Positions 1 to 64,000 of a stretch of 64,000 nucleotides of DNA are shown in pieces; position 1 is the stretch's first letter; each line of letters opens with the position of its first letter. The position numbers were made by a program, and so were the translations under genes. Origin of the DNA: Myxococcota bacterium. GTDB taxonomy: Bacteria > Myxococcota_A > UBA9160 > UBA6930. Under the pieces are notes generated by a model. The model ran no database searches. It saw nothing but the letters and a program-made list of their open reading frames with translations, and had not been told where the DNA came from. The DNA is taken from the NCBI GenBank assembly GCA_965223415.1, contig OZ245002.1:3104001-3168000 (forward strand), in the 5' to 3' direction.

Positions 1-376
1 CCATGAAGATCTTGCGGCCGTCCGAGAAAGTGACGTCGCGTCCGTTGGCCTTGCAAGCCGGTTGGCAACGCTTGTCCTTGGCCTGGTAGCCCCGCACGAC
101 GATCTCCGCGCCGATCTTGAGCGTGTTCTTGTTCAGGCCGGCTCGCAGGAGCGTGTTGGGGGTGCCGCCCTCGACCATCCAGGTGACGCTGGTGCCGTCG
201 TCCCGGGCCACGTCGACGTGGATCCAGGCGTGGGGATTGATCCACTCGATCTTCGAGACCTTGCCTTGGACGGTCACCGGGGCGTTCGCGTCGAACTCGG
301 CGGCGAAGGCGTGGTGGGCAGCGGCAGGAGTGCTGATCCATGCCAGGGCCAGCGAGATCGGGAGCAGCACCTTCAT
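1..376 (-). CDS. DUF6152-like secreted protein (3' end runs off the window)
   Basis: Not in the ORF track; read manually from ATG 376: MKVLLPISLALAWISTPAAA-HHAFAAEFD...IEWINPHAWIHVDV...WMVEGGTPNTL, the HHxFAAEFD/WxNPH pattern of this family after a signal peptide. Confidence 0.8.
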   Translation of the reverse strand, partial: MKVLLPISLALAWISTPAAAHHAFAAEFDANAPVTVQGKVSKIEWINPHAWIHVDVARDDGTSVTWMVEGGTPNTLLRAGLNKNTLKIGAEIVVRGYQAKDKRCQPACKANGRDVTFSDGRKIFM

Positions 377-380
377 CGGA

Positions 381-1340
381 TCAGTCCTCCGCTCGGGCGC
401 CCGCCAGGATGTTCGTGAGGGAGTAGTTGCCCTCGTGGCAGGCGTACTCGTAGATCCGGCCTTCCGCGGCGAGGAACGGGACCTCTCCCTTCCACACCTG
501 GGTGTAGACCTTCGGATCCTCCACCTCGAAGCGGTACTCGATCTCCCGCTCGCCGGTCCGGGTGAAGCGCTCGACCACCCGCGCGTCCGGCGAGAGCCAG
601 ATGCGGTGGCGCAGGGAGGCGCGGAAGCTCTGCTGGGGATGGAAGTTGGTCGTCTCGACCACGAGCGTGTCGCCTTCCCAACGCCCGATCGAATCGCCGA
701 ACCAGCGCTGGATCGGCGCCGGCAGGCGCTCGTCGTCGATGCGGATGATGCGGGCGTCGTGGTTCATCTCGACCAGGATCATCACGTAGCCCGGCGCCTG
801 CACGATCTGGTAGTGGTTGTTGTAGAGGACGGGCAACATGGGCGGGCCGCCGGTGGAGCCGAAGCCGACCAGACAGCGCTCGCCGAGCAGCCGGGTCTCC
901 GGGTCGTCGGCGTTGCGGAGGCCCCAGAAGCGGCCCGCCAGCTTCGCCCAGCCGCGCCAGGAGTAGGGGACCTTGCCGTCCGGAGGGTCGACGATCAGGG
1001 AGCTGCGGATCTCCCCGCCCACGACCGCCATTCGCGTGCCCGGATCCATCCAGAAGGTGTTGTAGCCGCCGACGTTCTCGCCCTCGGGAAGATCGCCCTC
1101 CGGGACGTCGTCGACGGACTCGAAGAACTCCGCGGTTCCCTGCTCGATGCGACGCGCCTCCTCCGGCGTGAGCACCAGCTTCTCGATCTCGTCCGGTCGC
1201 TCGAGGCCGGTGATCGTCGCGTTCGTCCAGGTGCCCTGGAGGTCCGGCACGCCCCAGGCCATGCGCGGAAGCGTCCAGCTCTCCTCCGCCCCGGCCGGCG
1301 CGGCCAGGCCGAGGAGCGCCAGGAGCCAGAGCGTCTTCAC
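381..1340 (-). CDS. Conserved hypothetical secreted protein (PDLxGxW ... GDSxGxWEGDTLVVET ... YEYACHEGNY type)
   Basis: C-terminal part of ORF 381..2141; GTG at 1340 overlaps the upstream stop (GTGA); signal peptide VKTLWLLALLGLAAPAGA. Confidence 0.75.
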   Translation of the reverse strand: MKTLWLLALLGLAAPAGAEESWTLPRMAWGVPDLQGTWTNATITGLERPDEIEKLVLTPEEARRIEQGTAEFFESVDDVPEGDLPEGENVGGYNTFWMDPGTRMAVVGGEIRSSLIVDPPDGKVPYSWRGWAKLAGRFWGLRNADDPETRLLGERCLVGFGSTGGPPMLPVLYNNHYQIVQAPGYVMILVEMNHDARIIRIDDERLPAPIQRWFGDSIGRWEGDTLVVETTNFHPQQSFRASLRHRIWLSPDARVVERFTRTGEREIEYRFEVEDPKVYTQVWKGEVPFLAAEGRIYEYACHEGNYSLTNILAGARAED

Positions 1341-2149
1341 GGAAGGCGCTCCTTGCGCAGGTGCCCGTAGAGGAGCTCTTCGACGAACTCGACGCAGTTG
1401 AACTGCATCAGCTCCGCGTCCGGGTCGGCGTGCTTGTAGAGGTGCATGCGGATCGTCCACGGCTTCGTGAAGACCTTCGGGTCCTCGAGGGTGGCCTCGT
1501 ACCGCATCAGGTGGTCGCCGGTCTTCGTGAAGTGCTCGACGACGCGGAGCTGCTCGCTGTGGAAGTTGCCGGCCCGGTCGAGCCAGGTCTGGTCGTTCTG
1601 GCCGGTCGTCTCGATCACCAGGGTGTCGCCCTCGAAGCGGCCCACCGACTGGCCCATCCAGGAGTCGAGGGGCGCGGGGCCCGGATCGTCCAGGTGCACG
1701 TTGCGCACGGCCCCAGCGTACTCGTAGGCGAAGAAGAGGGCGTCCTCGTTCTGGAGGATCTGGAAGGCGTAGGGCAGGTAGGTCGCCCGCGGGATGCCGG
1801 GCTGGTAGCACTTCACCTCCGGATCCCGCTCCGCCCAGAGGGCGCGGTTCTCGTCGCGCTGGGCGCGGGCCCAGTCCTGGTAGGGGATCTCGCCCCCGAC
1901 CACGACGCCCTGGCCCGCCGGCACGGCTCCGACGGCGCCGAGGGCGAGCACGTCCTTGCCGGGCACCGGACCGTGGGGCCCTTCCCGGAACAGCCGCCCC
2001 GCCCGGGCCGGGTGGGCCTCCAGGTCGTCGTTCGCCCGGCTCAGCACCTGCCAGATGCCGTTCAGGTCCGGGCGCCTCGCCTCCTCCGCGGCGGGTGCGG
2101 GAGCGGCCAGGAGCAGGAGGATCGGCCAGGCCGAGAGACACCTCGTCAT
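1337..2149 (-). CDS. Conserved hypothetical secreted protein, paralogous to 381..1340
   Basis: Signal peptide; PDLNGIW, DPEVKCYQPGIPR, WMGQSVGRFEGDTLVIET, FNCVE motifs. Confidence 0.75.
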   Translation of the reverse strand: MTRCLSAWPILLLLAAPAPAAEEARRPDLNGIWQVLSRANDDLEAHPARAGRLFREGPHGPVPGKDVLALGAVGAVPAGQGVVVGGEIPYQDWARAQRDENRALWAERDPEVKCYQPGIPRATYLPYAFQILQNEDALFFAYEYAGAVRNVHLDDPGPAPLDSWMGQSVGRFEGDTLVIETTGQNDQTWLDRAGNFHSEQLRVVEHFTKTGDHLMRYEATLEDPKVFTKPWTIRMHLYKHADPDAELMQFNCVEFVEELLYGHLRKERLP

Positions 2150-2172
2150 CGAGGCGAGTGTAACGGCCCGGG

Positions 2173-3312
2173 TCAGAAGCCGGTGAGGCGTGCGAAGCGA
2201 TCCCGGTGGTAGGCGGCGTCGCCCAGGGTGAGCTCGGCGGCCTTGGCCCGCTTCAGGAAGAGCCCGATCTCCTCCTCGTCGGTCATGCCAATGCCGCCGT
2301 GCATCTGCAGGCCCTCGCAGGTGACGAGGCTCGCCGTATCGGAGCAGCGCGCCTTCGCGGCGCTGACCACCCGCCCGGCGAAGGGCCGGCCTTCGTCCAG
2401 GGCGCGGAGCGCGTCGAGGGCGACCGCCTGGGAGAGCTCGACCTCGCAGAACATGTGGGCGGCCCGGTGCTTCAGCGCCTGGAAGGTGCCGATCAGCACG
2501 CCGAACTGCTCGCGGGTCTTCAGGTAGGCGACGGTGCGCTCGAACACCTCGCTGACCAGGCCCACCAGCTCCGCGGACAGCGCCGCGGCGGCGCGGTCGA
2601 AGACCGCGTCGAGCACGTCGGCGCCCCGGCCCACCTCGCCCAGCACGGCGTCGCCGCCGACGGAAACCCCGGAGAGCCGGATCCGCGCCCCGCCCCGGCT
2701 ATCGACCAGGCTCGTCGGCGTGATCTCGAGCCCGTCGGCGTCCGAGCCCACGAGGAAGAGCGTGATGCCGTCGCGCTCGCCCGCGGCGCCGGAGGTGCGC
2801 GCCGCCACGACGAGCCGATCGGCCACGTGCCCGTCGAGCACGAAGACCTTCTCGCCCGAGAGACGGAAGCCGTCGCCCGCCGCCTCGGCCTTGGCGTCGA
2901 TCGCGTAGGGCGCGAAGCGCCCGGTCTCCTGGAAGGCCAGGGCGAGGAACGTCGTCCCTTCGCACACGCCCGGAAGGATCGCCTGCTTCTGCTCGTCGCT
3001 GCCGGCCAGTGCCACCGCGCCGCCTCCGAGGACCACGGTCGAGAGGAACGGGTAGGGGGCGAGGGTGCGGCCGCACTCCTCGAGCACCACGCCCAGCTCC
3101 GCCAAGCCGAGGCCGGCGCCGCCGTAGGCCTCGTCGAAGGGGATGCCCGGCCAGCCCAGCTCCGCCATCTCCTTCCACAGCTTCTTCGAGAAGCCCACCG
3201 GATCCTTCGCATCGCGAAGCTCGCGCAGGTGGGTCACGGGGGAGTGCTCGCGCAGGAACTCCGCCGCCGTTTCCTTCAGGAGCTCCTGCTCTTCGGTCAG
3301 TACCAGGCTCAT
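2173..3312 (-). CDS. Acyl-CoA dehydrogenase family protein
   Basis: LTEEQELL N-terminus, REQFGVLIGTFQALKHR, QMHGGIGMT motifs. Confidence 0.93.
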   Translation of the reverse strand: MSLVLTEEQELLKETAAEFLREHSPVTHLRELRDAKDPVGFSKKLWKEMAELGWPGIPFDEAYGGAGLGLAELGVVLEECGRTLAPYPFLSTVVLGGGAVALAGSDEQKQAILPGVCEGTTFLALAFQETGRFAPYAIDAKAEAAGDGFRLSGEKVFVLDGHVADRLVVAARTSGAAGERDGITLFLVGSDADGLEITPTSLVDSRGGARIRLSGVSVGGDAVLGEVGRGADVLDAVFDRAAAALSAELVGLVSEVFERTVAYLKTREQFGVLIGTFQALKHRAAHMFCEVELSQAVALDALRALDEGRPFAGRVVSAAKARCSDTASLVTCEGLQMHGGIGMTDEEEIGLFLKRAKAAELTLGDAAYHRDRFARLTGF

Positions 3313-3388
3313 GACGGCTCCTCTCGTCGATCCTGGAGTACCAGGCTCATGACGGCTCCTCTCGTCGATCCTGGAGTACCAGGCTCAT
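3301..3388. repeat. 38-bp tandem direct repeat (2 full copies + partial third) covering the RBS and start of the downstream acyl-CoA dehydrogenase
   Basis: TACCAGGCTCATGACGGCTCCTCTCGTCGATCCTGGAG at 3301-3338 and 3339-3376, then TACCAGGCTCAT at 3377-3388. Confidence 0.95.
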
Positions 3389-3400
3389 GGTGGCTCCTCG

Positions 3401-4606
3401 TCAGTCCGGCAGGCCAAGAACACGCTTGGCGATCACGTTGAGCTGGACCTCGGAGGTCCCGCCTTCGATGGAGTTGCCCTTGGAGCGCAGCCAGCCCCGG
3501 GTCTCCATGACGTCGTGGGGCTCGAAGCCGTCCCCTTCCCAGCCGAGGCCGTCGGCTCCGCGCACGGACATCATGATCTCGGAGCGGCGCTTGTTCATCT
3601 CGCTGGCGTAGAGCTTGAACATCGAGGTGGCCGCGCCGGGGCCCTGGCCGGCCTTCGCCTGCTCGCCGCTGCGCTTGAGCGTGAGGCCGAAGCACAGGCC
3701 GTCCAGCTCCTGCTGGGCGATGCGTTCGCGGAGCGTCGGGTCGGCGAGCCTTCCGTCCGCCTCCTCGCCCAGGTAGCCGCGGGCGGTCTCGGCGAGGCCG
3801 CTTCGCGGCGCGCTCGGCCCGGCGCCCTTGCCCTTCTTCGCGGGCCGGTCCTCGCCGCCGGGCATGCCGCCGGAGAGCATCTGCCGCTCGTGCTGGAGCA
3901 GGCGCTTGGCGATGGTCCAGCCGCCGTTCAGCTCGCCGACCAGGTTACGGGCCTCGGCCTTCACGTCCTCGAAGAAGACCTGGCAGAACTCCGACGCCCC
4001 GCTGATCAGCTGGATCGGTGAGATCGTCACACCGGGCTGACGCAGGTCGAAGAGGATGAAGCTGATGCCGTCATGCTTCGGCACGTCCGGATCGGTGCGT
4101 GTCAGGCAGAAGATCCAGTCCGCCTGATGGGCGCCGGTGGTCCAGATCTTCGAGCCATTGATGATGTAGTGGTCGCCGTCGCGCACCGCGCGGGTCTGCA
4201 GGCTGGCCAGGTCCGAGCCGGAGCCCGGCTCGCTGTAGCCCTGGCACCACTGGATCTCGCCGCTCGTGATCTTCGGCAGGTGCTCCTTCTTCTGCTCCTC
4301 GTTGCCGAACTCGAGCAGCACCGGCCCCAGCATCGAGGTGCCGAAGAAGCTCACCACCGGCGCGTAGCTGGCGACCCGCGCGACTTCCTGCTGGAGGATC
4401 TTGGCCTCCTCCTTCGAGAGGCCGCCGCCGCCGTACTCCGCAGGCCAGGTCGGCGTCGTGTAGCCGCGGCTCGCCATGGCGTCGAGCCAGGCCTTCTGGT
4501 CCGTCTCGCTGGGCTGGCTCGTCGAGCCCTTCCGGATGGACGGGGGGCAGCTCGCCTCGAGCCAGGCGGTCAGCTCCTCGCGGAACGCCTCGGGGGTGGT
4601 TGTCAT
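3401..4606 (-). CDS. Acyl-CoA dehydrogenase family protein
   Basis: WCQGYSEPGSGSDLASL, NGSKIWTT, SIEGGTSEVQLNVIAKRVLGLP; start moved to ATG 4606 after GGAGG. Confidence 0.93.
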   Translation of the reverse strand: MTTTPEAFREELTAWLEASCPPSIRKGSTSQPSETDQKAWLDAMASRGYTTPTWPAEYGGGGLSKEEAKILQQEVARVASYAPVVSFFGTSMLGPVLLEFGNEEQKKEHLPKITSGEIQWCQGYSEPGSGSDLASLQTRAVRDGDHYIINGSKIWTTGAHQADWIFCLTRTDPDVPKHDGISFILFDLRQPGVTISPIQLISGASEFCQVFFEDVKAEARNLVGELNGGWTIAKRLLQHERQMLSGGMPGGEDRPAKKGKGAGPSAPRSGLAETARGYLGEEADGRLADPTLRERIAQQELDGLCFGLTLKRSGEQAKAGQGPGAATSMFKLYASEMNKRRSEIMMSVRGADGLGWEGDGFEPHDVMETRGWLRSKGNSIEGGTSEVQLNVIAKRVLGLPD

Positions 4607-4695
4607 GGGACCTCCGCTCGGGATAAGATTTGGCACTATAGCTGTCACATCCTTGGACCGCGAGGGGAGAACATGCGCTCGACGAGGGAACACCG

Positions 4696-6342
4696 ATGAG
4701 ATGGGGCCTCGGCGCGCTCGCCGCACTCGTCGTCCTGGGCCTGCTCCTGTGGGCGAACCTGACCCAGGTGCTGCTCTTCGGCATCGAGGTGCTGATGGAG
4801 CTGAGCACCCCGGTGGGTCCCCACCAGGAGATCGACTGGGCGAGCGGCCCCGACCCGCTCGGGCGCTCGCCCGGGGAGCGGCCGCCCAACGTGGTGCTGA
4901 TCCTCGCCGACGACCTCGGCTGGAACGATCTCAGCTTCGCCGGCGGCGGCGTCGCCGGTGGCACGGTGCCGACGCCCCACATCGACAGCCTCGCCGCCGA
5001 GGGCGTCAGCTTCACGAACGGCTACGCGGCCAACGGCACCTGCGCGCCGTCCCGGGCGGCGATCATGTCGGGCCGCTACGGCACGCGCTTCGGCTTCGAG
5101 TTCACGCCGACGCCCCCCGGCATGGGCGCGCTGACGGGTCGCATCGCCGGCGACATGGGCCGCCTACGGCCCACGCTTCCCGGCGAGGGAGGCGAGCGGG
5201 TCGACTACGACATGGGGATGCCGCCCTCCGAGATCACCCTCGCCGAGCTCCTGGCGGAGCAGGGCTACCACAACGTGCACATCGGCAAGTGGCACCTGGG
5301 CCGCAGCGGCGGCATGGCGGCCCACGACCAGGGCTTCGACGAGAGCCTGCTGATGGCGAGCGGCCTCTACCTGCCCGAGGACGACCCGGGCGTGGTGAAC
5401 GCGAAGCAGGACTTCGACCCCATCGACCAGTTCCTGTGGCGGGCGATGAACTACGCGGCCTCCTTCAACGGCGGTCCGGCCTTCCAGCCGGGCGGCTACC
5501 TGACCGACTACTACACCGAGGAGGCGGTCAAGGTCATCGAGGCGAACAAGGACCGGCCCTTCTTCCTCTACCTCGCCCACTGGGCGCCGCACACGCCGCT
5601 CCAGGCGACCCGGGACGACTACGAGGCGCTGGACCACGTCGAGCTGCACCGGGAGCGCGTCTATGCCGGCATGATCCGCGCCCTCGACCGCGGCGTGGGC
5701 CAGGTGCTGGACGCGCTCGAGGCCAACGGCCTCGACGAGAACACCCTGGTCCTCTTCACGTCGGACAACGGCGGCGCCGGCTACATCGGCCTGCCCGACG
5801 TGAACGCGCCCTTCCGCGGCTGGAAGATCACCCTCTTCGAGGGCGGCATCCACGTGCCCTACTTCGTGCGCTGGCCGGGCCGCATCCCGGCCGGGACCAC
5901 GGTGGACGCGCCGGTCCACGGTTTCGACCTCTACGCCACCGCGGCCGCGGCGGCCGGGGCACCGCTCCCGAGCGACCGGAAGATCGACGGTGTCGACCTC
6001 CTGCCCTTCGCCCGCGGCGAGGCCGAGGGCGTGCCCCACGAGCAGCTCTTCTGGCGCAGTGGCACCTCCCAGAGCGCGCGGGTCGGCGACTGGAAGCTCG
6101 ACGTCAGCGATCCGCCGGGGCGACACTGGCTCTTCGACCTGAGCGTCGATCCGGGAGAGCGCAACGATCTCTCGAAGGAGCGGCCGGACAAGCTCGCCGA
6201 GCTCCAAGCCGCCCTCGACGCCCACAACGCGGAGCAGGTGCCTTCCCGGTGGCCGAGTCAGGGCTCGTTCGCCGTCAACCTGGACAAGGACCTGAGCATC
6301 CCCGACGCGCCGGACGACGAGTACATCTACTGGTCGAACTGA
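4696..6342 (+). CDS. Arylsulfatase-like sulfatase with N-terminal membrane anchor/signal
   Basis: PNVVLILADDLG, CAPSRA (CxPxR formylglycine motif), GKWHLG, SDNG. Confidence 0.93.
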   Translation: MRWGLGALAALVVLGLLLWANLTQVLLFGIEVLMELSTPVGPHQEIDWASGPDPLGRSPGERPPNVVLILADDLGWNDLSFAGGGVAGGTVPTPHIDSLAAEGVSFTNGYAANGTCAPSRAAIMSGRYGTRFGFEFTPTPPGMGALTGRIAGDMGRLRPTLPGEGGERVDYDMGMPPSEITLAELLAEQGYHNVHIGKWHLGRSGGMAAHDQGFDESLLMASGLYLPEDDPGVVNAKQDFDPIDQFLWRAMNYAASFNGGPAFQPGGYLTDYYTEEAVKVIEANKDRPFFLYLAHWAPHTPLQATRDDYEALDHVELHRERVYAGMIRALDRGVGQVLDALEANGLDENTLVLFTSDNGGAGYIGLPDVNAPFRGWKITLFEGGIHVPYFVRWPGRIPAGTTVDAPVHGFDLYATAAAAAGAPLPSDRKIDGVDLLPFARGEAEGVPHEQLFWRSGTSQSARVGDWKLDVSDPPGRHWLFDLSVDPGERNDLSKERPDKLAELQAALDAHNAEQVPSRWPSQGSFAVNLDKDLSIPDAPDDEYIYWSN

Positions 6343-6364
6343 CGAGGCTTCGCGGAGGCCGACG

Positions 6365-6913
6365 CTATTCCGCGCGACTCACTTCCTCGGCGATGCGCTT
6401 GCCTGTGAGCGTCGTCTTGGACTCGAGGTACTCGTCCTCCCCCTCTGCCGGCTTGTTCGAGGTCTCGATGGTGATCGAGCCGTCCTCTTCGACGGTCGCC
6501 TTCCAGGTGGAGAAGATCCGTACCGACGTCGTCGCGATCGGCGCCAGCCCGAACTCTACGCCCAGGCCCGGGACCTCGGACGAGACGAGCTGCAGATCCC
6601 CTTCGCCCTCGAGACGATTGCCCCGGATCGTGCCCTCGCCGGTGCCGATCACCTCGGCCGGGCTCGAGGGCGAGGCCGGATCGGTGGTCTTCAGCTCCGA
6701 GTGCGAGGTGAACCGGTCGCCCTCCTGGTGGATGCTGACGATGCCGTCGATCTGGCGCTCCAGCCCGTTGCGATCCAGTGTCGCGCCCGACACCCGGTAG
6801 CGGCCGCCGAGCTCCAGGGCGGGCTTCGCCTCCTCGTCGGCCGCCGCCGGCAGCGCCGGCAGGACGAGCGCCATCCACGCGAGAATCGCCAGCAAGCGGG
6901 GCTTCGTCCTCAT
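6365..6913 (-). CDS. Hypothetical secreted protein
   Basis: ATG 6913 after GGAGG; signal peptide ending AAA; beta-strand-like mature region; no family recognised. Confidence 0.6.
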   Translation of the reverse strand: MRTKPRLLAILAWMALVLPALPAAADEEAKPALELGGRYRVSGATLDRNGLERQIDGIVSIHQEGDRFTSHSELKTTDPASPSSPAEVIGTGEGTIRGNRLEGEGDLQLVSSEVPGLGVEFGLAPIATTSVRIFSTWKATVEEDGSITIETSNKPAEGEDEYLESKTTLTGKRIAEEVSRAE

Positions 6914-7067
6914 GGTGCATCCTCCGGGCGCGAGACCTCTTTCGGCCTCCTGGAGCAGCAATCGCGATGCCAAGCGGGGGTCGGGCCAGGCGGCTCGCAG
7001 GCCCGTGGTGCCGGCGTTTGCCCCAGGGAAAGCGCGCAGCTGTCCCATTCTGGGATAGCGTGACGGA

Positions 7068-7676
7068 ATGAAGCTCTACGACTTCCCCGGAGCCCCGAAC
7101 CCCAGACGGGTGCGCATCTTCCTGGCCGAGAAGAAGCTGGAGCTACCGACCGAGGTGGTCGACGTCCCTGGAGGCGCCAACCGGACGCCGGCCTTCCTGG
7201 CCAAGAACCCCCTCGGCCTCCTTCCCGTGTTCCAGCTCGACGACGGCAGCTTCCTCTCCGAGAGCATGGCGATCTGCCGCTACCTGGACGCGCTGCACCC
7301 GGAGCCGCCCCTTTTCGGGACGAGCCCGCAGGAGGCCGCGGTGGTGGAGATGTGGAGCCGGCGTGCCGAGTGGGAGGTGTTCCGTCACGTGGGCGAGTTC
7401 TTCCGCCACACCGCGCCGTTCTTCGCCGACCGCTACGTGCAGCGGCCCGAGGTGGCCGAGGACGCACGCAACCTTGTCCTGGATCGGCTGGGCGTCTTCG
7501 ACGCCGCGCTGGCCGACCGCCGCTTCCTCACCGGCGATCGCTTCAGCGTCGCGGACATCACCGCCTGGGTGTCCGTCGACCTGGGGATCCCGTCCGCCTT
7601 CTCGCTCGGCGGCGAGACACCGCACCTGCAGCGCTGGTTCGAGGAGGTGTCGGCGCGCCCGAGCATCGAGGCCTAA
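7068..7676 (+). CDS. Glutathione S-transferase family protein
   Basis: APNPRRVRIFLAEK, NPLGLLPV, LSESMAICRYL, FSVADIT. Confidence 0.92.
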   Translation: MKLYDFPGAPNPRRVRIFLAEKKLELPTEVVDVPGGANRTPAFLAKNPLGLLPVFQLDDGSFLSESMAICRYLDALHPEPPLFGTSPQEAAVVEMWSRRAEWEVFRHVGEFFRHTAPFFADRYVQRPEVAEDARNLVLDRLGVFDAALADRRFLTGDRFSVADITAWVSVDLGIPSAFSLGGETPHLQRWFEEVSARPSIEA

Positions 7677-8569
7677 AGGCTGCCCAGGATCGGCACCGTG
7701 GGAATCGCCTGGGTATCGGCGAGCTGCTTGTCACCGACGATGCCCTGGAAGAAGGTGCTGCCGAACAGCGACTTCATGTAGTCCACGCCGGGGTAGTAGA
7801 CGATCACGGCCTGGTCGAAGCGCGCGTCGCCCTCCACGGTGACCGGCCGGCCCATGTGGATCGGGCCGTGGCCACGCGCCGCCATCCGACCCAGCATCTT
7901 GCGTCCGTAGGAGGCGTCGGCCGCCTGCTGCTCCGGCGTGCCGCGCTGCATCAGGTTGACGATCACGACCGCGTCCTCGCCGTACTCCCGCACCGCATCG
8001 AAGCGGCGTCGCATCTCCTGGAGATCCGGGTTCCCGGCCGCGGCGGGCTCGGGTGTGAGCTCCGGCGGGGGCACGTTGCCCGACACGGTGTTCACCACGT
8101 GCAGCCCCAGGAGCATCGCCGGGATGCCCAGGTTCAGCACCGGCGGCCGTTGGAAGCCGTGGGTGTAGGTGCGCTCGAAGGCAGCCAGGGCACGCCTGCG
8201 CTCCGGGCCGTCCGCTACCGCGTCGAAGTCCGCCCGGGACCGGTACTGGGTGAGGAGGACGGCGTCCCAGTCACTGCCCTCGATCTGGCTCGACGATCGC
8301 GCGGTGAGGGCCGCCAGCCCGGCATAGACGACGAGCACGCCGTCGCGGGTCTCGAGGGCGTCCCGGAGCTTGCGCACCTCCTCGAGGACGTCGCCGCCCG
8401 GTCGCACCTCCAGGAAGTCGAGGACGTGGAAGACGTCGCCGCCGTGGAAGACGGGCTGGAGATCCTGGCAGACGCTGCGGCGAGCGCGCAGGTAGCGGGC
8501 GTGCTGCCAGCCCATGGCGACGAGGCCCGTCACGAGGGCGAACACGAGGACGAGGCCGAGCACCTTCAT
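7673..8569 (-). CDS. Hypothetical membrane-anchored protein, possibly two DUF1330-like alpha/beta domains
   Basis: N-terminal TM; two segments with WDAVLLTQYRS / FDQAVIVYYPG pattern. Confidence 0.5.
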   Translation of the reverse strand: MKVLGLVLVFALVTGLVAMGWQHARYLRARRSVCQDLQPVFHGGDVFHVLDFLEVRPGGDVLEEVRKLRDALETRDGVLVVYAGLAALTARSSSQIEGSDWDAVLLTQYRSRADFDAVADGPERRRALAAFERTYTHGFQRPPVLNLGIPAMLLGLHVVNTVSGNVPPPELTPEPAAAGNPDLQEMRRRFDAVREYGEDAVVIVNLMQRGTPEQQAADASYGRKMLGRMAARGHGPIHMGRPVTVEGDARFDQAVIVYYPGVDYMKSLFGSTFFQGIVGDKQLADTQAIPTVPILGSL

Positions 8570-8577
8570 CGTTTCTC

Positions 8578-10971
8578 CTAGAGGATCTTGAACTCCGCGG
8601 GCGGATCCTCGATCACCCCTTCCTCGATCAGCGCTTCGATCTCGGCGTCGGTCAGGCCGAGCAGCTCACGGGCGATGTCCCGGGTGTGCTCGCCCAGGAG
8701 CGGGGCCGGCTCGGTGACGACCTCCGGGAGGTCGCTACCCAGGAAGGGCGGGCCTTCGAGCATCAGCGATTCGTAGTCCGGCTGCACCACGAGCTTCGGG
8801 TAGCCCCGGTGCAGGAGCTGCGGGTCCGACATGTGGTGGATGGGGTGCGCGACGATGCCCGCCGGCACGCCCGCCTCCTGGAGCGTCTCCATCACGTTGC
8901 GGGGATCGCGGGCGCGGGTCCAGGCCGAGAGCTCTTCGTCGATGCGTTCGCGCCGTTCGATGCGTCCCTCGGCGGTATCGAGGGACGGGTCGGCCGCCCA
9001 CTCCGGATCGCCGATCGCCTTCCTGAGCTGCTGCCACTCCGCGTCCGAGCGCACGTTCACGACGCACCACTCGTCGTCGCCCTCGCAGGGCAGCACGCTC
9101 CAGGGCGCGCCGCGGGAGCTCGCGTTGCCCGCGGGGCGCACGCTTCCGGGCTCCAGGCTCTCCTGGGCCAGCAGGTCCGCCATCAGGCCGATCGGCGTCT
9201 CGAACTGGGCCGCGTCGTGGTGGGAGCCGTGGCCGCTGCGCTCCCGATGGATCAGGCCGGCCAGCGCGGCCAGGGCGCCGATGCGGCCCACCAGGTGGTC
9301 CGGGTGCACCGCCGTCGAGCCGGCCGGCCGTTCCTCGTCCTCCGGATAGTTCCAGAGGTGCTGGAGGCCGCTCACCGGGTGGGTGTTGGGCCCGTAGCCG
9401 ATCCAGTCCTTCCACGGCCCGTAGCTCCCGACGCTCTGGCTGGAGAAGCTCACGATGCGCGGGTTCAGCTCGCGCAGCTGCTCCGGTCCGAGGCCGAGCT
9501 TCTCCATCGTTCCGGTGCCGTTGTTCTCGATGAAGACGTCCGCGTCCCGGACGAGCTGGTGGACGAGGGCCCGTCCCTTCCCGGTGCGCAGGTCGACGCC
9601 GAAGGATCGCTTCGAGCGGCTCGACGAGAGGAAGGACGGGTTCATGTAGCTGCTCATGATCACGCGGATGAAGTCCGGCGCGTCGCTGGACTCGATCTTG
9701 ATCACGTCGGCGCCGTAGTCCGCGAAGAAGCGGCCGCACTCGACCCCGACGGCGCCGACGCCACAGTCGATCACGCGCAGGCCGCGCAGGGGCGGGTCGA
9801 CTTCCGGCGGATTCGGCTCCCGGGAGAGCAAGGCCTCGAGGCCCGCCCGGTCGTCGCAGGGCGCAAAGCCGCCGTCACCCAGCTCGCCGAGCTCCGGGGG
9901 GCCGCCCTCGGGCCCTGCCCGCTCGCCGTCGATGGTGAGGAAGCCGGAGGCCACCTGGGCCTCGGTCCCGGGCGCCACCGGGAGGGTCCGGAACGTGCCG
10001 CGACCCGCCGTGTGCGTATTCTCCAGTACCTCGCCGGGCCGCAGCAGCGGCGTCGCGGGGATGCCGCGGCGCTGGGCTTCTTCCGCGACCCAGGTCTTCT
10101 TCTTGTCCGCGAAGAATCCCTCCAGCACGCCGACGATCTTGTCCATCTCCATCAGCCGGTTGACGAACTGGTCGTACTTCGGGTCGGCGATCTCCTCCGG
10201 GTTGCCCACCCATTCCTTCAGTGCGCGCCAGTGCTTCGGCACGAGGATGATCATGCGGATGAAGCCGTCCGCACAGCGATAGAGCGTGTAGATTCCGGTG
10301 CCGTTGCGGTGGCCGAGATCCGGGTTGAGGGAGTAGTTCGGCAGCGACCAGTCGGTGAGCGCAGCGGTGGCGTCCATGGCGGAGACGTCCACGTGCTGGC
10401 CCGCGCCCGCGTGGAGCCGCTTCCAGAAGGCCAGCAGGCTGCCCAGAGCGCCGGCGATGCCGGCCACGTCGTAGGCCAGGGAGCCCGGGATCATCACCGG
10501 CGGCTTGTCGATGATGCCCGCCCGGTGGAGCATGCCGCCCATGGCGACGCCCACCATGTTGGTCCCCTGGTAGGCCGCGTAGGGGCCGTCCTGCCCGAAG
10601 TCGGTGATCGAGGTGACCACCAGGCCCGGGTGCCGGGCGCGGAGGCTCTCCGCGTCGAGCCCGAGCCGCGCGAGGGTGCCGGGCTGGGTGGACTCCACGA
10701 ACACGTCCGCGCTCTCGAGCAGCTCGTGCAGACGCTCCCGGCCCGCCTCGGTCTCCAGGTTCACCACGCCACCGCGCTTGCCGGCGTTGCGCACCGCGAA
10801 GTAGAGGCTCGCCGCACCGTCCGGTGTAAAGGGCGGCAGCGTGCGGGACAGGGCGCCCTCCGGCGGCTCCAGGCGGATCACCTCGGCCCCCAGATCCGCG
10901 AGCAATCGCCCGCATAGCTCCCCTTTCTCGTCCGCCAGATCGACGACGCGCAGACCCTTGAGCGGCTTCAT
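8578..10971 (-). CDS. Family III (CaiB/BaiF) CoA-transferase, two fused domains
   Basis: PLKGLRVVDL...LADLGAEVIRLEPP and second PLRGLRVID...FADYGADVIKIES; APLLGEHT end. Confidence 0.92.
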   Translation of the reverse strand: MKPLKGLRVVDLADEKGELCGRLLADLGAEVIRLEPPEGALSRTLPPFTPDGAASLYFAVRNAGKRGGVVNLETEAGRERLHELLESADVFVESTQPGTLARLGLDAESLRARHPGLVVTSITDFGQDGPYAAYQGTNMVGVAMGGMLHRAGIIDKPPVMIPGSLAYDVAGIAGALGSLLAFWKRLHAGAGQHVDVSAMDATAALTDWSLPNYSLNPDLGHRNGTGIYTLYRCADGFIRMIILVPKHWRALKEWVGNPEEIADPKYDQFVNRLMEMDKIVGVLEGFFADKKKTWVAEEAQRRGIPATPLLRPGEVLENTHTAGRGTFRTLPVAPGTEAQVASGFLTIDGERAGPEGGPPELGELGDGGFAPCDDRAGLEALLSREPNPPEVDPPLRGLRVIDCGVGAVGVECGRFFADYGADVIKIESSDAPDFIRVIMSSYMNPSFLSSSRSKRSFGVDLRTGKGRALVHQLVRDADVFIENNGTGTMEKLGLGPEQLRELNPRIVSFSSQSVGSYGPWKDWIGYGPNTHPVSGLQHLWNYPEDEERPAGSTAVHPDHLVGRIGALAALAGLIHRERSGHGSHHDAAQFETPIGLMADLLAQESLEPGSVRPAGNASSRGAPWSVLPCEGDDEWCVVNVRSDAEWQQLRKAIGDPEWAADPSLDTAEGRIERRERIDEELSAWTRARDPRNVMETLQEAGVPAGIVAHPIHHMSDPQLLHRGYPKLVVQPDYESLMLEGPPFLGSDLPEVVTEPAPLLGEHTRDIARELLGLTDAEIEALIEEGVIEDPPAEFKIL

Positions 10972-11051
10972 CGATGGTCTCCTCCCTCGTGGACTCGTGG
11001 AACCGGAGGAGTGTGCGGGACCTCCCGGAGGTGCGCCAATCCGCTCCGGTC

Positions 11052-11441
11052 TCAGTGGAAGGCGTGCGCCTCGCCCAGGGAGAAGGGGGCGATGGTCGCC
11101 TGGAAGGCGGCGCCGTCCTCGGTGACCATCCGGTAGCTCCCCTGCATGCTCCCGACCGGCGTGGGCAGGGGACAGGCCGACGTGTATTCGAAGGAGCCAC
11201 CTGGGTCCAGGACCGGCTGCTCGCCGACCACGCCGGCGCCCTTCACCTCCTGCACCTCTCCGTCGCCGTCGGTGATGATCCAGTGGCGGCTGACAAGCTG
11301 GGCGGTCTCGTCACCCTCGTTCGTGATGGCGACCTGGTAGGCGAAGAACCACTGGCCCTCCTCCGGCGCCGACCGCTCGGGCACGAAGAAGGACCGCACG
11401 CGGACGCGGATGCCGCGGGTGAGGGTTTCGGACTCGAACAA
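11052..11441 (-). CDS. apaG: ApaG protein
   Basis: FAYQVAITN, QLVSRHWIITDG, GVVGEQP, FEYTSACPL.TP.GSMQG. Confidence 0.96.
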   Translation of the reverse strand: MFESETLTRGIRVRVRSFFVPERSAPEEGQWFFAYQVAITNEGDETAQLVSRHWIITDGDGEVQEVKGAGVVGEQPVLDPGGSFEYTSACPLPTPVGSMQGSYRMVTEDGAAFQATIAPFSLGEAHAFH

Positions 11442-11446
11442 TGGGC

Positions 11447-12784
11447 TCAGTCCCGGATCCAGCTCCCGTGGAAGCCGTGGGGCACGCGCCGCGGCAGGTG
11501 GACCCGGGCTACCGGCTCCGCCGACGGGTTCGCGGCGTCGAGGATGACCAGGTCGCTCGAGTTCGTGGCCTTGTCGTACACGTAGCCCATGGCCCAGCCG
11601 TCGTCCTCGGCGGCGTCCTCACTGCGCTCGGCGAACACGAACTCGCCGGCCTGGGCGGTAGGCCCGAAGTCGTGGCTCTCGGTGGAGCCCTTCTCCAGGT
11701 CGTAGCGGGTGATGAGGCTGGGGGAATCGAAGGTCTCGTCGCTGCCGGGCCGGGAGCCGACCACCCAGCCGTAGCGGTGCTTCAGGCCGACGACGCGGTC
11801 GTCGACGCGGGGGAAGCCGTGCTGCACGTCGTCGAGGGTCTGCTCGGTGACCGCGCCAGAGGCGAGGTCGAAGGTCCACCGGTACATGAAGGAGGGCGCG
11901 AAGTCGTCCATCGAATCGCGCCACATGTACTCGTGGTGGCCGACGTCGCACACGACCTTGTCGCCGTCGACGTAGGCGTTCAGCGGGTGGAACACATAGC
12001 AGGGCTCCACCTCGAACCAGCGGATGTCGGCGTCGGTTCCGAAGCGCGGCAGGATGCCGATGCGCGCCCCGTAGCTCTCGTCCCAGCCGATCGGCACCTC
12101 GCCCTTGAGCGCCTTCTCCAGGTCGAAGGTCACCGGGAGGTCCATGAAGATGGCGTGATCCCGGGTGATCATGAAGTCGTGCATCATGGTCGGGCCGGGC
12201 ACCGTGATCTCGGCCGAGTGCACGAGCTCGCCCTTCGCGTCGAGCACGTGGTAGACGAGGTAGGGCGGAAGCTGGCCGTAGCCGAAGAAGTGCAGCTCGT
12301 TCGTCTCCGGGCACAGCTTCGGATGGGCGGTGAAGGCGCTCGTCAGCTTGCCGCCGTAGTCGAGCCAGCCCCTGGTCTCGAGCTCCCCGCTGATCTCGTA
12401 GGGGAAGTGGCCCTCCTCCAGGCAGAGGATCTTGCCGGCGTGGCCGATGACGTGGGTGTTGGCGGCGCTGGCGGTGCGGTCGGTCATTACCGCCGGGTCC
12501 ATGGCGCCGAGCCCGCTCTCGAGCTTCTTCGTCTTCACCCAGCGGTTGCGGTACCAGGCGGCGCGGCCGTCTTCGAGGCGCACACCGTGCACCATGCCGT
12601 CGCCGAAGAACCAGTGGTCGCCCTTGCCGTCCTTGGGGTTGGGCGTGTTGCGCACGTAGAGCCCGCGCAGCTCCTCCGGGATGGATCCGGTCACCCGGAG
12701 CTCCGTATCCGTGAGCTCGTCCATGACCGGGGCGTAGTTGCCGCGCAGGAACCAGGGGGTTTCTTCGCTGGGGCTGGCGCTCAT
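11447..12784 (-). CDS. Carotenoid oxygenase / lignostilbene dioxygenase family protein
   Basis: GNYAPV, HWFFGDGMVH, TAHPK, MMHDF, VFHPLNAY, RVPHGFHGSW (four Fe-binding His); start ATG 12784. Confidence 0.93.
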   Translation of the reverse strand: MSASPSEETPWFLRGNYAPVMDELTDTELRVTGSIPEELRGLYVRNTPNPKDGKGDHWFFGDGMVHGVRLEDGRAAWYRNRWVKTKKLESGLGAMDPAVMTDRTASAANTHVIGHAGKILCLEEGHFPYEISGELETRGWLDYGGKLTSAFTAHPKLCPETNELHFFGYGQLPPYLVYHVLDAKGELVHSAEITVPGPTMMHDFMITRDHAIFMDLPVTFDLEKALKGEVPIGWDESYGARIGILPRFGTDADIRWFEVEPCYVFHPLNAYVDGDKVVCDVGHHEYMWRDSMDDFAPSFMYRWTFDLASGAVTEQTLDDVQHGFPRVDDRVVGLKHRYGWVVGSRPGSDETFDSPSLITRYDLEKGSTESHDFGPTAQAGEFVFAERSEDAAEDDGWAMGYVYDKATNSSDLVILDAANPSAEPVARVHLPRRVPHGFHGSWIRD

Positions 12785-12824
12785 CGGGGTCCTCCTCTCG
12801 CGTCGGGTCCCGGCAGCATACCCC

Positions 12825-13045
12825 GTCAGTGGATCTCGGGGCGGCGGCGCAGGTGATCCTTCATCCAGTCGACGAAGGCCCGCAGGCGCCGGGTAGACGA
12901 GCTGGACCGGGATGGCCGGGACCTCGAAGGCCTCGAGCACGATCCGCAGGCGGCCCGCGCGCACTTCGGGCTCGACCAGGCAGGAGAGAAGCTGGGCGAA
13001 GCCCAGGCCCGCCGCGCAGGCCTCGACGCAGGCCGAAGCCAGCGA
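12825..13045 (-). pseudogene. Remnant of a LysR-family regulator (C-terminal substrate-binding fragment, frameshifted)
   Basis: ACAAGLGFAQLLSCLVEPEVRAGRLRIVLEAFEVPAIPVQLVYP, then LRAFVDWMKDHL in another frame; no HTH or start. Boundaries approximate. Confidence 0.65.
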
Positions 13046-13063
13046 GAGCTTCGGTCCGCTCGC

Positions 13064-14479
13064 CTAGCCCTCGACCCCGCCCAGTTCGCGCATCGAGGCC
13101 TCGTAGGAGACGCGATCGATGCGGTAGGAGGTGTAGGCCCAGATGCCTGCCGCGGCGACCGGTGCGGCCGCCAGGCTGAGCAGGCCGAGGCGCAGGATCA
13201 GCCCGCTCGCGATCTCGCCCGGTTCCGATTGGAGCGGGAAGGCGATCAGGCTGATGCCCACGCCCGCCATCAGGTGCCCGCCGGCGGAGCCCAGCTTGCC
13301 GGAGAAGGCGACGGCGGCGAAGAGGATGCCCTGCTGGTTCCGGCCCGTTCGCAGGAACTGGTCCTGGGCGACGTCCGCCATCATCGAGCCGGCCGACGTG
13401 TAGCCGATGCCCGCCGCGATGCCGACGCCGAAGAGCAGCGCGAAGATGATCTGGAAGAGCAGCGCGGACCCGTTGGGAGGCATCCATCCGGCCATGCGCG
13501 CGAGCACGCCCAGATGGCCCAGCACCCCGGACACGATGCAGGCCGCGATCAGCGTCGGCTTCTTGTCGAAGCGGCGGTGGAGCACGCCGCAGGCCGCTAC
13601 GCCGATCACGAAGCCCAGGGCCGTCGGCGCGATGAGGGTGGAGATCTGGCCCGTGCCGAAGCCCCAGTAGAAGACGTTGAGGTGGGTGCTCAGGGTGGTG
13701 CCGATCGAGATCGAGATCGCGAAGAGGGAGAAGCCCACGAAGAGCGATCGGAAGGAGGGGTTCTGCCAGGCCAGCCGGAACTCGGCGTAGGTCGCAGCCA
13801 GGGAGAACGGCTCCGGCTCGTCCGGCGGCCCCGGTAGCCGCGGGATCTCCTTGCGGGTGCCCCAGGCCGAGTACCAGATCGTGAAGAACATGAGGAAGGC
13901 GCTGAAAGCCGCGAACGCGGGATAGCCGGCGGGATCGAGGAGGCCGTTGTCGTGCTCGGCCGTCGGCGGGAAGAAGTACCAGATGCCGAAGCCGATCACG
14001 CCGAGCCCACCGACCATGCCGGAGAAGGTTCGCCACTGGACCACCGAGGTACGCTCGGCGTAGTCGTCGCTCAGCTCGGCGCCGAGGGCCATGTGGGGCA
14101 CGTGGTAGAGGGTCATCGAGCTGCGCACGAGCACGGCGAAGGCCAGGAACCACGCGAAGAGGCCGATCTGGCCCAGGCCTTCCGGCGGGAAGAAGAGCAG
14201 GTACCAGAAGAGGCCGAGGGGCAGGGCCGCGGCGTACATGAAGGGGTGTCGGCGGCCACGCCGGGAGCGCCAGTTGTCGGAGAGGTGGCCCGCGACGGGA
14301 TCGGTCACCGCGTCGAAGACCAGCGCGATGGCGACCGCCGCTCCGGCGAGGGCCCCCGTGAGCCCGAGTACCTGGGTGAAGTAGAAGAACGCGATGTAGT
14401 CGAAGCCGCGGGACTTGATGCCCTCGCCGATCTGGCCGAGGCCGTAGGCGAACTTCGTGGTGAGGGGGAGGCGGTGCAA
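13064..14479 (-). CDS. MFS transporter, GPH (MelB-like) family
   Basis: KFAYGLG, DAVTDPVAGHLSD...GRRHPF, ALGAELSDDYAERT; many hydrophobic segments. Confidence 0.9.
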   Translation of the reverse strand: MHRLPLTTKFAYGLGQIGEGIKSRGFDYIAFFYFTQVLGLTGALAGAAVAIALVFDAVTDPVAGHLSDNWRSRRGRRHPFMYAAALPLGLFWYLLFFPPEGLGQIGLFAWFLAFAVLVRSSMTLYHVPHMALGAELSDDYAERTSVVQWRTFSGMVGGLGVIGFGIWYFFPPTAEHDNGLLDPAGYPAFAAFSAFLMFFTIWYSAWGTRKEIPRLPGPPDEPEPFSLAATYAEFRLAWQNPSFRSLFVGFSLFAISISIGTTLSTHLNVFYWGFGTGQISTLIAPTALGFVIGVAACGVLHRRFDKKPTLIAACIVSGVLGHLGVLARMAGWMPPNGSALLFQIIFALLFGVGIAAGIGYTSAGSMMADVAQDQFLRTGRNQQGILFAAVAFSGKLGSAGGHLMAGVGISLIAFPLQSEPGEIASGLILRLGLLSLAAAPVAAAGIWAYTSYRIDRVSYEASMRELGGVEG

Positions 14480-14526
14480 GGGGAAGGAGAGGGTATCCGA
14501 TCCGCCCGCTACATTGCCGACCCGTC

Positions 14527-16134
14527 ATGACGATACGCCAGGCCAACATCTCGAAGCTCGCCGAGCGCAGCTACGACGTGCTGATCGTCGGCGGCGGGAT
14601 CAACGGCGCGGTGTGCGCCTCGGCCCTCACCACCATGGGCGCCCGGGTGGCGCTGATCGACCGCGGGGATTTCGCCGGCTCGACCAGTCAGGAGTCCTCG
14701 AACCTGGTCTGGGGCGGGATCAAGTACCTGGAGACCGCCGAGCTCGGGCTCGTGTGGAAGCTGTGCCTCTCGAGGAACAAGCTGATCCGGACCTACCCTT
14801 CCACCGTGAAGGAGGTGCGTTTCTTCACCAGCCTGGAGGCCGGCTTCCGGCGCAGCCGGCTCACCCTGTATCTCGGCGCGCTCCTCTACTGGCTGCTCGG
14901 GAGCTTCTTCACCCGTGGGCCGCGGCTGCTCAGCAACGCCCAGATCCGCGCCGAGGAGCCCGCCATCGACACCTCCCACACGGTCGGTGGCTTCGAGTAT
15001 TCCGACGCCTACCTGGTCGACAACGACGCGCGTTTCGTGTTCAACTTCGTGCGCGCCGCGATCGACCACGGGGGCATCGTCGCGAACTACGTGGAATCCC
15101 TGGGCTCGACCCGCGGCGAGGACGGCCACTGGCACACCCGGGTGCGGGATCTCACCGGCGGGCGCGAGCTCTCGGTGCGCTCGCGGGTGCTGGTGAACGC
15201 ATGCGGCCCCCAGGTGGACGAGCACAACCAGAAGAGCGACCAACGCACGAGCCATCGGCACCTGTTCTCGAAGGGCGTCCACCTGATGGTCGATCGCATC
15301 GCATCGGTCACGCGGGTGCTGACCTTCTTTGCTGACGACGGACGGCTCTTCTTCGTCCTGCCGATGGGGCCCAAGTCGTGTCTCGGTACGACGGACACCC
15401 GGGTCGAGGAGCTTCCCGCGAAGGTCACCGAAGACGACCGGGGCTTCATCCTCGAGAACGTGAACAAGCGCCTCGCGCTGGAGCGGCCGCTGACGACCGA
15501 CGACATCATCGCCGAGCGTTGCGGGGTTCGGCCGCTGGTGGTCGAGAGCGGCGGGCGGGATCGGGACGCCGGCGACTGGACCTCTCTCTCCCGGAAGCAC
15601 GCGATCGAGGTCGATCGCCTGAACCGTCACATCTCGATCTTCGGCGGCAAGCTCACCGATTGCCTGAACGTCGGTGAGGAGGTGGCCGAGTGGGTGAGCG
15701 AACTGGGTGTGACGCTTCCCTATCGGGGCATGCGCTGGTATGGTGAGCCGCCGGACGAAGTGCGCGACGAGTACTTCCACCAGGCGGTCCTGATGGGTCT
15801 CGATGCGATGACCGCGCCCGAGTCGTCAGAGCTCCTCAGCACCCGCCTCTGGCGCCGCTACGGCGCGAGCGCGCTCCGGCTGCTGGAGGACATCCGCCAG
15901 GAGCCCCACATGGCGGAGGTGCTGATCAAGGGCACCGAGTACATCCGCGCCGAGATCCACCACGCCGCTCGCCGTGAGATGGTCGTCAAGCTCGAGGATT
16001 TCCTGCGCCGCCGCAGCAAGATCGCCCTGATCGAGCGCACCGACACGATCCGCGAGGCCCCCGGCCTGGCCGAAGCCTGCCGCATCCTCTTCGGCCACGA
16101 CGCCGAAGCTCGCATGCAGGAGTACTTCGATTGA
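14527..16134 (+). CDS. glpD: FAD-dependent glycerol-3-phosphate dehydrogenase/oxidase
   Basis: DVLIVGGGING, GSTSQESSNLVWGGIKYLE, SKGVHL, GTTD, GGKLT, EDFLRRRS. Confidence 0.85.
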   Translation: MTIRQANISKLAERSYDVLIVGGGINGAVCASALTTMGARVALIDRGDFAGSTSQESSNLVWGGIKYLETAELGLVWKLCLSRNKLIRTYPSTVKEVRFFTSLEAGFRRSRLTLYLGALLYWLLGSFFTRGPRLLSNAQIRAEEPAIDTSHTVGGFEYSDAYLVDNDARFVFNFVRAAIDHGGIVANYVESLGSTRGEDGHWHTRVRDLTGGRELSVRSRVLVNACGPQVDEHNQKSDQRTSHRHLFSKGVHLMVDRIASVTRVLTFFADDGRLFFVLPMGPKSCLGTTDTRVEELPAKVTEDDRGFILENVNKRLALERPLTTDDIIAERCGVRPLVVESGGRDRDAGDWTSLSRKHAIEVDRLNRHISIFGGKLTDCLNVGEEVAEWVSELGVTLPYRGMRWYGEPPDEVRDEYFHQAVLMGLDAMTAPESSELLSTRLWRRYGASALRLLEDIRQEPHMAEVLIKGTEYIRAEIHHAARREMVVKLEDFLRRRSKIALIERTDTIREAPGLAEACRILFGHDAEARMQEYFD

Positions 16135-16135
16135 G

Positions 16136-16160
16136 AAACGGGGCCTCTGGCCCCGCTTCT
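16136..16160. terminator. Short hairpin between convergent genes
   Basis: CGGGGCC-TCT-GGCCCCG stem directly between two stop codons. Confidence 0.45.
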
Positions 16161-17219
16161 TCACTCCAGCAGCTCGGCGATGGCGATGCCGCTCTCGCCG
16201 GCGACGGCGTAGAGGAGGTAGGTGCGGCCGTCCTCCTCGAAGATGGCCGGGTCGCGGAGCTGGTTCACGTGGCCGTAGGCGGTGCTTCGCATCGAGGGCG
16301 CGAGGGGAGCGTCCGCGCCCTCCCACGGTCGCTCGGGGCGGAGGACTTCCACGGGCTCGCTCTCGGTCCACGTCTCCCAGGGGCCGAAGAGGTCGATCGT
16401 CGAGCGCAGGATGCGCTCCGGGACGTCGCCGACCCGCGTCCAGAAGACGTGCAGGGTGTCGCCCCGGCGCAGCAGCGCTGCGTGGCGCATCTCGGGCTCG
16501 AAGAGCAGCGGACCCTCCTCGAAGCCGCTGAGGCCGTCTCTCGATCGGTAGAGCTGACCGGGCATCGCGAGGCCGTAGGTCATGCCGTCGTGGGCGAAGG
16601 CGCGCAGGTAGGTCTTGCCGAGGATCTCCGGCCGGGCCTCGAAGTGGATCCCGTCCGGCCCGGTGGCCACCCGGGTCACCTGCCGCGCGAAGGCCTCGAG
16701 GCCATGGAAGTACATGACGATGCGTCGGTTCGCGTCGTCCACGTGCACGTCTGGCGACGCGATGTGCGGCGTCGTCAGCTCCTGCTCGAGATCGTGGGGG
16801 AGCTTCACGCCCGAGGCCTCGAGGAGGCCGCGCATCTTCGGCATGGCGCCGGCGGGCACCTCCGGCGGCCGGACGGCGAAGTGGGAGTCCTCGAGCCGAA
16901 GGCTGCCGGGGACGTGGACGCGCCATGGGCCGGTGAGCGCATCCGCGTAGGCCAGGCGGATGTAGCGGCCCTTGTGATCGGCGAAGTAGAGGTAGTAGCG
17001 GCCGAGGGGGGACGGCACCCAGTCCGGCACGCGGATCAGCGATGGGCCCTGGATGTTCGGTCCGATGCTCGGATGCGTCTTCTCCGTGACGATGGGCGCA
17101 TCCAGCAGCCGTTCGACCTTCACGACCGTGCCTCCAGGAGGGGCGGGCTGCACGCGATAGGCGCAGGCGCCCAGGACCAGGAGCCAGGCGACCCAGATCT
17201 TCCGGCGACGCCCCCGCAT
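16161..17219 (-). CDS. Putative lipoprotein with glycoside-hydrolase-like beta-propeller
   Basis: Lipobox-like LGAC; GPSLIRVPDW, RYYLYFADH, HIASPDV, NQLRDPAIF. Confidence 0.65.
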   Translation of the reverse strand: MRGRRRKIWVAWLLVLGACAYRVQPAPPGGTVVKVERLLDAPIVTEKTHPSIGPNIQGPSLIRVPDWVPSPLGRYYLYFADHKGRYIRLAYADALTGPWRVHVPGSLRLEDSHFAVRPPEVPAGAMPKMRGLLEASGVKLPHDLEQELTTPHIASPDVHVDDANRRIVMYFHGLEAFARQVTRVATGPDGIHFEARPEILGKTYLRAFAHDGMTYGLAMPGQLYRSRDGLSGFEEGPLLFEPEMRHAALLRRGDTLHVFWTRVGDVPERILRSTIDLFGPWETWTESEPVEVLRPERPWEGADAPLAPSMRSTAYGHVNQLRDPAIFEEDGRTYLLYAVAGESGIAIAELLE

Positions 17220-17468
17220 TCCCCATACGATAGGGGAAGCGCGACGCCCGAGGAGAAGCGCCATCGGCGGGTGGCGCATTGGCACCGCCCCCGATTCCGA
17301 GGCTGGGCCGCACCTCAGTGCGCGGGAACCGATGAGGCCGAGCAGCTGGGCATCCTGCGCCTCGATGACGAGGGGCTCTCCCGCCTTCGCCGAAGGGCGA
17401 CGCTCCCAGCCGCCCGGTGGCAACGCGGGTGTACGATCGAGGAAATCCGATACCCGAGGAGAAACGTC

Positions 17469-17927
17469 ATGCCCGTTCTCGAAGAGCTCTGCACCCTGCA
17501 TGCCAGCCTGGCCGAGCCCGTCGACGTGGGGGCCACGCCCGCGGGTCAGCGGCAGGTCTTCGACGTGACGGGAGGCCGCGTCGAGGGGCCACGGCTGAGT
17601 GGCCGGGTCCTCCCCAGCGGCGGGGACTGGCTCTTGATCGGCGCGGACGGCGTGGGCCGCCTCGACGTGCGCGCCCTCGTCGAGACGGACGAGGGTGCCC
17701 GGATCTACGTCCAGTACCACGGCGTGCTCGTGATGAACGAGGCCGTGATCTCGGCCCTCGGCCACGGCAGCGAGACCCGGTTCGGCGACACCTACTTCAT
17801 GACCGCGCCGCGCTTCGAGACCGGTCACCCGGACTACGCATGGCTCAACGCGGTGGTCGCCGTCGGCCAGGGGCGGCTGCTGCCCGGCGCGGTCGAGTAC
17901 CGGGTCTTCGAAGTCCGAAACGACTAG
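17469..17927 (+). CDS. DUF3237 family protein
   Basis: VGATPAGQR, GGRVEGPRLSGRVLPSGGDW, YFMTAPRFETG..DYAWLN; ATG 17469 after GAGGAG. Confidence 0.88.
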   Translation: MPVLEELCTLHASLAEPVDVGATPAGQRQVFDVTGGRVEGPRLSGRVLPSGGDWLLIGADGVGRLDVRALVETDEGARIYVQYHGVLVMNEAVISALGHGSETRFGDTYFMTAPRFETGHPDYAWLNAVVAVGQGRLLPGAVEYRVFEVRND

Positions 17928-17933
17928 GTCGCG

Positions 17934-18494
17934 CTAGAAGAAGAGCCCCAAGGTCGGATACGCGATGTCCGCGAGGTCCATCACGATCTCGCGGCTCGCG
18001 ATGCGCAGGCCGCCCTCGCCACGCCGCAGGACATCGCGGCGCTGGCCGGCGTACAGGTAGCTCTCGCAGCCCGGTCGGCTGTAGAAGAGGTGGAAGTTGC
18101 TCGTGACGGCGAGCTGGTCGTCGGAGACCTCGTGGATCTCGACGTTGCCGACGATCCGCCGCGTTCGCGCGGGCGGGTTCTCGGCCCAGGAGTTGGGGGC
18201 GTAGGCGCGCTGTACGCGCATCGCCAAGTAGGGGTGGCTCTCGTCGCGGACGGGAAGACCCTCGGAGTCGGGGGCCTCGAGCTCGCGCTCGACGCTGATC
18301 ATCGACTGCTGTCCACGCTCGGCGTTGTCGACGAGGGGATTCCCGCGGGCGGGCATCACATAGCGGACGTCCTCGGTGCAGAGGGCGAGCCAGGTCTGGT
18401 ACTCGCGCCCGTCGAGGAGCCGGGCCTCGCGGTAGTAGAACTGCTCCACTTCTTGCTGGAGCTCCGGAGTCACGCTGCCGGGATCGCGCGCCAT
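17934..18494 (-). CDS. Aromatic ring-hydroxylating dioxygenase beta subunit
   Basis: VEQFYYREARLLD, WAENPPARTRR, RRDVLR...IASREI. Confidence 0.92.
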   Translation of the reverse strand: MARDPGSVTPELQQEVEQFYYREARLLDGREYQTWLALCTEDVRYVMPARGNPLVDNAERGQQSMISVERELEAPDSEGLPVRDESHPYLAMRVQRAYAPNSWAENPPARTRRIVGNVEIHEVSDDQLAVTSNFHLFYSRPGCESYLYAGQRRDVLRRGEGGLRIASREIVMDLADIAYPTLGLFF

Positions 18495-19777
18495 CACACA
18501 CCCTCCACGGCTTCGAGAGCCGCGCGCCAGCGCTGGAAGAAGTGCCGGGCGTAGAACTCGTTGGCGGTCGTGCTCACGAGGCCGGGCCAATCGGGATCCG
18601 GCGCCTCCTCCCCCTCCCCGAGGCCGTAGAAGTAGGGCCGGTCGTCCGCGAAGTCGATGTTGCTCCCGAGGAACTGCTGGGCCCAGGCCTCCGAGTCCTC
18701 CTGCTCCACGATGCCGCCCGGCCCGAAGAACGAGGTGTGGTTGCCGCGCAGGACCTTCTTCACGGATTCCGGAGCATCGGCGGGCACGACCGAATACGAC
18801 CAGTACTCGACCTTCCCCGGCCCGCGTGGGTGACTCACCTTGAAGGCCGTGTTGGACCAGAGGAAGGAGAGGTTCGGGTAGACGCCGAAGGTGAGCCCCT
18901 TCATGCGCGCTCGGAGGGGACCGACTCGCTCGGCCGCGCGGGCGTGGACCTCGCGCAGATAGTCGTGCACCTCGGGGCCGCCGAGGAGGCTCGCGAGGGC
19001 CTCGAAGCCCCAGGCCACCTGTTCGACGGGCGCGTCTTCGGGCATGAGCCGGAAGGTGGCGCCGTGCCCGGCGCCGGGAACGACGCTCATGCCGTAGTCG
19101 ACGATCTGGCGATTGGCTTCGGCAGGAATGATCGAAGCGTGCAGGAACGGTCCGTGGTTCACGTCGCCGAGCTGGTTCTCCATCGGGAGCTTCCAGTTCG
19201 CCTGGATGACCCAGCGCTGCGGGCTGCCCACGAACTCGACGCCCTCGGGAAAGCGATCGAAGAAGGCGCCCAGGTAGTACTTCATGTCGCCGAGGTAGTC
19301 GTCGAGCGGCTCGATCTCCTCGTCGAAGCTCCCGAAGATCATCCCGTTCCAGCTCTCGACCCGCGGCACCTTCTTGAGCCCGAGCCGGCGCTTGTCCGGG
19401 CGCCTCTTCACCTGACGCTCCTGCGGGATCGCGCGCAGCTCGCCGTTCACGTCGTAGCTCCAGTTGTGATAGGGGCAGATGAAGCTCTTCGCGTTTCCGT
19501 GGTCGGCGCGACAGACGGGGAGGCCGCGGTGCGTGCAGCTGTTGATGCTCGCATGCACGGCCTGATCCTTGCCGCGTGCCACGACAATCGGCGTCTCGCA
19601 CATGTAGGCCTGCACGAAGTCGCCGGGGTTCCGGATCTGCGACTCGTGGGCGAGGAAGAGCCAGGAGCGACCGAAGATGCCGCGCTTCTCGAGCTCGTAG
19701 ATGGCGGGGTCGCTCCAGGCACGACGGTGGATGAGCGTCGCGCCGTCGTTCACCACGTCGCGGATCTTCAGCGGCAA
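18494..19777 (-). CDS. Rieske aromatic ring-hydroxylating dioxygenase alpha subunit
   Basis: CTHRG...CPYHNW Rieske motif; NWKLPMEN..DVNH...H; EQED. Confidence 0.93.
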   Translation of the reverse strand: MPLKIRDVVNDGATLIHRRAWSDPAIYELEKRGIFGRSWLFLAHESQIRNPGDFVQAYMCETPIVVARGKDQAVHASINSCTHRGLPVCRADHGNAKSFICPYHNWSYDVNGELRAIPQERQVKRRPDKRRLGLKKVPRVESWNGMIFGSFDEEIEPLDDYLGDMKYYLGAFFDRFPEGVEFVGSPQRWVIQANWKLPMENQLGDVNHGPFLHASIIPAEANRQIVDYGMSVVPGAGHGATFRLMPEDAPVEQVAWGFEALASLLGGPEVHDYLREVHARAAERVGPLRARMKGLTFGVYPNLSFLWSNTAFKVSHPRGPGKVEYWSYSVVPADAPESVKKVLRGNHTSFFGPGGIVEQEDSEAWAQQFLGSNIDFADDRPYFYGLGEGEEAPDPDWPGLVSTTANEFYARHFFQRWRAALEAVEGV

Positions 19778-19804
19778 GGGGTCCTCCCGGGCGGTGGCAT
19801 GGAA

Positions 19805-19820
19805 ATTATCGTACGATAAT
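19805..19820. promoter_or_regulatory. Perfect 16-bp palindrome, probable TetR operator between the divergent dioxygenase and tetR genes
   Basis: ATTATCGTACGATAAT, AT-rich in a GC-rich background, ending 4 nt before the tetR ATG. Confidence 0.8.
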
Positions 19821-19824
19821 ATCC

Positions 19825-20427
19825 ATGCAAGCGACCAAGGGCGAGCGCACCGCCGCCCGCATCCTCGACGCCGCCGAGACGGTGTTCGCGGAGCGCGGCT
19901 TCGAGGCCGCGTCGCTCCGCGAGATCGCGCGCCGCGCGGACATCCAGCAGCCGGGCCTCTACAACCACTTCGCGAGCAAGCGCGACCTCTACGCGGCCGT
20001 GCTCGACCGCGCGCTCACGCCGATGGCCGAGGCCATGGGCGAGCGGGTGCAGGGTGCCCGGAGCCGCAAGGACTTCGAGCGGCTCCCGGCCGTGATGACC
20101 GACCTCCTGCTCGATCACCCGCGGATCTCGGCGCTGTTCCAGCAGGCGCTCCAGTCGGACGACGCGCCGGGCCAGGACCTGATGCGGGAATGGCTCGATC
20201 GACTCCTGGCCATGGGCGTCGAGACCATCCGGGGCTCCGCCACGCGTCCGCCCGACCGCGCGGACCTGGCGATCCAGATCGTCGCGATGTTCAACGTGAC
20301 GACCGGCTACTTCCTCTCGCAACGGGCCCTCGACAGTCTTGGTGCGGGCGACCTTGCCGACCCGGACAACATCGCGCGGCAGAAGGCGCTGCTCGGCCGC
20401 ATCGCGCGCGCGATCGCGAAGAAGTGA
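19825..20427 (+). CDS. TetR/AcrR family transcriptional regulator
   Basis: RILDAAETVFAERGFEAASLREIA...GLYNHFASK HTH. Confidence 0.95.
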   Translation: MQATKGERTAARILDAAETVFAERGFEAASLREIARRADIQQPGLYNHFASKRDLYAAVLDRALTPMAEAMGERVQGARSRKDFERLPAVMTDLLLDHPRISALFQQALQSDDAPGQDLMREWLDRLLAMGVETIRGSATRPPDRADLAIQIVAMFNVTTGYFLSQRALDSLGAGDLADPDNIARQKALLGRIARAIAKK

Positions 20428-20466
20428 ACCCGGAGGGGAGGGCGGAGCCGGGGCGCCGTCCCTCCC

Positions 20467-21528
20467 TCAAGCGAACTCGGGCAGCACCTCTTCGACGAGC
20501 CGTTCCAGCGAGTCCTCCCAGGCGCCCTGCTCGGTGCTGAAATCGTAGATCATGACGAGCAGCGAGCCGAAGCCGCCGGTGTCGTGCTGCAGCTGGCCGA
20601 GCTTGTCGATCACTGTCTGGCTCGAGCCCACGAACCAGCTCTTCTCGACCAGGTAGTCGACGGTGATGTCGGAGTCGGCGTCGCTCGGGTCGACCTTGAA
20701 GTGCTCGGCGAACCCGTTGCTCAGGTAGAAGGGCAGCAGGTACTCGCGCCAGCAGCGACCCATGGCGCCGTCGCGAGCCTGCTGCTTCGCCTTGTCGTCC
20801 GTCTCGCCGACATAGATCTCGCGCACGAGGCGCCACTCGGCGCGATCGGGTGTTCGGCCGCTCCGCTCGGCGCCTGCGACGATCGAGCCCCAGTGCGATG
20901 CCGTGTGTGCTGGGTTGAGTGAGATGCTGAGCGGGAGGAAGCCGCGCTCGCCCGCGAGCTTGAGGGTCTCGGAGCTCGGGCTCAGGCCCGCGATCCCGAT
21001 CGGGGGATGGGGCTTCTGGTACGGGCGCAAGTGGTACTGCAGGAACTCGCTCTCGACCTTGCGCAACTTCCAGTGGTCCCCGTCGAGGTCTTCGGGACCG
21101 TCGTTCCAGAGCTTCAGCATGATCTCGAGGGACTCGGCCGTCATGCGGCGGTTCTCTCCGCCCTCCGCATCGATGCCGAACAGCTGCAGGTCGCCTGGGA
21201 GCGCGCTGATGCCGATACCGAGCATGTATCGCCCCCGCGCCATGTGATCGAGATAGGCGACGCGGTGCGCGAGCTCGACCGGGTGGTGGTAGGGCAGCAG
21301 GTGCGCGCCCGGACAGAGCTTCATGCGCTGGGTGCGCGTCAGCGCCTCCGCGATGAGCAGGTCGGGCGCCGGGCACGGCTCCCATCTCGCCGTGAAGTGC
21401 TCACCGATCCACGCTTCCTGGAAGCCGAGCCGATCGAGCAGCGCGAGCTGGTCCAGGTCCCAGTCGAGCCCCTCACGGATTCCCCGCTCCGGCGGGTGGG
21501 AGGGCATCATGAACGCGCCGAGCTGCAT
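20467..21528 (-). CDS. Luciferase-like (LLM) flavin-dependent monooxygenase
   Basis: MQLGAFMMPSHPP, EAWIGEHF, PYHHP..LAHR, PYQKPHPP; ATG 21528. Confidence 0.9.
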   Translation of the reverse strand: MQLGAFMMPSHPPERGIREGLDWDLDQLALLDRLGFQEAWIGEHFTARWEPCPAPDLLIAEALTRTQRMKLCPGAHLLPYHHPVELAHRVAYLDHMARGRYMLGIGISALPGDLQLFGIDAEGGENRRMTAESLEIMLKLWNDGPEDLDGDHWKLRKVESEFLQYHLRPYQKPHPPIGIAGLSPSSETLKLAGERGFLPLSISLNPAHTASHWGSIVAGAERSGRTPDRAEWRLVREIYVGETDDKAKQQARDGAMGRCWREYLLPFYLSNGFAEHFKVDPSDADSDITVDYLVEKSWFVGSSQTVIDKLGQLQHDTGGFGSLLVMIYDFSTEQGAWEDSLERLVEEVLPEFA

Positions 21529-21551
21529 GGGGGATCCTCCGAGGGAGCCGG

Positions 21552-23078
21552 TCAGGCCGGGTTTGTTTCGCGTCGCGCGGCGGCCCAGACGCGGCGCTTC
21601 ACTTCGTCGGGGCGATCGACCACTCGGCACGGATCGTCGATGAAGAGCGTCGCCCGGCGCGGCGGCCCGTAGGCGGGCCACTCCCCGACGGCGTCGCAGG
21701 CCGGATCCCCGGAGCGCGCGAAGGCGCGCCACGCGGCTCGCATGTTCCGGCCGACCTGCTCTACCCCGGGACCCGCGCCGGCAAACTCCGGGACGCGGTC
21801 CTCCGTGCCGAGAACGAAGGGGACGTCGAGCGCATGGCATGCACCGAGCCGGCCCCCGGCCATCGGAGACCGCCGGCAGAAGCGGTACATCCAGGTCCGG
21901 GGAACGTGCCGCGCGTGGCACTCCGCGAGCCGCGTCGCGGGGACGAAAAGGCTCGCATCGGTCTCCACCGCGAAGAAGCGATCGCGTCCCGGGAGCCGGG
22001 CGCCGTCGTAGAGCGCCGCGAGCCGCTCGCCGTGGGCGAGCGCCTCGTCCGGTGGGCCTGGAAGGCGCGTCGCGATGACTCTCGGGATCAGCGCGTCGGG
22101 GATCTCCGGGAACAAGTCGACGAGATGGTAGAGCTGCATCTCGTTCGCCGTCGTTCCGATGATGAGCGGAACGTCGTGGGCAGCGCCCTTCGCAATCGCC
22201 TGCATCGGGGCTTCGGGAAGCACCTCGCCGTCGACGATGGGGCCGAAGAACATACCGATGCGACGAGGCCCAGGCTCCTGACAGCGCGCCTGCGCGGCGA
22301 CGATCGCGTCGGCGTCGCACGCGAGAAGCGCCTCGAGATCCCCGGGCTCGACACCGAGCTCTTTCGCGAAGATCGCGGCGCGCTCCGCTCCCTCCTCACG
22401 GGAGAGAACGCCCTCCGGCGCAGCGCTCTGGATGATCGCCCTGTGGAAGAGTCCGCGCGCCGCCGGGAGCGCGAGAAGCGCAGTGATGCTGCCGGCCCCT
22501 GCCGACTCCCCGAACACGGTCACGCTGTCGGGATCGCCCCCGAAGGCGGCGATTTCCCGCTGTACGAAGCGCAGCGCGGCGACCTGGTCCTGGAGCCCGC
22601 GGTTCGGCGTTCCGAGGCCGAGGAAACCGAGCGCACCCACGCGGTAGTTCAAGGTGACCACGACGACATCGCCTTCCGCTGCGAGGGGGCCGCCATCGTA
22701 CGCGGGGCCGGCCGCCGTCCCCGAGGCGAAGGCGCCGCCGTGGATCCAGAACATGACGGGGCGCGGAGCCGCCGCTTCGCCCGCCGGTGCGAAGACGTTC
22801 AGCGTGAGACAGTCCTCGCTCGCGTCGTGTCGGCCGAGTAGTCCCAGGCGCAGGGACAGCTCGTCGAAGGCCTGTGGCGGCGCTGGTCCGAACGCTCTTG
22901 CGTCACGAACGCCCGTCCAGGGCTCCGCCGCCCGAGGCGCCTCGAACCGCAGCCTCCCGACCGGCGACGCGGCATACGGGATGCCGAGGAAGCGGCGCAC
23001 GCCGCCCTCGGCAACGCCGCCCAGCCGTCCCAGACTCGTCGTGACCTCGGGACCGATACTCACCCGACACGCTCCCAT
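21552..23078 (-). CDS. Type B carboxylesterase
   Basis: SEDCLTLN, WIHGGAF, FGESAG nucleophile motif, GACHALD. Start could be GTG a few codons downstream. Confidence 0.92.
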   Translation of the reverse strand: MGACRVSIGPEVTTSLGRLGGVAEGGVRRFLGIPYAASPVGRLRFEAPRAAEPWTGVRDARAFGPAPPQAFDELSLRLGLLGRHDASEDCLTLNVFAPAGEAAAPRPVMFWIHGGAFASGTAAGPAYDGGPLAAEGDVVVVTLNYRVGALGFLGLGTPNRGLQDQVAALRFVQREIAAFGGDPDSVTVFGESAGAGSITALLALPAARGLFHRAIIQSAAPEGVLSREEGAERAAIFAKELGVEPGDLEALLACDADAIVAAQARCQEPGPRRIGMFFGPIVDGEVLPEAPMQAIAKGAAHDVPLIIGTTANEMQLYHLVDLFPEIPDALIPRVIATRLPGPPDEALAHGERLAALYDGARLPGRDRFFAVETDASLFVPATRLAECHARHVPRTWMYRFCRRSPMAGGRLGACHALDVPFVLGTEDRVPEFAGAGPGVEQVGRNMRAAWRAFARSGDPACDAVGEWPAYGPPRRATLFIDDPCRVVDRPDEVKRRVWAAARRETNPA

Positions 23079-23306
23079 TCAGCCGGCAGCGGGATTGCGG
23101 CAGCCTCCCAAGGGCGGGCGCGGGTGTCTCGGCTTCGATCGGCGTCGGACATGGCGGCACTCCAACGGAGGCGCGAGGCACGCTAGGAGAAATGGACCAA
23201 CACGTCTAGTTCCTTCGCTCGCTACGCTCCCTGAGGTGCTCGAAGCGGCCGGCGAGCGCACCACCGGCAACGTGGACGGATCGGGAACCGAGTGAACGGG
23301 GGCCCC

Positions 23307-24191
23307 ATGAAGATTGGACTCTGCTTCCCCTACAGCCAGGAAGGGCTGACCCGCGACGTGATCCTCGAGTGGTTTCGCCGTGTCGACGAGGGTCCATTCT
23401 CCTCCCTTTCCTGCGGCGAGCGGATCGTGGGATCGAGCGTCGACCTGCTCGCGATCCTGGCCGCGGCGGCCGCGGTGACGACCCGCGTGCGCATCGTCCC
23501 GACGCTCTACGTGCTGCCGATGCACCCGGCGATCCGTGTCGCGAAGCACGCAGCGACCCTCGACCTGATCTCCGGCGGGCGCACCTCGATCACCGTGGGC
23601 GTCGGTGGCCGCGCCGACGACTACCGCTGCATGGAGCGCGAGCCCGCGCGTCGCTACGCGCGCATGGACGAGCAGGTCGCCCAGATCCGGAGCATCTGGG
23701 CGGGGGAGCTGCCTTTCGAGGGCACCGAGCCGGTCGGGCCCGCCGTCGTCCAGCCGGGTGGCCCGCCGATTCTCGCCGGCGTGACCGGTCCCAAGGGAAT
23801 CGCACGCGCCGCCAGGTGGACCGACGGCTACTACTCCTGGTCGAGCAACGGCGTACGCGACGAGATCGCGAAGCAGGGCGAGCTCATCGACGCCGCGTGG
23901 GACGAAGCAGGTCGCGAGGGCCGGCCCGAGCGCGCCGCGGGATTCTGGTACTCGCTCGCGCCGGATGCCCAGGAGAAGCTCGAGGCCTACGTTTACAAGT
24001 ACATCAAGGTGCTCGGCGAGCCGGCGGCCCGGTACATGGCCTCCCAGGTCGACCGCTCCTCTCCCGACGCCGTGCGCGCCTCCCTCGACGCCTACGAGGA
24101 GCTCGGCGTCGACGAGTGCTGGCTCAACTCGGCTACCGCGGAGATTGCAGAGATCGACGGGCTGCTCGAGCTGATCGAGAAGCGCGGCTAG
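23307..24191 (+). CDS. LLM-class flavin-dependent oxidoreductase
   Basis: LAAAAAVTTRVRI, ATLDLISGGR, PVGPAVVQPGGPPILAG. Confidence 0.88.
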   Translation: MKIGLCFPYSQEGLTRDVILEWFRRVDEGPFSSLSCGERIVGSSVDLLAILAAAAAVTTRVRIVPTLYVLPMHPAIRVAKHAATLDLISGGRTSITVGVGGRADDYRCMEREPARRYARMDEQVAQIRSIWAGELPFEGTEPVGPAVVQPGGPPILAGVTGPKGIARAARWTDGYYSWSSNGVRDEIAKQGELIDAAWDEAGREGRPERAAGFWYSLAPDAQEKLEAYVYKYIKVLGEPAARYMASQVDRSSPDAVRASLDAYEELGVDECWLNSATAEIAEIDGLLELIEKRG

Positions 24192-24200
24192 ACGGCGCCA

Positions 24201-24695
24201 TCACGCGTCGAGCTCGCTCCGGCCGGCGGTCGACCACCAGCTCGCAGTCAGACGCAGGCTCGCGAGGTCCTTGCGCGAGTGCATCTCTTCGAAGCTCCGC
24301 TTGTAGCCCGTCTTCTGGATCCACCAGCGGTCGCCGACCTTCACGTACGCGTCCGTGTAGAACGCGGCGCCTCGAATGATGATGTCCCACTTCGTTTCGA
24401 CGACGACGTCCTCGAGCGCCCAGACCCCCGTAGCCGTTTCCGGCCCGCTGAACGCGATCTCCGGGTGGTGCACGCGGTGGCTCGAATGGAAGGTCTCGGC
24501 GCCCATGCTCGTGCGCAGGAACTCGACGATCGCGTCGCGTCCGGCGTAGGCGTACTTGCCTCCGCTGTACGCGGCCGTCGCGTCCGCGGTGAAACACTCG
24601 CCCACCTCGTCCCAGAGCTTCTGGTCGAGGCAGCGCATGTACTTGTACTTGAGCTGCTTGATGCGTTCGATCTCGACGAGGTCTTCGGGCGACAT
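24201..24695 (-). CDS. SnoaL/NTF2-like protein (BaiE/LinA-like)
   Basis: IKQLKYKYMRCLD.K.W, HRVHHPEI, ATGVW, FYTDAY. Confidence 0.85.
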   Translation of the reverse strand: MSPEDLVEIERIKQLKYKYMRCLDQKLWDEVGECFTADATAAYSGGKYAYAGRDAIVEFLRTSMGAETFHSSHRVHHPEIAFSGPETATGVWALEDVVVETKWDIIIRGAAFYTDAYVKVGDRWWIQKTGYKRSFEEMHSRKDLASLRLTASWWSTAGRSELDA

Positions 24696-24763
24696 CGCGG
24701 AACCTCCCGTTCCCGCGCACCGTAGCGCAGGCCGCGTCGCCTCAGACGGGTCTCGAGTCGACG

Positions 24764-25603
24764 TCAGGCCATGGGCTTGCTGCGCCGCTCCACGCTGCGG
24801 CAGGCGGCGACCAGGGCCGGCACGAAGACGTCCGCCCGCGAGACGCAGGCCGAGTGGTCGCCGTCCACCTCGAACACCTCGGCCCCGGGGATCGAGGCGG
24901 CCAGCTTGTACTGGCGCTCGGGCGGGACGAGCTCGTCCCGGGTCGTCACGATCACGCAGGTCGGAACGTTCACCCGTCCGATCCAATCGTGGGACGAGAA
25001 CCCGGAGAGCGCCCGGGTCGCCTGGATCACCGACGCCGGGTCGTGGCCCTCGAGCTCCTCGTACACCTTCTCGCGCAGCTGCGGGTGCTCGATCCGCGCC
25101 AGCATGCGCTGGAGCATGCGCTCGTGGGCGGCGGACGGAGCGAGGCGGGCGAAGGCCGCCACCGCGGGCAGCCCGAAGCGCGCCGCCCGCGCGACGTCCC
25201 GGCGCATGAAGTGTCGGGACGTTGCACACAGGACCAGGCCGCTCACCCGCTGCGGATGCCGCCGCCAGGTGAGCGAGGCGATCGGCCCGCCCATCGAGTA
25301 GCCGACCGCGACGAAGCGCGAAGCGCCGCGCGCGGCCGCGGCGCGCGCCGCGTCGTCCGCGCACTGCTCCAGCCGGAAGCGGCGCGTGCGCAGCCCCCGC
25401 CCGTGGCCGCGATGGTCGACGGCCAGCACGCGGAAGTCACGGGACAGCGGCCGGAAGCACGGGCCCCAGTTGAGACGGGCCGTCGCACCGAGGCCGTGCA
25501 GCAGCATCACCGGCGTCGCGCCCGGCGGGCCCGGGATGTCCCGAACCGTGGTCGAGCCGTGCCGGCCCAGATCGACCTCGTGGTCGATCGCCGCTGCGCT
25601 CAT
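24764..25603 (-). CDS. Alpha/beta hydrolase
   Basis: LLHGLG, DHRGHG, GYSMGG, D..VP, GDH. Confidence 0.88.
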   Translation of the reverse strand: MSAAAIDHEVDLGRHGSTTVRDIPGPPGATPVMLLHGLGATARLNWGPCFRPLSRDFRVLAVDHRGHGRGLRTRRFRLEQCADDAARAAAARGASRFVAVGYSMGGPIASLTWRRHPQRVSGLVLCATSRHFMRRDVARAARFGLPAVAAFARLAPSAAHERMLQRMLARIEHPQLREKVYEELEGHDPASVIQATRALSGFSSHDWIGRVNVPTCVIVTTRDELVPPERQYKLAASIPGAEVFEVDGDHSACVSRADVFVPALVAACRSVERRSKPMA

Positions 25604-25686
25604 GTCAGGCAGATCGCGGCGCCGCCGGACGTGGGGAGGGAGAGCATCGCGTGAGGATGACGCATCCTCCGAAAGGACGGGAGGGA

Positions 25687-27114
25687 CTACGAGCTGCCCG
25701 ACGCCGGCGATCCCTCGAGCGAGGCCCGAAGCTCGGCATGGCGGCTCCGGTCGAGGTCGTAGCGGCGCAGCAGCAGCGCCGGGACCAGGAAGCTCAGGGA
25801 GACGAGGGGACCGCCCACGAGCCCCAGGTTGAAGAGAACGTCCCCGGGCACCTCTCCCGGCTGCAGCCCGGTGCCGAGGCCGACCACGTCGATCAGGATG
25901 CCACCGACCAGCTGGCCCAGCCCGGTCGGGATCTTCGTCGAGAAGCCCATCGCGGCGAAGAACACCCCCTCCCGCCGCTGGCCTGTCTCCACCTCGTGCT
26001 CGTCGACGATGTCGGCCACGATGGAGGGCCCGGCGGTCTGCTGGATCATCACCGAGCAGGAGAGGATGACCTGGTGGAGGATCGCCAGGGAGAAGAGCAC
26101 CGGCGTGCCGTTGGGCGGGAGCACGCCCAGGAGGCGCCCTCCGATCCACCAGCAACCGTTCGCGACCATCACCAGCATCGCGCCGATGAAGATGTGCTTC
26201 TTCTCGAACCGGGTGACAAGAGGGCGAAGGAGGGCGAAGGCGAGGCTCACGCCGAGGACGGAGCTCGCCATGATCCCGGCGATCTGCTCGGAGCTGAACT
26301 CCCAGAAGTAGGTGTTGGCGTAGTAGCCGAGGGTGACGGCCACGCCGCTGCTCGCACCGACGAAGAGCAGGGTGATGAAGACGCGCCGGAAGTTCCGGTT
26401 CTCGAGGGCGGAGAGGACGTCCCGCAGCGGATCCAGCAGCCGGAGCTCCCGCTTCGCGCCGGGCGCCGGGAGGTGGGGGATTTCCTTGCGCGTGAAGAAG
26501 GTCGTCCAGGAGATCGCGACCATCACGACCGCCGCCGACATCCACGCGTAGGTGTCGTAGTTGCCCGCGGCGAGCCGGCCGTCGGCTCCGGTCTCGCCGC
26601 GAGAGAAGACCAGCGCCAGGGCGACCGCCGGAAGCGCGACCCCCGCCAGCCAGCCGAGGAGCGTCCGGTAGCTCACGATCAGTGAGCGCTCTTCGTAGTC
26701 CTCCGAGAGCTCCGCTCCGAAGGCGGTGTGTGGGATCGCGAACATCGTGAGGAAGGTCCGCAGGGCCACCGCAATGCACGCCAGCCAGGCGCAGAGGGCC
26801 ACGCCGCCCCAGCCCTCGGGCGGGTTGAACAGCAGCAGGAAGCAGATCGCCAGGGGAACCATCGAGGCGACCATGAAGGGGTGCCAGCGCCCCCAGCGCG
26901 AGCGCACGTTGTCGGCGAGGGTGCCGACGATCGGGTCCGAGATGGCGTCGGAGAGCTGTCCGATGAACGCCGCGACGCCGTAGAGCGTTCCCGACAAGCC
27001 GGCGACCTGGGTGTAGAAGAAGGCGACGAAGTTGACGAAGGCCGCGTCCTTCGCGGCGAAGGCCATGCTCCCCACGCCGTGGGCGATCTTGGTGCCGACA
27101 CGGATCCTGCGCAT
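25687..27114 (-). CDS. MFS transporter, GPH family
   Basis: DAISDPIVGTLAD...RWHPF, GAELSEDYEERS, RREGVFF; paralog of 13064..14479. Confidence 0.9.
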   Translation of the reverse strand: MRRIRVGTKIAHGVGSMAFAAKDAAFVNFVAFFYTQVAGLSGTLYGVAAFIGQLSDAISDPIVGTLADNVRSRWGRWHPFMVASMVPLAICFLLLFNPPEGWGGVALCAWLACIAVALRTFLTMFAIPHTAFGAELSEDYEERSLIVSYRTLLGWLAGVALPAVALALVFSRGETGADGRLAAGNYDTYAWMSAAVVMVAISWTTFFTRKEIPHLPAPGAKRELRLLDPLRDVLSALENRNFRRVFITLLFVGASSGVAVTLGYYANTYFWEFSSEQIAGIMASSVLGVSLAFALLRPLVTRFEKKHIFIGAMLVMVANGCWWIGGRLLGVLPPNGTPVLFSLAILHQVILSCSVMIQQTAGPSIVADIVDEHEVETGQRREGVFFAAMGFSTKIPTGLGQLVGGILIDVVGLGTGLQPGEVPGDVLFNLGLVGGPLVSLSFLVPALLLRRYDLDRSRHAELRASLEGSPASGSS

Positions 27115-27229
27115 GGGTTCGGGGCTCCTTCCGCCGGCGCGGAGCCTACGCCGGGTGGATCGGGAGCGCGAACCGCGGCCGTTCGGGAGGATCTGGCGTA
27201 CCGTGGCGGCTGCGGCGAAGGAGAGGGCG

Positions 27230-28693
27230 ATGGAACAGCTCACCGGGCTCGACGCGGCCTTCCTCAACATGGAGACGGGCACGACCTACGGTCACGTCTC
27301 CGGCCTCGCGGTCTTCGACCCGTCCTCGGCGCCGGGTGCGCCCGGCACGCTCGAGGACGTGAAGCGGATCATCGCCGAGCGCATCCACTTGCTGCCGCCC
27401 TACCGCCGCCGTCTCGTCGAGGTGCCGCTGGGCCTCGACCATCCCTACTGGATCGAGGACCCGGACTTCGACCTGAACTTCCACGTTCGTCACATCGGCC
27501 TGCCGCCGCCCGGCGACGATCGCCAGCTCGCCGAGCAGGTGGCGCGGATCGTCGCACGGCCCCTGGATCGACGGCGGCCCCTGTGGGAGCTCTACCTGAT
27601 CGAAGGTCTTCAGGGCGGGCTGGTCGCCCAGCTCACCAAGATCCACCACTGCGCGATCGACGGCGTGTCGGGTGCGGAGATCCTCGCCGCCCTGCTCGAC
27701 CTGACGCCGGAGCCGCGCAAGGTCGACCCGCCGCGCAAGGCCTGGCGTCCGGAGCCGGAGCCCACGCCGGTGGAGATGCTCGCCCGCGGCATGTGGGCCG
27801 TCGCGGGCACGCCGCGGAAGGGCCTGCGCCTGGGACGCGAGGCGCTGCGGCACCTGCCGGCGCTCTCGCGCTCCCTCGGCTTCGGTGAGCTTCCGGGCAG
27901 CGACGCGCTGAACCGTCTGGTCGGCCGCCGGCCGGAGCCCATGCTCTCGGAGGCGAGTACGCCCGCGCCGCGCACCTCCTTCAACGATCAGATCAGTCCT
28001 CACCGGCGCTTCGCCTTCGGCTCGGTCTCCCTCGACGAGGTGAAGGAGATCAAGGGCCAGCTCGGGGTGACCGTCAACGACGTGGTGATGGCGCTCTGCT
28101 CCGGCGCCCTGCGCCGCTACCTTGAGGAGCGCGGGGAGCTCCCGGCGGACCCGCTGATCGCCATGGTGCCGGTCTCCGTCCGGACCGAGGAGCAGAAGGG
28201 GAGCTTCGGCAACCAGGTCTCTTCCATGACGGCGTCCCTGCACACCCACGTCGCCGATCCCCTCCAGCGCCTGCAGCGGATCCACGAGTCGATGCTCGTG
28301 GCGAAGGAGCAGCACCAGGCGCTGCCTGCGACCCTGCTCCAGGACTTCGCCCAGTTCGCTCCGCCCGCGGTGGCCGCCCGCGCCGGTCGGGTGATCGCCC
28401 GCGCTGCGGTCGCCGAGTGGATGGACGTGCCGTTCAACGTGGTGATCTCGAACGTGCCCGGTCCCCAGTTCCCGCTCTACGGCATCGGCGCGAAGCTCGT
28501 GAGCAACTACCCGGTCTCGGCCATCAACGACGGCGTCGGCCTCAACCTGACCGTGCAGAGCTACAACGGCAGCCTCGACTTCGGTCTCGTCGCCTGTCGG
28601 GAGCTGGTGCCCGATCTCTGGGACGTGATGGACTACCTGCGCGAGGAGCTGCGGGTGGTGAAGGAAGCGGCCAAGGAGGCAAGCACACCGTGA
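27230..28693 (+). CDS. Wax ester synthase/diacylglycerol acyltransferase (WS/DGAT)
   Basis: LTGLDAAFL, PLDRRRPLWE, HHCAIDG (HHxxxDG), SNVPGP. Confidence 0.95.
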   Translation: MEQLTGLDAAFLNMETGTTYGHVSGLAVFDPSSAPGAPGTLEDVKRIIAERIHLLPPYRRRLVEVPLGLDHPYWIEDPDFDLNFHVRHIGLPPPGDDRQLAEQVARIVARPLDRRRPLWELYLIEGLQGGLVAQLTKIHHCAIDGVSGAEILAALLDLTPEPRKVDPPRKAWRPEPEPTPVEMLARGMWAVAGTPRKGLRLGREALRHLPALSRSLGFGELPGSDALNRLVGRRPEPMLSEASTPAPRTSFNDQISPHRRFAFGSVSLDEVKEIKGQLGVTVNDVVMALCSGALRRYLEERGELPADPLIAMVPVSVRTEEQKGSFGNQVSSMTASLHTHVADPLQRLQRIHESMLVAKEQHQALPATLLQDFAQFAPPAVAARAGRVIARAAVAEWMDVPFNVVISNVPGPQFPLYGIGAKLVSNYPVSAINDGVGLNLTVQSYNGSLDFGLVACRELVPDLWDVMDYLREELRVVKEAAKEASTP

Positions 28694-30258
28694 AGGAGCT
28701 GATCTTCCCCCATCTGTACTTCCCCACCATGGAGCAGTACGGAGACAAGGAGGGCATCGTCGACGGTGCCTATCGCAGCACCTGGAACGAGCACACGGAG
28801 CGCGTCGCCCGGCTCACCCATGCGCTGGCTCACCAGCTCGGCGTGGCGGCGCCGGACCGCTTCGCCGTCCTCGCCCTGAACAGCCACCAATACCTGGAGC
28901 TCTGGCACGCGGCCTTCATGGGCGCCGGCGTCATCAACCCGCTCAACCTGCGCCTCGCGCCGAAGGAGCTGGCCTACATCCTCCAGGATTCCGCCAGCGA
29001 GGTGGTGTTCGCGGATCCCACCTTCGCTCCCCTGGTGGCGGCAGCCCGCAAGGAGATGGAGGGGGACGATCCCATCCGCCACGTCGTGTTGATCGGCGAG
29101 GGCGACGTGCCCCACGACCTGGCTTACGAGGAGCTGCTCGCCGCCGCAGCCCCCGAGCTCTGCGCCGAGCCCGAGGAGACCGATCCGGTCGTGCTCATGT
29201 ACACGGGTGGCACCACCGGGCTCCCCAAGGGGGTGCTGATCGAGCACCGCGCCGAGATCCTGAACATGTACCACGGCGCCATGACGATCCCCGGCCTCCA
29301 GATCGAGACCTACCTGATGCAGACGCCCATGTTCCACGCGGCGTCGATGATGGGAATCCTCGGCTCCGGTGCCTACGGTGGGCGCGTCGTGTTCATTCCG
29401 ATGTTCAACCCGGACCAGGTGATGGACCTGATCGAGGAGCACGGGGTCACGGACACCCTGATGGTGCCGACGATGATCGGCATGTGTCTCGCCAGCGAGC
29501 GATACCGTCCCGAGCGGCTCGCCTCCCTGCGCCAGCTGATCTACGGCGCCTCGCCGATGCCCGCCGCGATCCTCGCCCAGCTCCAGCGCGATCTCCCGGA
29601 ACTCCAGCTCATCCAGGGCTACGGCATGACCGAGAGCTGCTCGACGGTCACGCTGCTGCTGCCGGAAGACCACGAGCCGGGCTCGCCGCGCCTGCGCTCG
29701 GTGGGCAAGCCCGCCCTGGGCATCCAGGTCTCGACCCAGGACGAGGGAGGCAACGTGCTGCCTCGCGGCCAGATCGGCGAGGTGTGCGTCCGGGGCGGCC
29801 AGCTCATGCGCGAGTACTGGAACAAGCCCGACGCCACCGAGGAGGTCTTCCAGGGCGGCTGGTACCACACCGGCGATGCTGGCTACATCGACGAGGACGG
29901 CTACCTCTTCCTGGTCGACCGCGTGAAGGACATGATCGTGACCGGCGGCGAGAACGTCTACTCCGCCGAGGTCGAGTCGGCGATCAGCACCCACCCCGGC
30001 GTCGCCCAGGTGGCGGTGATCGGGATCCCCCACGAGCGTTGGGGTGAAGCCGTGCATGCGATCGTGGTTCCGGCGCCAGGGGTGGAGGTCACCGTCGAGG
30101 TGATCATCGAGCACGCCCGCGCGTCGATCGCGGGGTACAAGGTGCCGAAGTCGGTGGACTTCCGGGAGGAGCCGCTGCCGCTCTCCGGGGCGATGAAGGT
30201 GTTGAAGAGGGATCTTCGCGCGCCGTATTGGGAGGGGCGGGAGAAGAAGATCGGGTAG
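28690..30258 (+). CDS. Long-chain fatty acid--CoA ligase
   Basis: YTGGTTGLPKG, QGYGMTE, TGDAG, DRVKDMIVTGGEN, YKVPK; GTG overlapping the upstream stop. Confidence 0.93.
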   Translation: MKELIFPHLYFPTMEQYGDKEGIVDGAYRSTWNEHTERVARLTHALAHQLGVAAPDRFAVLALNSHQYLELWHAAFMGAGVINPLNLRLAPKELAYILQDSASEVVFADPTFAPLVAAARKEMEGDDPIRHVVLIGEGDVPHDLAYEELLAAAAPELCAEPEETDPVVLMYTGGTTGLPKGVLIEHRAEILNMYHGAMTIPGLQIETYLMQTPMFHAASMMGILGSGAYGGRVVFIPMFNPDQVMDLIEEHGVTDTLMVPTMIGMCLASERYRPERLASLRQLIYGASPMPAAILAQLQRDLPELQLIQGYGMTESCSTVTLLLPEDHEPGSPRLRSVGKPALGIQVSTQDEGGNVLPRGQIGEVCVRGGQLMREYWNKPDATEEVFQGGWYHTGDAGYIDEDGYLFLVDRVKDMIVTGGENVYSAEVESAISTHPGVAQVAVIGIPHERWGEAVHAIVVPAPGVEVTVEVIIEHARASIAGYKVPKSVDFREEPLPLSGAMKVLKRDLRAPYWEGREKKIG

Positions 30259-30267
30259 GGGCCTGCT

Positions 30268-31500
30268 TCAGAGCTTCCGCGTCCGCGCGATCTCCCCCAG
30301 CCTCCGGGCGCTCGGCTTCGCCGTTCGCGCCTGGCTCGCCCGGTCCACCCCGATCAGGCCGAACTGGGGGCGGTAGCCGAGGAGCCACTCGAAGTTGTCG
30401 AGGGTGGACCAGTAGAAGTAGGCGCGGACGTCGACGCCGTCGGCCAGCGTACGGGCGACTCCTGCGAGGGCCTCCTCGAAGAAGGCGATGCGGCGTGTGT
30501 CGTCGGCGGTAGCGATGCCGTTCTCGGTGACCCAGATCGGAACGCCCGTGGCCTCGGCGGTGCTGCGGACGGTGGCCTCGAGGGATTGCGGGCGGAACTC
30601 GTAGCCCATCTGGGTCGTCTCGACGCCGGGCTTGGGCGGGAGCGGGCCGTCGGGGCCAAATACGGTGCGCGTGTAGGTCTGGACGCCGACGAAGTCGTCG
30701 CCGCGGGCGAGCTCGAGCCATGGGGCGAAGGCGTCGGCGTGCTTGGCCGCCTCGTGGGGCTCGCCGCCGGGGATGGACTGGTCCTCGGAGATGGCGAGGG
30801 TGACGCCTACCGGGGCGTCGCCGGGTCCCGCGCGCAGGGCCTCCGCGCTGGTTCGGTGGGCCTGCAACAGGTGTTCCTGCATGCGGTCCAGGTCGCCGAA
30901 CACGAAGCTGCGGAAGCGGTCGCTGCCGCAGCGCTTCGCCGCCTGCTCGAGGAAGGGTCGGCTCGTCAGCACTTCCGTGGGCGGCAGCACGCCGTCGTGC
31001 TGGAGCATCTTGCCGAGGTCCGGCTCGTTGAGGGTGCATGCGGCGCCCCAAAGGTCGCCCAGGTGAGCCGAGACCCGCTCCGCATAGCGTGTGAAGAGAG
31101 CGGGACTCTCCGGGTCTTCCCAGCCGCCGCGGGCTGCCAGCCAGATCGGCGAGGTGAAGTGGTAGAGGGTCACGACGGGAAGCAGGTCGTGCTCCCGGCA
31201 GCAAGCGACCATCCGGCGGTAGTGATCGAGGGCCGCGAGCGAGAACACGCCGGGCTCCGGCTCGATCCGCGCCCACTCGACCGAGAAGCGGTAGGCCTGC
31301 AGGCCGAGGGAGGCCATCAGGGCGATGTCCTCCCGGTAGCGGTGGTAGTGGTCGCAGGCGTCGCCGGAGGGCTCGGCGAAGGGGCTCTCGGCGAGGTGCT
31401 CGAGCAGCCAGAAGTCGCTCGCGACGTTGCCGCCCTCGACCTGGTGGGCGGCGGTCGCGGAGCCGATCAGAAAATCCTCGGGGAAGGCCGGGCCGGGCAT
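30268..31500 (-). CDS. Glycoside hydrolase family 1 (beta-glucosidase)
   Basis: ATAAHQVEG, YRFSVEWARIEP, TLNEP, VTENG, DNFEW. Confidence 0.95.
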   Translation of the reverse strand: MPGPAFPEDFLIGSATAAHQVEGGNVASDFWLLEHLAESPFAEPSGDACDHYHRYREDIALMASLGLQAYRFSVEWARIEPEPGVFSLAALDHYRRMVACCREHDLLPVVTLYHFTSPIWLAARGGWEDPESPALFTRYAERVSAHLGDLWGAACTLNEPDLGKMLQHDGVLPPTEVLTSRPFLEQAAKRCGSDRFRSFVFGDLDRMQEHLLQAHRTSAEALRAGPGDAPVGVTLAISEDQSIPGGEPHEAAKHADAFAPWLELARGDDFVGVQTYTRTVFGPDGPLPPKPGVETTQMGYEFRPQSLEATVRSTAEATGVPIWVTENGIATADDTRRIAFFEEALAGVARTLADGVDVRAYFYWSTLDNFEWLLGYRPQFGLIGVDRASQARTAKPSARRLGEIARTRKL

Positions 31501-31527
31501 GGGCGCCGAGCCTAGCGCCCTGGCGGC

Positions 31528-31839
31528 CTAGAGCGTGGTCAGCCAGGCGGTCCACAGGGCGGCGAGCACGCCGGCGAAGAGCAGCTGCAGGACGCGCAGC
31601 GCGCGGACCCAGCGAAGGAGATCCGCGTCGCCCAGGGCGGCGGCGCGGCGGGACCAGTAGAAGCGGGTGAGGGCGGCGCTGGGCCCGACGCCGCGCGGGA
31701 GGAGCGTCGGTCGGCCGAGCTCCTCGAAGACGCCCGGGTGCCCGCTGCGCAGCCGCGCCAGGATCCGCGCCGAGGCGACCAGCAGGGCCGCGAGCACGAT
31801 CCAGAAGGCGTCGAAGGGCACGAAGGGGAGGGCGGGCAT
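31528..31839 (-). CDS. Small hypothetical membrane protein
   Basis: Two hydrophobic segments; ATG 31839. Confidence 0.55.
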   Translation of the reverse strand: MPALPFVPFDAFWIVLAALLVASARILARLRSGHPGVFEELGRPTLLPRGVGPSAALTRFYWSRRAAALGDADLLRWVRALRVLQLLFAGVLAALWTAWLTTL

Positions 31840-31888
31840 GTGGTCGTGGGTACCGCTTCCGGGACGCGAAGTGACGTATCTTCGCGCC

Positions 31889-33187
31889 ATGGCCGCGTCC
31901 CGTGCCGCTGGTGCCCTCGACGACGTCCGGGTGCTCGAGTTCGCCCAGGCGCTGGCGGTGCCCTCCTGCGGCGCGCTCCTCGCCGACATGGGCGCCGACG
32001 TCGTGAAGATCGAGCCGCCCCGCGGCGATACCTACCGGCTCCAGAACCGCAGCTCGGTTCCCGGCGAGGGGCGCGACTTCGCCATCTGCAACCGGGGCAA
32101 GCGCAGCCTGTGCCTCGACCTGGGGCACCCCGAGAGCCAGGAGGTGGTCGACCGGCTCGTGGTCGGGGCCGACGTGGTGCTCGTCTCCTTCAAGCCGACG
32201 GACCTGGAGCGCTACGGCCTCGGCTACGAGCGGCTGCGCGCCCTGCATCCGGAGCTCGTCTATCTCGAGAACACGCCCTACGGCCGCAAGGGGCCTCACG
32301 GCGAGGACGGCGGCTACGACGTGGTCGCCATGGGGCTGTCGGGCCTCTCGGCGGTGGTCGCGACGCCCCAGGGCGACACGCCGCGCTTTGTGCGGCCAGC
32401 CTTTGCGGACATCGGCACCGGGCTGGTCTCGGCCCTCGCCGTCGTGGCGGCGCTCCGGCACCGGGACCGCACCGGGGAAGGGCAGCGGGTGCACACCTCG
32501 CTCCTGCACACGGCCCTCGGCTTCGCGGCCCCGATGATCCACCGCTTCGAGGATCTCGACGGGGATCACTGGGACGCCTTCACGTCGAAGCTGGAGACCC
32601 AGCGCGGGGAGGGGGCCGGCTTCGACGCCCAGCAGGCCAGCTGGTACGAGCACTTCGACGTGTCGCCGGTCGGCAACGTCTACTTCCGTCACTATCGGAC
32701 GAAGGACGGCTTCCTCTCGGTGGGCTGCCTCTCACCGCGCCTGAACGAGCGCTTCCGGGAGGCGACGGGCCTCGTCGACCCGCGGCGCACGGGCTTCCTG
32801 GAGCGGGGCTCGCCGGAGGAGGCGAAGGCCCTCGTCCTCTTGCGGGACGAGGCCGAGGCGCTGCTCGCCTCGCGGACCACCGGGGAGTGGCTCGCCCGCT
32901 TCCAGGAGCATGGCGTGCCCGCCGCCCGGCTCAACTTCCCGACCGAGATCTTCGATGATCCCCAGGCCCGCGCGAACGGCTACGTCGAGGAGCGCGAGCA
33001 CCCCCGGCTCGGCCGCTACCACACGGTGACGCCGCCCCTCAGGATGGAGGCGTCGCCGGTCCACACCCGAGGGCCGTCGCCCGGCCTCGGCGCCCACACC
33101 GACGCCATCCTGTCGGAAGCCGGCTTCAGCGCCGACGAGCGCGAGATGCTCATCGCCGCCGGTGTCGCAGGTCCGCAGCGACGCTAG
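31889..33187 (+). CDS. Family III CoA-transferase
   Basis: ALDDVRVLEF, LADMGADVVKIEPP, NRGKRS, GYD, PGLGAHT. Confidence 0.92.
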   Translation: MAASRAAGALDDVRVLEFAQALAVPSCGALLADMGADVVKIEPPRGDTYRLQNRSSVPGEGRDFAICNRGKRSLCLDLGHPESQEVVDRLVVGADVVLVSFKPTDLERYGLGYERLRALHPELVYLENTPYGRKGPHGEDGGYDVVAMGLSGLSAVVATPQGDTPRFVRPAFADIGTGLVSALAVVAALRHRDRTGEGQRVHTSLLHTALGFAAPMIHRFEDLDGDHWDAFTSKLETQRGEGAGFDAQQASWYEHFDVSPVGNVYFRHYRTKDGFLSVGCLSPRLNERFREATGLVDPRRTGFLERGSPEEAKALVLLRDEAEALLASRTTGEWLARFQEHGVPAARLNFPTEIFDDPQARANGYVEEREHPRLGRYHTVTPPLRMEASPVHTRGPSPGLGAHTDAILSEAGFSADEREMLIAAGVAGPQRR

Positions 33188-33225
33188 GTGCGCCAACAAC
33201 CTAACAAACGGAACCGGCCCCCAAC

Positions 33226-34344
33226 TTAACGGTCGAGGACGTCGGTGGCGATGAGCTCTTCGAGGTAGGGGGGGTTCCACCAGGAGAGCTGCATCTCCTT
33301 GGCGCGGCGGAAGTACATCTGGGTGTCGTACTCGATGGTGAAGGCGACGCCGCCCCAGATCTGGGCGCACTTCCGGGTCACCCACTGGTAGGTGTTGCAG
33401 GCGAAGAGCTTGGCCATCGGGGCGAGCCGGACGATGGATCGGCCCTGGGCCCGGTTCCAGGCGGCCTCGTGGACGAGCACCCGCCCGCCGTCGATGTGGG
33501 TCGAGGCGTCGGCCATGTAGTGGGCCAGGGCCTGGAAGGCGCCCAGGGGCTTGTCGAACTGCTTGCGCACCTTGGCGTACTCGACGGTGCCTTCGAGGCA
33601 CCTGGCCGCGCCGCCGATGGCCTGGGCGGCCTGCAGGATGAGGCCGTCGTGGAGCACCCGGCTCCAGGTGTCCCAACCCGTCCCCGCCGCCCCGAGGCGG
33701 GCGCTGGCCGGCACGCGCACGTCGGAGAAGTCGACCCGGTAGTGGGGCTCGTTCGACTGGGAGAGGACCTGGGTGAGCTTCATGCCGTCGCTCGCCGGGT
33801 CGACGAGCAGGAGCTCCACGCCGTCGTCGCTGCGGGCCAGCACGACGAGCCGGTCGGCGGAGCTGGCGTAGTTCACGTGGCGCTTCACACCTGTGAGGAC
33901 GTACGCGTCGCCCTCCCGCTTGGCGGTGAGCTTCACGCCCTCCGGGCCGAAGCCGCGATCGGGCTCGAGCCACGCCGGCGTCAGGATCGCCTCGCCGCCG
34001 GCGATCTTCGCGAGCCACTCCTCCTGCTGGGCCTCGCTGCCCGCTTCGAGGAGCAGCCCGGCCGAGAGCACGGCGCTCACGAAGTGCGGGGTCGGCGCCA
34101 TGGCCCGGCCCAGCTCCTCGTAGATCAGCGCCGCCTCGAGCATCCCGAGGCCGCCGCCGCCGTGGCTCTCGGGGATCAGTACGCCCGTGAGCCCGGCCTC
34201 CGCCATCTGCTTCCAGAGAGCGTCCGGATAGCCCTTCGGGTCGTTCTCCATCTCGCGGACCACGTCCACCGGGCAGTGCTCGTCGAGCAGCGCCCGGCTC
34301 ATGTCCTGGATCATCTGCTGCTCTTCGCTGAGCGTGAGGTCCAT
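33226..34344 (-). CDS. Acyl-CoA dehydrogenase (likely partner subunit of a heteromeric pair)
   Basis: MDLTLSEEQ, RKQFDKPLGAFQAL, QIWGGVAFT. Confidence 0.9.
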   Translation of the reverse strand: MDLTLSEEQQMIQDMSRALLDEHCPVDVVREMENDPKGYPDALWKQMAEAGLTGVLIPESHGGGGLGMLEAALIYEELGRAMAPTPHFVSAVLSAGLLLEAGSEAQQEEWLAKIAGGEAILTPAWLEPDRGFGPEGVKLTAKREGDAYVLTGVKRHVNYASSADRLVVLARSDDGVELLLVDPASDGMKLTQVLSQSNEPHYRVDFSDVRVPASARLGAAGTGWDTWSRVLHDGLILQAAQAIGGAARCLEGTVEYAKVRKQFDKPLGAFQALAHYMADASTHIDGGRVLVHEAAWNRAQGRSIVRLAPMAKLFACNTYQWVTRKCAQIWGGVAFTIEYDTQMYFRRAKEMQLSWWNPPYLEELIATDVLDR

Positions 34345-34352
34345 GGGGTCCC

Positions 34353-35534
34353 CTAGAAGTTCTTGGGCAGGCCGAGGTGGCGCCGCGCGATGATGTTCTT
34401 CTGGATCTCGGAGCCGCCGCCGCCGACCGTCTCGTTCATGGTCGCCCGGTAGGCGCCCTCGAAGCGGCCGCGGATCGGCGCCTCGTCCTGGCCCTCGCGG
34501 ATGGTCCCCTCGACCCCGGTGAGGTCCAGGGCCTCGTCGCAGACCCGCTGGGAGAGGGTGGTGGTGAAGAGCTTGTATTGGGACGAAGGGATGGTCGGCG
34601 GCTTCCCCCCGGCCATCGCAGCGCACACGAAGCGGGTGCTGAGGGCCTTCGCCACTGCCGTATCCGTGACGATGTTGGCGATCGTCCGGCGCACGTTCGG
34701 GTCCTCGCGCAGGGGCTCGTCGTCGCGCGTCGCGGTCTTGACCCACTCGACCAGCACGCGCGTGCGGTCGGCGATGGGCGACAGGGTGAACATGGTGAAG
34801 CGCTCGAGATCGAGGGCCTCGGAGATCATCTGGAAGCCCTGGCCGCGCTTGCCGACCAGGTACGCGTCCGGCACGAAGACGTCGGTGAAGAACACCTGGT
34901 TCGTCGTGTCCTTGCCGATCGTCGGCAGGCTCTGGATCTCGAGGCCCTCGTGGTCCATCGGGATCAGGAAGAGGGAGAGGCCGTCGTGCTTCGGCTTGTC
35001 CGGGTCGGTGCGGGCGCCCACCCAGTACCAGTCGGCGAAGTGGGCGGAGGTGGTCCACATCTTCTGGCCGTTCAAGAGCCAGCCGCCGTCCACCTTCTCG
35101 GCCTTGAGCTGCATGTTCGCGGCGTCCGAGCCGGCCTCGGGCTCGCTGTAGCCCACCGCGAACTCGACCTCGGCGGCGAGGATCTTCGGCAGGAACTCCT
35201 GCTTCAGGAAGTCGCTGCCGTGGCGGATCAGGGTCTTGCCGATGATGCCGACGCCCTTGCCGATCTGCGGCGCCGCGTGGCGGGAGAGCGCCTCGTTCAG
35301 GATGAACTCGTAGACGCCCTCGATCTCCTGGCCGCCGTACTCCTTCGGCCACGACATCCCGAGCCAGCCCTTGGCGGCGAGCTTCTTCATGAACGCCCGG
35401 CGCTCCGGGGTGTCCGCGAGCTGGGTGAAGTTCTCGCGGGTCGGGTCCATCACGACCGGGTCGTGATTTTCGACGAGCCAGGCCTCGACCTCGTCGGCGA
35501 ATTTCTGCTCTTCGGGGGAGAAATCGAAGTCCAC
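34353..35534 (-). CDS. Acyl-CoA dehydrogenase
   Basis: GYSEPEAGSD, NGQKMWTT, TVGGGGSEIQKNIIARRHLGLP. Confidence 0.92.
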   Translation of the reverse strand: MDFDFSPEEQKFADEVEAWLVENHDPVVMDPTRENFTQLADTPERRAFMKKLAAKGWLGMSWPKEYGGQEIEGVYEFILNEALSRHAAPQIGKGVGIIGKTLIRHGSDFLKQEFLPKILAAEVEFAVGYSEPEAGSDAANMQLKAEKVDGGWLLNGQKMWTTSAHFADWYWVGARTDPDKPKHDGLSLFLIPMDHEGLEIQSLPTIGKDTTNQVFFTDVFVPDAYLVGKRGQGFQMISEALDLERFTMFTLSPIADRTRVLVEWVKTATRDDEPLREDPNVRRTIANIVTDTAVAKALSTRFVCAAMAGGKPPTIPSSQYKLFTTTLSQRVCDEALDLTGVEGTIREGQDEAPIRGRFEGAYRATMNETVGGGGSEIQKNIIARRHLGLPKNF

Positions 35535-35558
35535 GGCGTCCTCCTCGGAATGCAGGGA

Positions 35559-35587
35559 ATCATATACGATACGGACCGTATTGTAAA
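35559..35587 (-). promoter_or_regulatory. Sigma70-type promoter overlapped by an operator-like palindrome
   Basis: Minus strand TTTACA-N17-TATGAT; TACGATACGG-A-CCGTATTGTA (35565-35585) is an inverted repeat with one mismatch. Confidence 0.7.
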
Positions 35588-35623
35588 CGAGCCCCGTGGG
35601 GACCGTGGAGTCCGCGGGCGCTC

Positions 35624-36058
35624 CTACTCCGGCGGGCGGACCGTCACGTAGACGGCGCCGAGCAGGCAGCGGCCGGTGACCACCAGCAGCAGCGGCTCGC
35701 CTTCCGCGGACACCGGGCTGTCCCCCTCCGGCTCGCCGGTGATCATCCGGCGCACGATCGAGCGCACCCGCGGCCGCTCGCCGCGCTGCCTCACCTCGCC
35801 GAACATGCAGCGCACGCCCTCCAGGCGGATCTCCGCGTCCGGCGGGACGATCAGGTCGATCTGTCCCATCAAGGCGTCGCAGCGCACCTCGACGATGCCG
35901 TCGCTCGGCAGCTCCGCGTCGCGGAAGTCGAGGGTCACCTCGCCCATCAGCGCGCGGGCCAGGATCTTCTCGGCCGCGATCCAGGGCCCCGAGCGCTCGA
36001 GCGCGCCGAGCATTCCGCGAACGACGTCGCGGGTGATCGGAACGGGGAGGTCGCTCAC
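35624..36058 (-). CDS. Hypothetical protein, LiaF/DUF2154-like C-terminal domain
   Basis: ALMGEVTLDFRDA, ALMGQIDLIVPP, MFGEV, CLLGAVYV pattern; GTG overlapping upstream stop. Confidence 0.6.
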   Translation of the reverse strand: MSDLPVPITRDVVRGMLGALERSGPWIAAEKILARALMGEVTLDFRDAELPSDGIVEVRCDALMGQIDLIVPPDAEIRLEGVRCMFGEVRQRGERPRVRSIVRRMITGEPEGDSPVSAEGEPLLLVVTGRCLLGAVYVTVRPPE

Positions 36059-37413
36059 CCCGTGAGCCTCTGCATGCGCGCGCCGCGCAGCTCCTTCGCC
36101 ACCGGATCGACCAGGAACTCCTGGCGCTGGACCCGTCGGATGAAGTAGCGGAGGAGCTCTGCGTCCCGCTCGCCGGTGTTCTTCGCCACCAGCTCCTCCA
36201 ACGCGGCGTCCCGTTCCTGCCACGACCCGGGGCGCCGGCCGAGCAGGGCGCCGGCCTCGTCCAGATCCTCCGCCTCCAGGGCCGCGCCGTAGCGGTCCGC
36301 CCGGCGCAGGAACTCCGCGCCCCGTTGCACGGACTCGAGCTGATAGGCCTCGTAGGGATCCTCCCGCTCGAGCTTCGCGAGCCGCGCCTGCAGCACGTCG
36401 TGCCCGATCGCCCAGGGCGAGAGGGTCTCCTCGGGCAGCTCGGCCGGTGGCACCTCCAGGCCTTCCAGGTGCGCCATCAGCTCGAGGGGACAGCGGGCGT
36501 AGACCAGGTACCAGACCAGGTACTGGAGGAAGTCCGTCGCCGGCGTCGGCGCCGCCACCTGCACGGCGGTGGCCAGGGGCGTCACCATGCCGAAGCGGAT
36601 CGCGTGGTAGAGGACCGCCCGGCGATCGACCGCGAGGCCCGCGTGCTTCTCATAGGTGCGGACCGCGTCCTCCAGGTCGCCCAGCGGCTCGCTGAGGTCG
36701 CGGTTGAGCAGGCCCCCCAGGTCGGCCACCGGGTCGCCCACGTAGGCCAGCTCCACGTCGATCACCGCCGTCACCCGCCCCTGGTCGAACAGGAACTGGC
36801 CCGAGTCGCCGACGACGAAGGAGGTCTGCTCGCGATCTCGCGGCACGTTGCGGCGAAGCCAGTCCACGCCGAACTCGATCAGCGGCTCCGGGCGCTGCTT
36901 CGTGCTCCGGAAGGAGGCGACCCACACGTCGAGATCGCCGAGGCCGCGCTCCTCCGGCGTCTCCGGGATCGTGAAGCCCGCCGCGCGGAAGTCGGCCAGA
37001 TCGATGCGGTGGATCTGCGCCAGGATCTCCATGTAGTGATCGCGCACCGCCTTGCGCTCCGCCTCGCTCTCGGCGGTGGCGAGGTTGAAGCGCCCCGGCG
37101 CCTTGTCCATCACGATCGCGTCCGGCACGTCGCAGTAGCCGTAGACGTGGGGAACGGGCACGCCGTGCTTCTCCATGAGCTGCAGGCAGGCGCACTCGTG
37201 GCGGAGCTGGTCGGCGCCGCCGGCGGCCTCGGGGCGGGCGCCGCGCACGTAGATGGGCACGCGGCTGCCGTCCTTCCGCTCCACCTCCAGGAACCAGGCG
37301 GGACGCCAGCGGGGCTGGCGCTCGGCGGCGACGATGGGCCCGCCCACCTTCGCCTCGACGAAGTCGAAGGCGGCTTGCCAATCCGGGGCCAGGTCGTCGC
37401 GGGGAGAAGCCAT
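36055..37413 (-). CDS. Aminoglycoside-phosphotransferase-like (APH/kinase fold) protein
   Basis: GVPVPHVYG, VVGDSGQFLF...AVIDVELAYVGDPVADL. Confidence 0.8.
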   Translation of the reverse strand: MASPRDDLAPDWQAAFDFVEAKVGGPIVAAERQPRWRPAWFLEVERKDGSRVPIYVRGARPEAAGGADQLRHECACLQLMEKHGVPVPHVYGYCDVPDAIVMDKAPGRFNLATAESEAERKAVRDHYMEILAQIHRIDLADFRAAGFTIPETPEERGLGDLDVWVASFRSTKQRPEPLIEFGVDWLRRNVPRDREQTSFVVGDSGQFLFDQGRVTAVIDVELAYVGDPVADLGGLLNRDLSEPLGDLEDAVRTYEKHAGLAVDRRAVLYHAIRFGMVTPLATAVQVAAPTPATDFLQYLVWYLVYARCPLELMAHLEGLEVPPAELPEETLSPWAIGHDVLQARLAKLEREDPYEAYQLESVQRGAEFLRRADRYGAALEAEDLDEAGALLGRRPGSWQERDAALEELVAKNTGERDAELLRYFIRRVQRQEFLVDPVAKELRGARMQRLTG

Positions 37414-37459
37414 GGCCCAGTGCTACCGCAGGCCTCGGGCCGGGGCTACAGGGCCCGCA

Positions 37460-39997
37460 TCAGCGCATCGCCGTCTGGATCCGCGGCACGAAGAAGAACT
37501 CGCCGGGCTCCGCGTCGCCGTGCTTCATCTCCCGGTACTCGGGCACCTGGTCGTAGGGGATCATCGACTTCGCCCGGTAGGACACGCGGGCCGCCACGGC
37601 CTGGTGGAGCTGGCTGCCCCACATGATCTGGTTGTTGGCGCGCAGCACCGAGAGCAGCGCCTCCGCGAAGATCGAGTGCCGGCCGCCGCCGCCGTCGGGG
37701 ATCGGGATCAGCCCGCCCGCGGTGAGCGCCATCCGCACCCGCCGCTTGGCCATGGTGGACATCCAGTGGAGGCGCTCCTTCGAGGTGCGCGCGCCCTCGA
37801 TGGAGATGGCGACGTTGCGGGTGATCACGCCCGAGTAGCAGGAATCGGCCACGATCAGCACGTGCTTCGCGTTCATGGCGCCGACCTGGCGGGTCATCTC
37901 GTCGGTCGAGAGCCACAGCGCCGGGTTGTCGTGCTCCGCGTCGACGGGCAGCCAGTAGCCGCTGTGGGAGCCCTCGTCCAGGTGACCGTGGCCCGCGTAG
38001 TAGACCAGCAGGTTGTCCTTCGAGGTGAGCTTCTTGCGCAGCTGGGCCAGGGCCGTCATCAGCTGGTAGCGGTCGGCATCGAGGAGCGTCGTCACCTCGA
38101 AGCCGTAGCGGTTCGTGAGCACCTGGCCGATCTCCCGCGCGTCGGCGTGGGGTGTCTCCAGGTCGGGCATGTGCGCGTAGTTCTGGTTGCCGATCACGAG
38201 CGCGTGGTAGCTGCCGAACTCGATGCCCGGCGAATCGTCCGGCGGCGGCGCGGCCACCGGCGGGAGCCCGCGCCGCACGACGAAGCTGCGGCTCGACTGC
38301 TTGCCCTGCCGGTCGATCGCCACCAGGGTGACCCGCGTGCCCTCGTCGCCCACCTTCACGACGGGCCGGAACACCAGGCTCTCGTCGGTCTCGACCGGCT
38401 CGCCGTTCAGGGTCAGCGCCTCGAGGCCGGCGGGCGCGATCACCTGGCCGACGATCCGGCGCTCGGCCTCCTCGGCGGTCACCGATTCCTCGCCCCGGGA
38501 GGCCAGCGGCGGAAGCTGGGGATCGACCACGTGGATGGTCGGGCCGGCGATGTCGAGCTTCACCTGGCGCTCGGCTTCGGCGAGCTCCTGCTGGCGGCGG
38601 GCCAGGGCCGCCTCCAGCTCGTCGATCTGGGAGGCGAGCGCCTCCGAGCGCTGGGTCAGGCCCGCGAGGCGCTCTTCCTCGCTGCGGATCTCGGAAGCCC
38701 GCGCGGCGAGCTGCTCCTCCAGCGCGGCGAGCTCGCCGGTCCGGCCCTCGAGCTGCGCCGCCTGCTCCTCCGAGCGGCTCGCCAGGCCCTCGAAGCGCTC
38801 GCGCTCCTGGGCCAGCGCCTCGCGCTCGGCGGCCACGCCGCTGCGCTCCTCCTCGAGGGCGGCACGCTGGCCGTCGAGCTCGGCGCGGGCATCTTCCAGG
38901 GCCTTGCGATCGGCGTCGGTCTGCTGGGAGCGGGCGAAGCGCGCCTCGGCCTCGGCCTCGCGCTCCGTCACGCCGAGCAGCCGGTCGCTCGCAGCGCGAT
39001 CGCGCTCCGCCAGCCGGGCCTGCTCCCGGTCGAGCTCGGCGGCGCGCTCGCGAAGCGCCTGCTTCTCCTGGCGCAGCGATTCCTCCCGGGCGGCCAGGTA
39101 GCTGCGGTCATCCTCGAGCTTGGCGCGATCCCGGTCGAGCTCGCGCCGCTCGCTCTCGATCCCCGCGCGGTCGGCGGCCAGGTCGCCAGCGCCGGTGGCG
39201 GGCGCCTCGCCTTGCGAGGTCGGAGCCTCCGTCAAGCCAGCGAGCTCCTTCTCGAGCCGGCGCACGTCGAGGCGCAGGCGATCCGCCTCGTGCTTGCTCT
39301 CGGAGAGCTGGCTCTCGAGCTGGCTCACGTCCGTGCCGGCCCCTGGCGCCATCACGACGCGGCCTTCCAGCTCGTCGATCCCGTAGGAGTCGAGGTAGAG
39401 GCCGAGGGCGCGCTTCGGGTCCCGCGCGACGCCCAGCCCGCGTTCGTGGAGCCGCGCCAGGGCGCGCTTCGCCTGCCGGTGCCCCTGGCCCGCCGCGCGC
39501 TCGTACCAGCCGGCGGCCTGCCCGTAGTCGGGCGGCGTGCCGAGCCCCTGCTCGTAGATCTCGCCCGCGTAGTACTGGGCCGTCGGGTCGCCCTGCTCCG
39601 CGCGCTCGGTCCAGAACGCCAGCCGCTCCGAGTAGCCGGCCGGATCGTAGGCGACGTACTCTCCGCCGCGGATCTCGCAGTCGAGCTGGCTCGTGCTCAC
39701 GACCCGGGGAGGTGCCACGTAGATGGCCTTGCGACCGAGCTTCCGGGTCGTGCCGCGCAAGAGGCAGTCCACGATCTTGAGCCGGTCGATCGCGGCGGCG
39801 GCCGAGGTGGCCGGGCCGGAGGAGGCGGAGGGCGTGAGCTCCAGCGCCGGCGCGGACGCGACAGACCCGCTCGCCGCCGGGGGATCCAGCGCCACGATCG
39901 AGCGGGTCGCCACCGGCTTGCCACCCGCGCAGGCCAGCAGGGCCAGGGCCGCGAGGAGCGACAGGAAGGACAGGGCGGCGGTTCGGTGCTGGGCCAT
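37460..39997 (-). CDS. Lipoprotein with Sel1-like repeats, long coiled coil and C-terminal caspase-family (C14) peptidase
   Basis: Lipobox LLAC; AQYYAGEIYEQGLG and AAGWYERAAGQG Sel1 repeats; E/R/A-rich heptad region; ALVIGNQNY, YYAGHG (His), ADSCYSG (Cys). Start 39997 chosen on the signal peptide; the frame is open to 40174. Confidence 0.88.
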   Translation of the reverse strand: MAQHRTAALSFLSLLAALALLACAGGKPVATRSIVALDPPAASGSVASAPALELTPSASSGPATSAAAAIDRLKIVDCLLRGTTRKLGRKAIYVAPPRVVSTSQLDCEIRGGEYVAYDPAGYSERLAFWTERAEQGDPTAQYYAGEIYEQGLGTPPDYGQAAGWYERAAGQGHRQAKRALARLHERGLGVARDPKRALGLYLDSYGIDELEGRVVMAPGAGTDVSQLESQLSESKHEADRLRLDVRRLEKELAGLTEAPTSQGEAPATGAGDLAADRAGIESERRELDRDRAKLEDDRSYLAAREESLRQEKQALRERAAELDREQARLAERDRAASDRLLGVTEREAEAEARFARSQQTDADRKALEDARAELDGQRAALEEERSGVAAEREALAQERERFEGLASRSEEQAAQLEGRTGELAALEEQLAARASEIRSEEERLAGLTQRSEALASQIDELEAALARRQQELAEAERQVKLDIAGPTIHVVDPQLPPLASRGEESVTAEEAERRIVGQVIAPAGLEALTLNGEPVETDESLVFRPVVKVGDEGTRVTLVAIDRQGKQSSRSFVVRRGLPPVAAPPPDDSPGIEFGSYHALVIGNQNYAHMPDLETPHADAREIGQVLTNRYGFEVTTLLDADRYQLMTALAQLRKKLTSKDNLLVYYAGHGHLDEGSHSGYWLPVDAEHDNPALWLSTDEMTRQVGAMNAKHVLIVADSCYSGVITRNVAISIEGARTSKERLHWMSTMAKRRVRMALTAGGLIPIPDGGGGRHSIFAEALLSVLRANNQIMWGSQLHQAVAARVSYRAKSMIPYDQVPEYREMKHGDAEPGEFFFVPRIQTAMR

Positions 39998-40841
39998 GAT
40001 GGTGACTCTGCTCTGGTTGGGTGCGTTCGGTTGCGTCGCGTCCCCCTCCGAGCACGCCGAGCATCGTGCCGGGGAGATGGGACTCTCCGCAAGGACCATT
40101 CGCGGGGGTCCGTTCCTCCACCGGGTCTTTGTTGCGCCGCGGACCTCCGCGGCTCGGGAGCAGGGTCGCTCCACGGGCCCCTTCGGATCACGCGGACCTG
40201 GATCACCTGCCGATCGCTTGCACGTCTATCTCGGCGGCGACGGCTCCCCCCGTGGGGCGCTACGCCATCGCCCGCCCGACCCGACGCCGCGGCAGCTCCT
40301 GGTGCTCGAGCTGATGGCCCACGACCCCAACCCGAGCCTCCTTCTGGGGCGCCCATGTTATCACGGGGTCGAGACCTGCGAGCCGGTCCACTGGACCCTG
40401 GGCCGCTACTCCGAGGCCGTCGTCGAGAGCCTGGTGGCCGCCTTCAAGCGGGTCGTGTCACCCGACCGACCGGTCGTCCTGATCGGCCACAGCGGCGGCG
40501 GCACCCTCGCGATGCTGATGGCCCCGCGGCTCCCGCAGGTGGAGGCGGTGGTGACCGTCGCCGGCAACCTGGACGTGGCGGCCTTCACGGAGCATCACGG
40601 GTTCGGGGCGTTCACGGGGTCGCTGGACCCGGCGGCGTTGCCGCCGCTGCCGGAGCGGGTGCGGCAGATGCACCTGGTCGGCGGGCGGGACGAGGTGGTT
40701 CCGCCGGCGATCGTGGAGGCGGCCATTCGGCGGCAGCCGGGAGCGCGAAGGGTCAATTCGCCGGAGAACGGGCACAACGAGGGGTGGGTGACCGTCTGGC
40801 CCAACGTTCTCGAGGTGCTCGAGGATGAGCTCGGCGGGTAG
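39996..40841 (+). CDS. Alpha/beta hydrolase, probable lipoprotein
   Basis: AFGC lipobox-like; HVYLGGDG, GRPCY, GHSGGG nucleophile, AGNLD, D.VVP, GH. Start uncertain. Confidence 0.8.
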   Translation: MMVTLLWLGAFGCVASPSEHAEHRAGEMGLSARTIRGGPFLHRVFVAPRTSAAREQGRSTGPFGSRGPGSPADRLHVYLGGDGSPRGALRHRPPDPTPRQLLVLELMAHDPNPSLLLGRPCYHGVETCEPVHWTLGRYSEAVVESLVAAFKRVVSPDRPVVLIGHSGGGTLAMLMAPRLPQVEAVVTVAGNLDVAAFTEHHGFGAFTGSLDPAALPPLPERVRQMHLVGGRDEVVPPAIVEAAIRRQPGARRVNSPENGHNEGWVTVWPNVLEVLEDELGG

Positions 40842-40888
40842 CAGCTTCATCCGGAGCGTCTCGGACGCCGAGACCGAGCAGGCCTTCG

Positions 40889-41176
40889 AGGGGTGGTGAC
40901 GGTGCTGAGCCGGCCTGCGGTGTCGTAGCCCAGGTCGACGGTCTTGCCGTCCGGGCGGGCCACCTGGGTGAGGTTCTTGTCCAGGTCGCAGGTGAAGAAG
41001 GTTCGCGGGTCGTTCGGGTCCACCGGCGGGGGGTCGTACTCGCCTTCCTGGTCGAGGAGCGTGTAGCGGAAGACGTGGGCGGGCTGGCCGGGGGGCGTGA
41101 GGCTGGTGAGGTTGCCGCGCAGGTCGTAGGTGAAGTCGATGAAGCGGCTGTCGGGCAGCGTCTGGCGCGTGACGCC
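40889..41176 (-). pseudogene. Isolated YD-repeat (RHS/teneurin-like) fragment
   Basis: FTYDLRGNLTSLTPPG, TCDLDKNLTQVARPDG, LGYDTAGRLSTVTTP; ~95 aa with unrelated flanks. Confidence 0.75.
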
Positions 41177-41513
41177 GCAGGCAATGCCGCAGACGGCACC
41201 GACCAGCCCTCCAAACAGCCGTTCCCTACGTGTCATCAGTCCTCGCAGAAGCAGCCCGTCGCGGGATCGTCCTCCTGGTAGACGACCGTGGGCCCGGCGG
41301 AGCACACGTTCGCGTGCCCTCCGAGGACGAGGAGAGGGGCAGGATGGCAGTGGCGCCGTAGCGAGCGGCATGGCCACCTAGCGAAGGGGAGCCACGCACA
41401 TTAGTCGGCGGTCGAGGAGTAGTTCAACCGCAATGAGCGGCAAACACGCTCGGATTCCGACGGAAACCGCCGGATCGCGTCAGACCTACCCCATTCGGGG
41501 GATACGATCCGCC

Positions 41514-42926
41514 CTAGAAGTCGAACCTCGCGCCGACGGTCAACGCGTACTGGTCGACGTAGCTGTCGCCGAGCCGCGTATCGAAGTCGATGAAGGCGAC
41601 CATGCCGCTGGTCAGCACCATGCTCACGCCGGCGCCGACGTTGAACACGTCGCGGTCCGGGCTCTGGGCGCGGAGGCTCAGGCGGGTGCGGTTCAGGTCG
41701 GCAGTGAAGCGGGCGTTGATCGTGCGGGAGTCGTTCTCGAACTCGTGCTCCCACTCGCCGCGCAGGTAGGGCGTGACGATGCCGCTGCCGGTCGAGATGT
41801 CGTAGCTGAGGGTCACGCCGAGGTCCGTCGTCAGGGACGTGATCGACTGGCCCTCGTAGGTGAGGTTCAGGCCCTGAGCACCGCTCTCCCGGGCGCCGTC
41901 GGTATCGACGCCGATGTAGTTCACCTGCAGGTAGGGGTCGATGCCGAGGGCGCCGCTGTCGAGGTTGGCCCCGGCGGCGACGCTCAGGCCCCACTGGTCG
42001 CCGCTCGGGTCGCTGCGCGCCGTCCGGTTCACCGTCGGGTAGACGATGCTGCGCTCGAGGCTGTAGTCCAGGTAGGAGTAGGTCGCGATCGCGTCGACGT
42101 AGAAGGCGTCCTGCTGCCAGGTGCCGTAGGCGGAGAGGCCGTAGGCGTTGCGGTCGAGCTCGCCGGCGCCCCCGTCGAAATCGTTGTCGACGCGGGAGTA
42201 GTTGAACGCCAGGCCGCCCACGAGCGGCTCGCTGAACCGGTAGTCGACACCGACCACCGCGCCGAGGGCGTCGAAGTCGAAGCCGACCTCCTCGTCCCGG
42301 CCGTCGAAGTCGCCCCAGGAGTACAGGCCGTTGCCCCAGAGCCCCCACTTGCCGAGCAGGTCCTGATCCCCCGCGGCGGACCGCTCGCGCAGGGCGCGCT
42401 CGATGTCCTCGCCCTGCAGCGAGCCCCCGTAGGCGTCCCGCAGGTCGAGGCCCGCGAACTGGATGCGCGGGCCGCCTTCGCGCAGGGCCACGAGCCGGTT
42501 GCCGATCACCTCCAGGTTGCGGATGGAGGTCTGGGTCGAGAGGGTGCCGGAGGCCGCCGCCTGGCCGTGGGCCAGGTCCTCGAGGGCCTCGTTGATCTCC
42601 GGGTCCGAGATGTCGAGCAGGCCCGGCACGACGAGCTCGCTGCAGCGATCGAAGAGGTCCTGGGTATCCGCCCCCCAGCCGCGGGTGCCGACGATCGGTG
42701 CCAGGTCGCCGCAGGTGGTGAGGACGAAGTCGCCGCTCAGGCTCTGGAGGCGGCTCTGGCCGCCGAGGGAACCCAGACTCCGCGGAGAGGGCGCCTGCCC
42801 TGCGGGAGCCCCGCCACCGCCACCGCCTCCACCACCGCCGCCCTGGCCGTAGGCCCCGCCGGCGAGGAAGATGCTCGCGATGATGAGCAGGAGCTGAATC
42901 CGGATCGCCCGCGCGCGGACCACCAT
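41514..42926 (-). CDS. Autotransporter-type outer-membrane beta-barrel with very short N-terminal domain
   Basis: Signal peptide, poly-Gly tract, short Cys-pair region, barrel motifs (WGLWGNG, GVDYRF, TPYLRGEWEHEF) and terminal Phe (ARFDF). Confidence 0.88.
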   Translation of the reverse strand: MVVRARAIRIQLLLIIASIFLAGGAYGQGGGGGGGGGGGAPAGQAPSPRSLGSLGGQSRLQSLSGDFVLTTCGDLAPIVGTRGWGADTQDLFDRCSELVVPGLLDISDPEINEALEDLAHGQAAASGTLSTQTSIRNLEVIGNRLVALREGGPRIQFAGLDLRDAYGGSLQGEDIERALRERSAAGDQDLLGKWGLWGNGLYSWGDFDGRDEEVGFDFDALGAVVGVDYRFSEPLVGGLAFNYSRVDNDFDGGAGELDRNAYGLSAYGTWQQDAFYVDAIATYSYLDYSLERSIVYPTVNRTARSDPSGDQWGLSVAAGANLDSGALGIDPYLQVNYIGVDTDGARESGAQGLNLTYEGQSITSLTTDLGVTLSYDISTGSGIVTPYLRGEWEHEFENDSRTINARFTADLNRTRLSLRAQSPDRDVFNVGAGVSMVLTSGMVAFIDFDTRLGDSYVDQYALTVGARFDF

Positions 42927-42969
42927 GTTGACCTCCCTGGGACGACCTCGGCCCGGGCCGTCGCGGGGG

Positions 42970-42999
42970 ATCCTATACCGGGGAAATCCCCAGTGTCAA
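42970..42999 (-). promoter_or_regulatory. Sigma70-like promoter of the autotransporter with a palindromic spacer
   Basis: Minus strand TTGACA-CTGGGGATTTCCCCGG-TATAGGAT; GGAGG RBS before ATG 42926. Confidence 0.65.
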
Positions 43000-43148
43000 A
43001 GGGGGTTACGTCGGATCCTGCGTGGAGATGGGGCACTCCGCCGCCAGGCCCAGTGCCCAGAGACCGGCCAGGCCGAGCCCCAGCAGGAGCCGGGTCGAGC
43101 GCTCCGCCACCAGCCCGGCGCCGTCCCTGGCGCCCGGAAGCCCCGCCG

Positions 43149-43454
43149 GGCGGCGATCTCGAGGGGCTCCTCGAGGAAGCGCTCGACGATCTGCGCCTCG
43201 CCCTCGACTCCTTGCCCCCGGACCAGGCGGACCCGCTGACCCTGCTCGGCCTCCTGCGGCCGCGCCTGGAGCGACGGGTGCGGAGCGCGTCGCTCCGTCT
43301 CGACTGGCGGGTGAGCGACGCCGGGGAGGGCCGGGGCATGGCCAATTTTCGCCACCGCGCCGAGGAGCTCGGCGCCGACCTGCGGATCGAGTCGACCGAC
43401 GCGGGGACGCGCCTGCGGATGGTCTTTCCCGGGCCTGCCGCTACCGCCCCATGA
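43149..43454 (+). pseudogene. Internally deleted remnant of a NarX-like sensor histidine kinase
   Basis: EALDDLRLALDSL...LRPRLERR...LDWRV joined directly to SDAGEGRGMANFRHRAEELGADLRIES..GT; H-box and N-box absent, no convincing start. Confidence 0.65.
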
Positions 43455-43770
43455 AGCGGAGGTGATCCTCGCCCTGGAGGTGGTCGGGCTCGACCCAGTA
43501 GTCGCCGCGAACCGCAGGCAGGAGGATGTCCCGGGCGGCCTGGTCGTCGCCGCCCAGGACCAGCCAGGCGCCCGTGCCGAGCACCGCTCCGCCCGCGGCG
43601 GTGAACGCCTTGATCGGCGTGTAGAGCAGGCTGGCGCCCACGGCGGCGATCCACCAGCCGGCGCCTTCCGTTTCGGCGGCGGCAGGCCGGGGGTGAGCGA
43701 CGAGCACGAGCGCCAGCAGGGCGGCGCAGAGGAGGCCCAGGGGCCTTCGGTTGGTTCGGAGTCGGCGCAT
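43441..43770 (-). CDS. Small exported/membrane hypothetical protein
   Basis: Signal peptide (AAA|E), Gly/Ala-rich hydrophobic hairpin, AVRGDYWVEPDHL tail; lies downstream of the repeat-protein genes. Confidence 0.7.
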   Translation of the reverse strand: MRRLRTNRRPLGLLCAALLALVLVAHPRPAAAETEGAGWWIAAVGASLLYTPIKAFTAAGGAVLGTGAWLVLGGDDQAARDILLPAVRGDYWVEPDHLQGEDHLRFMGR

Positions 43771-43820
43771 CGGAGGTCCTTCCTGTCGGGTTCGGAGGTC
43801 GGGGTTCCGAGAGAAGGGGT

Positions 43821-43851
43821 GGGCCCCGATCCCGCGAGGGGACCGGGGCCC
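43821..43851 (-). terminator. Hairpin downstream of repeat-protein copy 1
   Basis: GGGCCCCG...CGGGGCCC GC-rich stem ~25 nt after the stop. Confidence 0.5.
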
Positions 43852-43875
43852 GGGGTGGGGGAGGGAGCGGACGAG

Positions 43876-44199
43876 CTAGCGGTTGCGGCCGGAGACGGCG
43901 CCCACGGTGCCGACGTTCGACACGGCGGTCGCGCGGTTGGCCGTGGCCTTGGTCGTGATGTCCCGGCTGCGGGTCTTGATCTTGACGTCGCCCTCGAGGC
44001 GCGAACCGGCCATCACGGAACCCACGTGGGCCTCGGCGAGCGCGCGGTTGGCACTGGCCTCGGTGTAGATGTTCCGGGTCCGGGCGTCGATGTCGATGTC
44101 CTTGCTCTTGGTGAAGAGGTCGCCCAGGAAGGCCTGCGCGCTCGCGGCGTAGCCGAGGACCAGGGCGGAGGTGACGAGGATCTGGAAGAAGCGGCGCAT
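43876..44199 (-). CDS. Small secreted two-repeat protein, copy 1 (putative fibre/amyloid subunit)
   Basis: Hidden at the end of track ORF 43876..45261; own RBS AAGGAG and ATG 44199; 107 aa; signal peptide ending AQA. Confidence 0.9.
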   Translation of the reverse strand: MRRFFQILVTSALVLGYAASAQAFLGDLFTKSKDIDIDARTRNIYTEASANRALAEAHVGSVMAGSRLEGDVKIKTRSRDITTKATANRATAVSNVGTVGAVSGRNR

Positions 44200-44310
44200 G
44201 ATGTTGATCTCCTTGGATCGGTTGGGTTGAGGTGGATCGCAACGCGCGATCACGGAGAGGGGTCGCGCTGGCGCGCGCTTCGGATCACGAACCGGCAGGA
44301 AACCGTCGCC

Positions 44311-44351
44311 AAAAAAGAGAAGCGGCGCCGATCCCGGAGGATCGGCGCCGC
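44311..44351 (-). terminator. Intrinsic terminator after copy 2
   Basis: 13-bp perfect stem GCGGCGCCGATCC/GGATCGGCGCCGC followed on the minus strand by TTCTCTTTTTT. Confidence 0.85.
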
Positions 44352-44378
44352 CCTTGGGGGTCGGCTGGCGAGCGGGAG

Positions 44379-44702
44379 CTAGCGGTCGCGGCCCGAGACC
44401 GCGCCCACCACGCCCACGTTCGTCACGGCTGTCGCGTTGTTCGCGCTGGCCTTCGTCGTGATGTCGCCGGTGCGCACCTTGATCTTGACGTCGCCCTCGA
44501 GCCGGGCGCCGGCCATCACCGAACCCACGTGGGTCTCGGCGAGCGCGCGGTTGGCACTGGCCTCGGTGAAGATGTCGCCGGTGCGGGCGTCGATGTCGAT
44601 GTCCTTGCTCTTGGTGACGAGGTCGCCCAGGAAGGCGGACGCGCTGGCGGCGTAGCCCAGGACGAGGGCGGAGGTAATGAGGATCTGGAAGAAGCGGCGC
44701 AT
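44379..44702 (-). CDS. Small secreted two-repeat protein, copy 2 (diverged, 16 of 107 residues differ)
   Basis: RBS AGGAG; signal peptide ending ASA; same 10+37+37 mature layout. Confidence 0.9.
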   Translation of the reverse strand: MRRFFQILITSALVLGYAASASAFLGDLVTKSKDIDIDARTGDIFTEASANRALAETHVGSVMAGARLEGDVKIKVRTGDITTKASANNATAVTNVGVVGAVSGRDR

Positions 44703-44838
44703 GATGGTGATCTCCTAGGGATCTGAAGGGTGGATTGGATGGACCGCGGCCCTGCGGTCCATCGCTGAGGAGTCGGCGCTGGCTCTGTCTCGGATCACGC
44801 GTGACGCAGAAACGCAAGATCCGACCCCGGAATGGGAA

Positions 44839-44868
44839 GCGGCGCCGACCCCGGAGGATCGGCGCCGC
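44839..44868 (-). terminator. Hairpin after copy 3, homologous to the one after copy 2
   Basis: Same stem with one change that gives a U-G wobble on the minus-strand transcript; weak U tail. Confidence 0.65.
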
Positions 44869-44894
44869 CTTGGGGGTCGGCTGGGGAGCGGGAG

Positions 44895-45218
44895 CTAGCG
44901 GTTGCGGCCGGAGACGGCGCCCACGGTGCCGACGTTCGACACGGCGGTCGCGCGGTTGGCCGTGGCCTTGGTCGTGATGTCCCGGCTGCGGGTCTTGATC
45001 TTGACGTCGCCCTCGAGGCGCGAACCGGCCATCACGGAACCCACGTGGGCCTCGGCGAGCGCGCGGTTGGCACTGGCCTCGGTGTAGATGTTCCGGGTCC
45101 GGGCGTCGATGTCGATGTCCTTGCTCTTGGTGAAGAGGTCGCCCAGGAAGGCCTGAGCGCTCGCGGCGTAGCCGAGGACCAGGGCGGAGGTGACGAGGAT
45201 CTGGAAGAAGCGGCGCAT
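44895..45218 (-). CDS. Small secreted two-repeat protein, copy 3 (protein identical to copy 1)
   Basis: RBS AAGGAG, ATG 45218; 107 aa. Confidence 0.9.
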   Translation of the reverse strand: MRRFFQILVTSALVLGYAASAQAFLGDLFTKSKDIDIDARTRNIYTEASANRALAEAHVGSVMAGSRLEGDVKIKTRSRDITTKATANRATAVSNVGTVGAVSGRNR

Positions 45219-45379
45219 GATGTTGATCTCCTTGGATCGGTTGGGTTGAGGTGGATCGCAACGCGCGATCACGGAGAGGGGTCGCGCTGCCCCGGGGGCC
45301 GGATCACCGACCGGCAAGAAAATCCGCCCGGATCGTTGTATGAAAGGGGGCCCACGGCGGGATGGAGGGCGGAGGGTCG

Positions 45380-46273
45380 ATGGCGGAAGGCGCGGCAGCG
45401 GTCGGCGATCTCCTCGACCGCGCCGTCGCGGGCCAGGAGACCGCCCTCCTCCAGCTGGCTCGGCGAGTCACCTCCCTCATCGAGGGATGGGGCGCCTACA
45501 CCGTCCAGAGCGACTGGCGGATCCTCACCCAGGAGGCCACCCAGCAGGCCCTGGACGGCTGGCGGAGCAGCCGCCGGGAGGCCCAGGCCGCCCAGTTCCT
45601 GGAGGGGATCGTCCGAAACCGCTTCTGGGGCGAGGTGTTGGACGAGATGTCCCAGAACAACCCGCGGGCCGGCGAGCTCCTCTTCCCCACCATCCGCCGG
45701 CTCCTGGCCCGCTGGGACGGCTCCCGGCGCTTCGAGGCCAGCTGGGACGACGTCGTCCAGGAGGCCACCCACCAGCTCTGGGAGCGCTGGGCTACTGGCG
45801 AGGTGGAGCGGCCCTGGTCCCTCCTGTGCACCATCGCCAAGCGGCGCTTCCTCGATCAGACCCGGAGGGCCAAGGCCACGGAGGATCCGGAGATCCTGGA
45901 CGACCTCTCTGAAGAGGGCGAGGAATCCCCCGGGGGAGAGGTGTTCGCCCAGCAAGCGCTGGACGTGCTAGAGCCCGAGGAGCGGGGCATCGTCGTGCGG
46001 ATGGACATCGAGGGGCAGACCCGCGTCGAGATCGCGAGGGAGCTCGAGATGACCGAGGGCCAGGTGCTCTCGATCCGGCGCGCCGGGCTTCGGCGGATCT
46101 GGCGCTGGGCGGGGGCCGACCTTCCGCCGGAGATCCGGGACGTCTGGGAGGCGATGTTCAAGGGCGCCAAGCGGGCGGGCCCGGAGCAGGTGGCCGCCCA
46201 GCTGGGAATCACCCCCGGGGAAGTCGAGCAGCGGGTCGAGCAGGCCCGGGTGCTCCTGGGGCTGGCGGGATGA
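45380..46273 (+). CDS. ECF-like sigma-70 family factor with duplicated region 2- and region 4-like segments
   Basis: WDDVVQEA...LCTIAKRRFLD (region 2); LEPEER...EIARELEMTEGQV (region 4); GGAGG before ATG 45380. Confidence 0.8.
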   Translation: MAEGAAAVGDLLDRAVAGQETALLQLARRVTSLIEGWGAYTVQSDWRILTQEATQQALDGWRSSRREAQAAQFLEGIVRNRFWGEVLDEMSQNNPRAGELLFPTIRRLLARWDGSRRFEASWDDVVQEATHQLWERWATGEVERPWSLLCTIAKRRFLDQTRRAKATEDPEILDDLSEEGEESPGGEVFAQQALDVLEPEERGIVVRMDIEGQTRVEIARELEMTEGQVLSIRRAGLRRIWRWAGADLPPEIRDVWEAMFKGAKRAGPEQVAAQLGITPGEVEQRVEQARVLLGLAG

Positions 46274-46364
46274 GGGGTCCGGAATTTCGCGATCGGGTGA
46301 TCCGAATGGGGGGGGTGGCGCGACCTTGGTGCGAATGCCCCCACCTCATCTCGGGAGTGAGCCG

Positions 46365-47159
46365 ATGAGCGAACCCAATGACCCTCGCCTCGAGGGCGAC
46401 GACGCCTTCGAGGACGAGCTCGACCGCGCCACCGTCCTGCGGCTGCGCGGCGAGGACCCCCGCGCCGACCGCTGGCAGCCGGAGGACCAGGATCTGGTCC
46501 AGTTCGCGCGGAACCCCCGCGCCCTGGCGCCGGAGCTGCGCGCGCGGATCGACGCCTACCTGGAGAAGCACCCGGCCGAGCGCGACGCCCTGGCCGCCTT
46601 CGAGGTGCTCGCGCCGGCCCCGCCGGTGGCCGAGGCCGCCGAGGCGCCGTCGCTCCTGGCCCGCCTCACCTCTTCCCTCGCCGCCCTGGTGCCCGCTCCC
46701 CGGGCCGTCGCCTCCGCCGCGGCGCTCTTCCTGGTGGCCGGCGTGGGCTTCCTCCTGACCCAGGAGCCGGACGAGCCCGTCTGGCGGGGCCCGGACACGC
46801 CGATCGAGGATCCGATCGGCGGCCCGGACACCGGGCACCCGCCCCTCGACCTGGCCGAGATCGAGCTGGTCCCCGGCGTCGTGATGCCCCTGGAGGCCGC
46901 CTCCCTGCCCACGGCGGGCGAGGTGCTGCTGATCCTCGTCCTGCCCGGTGAGCCCCCGGAGGCGCCCGTCGAGCTGACCCTCCTCCGGGAAGGCGCCGCC
47001 GAGCCCCTGGCCCAGCGGAGCGCCCCCGCCTCCGAGGGGCCCGCCCCCGCCGTCCAGCTGCGTGTACCCGCCGAAGACCTCGAGCCCGGCGCCTACCGGG
47101 TGGAGGTCTTCGAAGGGCCTGCCGTCCCGCCGGTCGAGTTCCTCTTCGAGGTGAGGTGA
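46365..47159 (+). CDS. Putative single-pass membrane anti-sigma factor
   Basis: Directly after the sigma gene; N-terminal helical domain, TM (AAALFLVAGVGFLL), periplasmic Ig-like tail (LEPGAYRVEV). Confidence 0.65.
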   Translation: MSEPNDPRLEGDDAFEDELDRATVLRLRGEDPRADRWQPEDQDLVQFARNPRALAPELRARIDAYLEKHPAERDALAAFEVLAPAPPVAEAAEAPSLLARLTSSLAALVPAPRAVASAAALFLVAGVGFLLTQEPDEPVWRGPDTPIEDPIGGPDTGHPPLDLAEIELVPGVVMPLEAASLPTAGEVLLILVLPGEPPEAPVELTLLREGAAEPLAQRSAPASEGPAPAVQLRVPAEDLEPGAYRVEVFEGPAVPPVEFLFEVR

Positions 47160-47239
47160 TCCGGGCGCCCCCGTCGGGCGACTCTCCCCAAGAGAGCCCG
47201 CGGGAATCCCCCCGCGGCTCCCGCCCGGAAGGAACGGCC

Positions 47240-47554
47240 ATGCTGAAGCGCATCCTCTCCATCCTCGCCCTGACCGGGGTCGCCTGCGGCGGCACGCCGT
47301 CGGCGGCCGACGACGGCAAGCCGGTCACGGTCTGCCGGCACGACGCCCAGGGCACCGTGGCCGTCACGAACATCGGCAGCGTGGGCCCCGGCTCCGGCAG
47401 CACGCGGGTTCGCGTCGTGACCGGCAACCGGACGACCGTTGTCGATCCCGAGGGGGAGTGCGTCTTCACCGACGAGCCGCCGCGCCGCCATCCCCTCCGA
47501 GGGGGGGAGGCGAACTTCCCCCGGACGCCCGACGCTTCCGAGGTGCGGAGGTGA
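47240..47554 (+). CDS. Small secreted protein/lipoprotein
   Basis: AAGGA RBS; MLKRILSILALTGVAC signal; AVTNIGSV motif; Cys pair in the mature part. Confidence 0.7.
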   Translation: MLKRILSILALTGVACGGTPSAADDGKPVTVCRHDAQGTVAVTNIGSVGPGSGSTRVRVVTGNRTTVVDPEGECVFTDEPPRRHPLRGGEANFPRTPDASEVRR

Positions 47555-47616
47555 TCCGAGTCGCCGCCTCGCGCGACTCCTCTCGGGGCACGCAGCCCCC
47601 AGCAAAGGAGACCGAC

Positions 47617-47913
47617 ATGGGACGCAAACTCGCCGCCTTCGCCATCATTCCGATGATGCTCTTCGCGGGATCCGCCACCGCGAAGATCAACGAGGGCAAC
47701 ACCTCCGCCAAGAGCAAGCTGAACGTCCTGAAGGCCAAGACGTCGCACCGCCTCAAGGCCGATGAGGGGCAGGACCCCTGCAACCAGAGCCTGAACGCGG
47801 GCAACGTGATCATTCCCGAGGGCACCCGCGCTCCCCGCGAGGTGACCGTCGTGATCGAGGGAGACGTGACCAATGTTGGTTCGATCGTTGGCTCCGCGCG
47901 CTGCCGCCGCTAG
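47617..47913 (+). CDS. Small secreted protein
   Basis: AAGGAG RBS; signal peptide ending ATA; EVTVVIEGDVTNVGSIV; Cys pair. Confidence 0.78.
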   Translation: MGRKLAAFAIIPMMLFAGSATAKINEGNTSAKSKLNVLKAKTSHRLKADEGQDPCNQSLNAGNVIIPEGTRAPREVTVVIEGDVTNVGSIVGSARCRR

Positions 47914-49453
47914 CCGCCTCTTCATGGCCGCCGCCCTGGCGCTGCTCTTCGGAGCCTGCGCCACTCCCGGCAACCAGGCTGCCTACACCAGCCGCACGCC
48001 GGGGCTCGACCCCCAGACGACCCGCACGGTCTACTCCGGCGCGCTGGCCTGCATGGACGACCTGCTCCAGTCCTACGGGCCCCAGGGCACGATCATCACC
48101 AGCGTCGGCATCCCGGACGCGACCGGTCAGGTCCAGGTGGGCTCCCGCGACATGCTGATGTCGGCGATCTCCGACATGACACGGCGGAGCGGTGCCTTCA
48201 CCTACGTCGACCTCGACGTCACTCGCGAGGAGTCGCTGGCCATCCACGGCAACTCGCCGGACAAGACCTCGCTCTGGCCCACGTACCTGATCCGCGGGAC
48301 GATCTCGGGCCTCGACGAGAGCGTCATCGACGTGTCGAAGGGCCTGAGCTTCGGCGTGGAGCTCAGTGAGAACGATGCCGCCGCGGCCTACGCCAACAGC
48401 CGCACCTCGTCGGTGGTGTCCCTCGACCTTTTCATCGTGCGCTCGAAGGACCTGGTGCTCCTGCCCGGCCTCAAGGCGAGCAACTCGCTGGCGATCAGCC
48501 GCGCGGGCTCGGCCAGTGAAGCCGGGATCACGATCAAGCAGGTGGGCCTCGACTTCAGCGTCGAGCAGGAGGAGTCCGAGAGCCTGGCTCACGCGGTGCG
48601 CACGCTGATCGAGCTCGGCACTGTCGAGCTGATCGGCAAGTTCGCCCAGGTGCCCTACTGGCGCTGTCTCCAGGTCGAGGGGACGAACCCCGTGGTGATG
48701 AAGGAGGCGGCCGACTGGTACGCCGACATGGACGAGGACGAGAAGATCCTCTTCAGCCAGCGCGTGCTGATCGCGCGGGGCGAGTTCGCCGGGCCCGCCA
48801 CCGGCGAGCTGGACGCCGCCACCAAGGCCGCCATCGTCCGCTACCAGCAGGTGAACGGGCTGATCCCGACCGGTCGGCTCTCCTTCGAGCTCTACCACTC
48901 GATGCTCGGCAACGATCGCCCTGCCGAGGTGGGGGAGCCGGTCACGTTCATCGAGCAGGACGAGACGCCCGACCCGGTGGCGGACCAGGTGCCCGTGCGC
49001 GAGCCCCTGCTCCTGACGCTCACGTCGGCGCGTGGATCCCAGCCGAGCTTCGCGCCGAACGAGATGCTGAGCATCCAGGTCGGCGCGTCGCGGGACGCCT
49101 ACGTGTACTGCTACTACCGGGACGGCGCCGATCGCATCTCGCGCATCTACCCGAACCAGTTCCAGCCCGATCCCTATCTGCCGGCGGGCCAGTACGTAAC
49201 GGTTCCGCCCGTCGACGCCGCGGGACACCCCACGCGCTTCGGCATCCGCTTCGAGCATCCCGGCGCGGCGGAGGAGGTCGCCTGCCTCGCCTCGGACCGG
49301 GAGGTCGGCATCTGGCTGCCCCGGACGCTGAAGCAGCGGGATCTCGCCCCGCTGCCCGTCGGGAGCCTGGCCGAGCTCGAGGCCGCCTTCGAAGAGCTCG
49401 ACGGCGAAGGCCTCGTCCGCGCGCGGCTGCCCATCGAAGTGACCCGCGAGTAG
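47873..49453 (+). CDS. CsgG/HfaB-like lipoprotein + peptidoglycan-binding domain + DUF4384-like domain
   Basis: Lipobox FGAC; ALACMD...IPDATG...DMLMSAIS...IRGTISGLD...VVSLDL resembles HfaB/CsgG; TGELDAATKAAIVRYQ..NGL.PTG is PG_binding_1-like; RDAYVYCYY..G...RIYPN is DUF4384-like. Alternative start 47924. Confidence 0.75.
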   Translation: MLVRSLAPRAAAASRLFMAAALALLFGACATPGNQAAYTSRTPGLDPQTTRTVYSGALACMDDLLQSYGPQGTIITSVGIPDATGQVQVGSRDMLMSAISDMTRRSGAFTYVDLDVTREESLAIHGNSPDKTSLWPTYLIRGTISGLDESVIDVSKGLSFGVELSENDAAAAYANSRTSSVVSLDLFIVRSKDLVLLPGLKASNSLAISRAGSASEAGITIKQVGLDFSVEQEESESLAHAVRTLIELGTVELIGKFAQVPYWRCLQVEGTNPVVMKEAADWYADMDEDEKILFSQRVLIARGEFAGPATGELDAATKAAIVRYQQVNGLIPTGRLSFELYHSMLGNDRPAEVGEPVTFIEQDETPDPVADQVPVREPLLLTLTSARGSQPSFAPNEMLSIQVGASRDAYVYCYYRDGADRISRIYPNQFQPDPYLPAGQYVTVPPVDAAGHPTRFGIRFEHPGAAEEVACLASDREVGIWLPRTLKQRDLAPLPVGSLAELEAAFEELDGEGLVRARLPIEVTRE

Positions 49454-49513
49454 CGCGGCTGCTCATCTGCACCCGCGAGCAACCCCTCACCCATCCTTCC
49501 TGGAGACACGATC

Positions 49514-50068
49514 ATGAGCTTCCGAATGCGACGGCCGGCGTGGGTCGCTGGCCTGATCCTGGGTCTGCTGCTGGGCCTTCCGCTCGGCGCAGCCGCCCAG
49601 GACACCCTCCCGACCGCCCCGGTCCGGATGTACGACGAGCCCCTCTCGGCCGACGAGCTGGCCCAGAAGCTCTTTCCGCCCAAGCTCCGCTCGATCGTCC
49701 CGGTCGAGGAGCAGCCGAAGCCCGAGGTGATCGGCTACGCGATCCAGTTCGGCTTCGACTCGGCGGAGCTCCTGCCCGCGGCGAAGCCCTACCTGGACGA
49801 GCTCGGCAAGATGATGAACCTGGAGCGGCTCTCGAGCGCGAGCCTGGTCGTCGAAGGCCACACGGACGCGATCGGCTCCGAGGACTACAACCTCGACCTG
49901 TCGCTGCGACGGGCCCAGGCCGTGGCCGGCTACCTGGCGAAGGCGCACCGCATCGACCCGAACCGCCTCGTGACCCAGGGCCGCGGCGAGAGCCGGCCGC
50001 TGCCGGACCGGGCGCCGACCGATGGCCAGAACCGCCGCGTCCAGTTCGGCGGCCTCGGCGCTCGTTAG
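49514..50068 (+). CDS. OmpA/MotB C-terminal domain protein, secreted
   Basis: IQFGFDSAEL, VEGHTDAIGSEDYNLDLSLRRA, GRGESRP, NRRVQF. Confidence 0.93.
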   Translation: MSFRMRRPAWVAGLILGLLLGLPLGAAAQDTLPTAPVRMYDEPLSADELAQKLFPPKLRSIVPVEEQPKPEVIGYAIQFGFDSAELLPAAKPYLDELGKMMNLERLSSASLVVEGHTDAIGSEDYNLDLSLRRAQAVAGYLAKAHRIDPNRLVTQGRGESRPLPDRAPTDGQNRRVQFGGLGAR

Positions 50069-50084
50069 GTCAGGGAGCCTACCC

Positions 50085-52292
50085 GTGGTCCGTAGCCTCC
50101 TGGTTGCCCTCGCCGCACTCGCGGCCCTGTTCGGTAGCGTCGCTCCCGGCTGGGCCGCGAAGCGGGCCCTGATCGTCGGGATCAACGACTACCGGGGCGA
50201 GAACAGCGGTGGGCGCTGGCGCGACCTCCGCGGCGCCGTGAACGACGCCGAGGCCATGCGCTCGCTGCTGGTCTCCCGCTTCGGCTTCGCGGGGGACGAC
50301 GTGGTGCTGCTGCGCGACGCCGAGGCGACCCGGGAGCGCATCCTCGCCGAGATCGAGGGGCACCTGGTCGCTCCGGCGAAGCCCGGCGACGTCGCCTTCT
50401 TCCACTTCGCCGGTCACGGCTCCCAGGTGCGCAACGCCCAGGGCCAGGAGCTCGATCGGCTGGACGAGACGATCGTCCCCGCCGATTCGCGGCTGGGCGC
50501 GCCGGACATCCGCGACAAGGAGCTGCGGGTCCGCTTCAACGACGTGCTCGACCGGGGTGCCGACCTGGTCGCCGTCTTCGACAGCTGCAGCAGCGGCTCC
50601 ATCCTGCGCTCGCTCCAGGCGGTGCGCTTCCTGCCGCCGGGCGACGCGCCGGCTCCCGCCCTGGCGCCGGAGCGCCGGGCGCCGCCGGAGGAGCGCGGCG
50701 CGCTGCTGCTCTCCGCCGCCTCGAGCGGGCTGCCTGCCGCCGAGACGAAGGACGCCGCCGGCCGGCCTCGCGGCGCCCTGAGCTTCGCCCTGATCCGCGC
50801 CCTGCGGGAGGCGGCGCTGGACGAGCCCGCGGACCAGCTCTTCCTGCGCGTGCGCAGCGCGCTGCTGGCCGAGGACCTGGGCCAGGCCCCGGTGCTCGCC
50901 GCCACCTCCGAGCGTCGCGCCCGCCCGCTGCTCGGCGGGGAGGCGCAGGCGGCGGGCGCGACCCGGGTCGGCGTCCTGCGCGTCCGCAGCGACGGCCTCG
51001 TCGAACTCGACGCCGGCGCGGCCAGCGGCCTGAACCCGGGGGCCGAGCTGGTCTCGAACCGCATTGGCGATACGCGCCGGCTGCGCGTGGTCGAGGTGCC
51101 GGGCGTCGCCCTGGCCCTGGCCCGGGTGAGCGGCGGCGATGCGGCGTCGCTCCAGCCGGGCGATCTCTTCCGTCTCGACCGTTGGAGCGCCCCGGACGGC
51201 GCCGCGCTGCGCATCCTGCTGCCCGAAGCGGCGCCGCCCGCCCAGGGGAAGGCGCTTCACGCCGCCGCCGCGGCACTGCGCGTCGAGGCCGCCGCCCGGG
51301 GCGTGACCTGGGTCGAGGATCCGACCACCCAGCGCCCGACCCACCGCCTGGTGTGGCGGGCGGCCGGCGGCTGGATGCTTCGCGGGCCCGACGCCGAGCA
51401 GCCCGTCGGTGCGCTCGACCCGGCGCGCGCCGCCTCCCTCGTCTCCGGGCTGCCGCAGGGCGCGAGCCTGCTCGTGGAACTTCCCCCCGCCCCGGGCCTG
51501 CGCCGCGCCCTCGCCGAGCGGGCCGCGGCCGCCGGAGGCTCCATCGAGCTGGTCGGCCCGGAGGCGGCCCACTTCGCGCTCGTCGGCGTCCTGCGCGGCG
51601 ACGGCGTTCACCACGCCTGGGTGCGGCCCGGGGCTTCGCTTCGCCGTGAGGTCGGCGGGCTCCCGCCGCGCAGCGACTGGACGAAAGCCCAGGGTGCGAG
51701 CGCTGCCCTCGGCGCCTCCCTCGACGCGCTGCTGCGCATCCGCTCGTGGCTGACGCTTCCGGCGCCGCCCGACGAGGGGCGCTTCCCCTACCGCCTCGCC
51801 CTGCGCCGCGAGAGTGACGGCCGCCGCGTTCCCGGCGGCGCCGTGCGCGCCGGCGAGCGCTACCGCATCGCCCTCGAGGCCGAGCGCCCGGGGCCGCGCT
51901 CATCGATCGAGCCGCGCTACGTCTACGTCTTCGCCATCGACGCCTTCGGCCGCCAGGCGCTGGTGTTCCCGACCGCTGACCGCGGCAACGCCGAGAACCG
52001 CATGCCGCCCCCGGGCGCCCTCGGCGCCCCCGCGCCGCCGGTGCTTCCCGTCGGCTCGATCGAGATCGCGCCGCCCTTCGGCCACGAGACCCTGGTCATG
52101 GTCACCAGCGCCACGCCCTTGGCCGACCCCCGGGTCCTCGAGGGCCGCGGCGTCCGCACCCGCACCGGCTCCGCCCTCGAGCAGCTGCTCGGCTGGGTCG
52201 GTACCCCGTCCCGCGCGCCCCGTACCGCCACCCCCACCAGCTGGGGCATCCAGCGGCTCTCCCTCGTGAGCCTGCCCCGTCAAGGAGAGTGA
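50085..52292 (+). CDS. Secreted caspase-family (metacaspase-like C14) protease with C-terminal DUF4384-like domain
   Basis: Signal peptide; KRALIVGINDY, LRGAVNDA, HFAGHGSQ (His), DETIVPAD, FDSCSSG (Cys); YVYVFAID..G...LVFP and IAPPFGHETL at the C-terminus. Confidence 0.9.
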   Translation: MVRSLLVALAALAALFGSVAPGWAAKRALIVGINDYRGENSGGRWRDLRGAVNDAEAMRSLLVSRFGFAGDDVVLLRDAEATRERILAEIEGHLVAPAKPGDVAFFHFAGHGSQVRNAQGQELDRLDETIVPADSRLGAPDIRDKELRVRFNDVLDRGADLVAVFDSCSSGSILRSLQAVRFLPPGDAPAPALAPERRAPPEERGALLLSAASSGLPAAETKDAAGRPRGALSFALIRALREAALDEPADQLFLRVRSALLAEDLGQAPVLAATSERRARPLLGGEAQAAGATRVGVLRVRSDGLVELDAGAASGLNPGAELVSNRIGDTRRLRVVEVPGVALALARVSGGDAASLQPGDLFRLDRWSAPDGAALRILLPEAAPPAQGKALHAAAAALRVEAAARGVTWVEDPTTQRPTHRLVWRAAGGWMLRGPDAEQPVGALDPARAASLVSGLPQGASLLVELPPAPGLRRALAERAAAAGGSIELVGPEAAHFALVGVLRGDGVHHAWVRPGASLRREVGGLPPRSDWTKAQGASAALGASLDALLRIRSWLTLPAPPDEGRFPYRLALRRESDGRRVPGGAVRAGERYRIALEAERPGPRSSIEPRYVYVFAIDAFGRQALVFPTADRGNAENRMPPPGALGAPAPPVLPVGSIEIAPPFGHETLVMVTSATPLADPRVLEGRGVRTRTGSALEQLLGWVGTPSRAPRTATPTSWGIQRLSLVSLPRQGE

Positions 52293-52293
52293 G

Positions 52294-52581
52294 ATGTTCC
52301 GCAAGCTCGCCCTGATCCTGCTCGCCTGCGGCGCGCTCGCCCTCCCGGCCAGCGCCCAGCCGCCCTGCAACACCAGCAAGGGCTCGACCCAGGCGATGGA
52401 GTGTCTGGCGAAGAAGCTCCACGATCTCGAGTCGGAGCTGCGACGCGCCATCGTCCTGTTCGAGCGCCACCACTGCCCGGAGGGCTGGATCGCCCTCGAG
52501 GAGGCCAAGGTAGGGGAGATCCGCGGGACGTTCCGGAACCCGAGCTTCCCGCTGGTCTACTGCAAGAAGCTCGACGGCTAG
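52294..52581 (+). CDS. Small secreted Cys-containing protein
   Basis: AGGAG RBS; signal ending ASA; short coiled coil then F....CPEGW motif and terminal YCKK. Confidence 0.7.
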   Translation: MFRKLALILLACGALALPASAQPPCNTSKGSTQAMECLAKKLHDLESELRRAIVLFERHHCPEGWIALEEAKVGEIRGTFRNPSFPLVYCKKLDG

Positions 52582-52592
52582 CGCGGGGCAGA

Positions 52593-53117
52593 ATGCGATA
52601 CCGCGAAGCCATCCGGGCGGACGCGGAGGCCGTCGCGGCGCTTCACGCCGAGAGCTGGCGCGCCCACTACCGCGGGGCCTACCGCGACGGGTACCTGGAT
52701 GGGGACGTCGTCTCCGACCGTCGCAGGGTCTGGGAGGAGCGCTTCGCGTCCCCGCCGCCGAATCAGCACGTCGTCCTGGCGGAAGGCGCCGGCGCGCTGG
52801 TCGGCTTCGCATGCGTCTACGGCGGGGAGGACGAGCGATGGGGATCGCTGCTCGACAACCTGCACGTCCGCCCCGGGCAGCAGGGGCGCGGCGTCGGCGC
52901 CGCGCTGGTCGCGGAGGTGGCCGCATGGTGTCGCCGGCGGTTCCCGAACGCGGGGCTCTACCTGTGGGTGCTGGCGGAGAACGAGGGCGCGCAGCGCTTC
53001 TACGCGCGCCTCGGCGCCAGCGATCGCGGAGGGGAGCGCTCCGAGCCGCCGGGTGGAGGGGAGATCCACGGCCGACGCTATGCGTGGGACGGGATCCCGG
53101 ACCTTCCGCGGCCCTGA
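52593..53117 (+). CDS. GNAT family N-acetyltransferase
   Basis: LHAESWR..YRG, LHVRPGQQGRGVG, LWVLAENEGAQRFY. Confidence 0.9.
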   Translation: MRYREAIRADAEAVAALHAESWRAHYRGAYRDGYLDGDVVSDRRRVWEERFASPPPNQHVVLAEGAGALVGFACVYGGEDERWGSLLDNLHVRPGQQGRGVGAALVAEVAAWCRRRFPNAGLYLWVLAENEGAQRFYARLGASDRGGERSEPPGGGEIHGRRYAWDGIPDLPRP

Positions 53118-53128
53118 GGCCGAAACGG

Positions 53129-53169
53129 GAACCGCGCCGGCCCTGGGGAGGGACCGGCGCGGTTCTTTC
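53129..53169 (+). terminator. Intrinsic terminator
   Basis: GAACCGCGCCGG...CCGGCGCGGTTC stem followed by TTT. Confidence 0.65.
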
Positions 53170-53213
53170 GTGGAGCCAACCGGGAGGCGGAGGAACCAGA
53201 CCTCCCGCGGCTG

Positions 53214-53405
53214 CTACACGGGAAGGCTGTAGGAGGGGGTCGGGGTCCGGGGCGCCCGCGGCGGCTCGCCGGACATGCGGTCGAAGCGTCCCGCCCCGGC
53301 GAAGGAGCGCCGGCAGCCCGTGCACTCGGGGTCCCGTTCGCCGACGACGGTCAGGCAGTGCAGGCAGTAGCAGGGAGAGGTCTCGTTCGGGTTCGGGAAC
53401 GTCAT
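53214..53405 (-). CDS. Small zinc-ribbon-like protein
   Basis: AGGAGG RBS; MTFPNP...CYCLHC...CTGC; 63 aa. Confidence 0.6.
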   Translation of the reverse strand: MTFPNPNETSPCYCLHCLTVVGERDPECTGCRRSFAGAGRFDRMSGEPPRAPRTPTPSYSLPV

Positions 53406-53478
53406 GATGTCGGGCCTCCTGCCGAGGAGTCGAGCGACGAGCCGATCCGGATCACCCGGATGGCCGGCGCTTCGGAAT

Positions 53479-53817
53479 TCAGGCCGCGAAGGGCGCGCCC
53501 TCGCGAATCGAGTCGACGACGTCGGCGAACGCCGGGTCGAAGGCGTCGACGTGGTCGGACCACCAGCGGAGCACGCCCGGGGTGAGGACCAGCCACGCCA
53601 GGACCCGATGGATCTGGGTCCAGACCGTCTCGTCGAGGGCGCTCCGCTGGAGGTGGATCTCCTGGCACAGGGAGAAGAGGCCCCGCAGGTGGGCACTCAG
53701 GCGCCGGGCGTCCTCGTCGGACAGGCACTCGGACCCGGCGAGCTCGGCCAGCAGCCGGTGCAGGTCCGGGTTGAGCTGGAGCCGGCGAAGCAGTCGGTGG
53801 CTGGCGAGGCGTCCCAT
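53479..53817 (-). CDS. Hypothetical protein
   Basis: GGAG RBS; helical; PGVLRWW...FDPAF pattern; may be N-terminally truncated. Confidence 0.55.
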   Translation of the reverse strand: MGRLASHRLLRRLQLNPDLHRLLAELAGSECLSDEDARRLSAHLRGLFSLCQEIHLQRSALDETVWTQIHRVLAWLVLTPGVLRWWSDHVDAFDPAFADVVDSIREGAPFAA

Positions 53818-53974
53818 ATCGGTGTCTCCGTGGGGCGGGCCATCCGCGGCCCGCGTGCCCAGGGGTCGGGACAGGCGCGGTTTCGGATCACCGCGGAAGC
53901 GGGGCCTCCGGAGTGGCCCGAAGCGGTGATCCGGGGCGCTCTCGTGCGCGACTCCTGGTCACAGGAGCCCCGCC

Positions 53975-54658
53975 ATGCTGCGAACCCACGACCGACCGCA
54001 TCCCCCGCAGAGCCGGATCGCCCCCGAGGCGCGCCCGATCGTCCTGCTCCACGGCTTCGCCTCGACGCCTCGGGTGATGGGCCCCCTGGCCCGCCACCTC
54101 GGCCGTGCCCGGGGCAGCGAGACGGTCTGCGCCGAGGTCTCCTCCACCCGCGACCTGCGGGCCCAGGCCCACGCCGTGCTGCGCACGGTGAAGGAGCTGG
54201 CGATCCGCTCCGGAGGGCCGGTGGACGCGGTGGCCCACTCGATGGGCGGCCTGATCGCCACCTACGCGATGAAGGCCCTCGACCGGGGGCGCCACATCGC
54301 CACCGTCGTCACCTTGGGGACGCCCCACGGGGGAGCCCCCCTGGCCAGGATGGGCGCCCTGCTGAAGAACGAATTCGCCATCGTTCTCGGGCAGATGCAG
54401 CCCGGCGCCGGATTCCTTGCGGAGCTCGAGGGCCTTCCGGTCCCGGAGCGCTCCCGGCTCGTCTCGGTGGCCGGCCGCCGCGATCTGGTGGTCCCCTCCG
54501 ACTCGTCCCGCGTCGCGGCGGGCGAGCGCCAGCGGACCCTGTGGGTCGACGGGGCCACTCACAGCACGCTGTTGATCAGTCGCTCGGTCATGCGCCTGGT
54601 CGCGGCGGTTCTCGACCGGCCCGCGGCCGAGCCCGCCCGGGCCCTGGCGGCGGCCTGA
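53975..54658 (+). CDS. Lipase/esterase (alpha/beta hydrolase)
   Basis: PIVLLHGF, AHSMGG, VTLGTPHGG, DLVVP, TH. Confidence 0.88.
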   Translation: MLRTHDRPHPPQSRIAPEARPIVLLHGFASTPRVMGPLARHLGRARGSETVCAEVSSTRDLRAQAHAVLRTVKELAIRSGGPVDAVAHSMGGLIATYAMKALDRGRHIATVVTLGTPHGGAPLARMGALLKNEFAIVLGQMQPGAGFLAELEGLPVPERSRLVSVAGRRDLVVPSDSSRVAAGERQRTLWVDGATHSTLLISRSVMRLVAAVLDRPAAEPARALAAA

Positions 54659-54721
54659 AAAAGCCGGGCCGGGTGATCCGGGCCGGGGCCCACCGCGACT
54701 CCTCGGTGGGAGGACACGACG

Positions 54722-54904
54722 ATGACGCTTTCAGCCCTTTCCAACAGCGCGAACCAGCCCGTTCCCACCACCCTGCTCGAGCTCGTCACGGCGCTCCAGG
54801 AGCTGACCGACAACGAGGAGCTGACCGAGCTGCTGGCCCGCGATCTCGTCAACTCCGGACGCGTGGTCCTCACCGGCAACTTCCGAGGCTGCACACTGAA
54901 CTAG
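54722..54904 (+). CDS. Small hypothetical protein (60 aa)
   Basis: GGAGG RBS; TTLLELVTAL...LVNSGRVVLTGNFRG; coding-like codon usage. Confidence 0.65.
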   Translation: MTLSALSNSANQPVPTTLLELVTALQELTDNEELTELLARDLVNSGRVVLTGNFRGCTLN

Positions 54905-54945
54905 CGCCCGGTACGGTTCGCCCCCTCGCACCGAGGAGGCCCCCC

Positions 54946-55755
54946 GTGACCGACGCCGTCCTGCTCACCACCGATCGCGGCATCGCCGACGTCAAGCTCA
55001 ACCGCCCGGAGGCCTACAACGCCCTCAACGACGAGATCTTCGAGGGCCTGCTCGCCGCCGGAGCCGCCATCCGGAAGGATCCCTCGGTCCGCGTCGTCCT
55101 CCTCTCCGGCGTCGGCCGCGGCTTCTGCTCCGGCCTCGACATGTCGAACTTCGGCGACATGCTGGGCGGCGAGCTCACGGCCGAGGGTGTGGCCGATGCC
55201 TACGACGACCTGAGCCCCGCCGGTGCCAACCGCGCCCAGCAGCTCGGCTGGCAGTTCCAGGAGCTCCCCGTGCCGGTGATCGCCGCGATCCACGGCGCCG
55301 CCATGGGCGGGGGGCTGAACGTCGCCCTCGGCGCGGACATTCGCATCGTGGCGCCGGACGCGAAGCTCGGCTTCGTCGAGATCACCTGGGGGCTGCTCCC
55401 GGACATGGGCGCCACCCAGGCCCTGCGCCGGCTCGTGCCCCTCGATCGCGCGATGGAGCTGGTGCTTTCCGGCCGCATCCTGCGGGGGGACGAGGCGGTC
55501 GCCGCCGGTCTGGCGACCCGGCTGAGCGAGACGCCCTACGAGGACGCCCGGGCCCTGGCGGAGCAGATGGCGAGGCACAATCCCGATGCCCTCCGGCGCG
55601 GCAAGCGCCTGCTGGCCGGGTCGGCCTTCACCTCCGTGCGCGAGGGCCTGATCGCCGAGTCGAACGCGTCGCGGGAAATGCTCGGCACGCCGAACCAGCT
55701 CGAGGCGGTGAAGGCGCGCCTCGAAGGACGCGAACCCCGCTTCGAGATCGCGTAG
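54946..55755 (+). CDS. Enoyl-CoA hydratase/isomerase
   Basis: LNRPEAYNAL, FCSGLD, PVIAAIHGAAMGGG, ADIR, E..WGLLPD. Confidence 0.93.
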   Translation: MTDAVLLTTDRGIADVKLNRPEAYNALNDEIFEGLLAAGAAIRKDPSVRVVLLSGVGRGFCSGLDMSNFGDMLGGELTAEGVADAYDDLSPAGANRAQQLGWQFQELPVPVIAAIHGAAMGGGLNVALGADIRIVAPDAKLGFVEITWGLLPDMGATQALRRLVPLDRAMELVLSGRILRGDEAVAAGLATRLSETPYEDARALAEQMARHNPDALRRGKRLLAGSAFTSVREGLIAESNASREMLGTPNQLEAVKARLEGREPRFEIA

Positions 55756-55791
55756 GATGGCGGCCGGGGGCGTGAGCTGCGAGGAGACGCC

Positions 55792-56214
55792 ATGAGCATC
55801 CTGGACCGATATCGGGCCTACGCCGACGCCTTCGAGGAGAGCTACGAGGACGACGACTGGTCGCGGATCGAGGAGTACTTCACCGCCGACGCCGTCTACG
55901 AGGGCGAGCCCGAGAACGCGGTCGGCCGCGAAGCGGTACTGGCCAAGCTGAAGGGCGGCGTCGACGGCTTCGACCGCAACATGGACAGCCGCACGCCGGA
56001 CTTCCAGACGCCCACCGTGGACGGCGACACCCTCACCATGAAGTGGACGGTCACCTACACGAAGGCCGGGGCGCCGGACCTGGCGATCTCCGGGATCGAG
56101 ACGGCCGTCTTCGAGGGCGACCGCATCAAGCTGCTGCGCGACGATTTCGACCCGGAGGCCCAGAAGGCCATGGGCGAGTGGATGGCCGCCCACGGAGCGC
56201 GGCTCCAGGGCTAG
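55792..56214 (+). CDS. SnoaL/NTF2-like protein
   Basis: YFTADAVY, GREAV; typical size. Confidence 0.75.
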   Translation: MSILDRYRAYADAFEESYEDDDWSRIEEYFTADAVYEGEPENAVGREAVLAKLKGGVDGFDRNMDSRTPDFQTPTVDGDTLTMKWTVTYTKAGAPDLAISGIETAVFEGDRIKLLRDDFDPEAQKAMGEWMAAHGARLQG

Positions 56215-56220
56215 CCGGGC

Positions 56221-56760
56221 TCAGGAGCGACGTCGCGGCAGGGGGATCACCGCTGCAAGCTTCTGGGCGGGGAAGGCCTCGCCCTTCACGAAGGCGCCGA
56301 TGCCCGCGTCGATGATGCCGAAGAAGTTGCCGAGGGCGGCCAGGCGTTCCTCGGCGAAGCGTCCTTCCGGAAGACTCGACGGGCCGGCCGCCGCATCCTC
56401 CCGGAGCGTCCGGCCGGTCTCGCCCACCACGTCGAGCACTTGGCGCACGGTCCAGCGGAAGCGGCGCTCGAAGATCTCCTGGAAAGCGCGGAAGAAGTCG
56501 GTCGCCGCCTCGTAGTGGTCCCGGCGGGAGCCGGGCACGCTGCGGCGCTTCACCAGGTGCCACTCGGCCAGGGTACGCACGTTGATCGAGACATTGCTCT
56601 TGCTCTGGTCGAGGGCCGCGGCGATCTCGTCGAGGGAGAGGGGGCCTTCGGTGAGGTAGAGCAGGGCGAAGATGCGCCCCTGCTGTTGGGTGAGGATCCC
56701 GGAGGTGGCCGAGGCGGCGCCGATGCCGTCGACGAAGGCGGCGACCGTGTCGTCAAGCAT
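56221..56760 (-). CDS. GbsR/MarR-like transcriptional regulator
   Basis: GRIFALLYL..PLSLDEIA..L.QSKSNVS...L, PGSRRDHY. Confidence 0.88.
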   Translation of the reverse strand: MLDDTVAAFVDGIGAASATSGILTQQQGRIFALLYLTEGPLSLDEIAAALDQSKSNVSINVRTLAEWHLVKRRSVPGSRRDHYEAATDFFRAFQEIFERRFRWTVRQVLDVVGETGRTLREDAAAGPSSLPEGRFAEERLAALGNFFGIIDAGIGAFVKGEAFPAQKLAAVIPLPRRRS

Positions 56761-57535
56761 GGCGGACCCTCCTCTGGCGGCGGGCGGCGCGCTCCGCGGA
56801 CGCCGCGGCGAGCGCTCCTCCCCCGGCGACGGCGACGACGATCGGAAGGCCGCCGAAGGCGAAGACGTGCTCGTGCACCTGGCGCAGGGCGAAGGCCAGC
56901 AGCAGTCCCACACCGAGGGCGAGCCACGGCTGCTCGCCCCAGACGAGGCGCTGGCGGCCCGAGAGGATCGCCGCGAAGGGGAGCCCGGACGTCTGCTCGA
57001 GGTAGGCCTCGTAGGGGGCCCCGAGCTTGCGGCGCAGCTTGCGATCCTGGTGCACCGCGCCGATCACCGCGTGGGCGGCGAGGCCCGCGAAGAAGGTGGC
57101 GCTCGCGAGCGACGGTGCCAGCGGGACGTGGCCGAGACCGAAGAGGGCGACGCCGGCGAAGAAGCCGTGGCGGGTGATGCGGGCCAGGCCCCGGGGCGCG
57201 TCGGTCCGGTGGACGAAGAGCGCCATCGGCGAGCGGGCGTACTCGGCGAGGCTCCCGGCGCCGAGGGCGAAGCCGGCGGCGATCGCGGCGATCCCGAGCC
57301 CGCGCACGAGGGGGTCGCCCGCCGCGCCCGGTCCGGGCCAGCCCTCGTGGCGGACTGCCGCCGTGGTGACGACCCAGATCCCGAAGGTCAGCGTGGCGAC
57401 GAGGGAAAAGAGATCGACGAAGCGGCGCTCGCCCAGGCGGGCGACGAGCCGGTCGCGGACCGGGGCCGTGCCCAGGCCCACGTGGGTGCCGAAGAAGAGG
57501 GCGAAGCCGAGGAGGACGAGCAGGGCGGGCTGCAT
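56753..57535 (-). CDS. NnrU-family membrane protein
   Basis: LFFGTH, RITRH, HQDRKL, TSGLPFAAI. Confidence 0.8.
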   Translation of the reverse strand: MQPALLVLLGFALFFGTHVGLGTAPVRDRLVARLGERRFVDLFSLVATLTFGIWVVTTAAVRHEGWPGPGAAGDPLVRGLGIAAIAAGFALGAGSLAEYARSPMALFVHRTDAPRGLARITRHGFFAGVALFGLGHVPLAPSLASATFFAGLAAHAVIGAVHQDRKLRRKLGAPYEAYLEQTSGLPFAAILSGRQRLVWGEQPWLALGVGLLLAFALRQVHEHVFAFGGLPIVVAVAGGGALAAASAERAARRQRRVRHA

Positions 57536-57642
57536 GGGGACTCCCGGGGCGCGTTGATATCCTGAATGTTTAGCATATTTTGAACACACCGCAAGACCCC
57601 AACGCTAGACAATCCCGCCTCGGGGGCCCAATCTCGGTCCCC

Positions 57643-59118
57643 GTGACGAGCCAACCCACCTCCGACTTCCCCATCGCCATCCTCGGGGCCGGCTTCGCCG
57701 GCATCGGGACCGCCATCCGCCTCAAGAAGGCGGGCATCCACTCCTTCACGATCTTCGAGCGGGCCGGGGACGTGGGCGGCACCTGGCGCGACAACACCTA
57801 CCCGGGAGCGGCCTGCGACGTCCCCTCCCACGCCTACTCCCTCTCCTTCGAGCAGAGCTCCACCTGGAGCCGACGCTTCGCCGAGTCCGGCGAGATCCAC
57901 GACTACCTGCGTCGCATCACGGACAAGTGGAAGCTGCGCGACCACGTGCGGCTGAACACCGAGATCGTGGACGCGCGCTGGGACGAGCAGGCGGGGACGT
58001 GGACGCTCACCACCGACACCGACGAGACCTTCACCGCGCGGGTCGTCGTCTCCGGCGTCGGCGGGCTGGTGGATCCGTCCCTTCCAGACATCAAGGGGCT
58101 CCAGAGCTACACCGGCGAGGTCTTCCACACCGCGCGCTGGAACCACGACTACGACCTGGCCGGGCGCCGCGTGGCGGTGATCGGCACCGGGGCGAGCGCC
58201 GTGCAGGTGGTGCCGTCCATCGCCCGCGAGGTGGCCCAGCTCGACGTCTACCAGCGCACGCCTGCCTGGGTCGTGCCGAAGCGCGACAAGGTCTACTCCG
58301 AGCGCTTGAAGGCGCTGCTCGCGCGCTTCCCGATCCTGCTCCGCGCCAGCCGCGCCTTCAAGTACTGGATGAGCGAGCTCTTCGGTCCGATCGTCTTCCT
58401 CGACGACGCGCGCCTCTCCCGGATCGGCGAGCTGGGCTCCCTCGCCCACCTTCGGGCCCAGGTGAAGGACCCGGAGCTGCGCGAGAAGCTGCGGCCGAGC
58501 TTCCGATTCGGCTGCAAGCGCATCCTGATCTCCGACGACTACTGGGCCAGCTTCGAGCGGCCGAACGCCCTGCTGGTCACGGACCCGATCGAGGAGATCA
58601 AGGCCACCGGCATCGAGACGAAAGACGGCACCTTCCGCGAGGTGGACGCGATCGTCCTCGCCACCGGCTTCGCGCTGGGTCTGGCGAGCGCGCCGTTTCC
58701 GATCACCGGCCGGGGCGGCCGCACGCTGGACGAGGCCTGGCAGGAGGGCGCCGTCGCCTACAAGGGCATGAGCGTCCACGGCTTCCCCAACTGGTTCATC
58801 CTGATGGGGCCGAACACGGGCCCGGGCCACACCTCGGTCCTGGTCTACACCGAGGCGCAGATCGCCCACACCCTGACCGCGATCCAGAAGCTCCGGAAGG
58901 AAGGCCTCAAGTCTGTCGACGTCCGCCAGGACGTTCAGGATCGCTACAACGAGCGCATCCAGGGGCGCATGAAGCACATGGTGTGGTCGTCGGGCTGCAA
59001 CAGCTGGTACCTCTCGCCGGACGGGAGCAACCACTCGCTCTACCCGGGCTTCGCCGCGGAGTACGTCCTGCGGGCGAAGCCGTTCCGGGCGCGCGACTAC
59101 GAGATCGCGGCCTTCTGA
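57643..59118 (+). CDS. Flavin-containing (Baeyer-Villiger type) monooxygenase
   Basis: GAGFAG, GGTWRDNTYPGAACD, GEVFHTARW, GTGASA, ATGF. Start uncertain (57580 or 57643). Confidence 0.93.
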   Translation: MTSQPTSDFPIAILGAGFAGIGTAIRLKKAGIHSFTIFERAGDVGGTWRDNTYPGAACDVPSHAYSLSFEQSSTWSRRFAESGEIHDYLRRITDKWKLRDHVRLNTEIVDARWDEQAGTWTLTTDTDETFTARVVVSGVGGLVDPSLPDIKGLQSYTGEVFHTARWNHDYDLAGRRVAVIGTGASAVQVVPSIAREVAQLDVYQRTPAWVVPKRDKVYSERLKALLARFPILLRASRAFKYWMSELFGPIVFLDDARLSRIGELGSLAHLRAQVKDPELREKLRPSFRFGCKRILISDDYWASFERPNALLVTDPIEEIKATGIETKDGTFREVDAIVLATGFALGLASAPFPITGRGGRTLDEAWQEGAVAYKGMSVHGFPNWFILMGPNTGPGHTSVLVYTEAQIAHTLTAIQKLRKEGLKSVDVRQDVQDRYNERIQGRMKHMVWSSGCNSWYLSPDGSNHSLYPGFAAEYVLRAKPFRARDYEIAAF

Positions 59119-59132
59119 CGTAGGTTTCTTCC

Positions 59133-60860
59133 ATGGCCGACTTCGACGTCCTGATCCGCGGCGGCACGGTGGTGGACGGCACCGGCGTTCCGGCCGCGCC
59201 GGCGGACGTCGGCATCCGGGAAGGTCGCGTCGCCGAGATCGGTCGGATCGATGCGGCCCGCGGCGAACGGGTCCTGGACGCGGACGGTCTCGTCGTCGCG
59301 CCGGGCTTCGTCGACCTGCACACCCACTACGACGCCCAGATCCAGTGGGACCCGTGGTGCTCGATCTCGGGCTGGCACGGCGTGACCTCGGTGGCCCTCG
59401 GCAACTGCGGCTTCGGGTTCGCACCGGTGCGACCCGCCGAGCGCGACCGCGCCATGCTCACCATGTCGCGCACCGAGGCGATCCCCTTCGAGTCGATGAA
59501 GGCGGGCATGATCTGGGACTGGGAGACCTTCCCGGAGTGGCTCGACACCTTGGAGCGCATTCCGAAGGGAGTCAACTGCCTCACCTATGCACCCCTCTCG
59601 CCGATCCTCGTCTACGGGATGGGGCTCGAGGCCGCCAAGTCGCGGGCGGCTCGCGACGACGAGCGGGTCGCCATGCAGCGGCTGCTCGCCGAGGCCATGG
59701 AGGCCGGCGCCTGCGGCTGGTCCGCCCAGCGCAACGGCCAGCACTCCATCCAGGCCGACTTCGACGGCACGCCCATGGTGACCGACACCATGAGCGAGAC
59801 CGATCTCATGGCCTTCGCCGACACCCTGGCGCGCTGCGGCGAGGGCTTCATCCAGATCACCCAGACCAGCGAGGGCGATCTCGAGAAGGACATGGCGGTC
59901 ACGGAGCGCCTCGCCGAGGTGAGTGGGCGGCCCGTGCTCTACAACGTGGTGCTCGCCGTCGACGAGGCGCCCTGGGTGCACCGCAAGTTCGTCGACTGGC
60001 TCGCGGACTGCCATCACCGGGGCCTCCAGGTCTACGGCCAGGCGAACAGCATCCGCGCTCCGTTCCAGATGACCCTCGAGGACTGGAACCTCTTCGACAC
60101 CGCGCCGGCCTGGAACCGGGCGCTCACCGGCACCCTCGAGGAGAAGAAGCAGAAGCTGCGGGATCCGGAGCTGCGCCGGGCCATGGCCCGGGACGCCGAC
60201 GAGGGACGCATCGTCTCCGTCCTCCTCGGCGGCACCATCGACGGCTACGTCTTCCAGGGCGCCACGAACGCGCCGACCCTCGACGCCCACATCGGGCGCA
60301 CCGTCGGCGAGATCGCCGCCGACCTCGGCCAGCATCCGGTCGAGTGCATGCTCCAGCTCGCCCTGGAGAGCGACCTCAAGGCGGGCTTCCTCACCGGCAG
60401 TGTGACCAGCTGCAACGCCGAGTACGTGGCCGAGCTGCTGGCCTCGCCCTACGTCTTCCCCGGCGTCTCCGACGGCGGCGCCCACACCAAGTTCCTGACC
60501 GCCGGCTCCTACACCACCGACACCCTGGAGTGGCTCGTGCGGGACGAGGGCCGCATGACCCTCGAGCAGGCCCACTACAAGCTCTCCTGGCTGCCGGCGC
60601 GGGCGGCGGGCTTCCGCCACCGCGGCGCGCTGCTCGAAGGAGCTCCCGCCGACGTGGTCGTCTACGACCTCACCCGCCTTCGCCGCCTCCCCGAGTGGTG
60701 GGGCTCGGAGATCGTCCACGACTTCCCCGGCGGCGAGTGGCGCCGCGTGCAGCGCGCCGAGGGCTACCACTGGACGCTCGTCAACGGCGAGATCACCTTC
60801 GAGGACGGGGCGTGCACGGGGGCCACGCCGGGGCGGTTGCTGCGGCACGGGCGGGGTTGA
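59133..60860 (+). CDS. N-acyl-D-amino-acid deacylase family amidohydrolase
   Basis: IRGGTVVDGTG, PGFVDLHTHYD, GNCG, SDGGAH. Confidence 0.92.
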   Translation: MADFDVLIRGGTVVDGTGVPAAPADVGIREGRVAEIGRIDAARGERVLDADGLVVAPGFVDLHTHYDAQIQWDPWCSISGWHGVTSVALGNCGFGFAPVRPAERDRAMLTMSRTEAIPFESMKAGMIWDWETFPEWLDTLERIPKGVNCLTYAPLSPILVYGMGLEAAKSRAARDDERVAMQRLLAEAMEAGACGWSAQRNGQHSIQADFDGTPMVTDTMSETDLMAFADTLARCGEGFIQITQTSEGDLEKDMAVTERLAEVSGRPVLYNVVLAVDEAPWVHRKFVDWLADCHHRGLQVYGQANSIRAPFQMTLEDWNLFDTAPAWNRALTGTLEEKKQKLRDPELRRAMARDADEGRIVSVLLGGTIDGYVFQGATNAPTLDAHIGRTVGEIAADLGQHPVECMLQLALESDLKAGFLTGSVTSCNAEYVAELLASPYVFPGVSDGGAHTKFLTAGSYTTDTLEWLVRDEGRMTLEQAHYKLSWLPARAAGFRHRGALLEGAPADVVVYDLTRLRRLPEWWGSEIVHDFPGGEWRRVQRAEGYHWTLVNGEITFEDGACTGATPGRLLRHGRG

Positions 60861-61052
60861 TCGCGACCGGGTGGGCCACGCGCGGCCTGGGTTCGGTTGG
60901 GACTGGAGACGGCCGGGGAGGTGCGGGCTGCCTTTTTTGCCTGTGGGCGGCGCGCCCCCTCTGCACTCACAGGCAAGAAGGCTGCCCGCACCGCCACGGC
61001 CACCTCCCGTCCCAACCCAACCCAAGGCCCGCACCACCGCCCCGCCGCGATC
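60859..61052. repeat. Long imperfect inverted repeat (MITE/REPIN-like hairpin)
   Basis: Left arm GGTTGGGACTGGAG...GGTGCGGGCTGCCTT...TTGCCTGTG pairs with CACAGGCAAGAAGGCTGCCCGCACC...CTCCCGTCCCAACC; outer GATCGCG/CGCGATC. Confidence 0.8.
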
Positions 61053-61095
61053 GACTGCCCTGGCGCGCCTCCGCACTCCACCCCACCATCCCCCC

Positions 61096-62262
61096 ATGGA
61101 CTTCGCTTGGGGTCAAGAGCTCGAATCCATCCGCCGCGAGGCCACCCGCCTCTGCGAGCCCTTCGACGACGACTACTGGAGTGGCTGCGACGAGAAGCAC
61201 GAGTTCCCCTGGGCGTTCTATCGGGCGTTCGCCGAACAGGGGTGGATCGGCATCCTCGTCCCTGAGGCGTACGGGGGTGCGGGGCTCGGCACCCTCCACG
61301 CCGGAGCGCTCCTGAATGCGGTGGCCGCCAGCGCCGGCGCGCAGAACGCGGCATCCACGCTCCACCTCTCGATCTTCGGCATGGGGCCGGTCATCCATCA
61401 TGGCTCCGAGGACCTGAAGCACCGCAGCCTGCCCCCGACGGCCAGCGGGGAGCTCCACGTGTCCTTCGGCGTCACGGAGGACGACGCCGGCACCGACACC
61501 AGCCGCATCCGCACCTTCGCCCGCCGGGACGGCGACCGCTTCGTCGTGAACGGCAAGAAGGTGTGGAACACGAAGGCCCAGCAGGCCCAGAAGATCCTGC
61601 TCCTCGCGCGGACGACGCCGCGGGAGGAGTGCGCCCGCCCCCTCGACGGCATGACGCTCTTCCTCGCGGACCTGGATCCCGCTTACGTCGAGATCCGCGA
61701 GATTCCCAAGCTGGGCCGCAATGCGGTCAACTCCAACGAGGTGTACATCGAGGAGCTGCCGGTTCCGGTGGAGGACGTCGTCGGCGAGGTGGGGCGCGGC
61801 TTCTACCACCTGCTGGACGGCCTCAACCCGGAGCGCATCGTGATCTCGGCCGAGGCGGTGGGCATCGGTCGGCGCGCCCTTGAGGTGGCCGCTCGTTATG
61901 CGAAGGAGCGGATCGTCTTCGACCGCCCGATCGGGAAGAACCAGGCCATCGCGCATCCCCTGGCGGACTCGCTCTCGGAGCTGGAGGCGGCCGATCTCCT
62001 GTGGCAGAAGGCGGCCTGGGCCTACGACGCTGGGGAGCCGGCGGGTCCGCTCGCGAACATGGCGAAGCTTCGCGCCAGCGAGGCCGCCTTCACGGCCTGT
62101 GACCGCGCGCTCCAGACCTTCGGGGGCTTCGGCTACGCCCGGGAGTTCCACGTCGAGCGCTACTGGCGGGAGGCGCGGCTGGCGCGCATCGCTCCGATCT
62201 CGAACGAGATGGTGCGCAGCTACCTCGCCGAGCACGTGCTCGGGCTTCCGCGGAGCCACTGA
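61096..62262 (+). CDS. Acyl-CoA dehydrogenase
   Basis: FGVTEDDAGTD, NGKKVW, LNPER, RIVFDRPIGKNQAI, QTFGGFGY. Confidence 0.93.
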   Translation: MDFAWGQELESIRREATRLCEPFDDDYWSGCDEKHEFPWAFYRAFAEQGWIGILVPEAYGGAGLGTLHAGALLNAVAASAGAQNAASTLHLSIFGMGPVIHHGSEDLKHRSLPPTASGELHVSFGVTEDDAGTDTSRIRTFARRDGDRFVVNGKKVWNTKAQQAQKILLLARTTPREECARPLDGMTLFLADLDPAYVEIREIPKLGRNAVNSNEVYIEELPVPVEDVVGEVGRGFYHLLDGLNPERIVISAEAVGIGRRALEVAARYAKERIVFDRPIGKNQAIAHPLADSLSELEAADLLWQKAAWAYDAGEPAGPLANMAKLRASEAAFTACDRALQTFGGFGYAREFHVERYWREARLARIAPISNEMVRSYLAEHVLGLPRSH

Positions 62263-62267
62263 CCCGG

Positions 62268-63584
62268 TCAGGTGCCTCGGCGGATCTGGCGATCGGTGCG
62301 CCGGTCGACGACGCCGAAGATGCCGGTCAGGAGCTTCGTGCTGAGCCACATCAGGGGCTCGGGCAGGCCCGGCGGCTCGCGGCGCGCCAGGGCCTCCGCC
62401 GCCGGGTGGGTGCGGCCCGCAATCTGCTCCGCCAGCAGCGCGCCCATGAGGTTGGCCTGGGCGACGCCGTGCCCCGCATAGCCGAGGCCGTAGTGGACGT
62501 TTCCCCGGGCGCCCGTGCGCCCGAGGGCGGGCAGGAAGTCGAGGTTGAGGCCGATCCAGCCGCCCCAGAAGTGGGCGACCGGGTGGCTGCCGAGCTCCGG
62601 GAAGCGCTCGCGGAAGGCGGACTCGATCGTGCGGAACATCTCCGGCTGGTGCCCCTCGGCGAGGGCGCGGCCGAAGGCGTAGCGAATCGTCTTCGAGCCG
62701 CCGACGATCGTGCCGCGGGGTGTGAGCTGGTAGCTCTCGAGGGTCTCGTGGGCGGTGTAGACGCCCTCGCGTCCCGGCCAGCCGAGGGCCTCCCGCTGGC
62801 TCGCGTCCAAGGGCGCGGTCTCGAAGAGCGAGACGCGGAGGGGCGTGACGAGGCGCTTCTTCCAGCCGGTGGCCGGCGTGTAGGCGTTGGTGGCCAACAC
62901 CGCGTGGTCGGCGGCGATCTCGCCGCCCTCCGTTCGCACGCGGATCGGCGCGCCATCGACGAGCTCGCGCATGGGCGAGCCCTCGAAGAGCCGAACGCCC
63001 GCGGCGATCGCCGCCCGGCGCAGGCCCATCACGAAGCGCCCGGGGTGGAGCGTGCCCCCGCACTCCTCCAGCACGCCGCTCCGGAAGGCGGGCGGCAGAC
63101 CGCGCTCGCGCATCTCTCCCTCGGAGAGGAAGCGCACCTCGGCGCCGAGGCTGCGGGCGGCGTCCGCCGCCCGCTCCAGGCGCGGCGCCTGCTTCGGATG
63201 CACGCCCGCCATGACGTTGCCGCACGGGGCGTAGTCGCAGTCGATGCCGTGCTTGCGCATCGTCTCCTCGGCGTGGCCGACCGCCTCGTCGGCGAAGCGC
63301 ACCAGCCGTGCCGCGCGTTCCCGGCCGAAGAGCCGGAGCAGGGTCGGGATGTCCTTGCCGATGGTCGGCGTGAGGTGCCCCGCGTTCCGGCCGCTTGCTC
63401 CAGAGCCGGCGAAGTCCTGCTCGACGAGGGCGACGTCGGCGCCCTCGGCGCGCAGGGCGAGGGCCGTGGAGAGGCCCGTGTAGCCGCCGCCTATGATCAC
63501 CACGTCGACCCGAAGGCTCTCGCCCAGCGCAGGCTGGCGATCCGCCGGCGGCTCCACCCAGGGGCTGATCTCGAGGTAGGTCAC
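62268..63584 (-). CDS. FAD-dependent oxidoreductase (DAO/PuuB-like)
   Basis: DVVIIGGGYTGLSTA, GASGRNAG, LATNAY, GYAGHGV; GTG overlaps upstream stop. Confidence 0.9.
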   Translation of the reverse strand: MTYLEISPWVEPPADRQPALGESLRVDVVIIGGGYTGLSTALALRAEGADVALVEQDFAGSGASGRNAGHLTPTIGKDIPTLLRLFGRERAARLVRFADEAVGHAEETMRKHGIDCDYAPCGNVMAGVHPKQAPRLERAADAARSLGAEVRFLSEGEMRERGLPPAFRSGVLEECGGTLHPGRFVMGLRRAAIAAGVRLFEGSPMRELVDGAPIRVRTEGGEIAADHAVLATNAYTPATGWKKRLVTPLRVSLFETAPLDASQREALGWPGREGVYTAHETLESYQLTPRGTIVGGSKTIRYAFGRALAEGHQPEMFRTIESAFRERFPELGSHPVAHFWGGWIGLNLDFLPALGRTGARGNVHYGLGYAGHGVAQANLMGALLAEQIAGRTHPAAEALARREPPGLPEPLMWLSTKLLTGIFGVVDRRTDRQIRRGT

Positions 63585-64000
63585 GGCGACGCCTCCTCGA
63601 CCGCTTCCCCGACGATGGCGACGATCTCGTCGATCTCCTCCCGGCTCGCGATGAGCGGCGGCGAGACGGGCGTGCACTCCCACAGCGCCCGGAGGATCAG
63701 GCCCTTCGCGAGTGCGCGGCTGGCGATGGAGGCCGGGAACGACATGGGGGTCTCGCCCACGGGCTCCGTCGTGCCGGGGCGAGCCCACTCCACCGCGGTG
63801 AACATGCCGGCCCCGCGGATCTCGCCCACCAGGGGATGGGAGCCGAGCGTCGCCTTCAGACGCTCCAGGAGGTAGGCCCCCACCTCGGCGCTGTTGGCGA
63901 CCAGGCCTTCGCGCTCGACGATGTCGAGGTTGGCGTGGGCCGCCGTGCAGCAGGCTGCGTGGTTGTTGTAGGTGAGGCCGACCATGAAGGGCAGGCCGTG
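63581..64000 (-). CDS. Class III aminotransferase (C-terminal part only)
   Basis: GLTYNNH, HPLVGEIRGAG, SPPLI...EIDEIV. Confidence 0.85.
   Translation of the reverse strand, partial: HGLPFMVGLTYNNHAACCTAAHANLDIVEREGLVANSAEVGAYLLERLKATLGSHPLVGEIRGAGMFTAVEWARPGTTEPVGETPMSFPASIASRALAKGLILRALWECTPVSPPLIASREEIDEIVAIVGEAVEEASP

Follow-up and report, generated by a model that had tools for sequence, protein, structure and literature searches.

The gene cluster at positions 37460..52581 of the window, the 64,000-nucleotide stretch of DNA analysed here, is real and conserved, and it probably encodes machinery like that of curli, which would secrete and assemble predicted beta-solenoid subunits of an unnamed family. 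In sequence and structural models it appears to be a relative, so far undescribed, of the curli and Fap systems that make biofilm fibres, the fibre here being predicted. An earlier note had described a block of about 15 kb with channel, subunits, caspases and an OmpA-C protein inside catabolic genes; each of these parts was located (Table 1), and the flanks encode a CoA-transferase, acyl-CoA dehydrogenases and an enoyl-CoA hydratase. Signal peptides and lipoboxes of the cluster proteins were called by eye.

Table 1. Features of the cluster and its downstream neighbours (window positions)
Feature	Position	Strand	Basis or remark
A, lipoprotein with Sel1 repeats, long coiled coil and C-terminal C14 caspase domain	37460..39997	-	Pfam, dyad
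B, alpha/beta hydrolase with lipobox-like start, divergent from A; accessory	39996..40841	+	Pfam
Promoter-like site GTGATCC-N16-CGACY before A	40164..40191	-	Motif scan
RHS fragment within block	40847-41206		
C, autotransporter-type beta-barrel with short passenger; accessory	41514..42926	-	Pfam E 1e-65
E1, secreted two-repeat subunit, 107 aa	43876..44199	-	
Promoter-like site before E1	44261..44288	-	
E2, secreted subunit, two 37-aa repeats	44379..44702	-	Predicted head-to-tail stacking
Promoter-like site before E2	44771..44798	-	
E3, subunit	44895..45218	-	Protein same as E1
Promoter-like site before E3	45280..45307	-	
ECF-type sigma factor, 303 aa (unusually long)	45362..46273	+	
Promoter-like site before putative anti-sigma	46297		17-nt spacer
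Putative anti-sigma, one membrane segment by eye	46365..47159	+	Function from position
Promoter-like site before F1	47156..47183	+	
F1, small exported protein, part of one subunit-like repeat	47240..47554	+	Weak profile match
Promoter-like site before F2-G-H-I-J run	47551..47578	+	
F2, conserved small exported protein; candidate adaptor/nucleator	47617..47913	+	Presumed role
G, CsgG-fold lipoprotein with PG_binding_1 and DUF4384; candidate wall-tethered secretion channel	47873..49453	+	
H, exported OmpA-C (peptidoglycan-binding) protein	49514..50068	+	Pfam
I, exported N-terminal C14 caspase with weak C-terminal DUF4384	50022..52292	+	Pfam, dyad
J, small exported protein, membership doubtful	52294..52581	+	
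Small CxxC..CxxC protein	53214..53405	-	Promoter-like site 53428-53455
112-aa ORF, alpha/beta hydrolase, 60-aa ORF	53479..54904		Each with own promoter-like site
Promoter-like sites of these three genes	53864-53891; 53926-53953; 54673-54700	-; +; +	

The three copies of a small beta-repeat protein reported earlier are all present, and these 107-residue proteins fall in an unnamed family of secreted proteins with 35- to 37-residue repeats. E1 and E3 differ at 1 of 324 nucleotides, and E2 is different at 41. The E1/E3 duplication looks real from read depth, since a 189-nucleotide contig fitting both genes is covered about twice as deeply as its unique neighbours in three of four runs, which may come from the window's own sample. 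The two 37-residue repeats of E2 are identical at 19 of 37 positions, and across the family the repeat period is 35 to 37 in 60 of the 68 measurable members, with about two to seven repeats. The window subunits contain no Gln and 5.6% Asn, and so have none of the N/Q ladders seen in curli and FapC. The earlier description of the subunits as not Q/N-rich accordingly holds for the window and fails for some relatives, which are N/Q-rich; the putative homology of these types to the window type comes from hhalign at 91 to 92%, signal peptides included in the alignment. Alignment A4 of the window type is a hand-picked set of 44, and A2 omits P0005, P0007, P0010, P0011, P0022, P0031, P0035, P0037, P0040 and P0041.

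Fold searches with the E2 monomer gave no PDB match at E ≤ 0.001 and no match at Z ≥ 2 in VIA-wide, null results that are no proof of a new fold; the weak rows comprised ice-binding proteins, bactofilin, HET-s (E 6.1, not significant) and FapC. PDB sequence searches with alignments A3, A4, A6 and A7 found no useful relative (CsgG at E 0.16 at best), and when the genome contigs were scanned with a pattern from the first subunit alignment, no match appeared. Atlas clusters for E2 (best 0.89) and F2 (0.93) are unnamed and have low recognition values, so these matches serve as leads only. A whale AHNAK2 match was a repeat artefact and was dropped.

Modelling supports self-stacking of the subunits as two-rung beta-solenoids. 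Four copies are predicted to stack head-to-tail and in register with a score of 0.73 (best of three controls, 0.00), in a four-copy prediction that lies outside the tool's calibration, where 20 of 30 solved pairs and 1 of 23 single chains scored as high as the stacking mark. At least 73% of contacts are shared between runs, pLDDT is at least 76, and the best contacts are mostly offset by exactly 37 residues (81-44, 94-57, 83-46 and 74-37); for a beta-solenoid, however, a stacking prediction may reflect resemblance to filaments of known structure.

By its model, G is a lipoprotein with the CsgG fold and a candidate outer-membrane secretion channel. The top Foldseek match is CsgG in its membrane-bound form (E 7.4e-8), and rows 1 to 8 in VIA are all CsgG (Z 14.4 to 12.0; top row, rmsd 7.5 over 213 aligned), the next fold scoring 9.3. 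The CsgG/HfaB-like lipoprotein that the earlier note had placed at 47873..49453, and on whose fold it had staked its reading, is thus upheld by both structural searches. The Pfam CsgG model gives E 0.023 and a score of 14.4, under its cut-off of 20.8, and the HfaB model E 3e-5 and 23.3 bits against a cut-off of 300. All 63 homologs in alignment A3, drawn from the 120 listed, keep the lipobox Cys, and G carries peptidoglycan-binding and DUF4384 domains beyond the CsgG fold.

Of 301 genomes of the phylum, the 4 with subunit genes are also the 4 with the channel gene, and in an alphaproteobacterial order both likewise occur together in 2 of 151 genomes and in no others; decoys gave no reversed-sequence match at E < 1e-3, and the window's own genome had no other match below 1e-3. 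Among 80 channel loci, the best 80 of 466 G relatives with many kin included, a subunit gene is found in 51, and 27 of the other 29 have one past the flank or at a different genomic location. The expected tight linkage of subunit homologs to a CsgG-like gene was therefore found in other genomes. The same 80 of 466 loci contain OmpA (H) in 60, a caspase in 52, F2 in 34 (just upstream of G in 26 of these), and the barrel C and counterparts of B in 5 each; a homolog of B, 46% identical, has the same arrangement in genome G007. A role for the barrel as a core FapF equivalent was not sustained, as it is autotransporter-type and this rare. The block also contains a lipoprotein hydrolase and passengers (the RHS fragment and the small genes D and J), and counterparts of D and J are absent from these best 80 of 466 loci.

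F1 and F2, noted earlier as two small proteins sharing a motif, indeed have VTN[IV]GS[VI] in common. They match the subunit repeat only weakly, at hhalign probabilities of 30.5% (F1; E 0.26 in another search) and 25.7% (F2), and the alignment of F2 has a short basic segment followed by a Cys-flanked part-repeat. The two C14 proteases, A and I, retain intact His/Cys motifs (GH near 670 and DSC near 718-720 in A; GH near 132 and DSC near 187-189 in I), and the OmpA-C protein was likewise recovered as H by Pfam. The architecture of A recurs in the clusters of G007 and G055, and a homolog of I is present in G007. Both caspase motifs are kept in 50 of 61 ORFs, 41 of 42 N-terminal caspases are preceded by a hydrophobic stretch, and a caspase is absent from 10 of 49 full-flank loci.

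The sigma/anti-sigma pair lies divergent from the subunit genes, as had been claimed, and the putative anti-sigma is membrane-anchored. The sigma factor scores 49.3 against TIGR02937 (cut-off 42.9) and has the marks of the ECF type: sigma-70 regions 2 and 4, an adjacent putative anti-sigma and a putative promoter motif of its own. Close homologs occur only in G000, G007 and G055 of the 301 genomes, with putative anti-sigma homologs adjoining sigma in G007 and G055, and it is in these three sigma-bearing genomes alone that most cluster genes have the promoter-like motif in front of them. Because motif and factor co-occur, the sigma would recognise GTGATCC-N16-CGACY, and this cluster-specific motif supports a sigma dedicated to the cluster. 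That part of the earlier note stands in this lineage and not more widely, the pair being limited to three genomes of the phylum and accessory. Among the best 80 of 466 channel loci the pair is found in 2, a CHASE2 cyclase near 37 and a Crp regulator near 33. Self-BLAST gave no support for duplicated domains in the long sigma.

As the earlier note proposed, the system looks analogous to curli, Fap and Hfa and is distinct from each. With curli it shares a CsgG-fold lipoprotein, seen here in structural models, and curli consist of stacked imperfect-repeat beta-solenoid subunits (PMC12822426), like the window family with its signal peptides, imperfect repeats and predicted stacking. The curli repeat is about 20 residues long with conserved Asn and Gln, and 3 to 52 of them are present (PMC12822426), whereas that of the window family has 35 to 37 residues and often only two copies; curli also lack the extra peptidoglycan-binding and DUF4384 domains on CsgG and the OmpA-C and caspase partners. 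Curlin_rpt matched 0 of 44 window-type members, and neither a curlin gene nor CsgF (PF10614; E. coli control positive) was found in G000, G007, G055 or G089, and therefore G is without a known substrate there. Many alphaproteobacterial curli systems are also described as lacking CsgF (PMC3521004). The CsgE, CsgC and CsgD families had no match among the window proteins in the Pfam scan.

The cluster shares with Fap long repeats and a linked cysteine protease. The Fap channel is the barrel FapF and the one here is CsgG-type; FapD is a C39 protease, whereas both window proteases are Peptidase_C14 and so not C39. FapB and FapC almost always have three repeats (PMC12822426). N-x-A-[AV]-G-x-x-N, part of the FapC motif (PMC12392863), occurs in 9 of 9 aligned members of one clade (A6) and only there, being absent from 44 of 44 window-type members. 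The full FapC core motif was found in 0 of 63 aligned subunit members (0/44, 0/9, 0/10), and the PDB searches gave no sequence match to FapC. Hfa, with HfaA and HfaD as subunits and HfaB as channel of the Caulobacter holdfast anchor, has different neighbours, and its channel matches G weakly (23 bits, far below the cut-off); no subunit scanned received an Hfa name from a library that may lack HfaA and HfaD models. Fourteen metacaspase operons with signal-peptide caspases and OmpA have been noted in a paper whose available text contains no 'CsgG' and names no substrate (PMC3501461), whereas the caspases described here belong to a defined cluster of channel and subunit genes. No description of the system was found in titles and abstracts among the matches listed, in a search that left subscription journals and supplements outside; as to a possible identity of the relatives with the R. 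centenum gcy/cgrA or S. meliloti cyaD1/clr cluster, PMC4681086 contains none of the words 'caspase', 'OmpA', 'curli' and 'CsgG'.

In the mechanism that we propose, the mature subunit would form two 37-residue rungs, one stacked on the other. Its last rung would dock, in register, onto the first rung of the following subunit, which would build an open-ended filament. Subunits would cross the inner membrane by Sec and exit through the ring of G; the peptidoglycan-binding domain of G, together with H, may tether this ring to the wall. Less firmly, F2 (and F1), both of which contain a part of a single rung, could serve as adaptor or nucleator at the channel, like CsgF or CsgB. The exported caspases could act in the periplasm on subunits or machinery, either trimming or removing them, in the manner proposed for FapD. 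In this lineage the ECF sigma would turn on the whole set through the GTGATCC-N16-CGACY promoter, and the tandem subunit copies, each with its own promoter site, would raise the dose. We infer secretion, amyloid character and the caspase role. Tentatively, the cluster might even represent a third class of bacterial functional amyloid, with two-rung, 37-residue-repeat subunits, a wall-tethered CsgG-like pore and periplasmic caspases dedicated to maturation or quality control; if so, the repeats of the subunit family would range from N/Q-free to N/Q-laddered as in Fap, joining curli-type export with Fap-type repeats, and exported bacterial caspases would gain a first defined substrate.

The same channel and subunits may instead yield a short surface anchor or coat, such as the Caulobacter holdfast anchor HfaA/HfaB/HfaD or the coat of a resting cell, and not long biofilm fibres. 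The weak HfaB match of G fits this product, as do the Cys pair that ends 45 of 88 family members and could cap a stack, and the CHASE2 cyclase and Crp regulator at many alphaproteobacterial loci; a regulator of this type controls encystment in R. centenum (PMC10187061), a likeness by regulator type alone. However, the window subunits have no Cys pair and stack open-ended in the model, and no polysaccharide export family is among the annotated conserved neighbours, which leaves the anchor unlikely. We consider it distinctly improbable that the polymer is a periplasmic, wall-attached scaffold remodelled by the caspases, with G as a non-pore ring. Both G and H have peptidoglycan-binding domains, FlgT and PelC are rings with the same core fold that are not pores by themselves, and the hairpin parts of the G model are unsure (pLDDT < 50 at 156-158 and 213-235); yet the model has two long beta-hairpins and, by Foldseek and VIA, is nearer to membrane-inserted CsgG than to the pre-pore form and far above PelC and FlgT.

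The HET-s domain has two repeats, and the two-rung subunits could by analogy form a signalling polymer that templates and activates the exported caspases as an envelope-stress or self-destruct switch. The modelled two-rung architecture, the intact caspase dyads and the non-significant HET-s row would suit such a switch, which is nonetheless very improbable: the subunit profile matches neither caspase, tandem copies with separate promoter sites suit a bulk structural protein, and the secretion channel would be left without explanation. A reading of the small genes as mere passengers of an envelope island that varies is scarcely credible, given the exact co-occurrence in two samples, a subunit type that follows the clades of G (kin share labels) and the shared promoter motif, even though the block holds the RHS fragment, D and J and is patchy in the phylum (4/301).

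What is known of secreted bacterial amyloid at high resolution comes mainly from curli and Fap (PMC12822426). Read as a curli-like secretion-and-assembly system, the cluster gives an unnamed subunit family that is a candidate substrate for a CsgG-like channel so far an orphan, of which a single genome collection has 466 relatives, and it places exported caspases in a concrete context. Cultured, non-pathogenic carriers among the loci include strains of Azospirillum, Skermanella, Propionivibrio and Roseicella. The predicted two-rung subunit, of about 80 residues and without Gln, would offer fibre design a minimal scaffold, and a new pore of the CsgG type may be of interest for nanopores.

Promoter-like sites continue past J, which the earlier note had taken as the end of the block, and carry the apparent co-regulated unit to about 54904. 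They precede the small CxxC..CxxC protein, which is in all three sigma-bearing clusters, and the three genes in 53479..54904, which likely belong to the same regulon as the cluster.

The cluster is real and conserved. It is a form of CsgG-type export that is apparently undescribed, and its subunits make up a new family. Among 301 genomes of the phylum, the candidate channel gene G is present in the window's own genome (G000) and three other carriers (G007, G055, and G089), and the subunit profile matches the same four, each time about 5 kb or less from G, with five tandem subunit genes in G007. The genome around the window is a single contig of 5.8 Mb (GC ∼70%), and the cluster is flanked on both sides by acyl-CoA catabolic genes. 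The His and Cys motifs are intact in both caspases of the window. The subunit genes E1 and E3 differ by 1 base in 324, and two real copies are supported by contig depth in three of four runs.

Features of the cluster in gene order, followed by other elements of the window and by variants in relatives
Feature	Position	Description
A		C14 caspase lipoprotein with Sel1 repeats and a coiled coil
A/B starts	39995-39998	Head-to-head overlap; A's promoter-like site inside B; divergent pair also kept in G007
B		Hydrolase
RHS-repeat fragment	40847-41206	Isolated; longer partner absent from genome at E<1e-5; probably a remnant
C		Autotransporter-type barrel
D		Small gene
E1-E3		Three 107-aa genes
ECF sigma and partner	45362-46273 (sigma)	Sigma long for ECF: 303 aa, ∼100 residues ahead of region 2
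F1, F2		Small exported proteins
G	47873-49453	CsgG-fold lipoprotein, candidate channel
H		OmpA-C protein
I		Second caspase
J		Small gene
Short open stretch	43128-43454	By eye like a histidine kinase end; no Pfam match
Hairpins after E2 and E3	44322-44351, 44839-44868	Matching, GC-rich, terminator-like
60-aa ORF	54722-54904	Behind a promoter-like site; no Pfam family; paralog elsewhere in G000; homologs in G007, G055, and G089, not adjoining G
Locus L091, Azospirillum lipoferum 4B plasmid	15885-30696 of locus	Subunit, G, OmpA, then FHA, PP2C, and Ser/Thr kinase genes; annotated caspase absent
Locus L069, Propionivibrio	6041-7534 of locus	LpoB-like lipoprotein genes and caspase-DUF1425 fusion adjoin cluster

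Beyond the phylum, G and the local subunit type both occur in the same 2 of 151 genomes of one alphaproteobacterial order; one of these is the centre genome, whose G and subunit genes lie on separate contigs. When one genome from each species was scanned, 466 G relatives were found, of which the best 80 loci were kept (2 being duplicates of relatives already counted). These 80 are mostly alphaproteobacterial, with some from Rhodocyclaceae, Gallionella, and Myxococcota, and the nearest named relative among them is from Myxococcales. The neighbors of G include OmpA-C (60/80), caspase (52/80), subunit (51/80), and F2 (34/80) genes, present in 44, 39, 35, and 23, respectively, of the 49 full-flank loci; the barrel (5/80), hydrolase (5/80), and sigma pair (2/80) are rare. 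Of the 29 loci lacking a flanking subunit, 27 have a subunit gene in their genome (7 of the window type, 12 A6, and 8 A7, the latter two being N/Q-rich types); none was found in the other 2 genomes. Subunit type tracks the clades of a G tree, although kin have their labels in common. Both caspase motifs are kept in 50 of the 61 caspase ORFs nearby, and a hydrophobic stretch precedes 41 of 42 N-terminal caspases. DUF4399 genes occur in 31 of the 80 loci; in those of Azospirillum and Acetobacteraceae (L059, L038, and L092) the cluster also has another DUF4384 protein, as well as a caspase fusion with Ig and FGE-sulfatase domains.

Mature E2 consists of two 37-residue repeats identical at 19 of 37 positions, and sequence searches with the subunit led to an unnamed family. 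The period is 35 to 37 in 60 of the 68 members in which it is measurable (108 in all). The number of repeats ranges from about two to seven and is most commonly two. A terminal Cys pair ends 45 of 88 complete members and is absent from the window's copies, and none of 44 members matched curlin. The iterated profile gave no reversed-sequence match at E<1e-3 and no match outside the cluster in its own genome. Types A6 and A7, built from genes adjoining G, match the window type at 91 to 92% probability, signal peptides counted in. The E2 monomer is modeled as all-beta, confidence being high across the mature part, and structure searches with the model returned no significant match.

The subunits are predicted to stack head-to-tail. 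Four copies of E2 residues 28 to 107 scored 0.73 against 0.00 for the best control; runs shared at least 73% of contacts, with pLDDT of at least 76. Among solved pairs, 20 of 30 came up to this mark, and among single chains 1 of 23; these counts are only roughly valid for four copies, and likeness to solved filaments may explain the score. Repeat 2 of one copy is placed on repeat 1 of the next, most best pairs being 37 apart, and this predicted interface has the arrangement that characterizes an open-ended beta-solenoid filament.

G is a lipobox protein with PG_binding_1 and DUF4384 domains, and its N-terminal domain has only weak scores against CsgG and HfaB. Modeled by AlphaFold2 from an alignment of 63 homologs (mean pLDDT, 78), it shows two long beta-hairpins. 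Its best Foldseek match is membrane-bound CsgG (E value, 7.4e-8), and the first eight VIA-align rows are all CsgG (Z, 14.4 to 12.0; next fold, 9.3), the first with an rmsd of 7.5 across 213 residues. Because pLDDT falls below 50 in parts of both hairpins, G is described here only as a putative pore.

The cluster would operate in a manner like that of curli, but its subunit motifs and partner genes place it outside curli, and likewise outside Fap and Hfa. One subunit clade has part of the FapC motif given in PMC12392863, which may reflect homology or convergence. Exported metacaspases with OmpA in their operons are noted in PMC3501461, which does not mention CsgG. No published description of the system was found in the titles and abstracts searched, mostly from outside subscription journals.

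Sequence or modeling shows that the repeat subunits are exported, that the cluster has a CsgG fold and domains that bind the wall, that its exported caspases are intact, and that its genes are linked and share a promoter motif. We consider it probable that the cluster makes a secreted fiber. By analogy with curli and Fap, as treated in PMC12822426, the subunits would pass through a ring of G, F2 could serve as adaptor or nucleator, and the caspases might be processing or clearing enzymes. The product could instead be a short anchor or coat, which we regard as unlikely, or a scaffold retained in the periplasm, which is somewhat less likely still. That the subunits form a signaling polymer seems improbable, and that the small genes are passengers is the most improbable reading. 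The promoter motif extends the likely co-regulated unit.

This motif, GTGATCC-N16-CGACY, was derived from a repeat family in the window and lies upstream of A, E1, E2, E3, F1, F2, and four genes past 52581, where the block as first described ended; a variant with a 17-nt spacer precedes the anti-sigma gene, and no site was found upstream of B, C, or D. Exact matches inside the cluster relative to the whole genome number 10/18 in G000, 8/12 in G007, 6/10 in G055, and 0/12 in G089; among the 301 genomes, the sigma was detected in the first three alone. A matrix from 16 sites of other genomes put six cluster sites at the head of its ranking and ten among the first 17, a test only partly independent since the training sites were chosen by the pattern seen in the window. 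TGATCC is a −35 element of RpoE/ChrR-type sigmas. Many other loci instead have a CHASE2 cyclase (37/80) or a Crp-like gene (33/80) nearby among the best 80 of 466, and the regulator is therefore exchangeable. The sigma has an extra helix-turn-helix-like stretch at residues 269 to 296, and self-BLAST revealed no clear duplication within it. Given the terminator-like hairpins after E2 and E3, each copy of the subunit gene may be transcribed separately.

What the first reader, a model, noticed from the sequence alone, without database searches (positions are those of the whole stretch)
43876..45218. 107-aa secreted protein made of two ungapped 37-aa repeats with complementary charges
Seen: after a 23-aa signal peptide the mature chain is 10+37+37 aa: DIDIDARTRNIYTEASANRALAEAHVGSVMAGSRLEG / DVKIKTRSRDITTKATANRATAVSNVGTVGAVSGRNR (17/37 identical by my count). 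It shows alternating polar/hydrophobic strands and has no Pro, Cys, Trp or Gln. Acidic positions of repeat 1 (D3, D5, E14) align with Lys in repeat 2. Inference: two stacked beta-arch rungs whose D/E-K ladder would favour head-to-tail polymerisation into a beta-solenoid or cross-beta fibre. FapC repeats are of similar length (known), but the sequence signature differs. Copy 1 is masked in the ORF track, so such genes are easily missed.
Basis: partly seen in the sequence, partly recalled or inferred. Interest (0 to 1): 0.87.

Follow-up and report, generated by a model that had tools for sequence, protein, structure and literature searches.

The report
Tandem genes for a fibre-like secreted protein
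Three side-by-side genes encode a small exported protein built from two 37-residue repeats, which modelling predicts stack into a curli-like fibre, and a distant relative of the curli export channel lies nearby.

Summary
Three tandem 107-aa genes lie on the minus strand (43876-44199, 44379-44702, 44895-45218). After a signal peptide, each protein is 10 + 37 + 37 aa. The two repeats match at 17 of 37 positions without gaps, and 0 of 100,000 shuffles reach that.

The protein belongs to a rare, unannotated family of about 50 proteins. Fifty of the 51 stored have two repeats. None matches Pfam, NCBIfam or PDB.

AlphaFold2 gives a confident all-beta core with strands 37 residues apart. A four-copy model stacks repeat 2 of one chain in register on repeat 1 of the next (score 0.73, best control 0.00). 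Repeat position 14 carries opposite charges in 15 of 39 proteins and never like charges.

Each gene has its own hairpin and an ECF-type promoter motif. Eleven such sites lie in a 15-kb island that holds a sigma factor, an OmpA-family protein and a lipoprotein. The lipoprotein's N-terminal domain is a remote CsgG/HfaB homologue (hhalign probability 97.3%). An Azospirillum lipoferum chromid pairs the same lipoprotein and OmpA genes with a two-repeat family member.

Best reading: a new subunit family for a curli-like fibre system. Fibre formation and export are untested.

The parts
43876..44199 (-). Copy 1 of the 107-aa two-repeat secreted protein (P0001; mature chain net charge +5)
   Evidence: It is hidden inside the 461-aa open frame 43876-45261 in the ORF list.
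44379..44702 (-). Copy 2, a variant paralogue (P0002; 85% identical, mature chain net charge 0). It keeps the family's TGD turn in both repeats.
   Evidence: Net charge was counted by eye from the sequence.
44895..45218 (-). Copy 3, whose protein is identical to copy 1
   Evidence: 1 synonymous difference in 324 nt
44259..44288 (-). ECF-type promoter-like motif GTGATCCG-N16-CGACCCC, 60 nt upstream of the copy 1 start codon
44769..44798 (-). The same promoter-like motif, 67 nt upstream of copy 2
45278..45307 (-). The same promoter-like motif, 60 nt upstream of copy 3
43821..43851 (-). GC-rich 13-bp hairpin about 25 nt after the copy 1 stop codon (terminator-like)
   Evidence: z -3.55; 0 of 200 shuffles fold as well
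44320..44353 (-). 15-bp hairpin followed by a T-run after copy 2
   Evidence: z -4.52
44837..44870 (-). 15-bp hairpin after copy 3
   Evidence: z -4.75
45362..46273 (+). ECF-type sigma-70 family factor, transcribed divergently from copy 3. It is the candidate reader of the promoter motif.
   Evidence: Sigma70_r2, Sigma70_r4; TIGR02937 49.3 bits against a cut-off of 42.9
46365..47159 (+). 264-aa protein with one hydrophobic segment, directly after the sigma gene and preceded by the motif. Possibly an anti-sigma factor (inferred from position only).
47240..47554 (+). 104-aa exported protein, possibly a lipoprotein, preceded by the motif. It contains TVAVTNIGSVG, a weak match to one repeat of the family.
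   Evidence: E 0.045; E 3.4e-3. A lead only.
47617..47913 (+). 98-aa secreted protein preceded by the motif, directly upstream of the CsgG-like gene. It ends GDVTNVGSIVGSARCRR.
   Evidence: Its profile match is not significant (E 1.1).
47873..49453 (+). 526-aa lipoprotein: an N-terminal CsgG/HfaB-superfamily domain followed by PG_binding_1 and DUF4384. The true start may be the Met at 47924.
   Evidence: hhalign probability 97.3%, E 2.1e-11, 233 columns
49514..50068 (+). OmpA-family protein. Its pairing with the CsgG-like gene is conserved in both Azospirillum loci.
50022..52292 (+). Caspase-like (Peptidase_C14) protein with a C-terminal DUF4384 domain, next in the same direction

Best explanation
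The three genes encode subunits of a previously undescribed family of Sec-exported proteins. Two genes give an identical basic form and one gives a neutral variant. Each protein is made of two 37-residue repeats. Each repeat forms one rung of a two-rung beta-solenoid: strands at repeat positions 2-6, 11-15 and 20-29, with small or hydrophobic residues facing inward. Repeat 2 of one subunit stacks in register on repeat 1 of the next. An alternating Glu/Lys pair at repeat position 14 zips each rung to the next, giving a cross-beta fibre with two rungs per subunit. Each gene is its own transcription unit, driven by an ECF-type promoter motif shared with at least eight other sites in a 15-kb island. 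That island encodes a divergent CsgG/HfaB-like outer-membrane lipoprotein fused to peptidoglycan-binding and DUF4384 domains, and an OmpA-family protein. This lipoprotein most likely exports or anchors the subunits, as CsgG does for curlin and HfaB for HfaA. Shown here: the genes, the repeat, the family, the promoter motif, the CsgG homology, and the co-occurrence in Azospirillum lipoferum. Model-based: the fold and the head-to-tail stacking. Inferred: export through the CsgG-like protein, real fibre formation, and a matrix, adhesion or envelope role.
For: Repeat: 17 of 37 identical without gaps; 0 of 100,000 shuffles reach this.

Family: there are 18 hits at E<=1e-3 among 1.84 billion representatives, all 79-114 aa. 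A profile search gives 30 hits, none with a Pfam domain. Of the 51 stored family proteins, 50 have two repeat units and one has three to four.

Fold: the AlphaFold2 model has pLDDT 82-95 per 10-residue block over residues 31-100. Its strands are 35-48 and 72-85, then 54-59 and 91-96, an offset of 37 in both cases.

Stacking: the four-copy model scores ipSAE 0.73 in each of 3 runs, against 0.00 for the best of 3 controls. The runs agree in at least 90% of contacts and partner pLDDT is at least 77. In the tool's calibration this mark was reached by 20 of 30 proteins solved as pairs of one chain and by 1 of 23 solved as single chains. The calibration used two copies, not four. The closest contacts are all i to i-37 (81-44, 96-59, 74-37, 83-46, 85-48 and others), with cross-arch contacts 85-55, 83-57 and 88-53.

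Covariation: position 14 is oppositely charged in 15 of 39 proteins and like-charged in 0. The polarity is E/K here and K/E or R/E in other lineages. The shuffle mean is 4.5, and 0 of 20,000 shuffles reach 15 (not corrected for relatedness).

Expression signals: each gene has a strong RBS, GC3 of 0.96-0.97 and its own hairpin.

Regulon: the strict motif occurs 8 times against 0.27 expected. Counting looser matches there are 11 sites, all between 40190 and 54702, and 10 of the 11 are followed within 20-67 nt by an RBS and start codon.

CsgG-like neighbour: Pfam CsgG gives E 0.006-0.015 in 3 of 3 homologues. NCBIfam HfaB gives 3e-5 and 8e-6 in 2 of 3. hhalign against 9 CsgG/HfaB proteins gives probability 97.3%, E 2.1e-11, from the lipobox Cys to the end of the domain.

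Independent co-occurrence: in A. lipoferum 4B, a 97-aa two-repeat family member (A4 profile 27.3 bits, E 2.3e-7 among 1,330 ORFs) lies 1.7 kb upstream, on the same strand, of the orthologous CsgG-like and OmpA genes.
Against: Nothing has been measured; the fold and the stacking are predictions. Structure predictors tend to stack solenoid-like chains, and the complex tool was calibrated on two copies, not four. Fold searches give no significant match: the best PDB hit is E 2.6 and the best viral hit E 0.23. FapC, HET-s and bactofilin appear only among the non-significant PDB rows.

No CsgE, CsgF, CsgB, CsgC, Fap or HfaA/HfaD homologue was found among the neighbours or the small proteins. The A. 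ramasamyi locus has the CsgG-like, OmpA and DUF4384 module but no two-repeat gene within 9 kb, so the module does not require this family. The sigma and putative anti-sigma proteins are not conserved with Azospirillum, and the promoter motif is absent from those loci.

Conserved Asp at repeat positions 1 and 10 is like-charged in 29 and 26 of 39 proteins. That would repel on stacking unless the Asp residues cap turns or bind cations. About half of the family carries a Cys pair near the C-terminus (Cys is the commonest residue at repeat-2 positions 23 and 34, in 20 and 24 of 39), which could act as a cap. The CsgG-like match is below Pfam's and NCBIfam's own cut-offs (16.2 against 20.8 bits; 23.3 against 300). 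The single-sequence fold of that domain failed (pLDDT 32.8). The genomic context of the 8 close homologues and of nearly all distant ones could not be seen.
Confidence: 0.5

Rival explanations
1. The protein is a soluble, non-polymerising two-rung beta-solenoid of the periplasm or cell surface. It is made in bulk as part of an ECF envelope-stress response, for example to bind cations, peptidoglycan or lipid. The CsgG-like lipoprotein belongs to a separate envelope complex.
For: ECF regulons are typically envelope responses (general knowledge). The island holds OmpA-type and peptidoglycan-binding domains. The invariant Asp at repeat positions 1 and 10 could bind cations. Many family members have a C-terminal Cys pair that could cap the end. 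A. ramasamyi has the module without a two-repeat gene.
Against: A two-rung solenoid with only 10 N-terminal and about 4 C-terminal extra residues has open edges. The four-copy model stacks these in register, with controls at 0.00. The position-14 charge pair is equally satisfied between chains. Three gene copies, each with its own promoter and terminator, suggest a bulk structural product.
Confidence: 0.27
2. The proteins work with the nearby autotransporter-type barrel (41514-42926) or another outer-membrane protein, as a surface coat or partner, and have nothing to do with the CsgG-like lipoprotein.
For: A 470-aa protein with an autotransporter beta-domain (Pfam E 1.4e-65), a short passenger and a poly-Gly run lies about 0.95 kb downstream on the same strand, with one 109-aa gene in between.
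Against: No promoter motif precedes that gene. Autotransporter barrels export their own passenger (general knowledge). The A. lipoferum locus links the family to CsgG-like and OmpA genes, not to an autotransporter.
Confidence: 0.07
3. The proteins are secreted bioactive peptides, such as a bacteriocin-like or signalling product, amplified by tandem duplication.
For: The proteins are small, have a signal peptide, come in tandem paralogues and have no known family.
Against: There is no immunity, processing or ABC-export gene nearby. The strict two-repeat architecture with inward-facing small and hydrophobic residues, and the confident beta core, look structural. There is no PADLOC-type or bacteriocin family hit, although PADLOC was not searched.
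Confidence: 0.05

Closest known systems
Curli (E. coli CsgA/CsgB subunits with the CsgG channel)
   Same: The subunit is Sec-exported and built of imperfect repeats that each form one cross-beta layer. There are paralogous subunit genes. A lipoprotein of the CsgG superfamily is encoded nearby.
   Different: There is no sequence relationship to CsgA or CsgB: hhalign aligns only the signal peptides, and no Curlin_rpt hit appeared in the Pfam rows shown. Repeats are 37 aa rather than about 20, and there are two per subunit rather than five. No CsgE, CsgF or CsgC was found. The CsgG-like protein is very divergent and carries extra PG_binding_1 and DUF4384 domains. Control is by an ECF sigma factor, not CsgD.
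Caulobacter holdfast anchor HfaA/HfaB/HfaD
   Same: A small secreted amyloid-like protein depends on a CsgG-like lipoprotein, HfaB (passages of PMC6707917). The window lipoprotein and its A. ramasamyi homologue give their best NCBIfam matches in the CsgG-like domain to HfaB (3e-5 and 8e-6). Small secreted genes sit directly upstream of the lipoprotein gene.
   Different: The scores are far below the HfaB equivalog cut-off (23-25 against 300 bits). P0001 and P0002 match no NCBIfam model, so no HfaA model either. No HfaD or holdfast synthesis genes were seen in the window.
Pseudomonas FapC/FapB functional amyloid
   Same: Repeats are about 35-40 aa and each forms one cross-beta layer. Unlike repeats stack with complementary charges between layers (passages of PMC12392863). 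There are major and minor paralogues.
   Different: The FapC chains in the PDB are not found by sequence or profile search. The fold match is not significant (E 2.6, TM 0.12). There are no long linkers, two rather than three repeats, no conserved Asn/Gln core (the mature chain has no Gln at all), and no FapF-type gene nearby.
HET-s(218-289) fungal prion domain
   Same: Two pseudo-repeats per molecule each form one winding of a beta-solenoid, so the fibre has two rungs per subunit (passages of PMC8280340). Charge pairs between equivalent positions of the two repeats are a feature of HET-s as I recall it; this was not in the passages I read. A partner with a single repeat (NWD2 R0) templates HET-s, which parallels the weak single-repeat match in the 104-aa protein at 47240-47554.
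   Different: HET-s is cytoplasmic and eukaryotic, its repeats are 21 aa joined by a loop, and it acts in signalling. Here the protein is exported and bacterial, the repeats are 37 aa and contiguous, and there is no sequence similarity. The fold hit to 2rnm is not significant (E 5.2).

Membership tests
Curlin (CsgA/CsgB, Pfam Curlin_rpt) | Sequence match to the curlin repeat | tested here: not met
   P0001 and P0002 give no Curlin_rpt hit at E<=10. None appears among the 25 families shown for the 25 members (30 matched; 5 not shown). hhalign of A4 against E. coli CsgA and CsgB aligns only 6 and 12 signal-peptide columns.
Curli-type (CsgG-dependent) secretion system | A CsgG-family outer-membrane lipoprotein encoded with the subunit genes | tested here: met
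   hhalign of A5 against 9 CsgG/HfaB proteins gives probability 97.3%, E 2.1e-11, 233 columns starting at the lipobox Cys. The gene lies 2.7 kb from the array, downstream of the same promoter-like motif. It is below Pfam's own cut-off (16.2 against 20.8 bits).
Curli-type (CsgG-dependent) secretion system | Accessory proteins CsgE, CsgF and CsgC | tested here: not met
   Pfam and NCBIfam scans of the neighbouring and small proteins give no such hit.
Functional amyloid (any) | Cross-beta fibrils, dye binding and detergent resistance | not testable with these tools
   Only models are available: the monomer and the four-copy stack.
Fap amyloid (FapC/FapB) | FapC-type repeat sequence and a fapA-F operon | tested here: not met
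   There is no sequence or profile hit to PDB chains, and the PDB holds FapC (entries 9nqd and 9u4u are listed). No Fap family was found among 16 neighbours.
Holdfast anchor HfaA/HfaB | HfaB equivalog score, and an HfaA-like subunit | tested here: not met
   HfaB scores 23.3 bits against a cut-off of 300. P0001 and P0002 match no NCBIfam model except a weak YPDG_rpt hit.
HET-s-type two-rung beta-solenoid (architecture, not homology) | Two pseudo-repeats, each forming one rung, stacked in register within and between subunits | tested here: inconclusive
   The models agree: strand offsets of 37, i to i-37 contacts between chains and charge covariation at position 14. No coordinates could be inspected, and the fold match to 2rnm is not significant.
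ECF sigma regulon | A sigma-70 region 2 and region 4 factor beside a shared bipartite promoter motif | tested here: met
   TIGR02937 scores 49.3 bits against a cut-off of 42.9. The motif is found 8 times against 0.27 expected, and 11 sites lie in 15 kb. Which sigma factor reads the motif was not testable.

The most novel reading that the evidence does not exclude
This is a third, independent type of Gram-negative functional-amyloid system. The subunit is built like HET-s: two 37-aa rungs per molecule, zipped by a Glu/Lys pair that alternates along the fibre. It is exported or anchored by a divergent CsgG-like lipoprotein that is tied to peptidoglycan through its own PG-binding domain. The system is switched on by an ECF sigma factor. 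A small exported protein carrying a single repeat (47240-47554) may act as the membrane-bound template, and the neutral paralogue (copy 2) as a minor or nucleating subunit.
Probability: 0.3. Interest if true: 0.85.

Novelty: new variant of a known kind. Interest (0 to 1): 0.72.

Why it matters
Only two secreted fibre-amyloid systems are well described in Gram-negative bacteria, curli and Fap. Both subunits are long, multi-repeat proteins.

A minimal 84-residue, two-rung subunit with a clear in-register charge code would be a very tractable model for how bacteria build amyloid on purpose and keep it from mis-stacking. It would also be a compact scaffold for engineered protein fibres.

The link to a CsgG-like lipoprotein fused to PG-binding and DUF4384 domains would widen the known range of CsgG-type channels. 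It would also give a first functional handle on DUF4384.

The Azospirillum connection may bear on reports of amyloid-like matrix in Azospirillum strains that lack csgA and csgG (passages of PMC13723633). That strain itself was not examined here.

The case also shows how small genes in high-GC genomes are lost under longer spurious open frames.

Tried and rejected
- **Known families.** Pfam, NCBIfam and PDB sequence searches with P0001, P0002 and the family profile gave nothing meaningful. The best hits were Apo-CII at E 0.015 and YPDG_rpt at E 0.018, both below cut-off.
- **ESM Atlas.** The top rows for P0001 are unnamed clusters, plus one labelled 'putative DUF3060', all at 0.89. This is a lead only, and no DUF3060 hit appeared among the Pfam rows shown.
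- **Genome scan.** The genome-contig scan with the close-family alignment found one locus (L001, a Flavobacteriales MAG). It is a chance match of FTKSKDID inside a 411-aa protein, so it was rejected.
- **Longer relatives.** None of 7,999 candidates of 201-2000 aa scored. The tool itself calls this weak evidence.
- **Plasmid searches.** tblastn of P0001, P0040 and the A. lipoferum 97-aa protein against plasmids found nothing, or only the query's own record.
- **CsgG-like domain fold.** Single-sequence AlphaFold2 gave pLDDT 32.8, which is unusable, so no fold search was made on it. phmmer of that domain against the PDB gave only DsbD at E 1.5.
- **Other small island proteins.** BLASTP of the 98-aa and 104-aa window proteins against the 126-aa A. 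lipoferum protein gave no alignment. Their 'TN[IV]GS[IV]G' likeness to the family is by eye, apart from one weak profile hit.
- **Azospirillum regulators.** The promoter motif is absent from the Azospirillum loci, and the sigma and anti-sigma proteins are not similar.
- **RNA families.** Rfam finds nothing in 40000-56000.
- **Literature.** Six searches found no description of this family or of a CsgG-PG_binding-DUF4384 system. The searches were made, with terms around functional amyloid, beta-solenoid, CsgG, DUF4384, HfaA/HfaB and Azospirillum. Seven papers mention DUF4384, seen as a listing only, and most of their titles concern caspase homologues.
- **Not checked.** These include the 37-kb contig of P0009 and the 51.6-kb contig of P0010. 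The source organism of the window was not determined.
Full report
**What is there.** The window is 70.7% GC. On the minus strand lie three tandem 107-codon genes: 43876-44199, 44379-44702 and 44895-45218. At the DNA level they form a three-copy direct repeat with spacings of 503 and 516 nt.

Copies 1 and 3 encode the same protein (P0001). They differ by one synonymous base in 324. Copy 2 (P0002) differs from copy 1 at 41 bases and 16 residues.

The ORF list shows copy 1 only as the end of a 461-aa open frame.

Each gene has:
- an AAGGAG or TAGGAG ribosome-binding site and GC3 of 0.96-0.97;
- a 13-15-bp GC-rich hairpin about 25 nt after the stop codon (z -3.6 to -4.8; 0 of 200 shuffles fold as well).

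So these are three separate transcription units.

**The repeat.** After a signal peptide (read by eye: MRR, a hydrophobic core, then AQA before FLGD) the chain is 10 + 37 + 37 residues. The two units are identical at 17 of 37 positions without a gap, and 0 of 100,000 shuffles reach 17 (maximum 11). The mature chain lacks Cys, Pro, Gln and Trp.

**The family.**
- *No known family.* Pfam, NCBIfam and the PDB sequences give no real match, with single sequences or with the family profile.
- *Close relatives.* A word-indexed search of 5.8 billion clusters finds 8 relatives at 54-69% identity. All come from metagenome or unnamed contigs.
- *Distant relatives.* An exhaustive phmmer scan of 1.84 billion representatives finds 18 proteins at E<=1e-3, all 79-114 aa.
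- *Profile search.* This raises the count to 30. None has a Pfam domain. The only organism names are Thalassobaculum salexigens and Myxococcales MAGs.
- *Longer proteins.* None scored, though the tool calls this weak evidence.
- *Repeat number.* A single-repeat HMM finds exactly two units in 50 of the 51 stored proteins and three to four in one, the 187-aa P0050.

The consensus unit is DVDIDVKTGDVTTEANGNNATAETNIGSVGAGTKVEG. About half of the members carry a Cys pair near the C-terminus, with Cys the commonest residue at repeat-2 positions 23 and 34 in 20 and 24 of 39. The window's subfamily has no Cys.

**Fold.** AlphaFold2 with a 25-sequence alignment gives mean pLDDT 78, with block means of 82-95 over residues 31-100. 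It is all-beta. The strands are 35-48 and 72-85, then 54-59 and 91-96, so each pair is offset by exactly 37.

A 14-residue unbroken strand that runs through the conserved K-T-G-D turn is what DSSP reports for parallel in-register rungs, not for a hairpin.

Foldseek finds nothing significant in the PDB (best E 2.6) or in viral models (best E 0.23). The non-significant top PDB rows happen to be solenoids: FapC, HET-s, bactofilin and left-handed beta-helices. I give that no weight.

**Self-association.** Four copies of residues 24-107, with a 39-sequence alignment, score ipSAE 0.73 in each of three runs. The best of three controls with unrelated proteins scores 0.00. The runs share at least 90% of their contacts, and partner pLDDT is 77-79.

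In the tool's calibration this mark was reached by 20 of 30 proteins solved as pairs of one chain and by 1 of 23 solved as single chains. The calibration held two copies, not four.

The interface is residues 68-102 of one chain on residues 32-63 of the next. The tightest pairs are all i to i-37: 81-44, 96-59, 95-58, 74-37, 83-46, 97-60, 85-48, 75-38 and 79-42. Contacts such as 85-55, 83-57 and 88-53 place strand 44-48 face to face with strand 53-59, which is a beta-arch.

The model supports binding but does not show it. No similar complex is detectable by sequence in the PDB, so the pass is unlikely to come from memory of a relative. The general habit of predictors to stack solenoids still applies.

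**Charges.**
- *Net charge.* Here repeat 1 is acidic and repeat 2 basic (-2/+6 in P0001, -4/+3 in P0002). In the 7 close homologues checked, repeat 2 has net charge -3 to +1, and positions 3 and 5 are mostly acidic in both repeats.
- *Positions 3, 5 and 7.* Across 39 members these show no excess of opposite charges.
- *Position 14.* This differs: 15 of 39 proteins have opposite charges and none has like charges. The polarity is E/K here, K/E in the close homologues, and K/E, R/E, E/R or E/K in several distant lineages. The shuffle mean is 4.5, and 0 of 20,000 shuffles reach 15. The shuffles ignore relatedness.

A pair that keeps its complementarity while flipping polarity is what a contact between equivalent positions of stacked rungs predicts. 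In a polymer it would give an unbroken alternating ladder.

Against easy stacking, Asp at positions 1 and 10 is conserved in both repeats (like-charged in 29 and 26 of 39).

Copy 2 keeps the family's T-G-D turns. Copies 1 and 3 have Arg and Asn there and are more basic. By my count, the mature chain is +5 in copies 1 and 3 against 0 in copy 2. This could mean major and minor subunits, but that is speculation.

**Regulation.** About 60-67 nt upstream of each start codon lies GTGATCCG-N16-CGAC[CT]CC.
- The pattern TGATCC-N15-19-GACYCC occurs 8 times in the window against 0.27 expected; 0 of 100 shuffles reach 8.
- With slightly looser matches there are 11 sites, all between 40190 and 54702.
- Ten of the 11 are followed within 20-67 nt by an RBS and the start of an ORF with GC3 of 0.87-0.97.
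- No sigma-70 consensus promoter is found around the array.
- An ECF-type sigma gene (45362-46273; TIGR02937 49.3 bits against a cut-off of 42.9) is transcribed divergently from copy 3.

That this sigma factor reads the motif is inferred from position only.

Genes that follow a motif site:

| Site (strand) | Gene that follows | Product |
|---|---|---|
| 40190 (-) | 37460-40174 | Sel1/caspase-like protein (no RBS and start found within range) |
| 44287, 44797, 45306 (-) | the three array genes | 107-aa two-repeat protein |
| 46298 (+) | 46365-47159 | 264-aa protein after the sigma gene |
| 47157 (+) | 47240-47554 | 104-aa exported protein |
| 47552 (+) | 47617-47913 | 98-aa secreted protein; the CsgG-like gene follows directly |
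| 53454 (-) | 53214-53405 | 63-aa Cys-rich protein |
| 53890 (-) | 53479-53817 | 112-aa protein |
| 53927 (+) | 53975-54658 | alpha/beta hydrolase |
| 54674 (+) | 54722-54904 | 60-aa ORF |

**The CsgG-like neighbour.** The 526-aa protein at 47873-49453 has a lipobox (LLFGAC). Pfam finds PG_binding_1 and DUF4384 in its C-terminal half. Evidence for its first 290 residues:

| Test | Result |
|---|---|
| Pfam CsgG (window protein) | E 0.0064, 16.2 bits, below the 20.8 cut-off |
| NCBIfam HfaB (window protein) | E 3e-5, 23.3 bits, cut-off 300 |
| ESM Atlas | CsgG clusters at 0.88 (lead only) |
| Pfam CsgG (two Azospirillum homologues) | E 0.0062 and 0.015 |
| NCBIfam HfaB (two Azospirillum homologues) | E 8e-6 in one, no hit in the other |
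| hhalign, three homologues vs E. coli CsgG alone | probability 26%, E 7e-4, colinear over 211 columns |
| hhalign, three homologues vs 9 CsgG/HfaB proteins | probability 97.3%, E 2.1e-11, 233 columns |

The two Azospirillum homologues are 38.5% and 32.6% identical and were found by tblastn on plasmids and chromids. The nine CsgG/HfaB proteins are E. coli K-12 plus eight from plasmids. The final alignment runs from the lipobox Cys to the end of the CsgG domain and includes the segments that align with the two membrane hairpins of CsgG.

I take this as real remote homology to the CsgG/HfaB superfamily. Whether it forms a channel is not shown. A single-sequence fold failed (pLDDT 32.8).

**Conserved module and independent linkage.** In both Azospirillum loci the CsgG-like gene is followed by an OmpA-family gene. 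The identities to the window's OmpA are 42% (E 2e-26) and 36% (E 6e-17).

In A. ramasamyi an ECF sigma and a zf-HC2 anti-sigma lie upstream, and a DUF4384 protein lies downstream. However, the sigma and anti-sigma proteins are not similar to the window's.

In A. lipoferum 4B the cluster opens with a 97-aa secreted protein of two about 36-aa repeats. It matches the family profile at 27.3 bits, E 2.3e-7 among 1,330 six-frame ORFs. It lies 1.7 kb upstream of the CsgG-like gene on the same strand.

The family is very rare. It has a few dozen clusters among billions and no true hit in 185,579 representative genomes with the close-family patterns. Finding a member beside one of only two retrievable homologues of the lipoprotein is therefore strong, though single, evidence of a functional link.

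A. ramasamyi has no member within 9 kb. The module can therefore exist without this family.

**Comparison with known systems.** In working principle the closest are:
- curli (CsgA/CsgB with CsgG);
- the Caulobacter holdfast anchor, where HfaA is curlin-like and forms heat- and SDS-resistant multimers and HfaB is the CsgG-like translocon (passages of PMC6707917);
- Fap, whose repeats are about 35-40 aa, one cross-beta layer each, with complementary charges between unlike layers (passages of PMC12392863).

In subunit design the closest is HET-s(218-289), which has two pseudo-repeats and two windings per molecule and a one-repeat partner that templates it (passages of PMC8280340).

Membership fails for all of them by sequence. 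No CsgE, CsgF, CsgC, Fap or HfaD partner was found. I therefore file this as a new subunit family working in a curli-like way with a divergent CsgG-type lipoprotein. It is a new variant of a known kind, not a member of any named family.

Six literature searches found no description of it. A 2026 paper reports amyloid-like matrix in Azospirillum baldaniorum, which lacks csgA and csgG (passages of PMC13723633). I did not test that strain.

My estimates:

| Claim | Probability |
|---|---|
| Real, new family | about 0.9 |
| Two-rung solenoid fold | about 0.75 |
| Fibre formation | about 0.55 |
| Export or anchoring by the CsgG-like lipoprotein | about 0.45 |

The main rival is a non-polymerising envelope protein of an ECF stress regulon.

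Noticed in passing
window 40190-54702: There is a dense island of 11 promoter-like sites, GTGATCCG-N16-CGAC[CT]C. The strict pattern occurs 8 times against 0.27 expected. The sites sit in front of very mixed genes: a Sel1/caspase-like protein, small secreted proteins, a 63-aa Cys-rich (CxxC...CxxC) protein at 53214-53405, a 112-aa protein, an alpha/beta hydrolase and a 60-aa ORF. It looks like a compact ECF regulon whose overall purpose is unclear.
   Followed up: partly
window 45362-46273 (+): The sigma factor is 303 aa, long for an ECF type. It contains an internal DNA and protein repeat (45529-45562 against 45757-45790; QEATQQALDGW against QEATHQLWERW), as if part of region 2 were duplicated. 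No promoter motif precedes its own gene.
   Followed up: no
window 47873-49453; L002 8896-10455; L003 8917-10488: CsgG-superfamily lipoproteins fused to PG_binding_1 and DUF4384, always followed by an OmpA-family gene. They are conserved between this genome and two Azospirillum chromids, where they are annotated only as 'DUF4384 domain-containing protein'.
   Followed up: yes
window 37460-40174 (-) and 50022-52292 (+): Two caspase-like (Peptidase_C14) proteins flank the island. One has Sel1 repeats and a long coiled-coil-like stretch; the other has DUF4384. Both give sub-threshold matches to NCBIfam 'caspase, EACC1-associated type'. A. ramasamyi has a related caspase-like N-terminus on a 904-aa protein in the same neighbourhood.
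   Followed up: partly
window 41514-42926 (-): A 470-aa autotransporter-barrel protein whose passenger is only about 180 aa. It has a run of 11 Gly right after the signal peptide.
   Followed up: no
window 43441-43770 (-): A 109-aa gene directly downstream of copy 1. It has a signal-like N-terminus and Gly/Ala-rich hydrophobic stretches, no family match and no promoter motif of its own.
   Followed up: no
window 47240-47554 (+) and 47617-47913 (+); L003 7283-7663: Small exported proteins just upstream of the CsgG-like genes carry a TN[IV]GS[IV]G or QNIGVV element like the end of the family repeat. Only the 104-aa protein gives a weak profile hit (E 0.045 and 3.4e-3). They could be single-repeat partners, or the likeness could be chance.
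   Followed up: partly
protein P0041: One family member carries the source name 'ABC-type transporter Mla ... ATPase subunit MlaF'. That cannot be right for a 108-aa secreted two-repeat protein, so it is probably a mislabel.
   Followed up: no
protein P0010: This 126-aa relative has a non-signal N-terminus and a broken second repeat. It looks like a frameshifted or mis-assembled copy of the P0009 type.
   Followed up: no
window 49514-50068 / 50022-52292 and 47617-47913 / 47873-49453: The longest-ORF starts overlap the preceding genes by 41-47 nt. The real starts are probably further downstream, for example the Met at 47924 before the lipobox.
   Followed up: no
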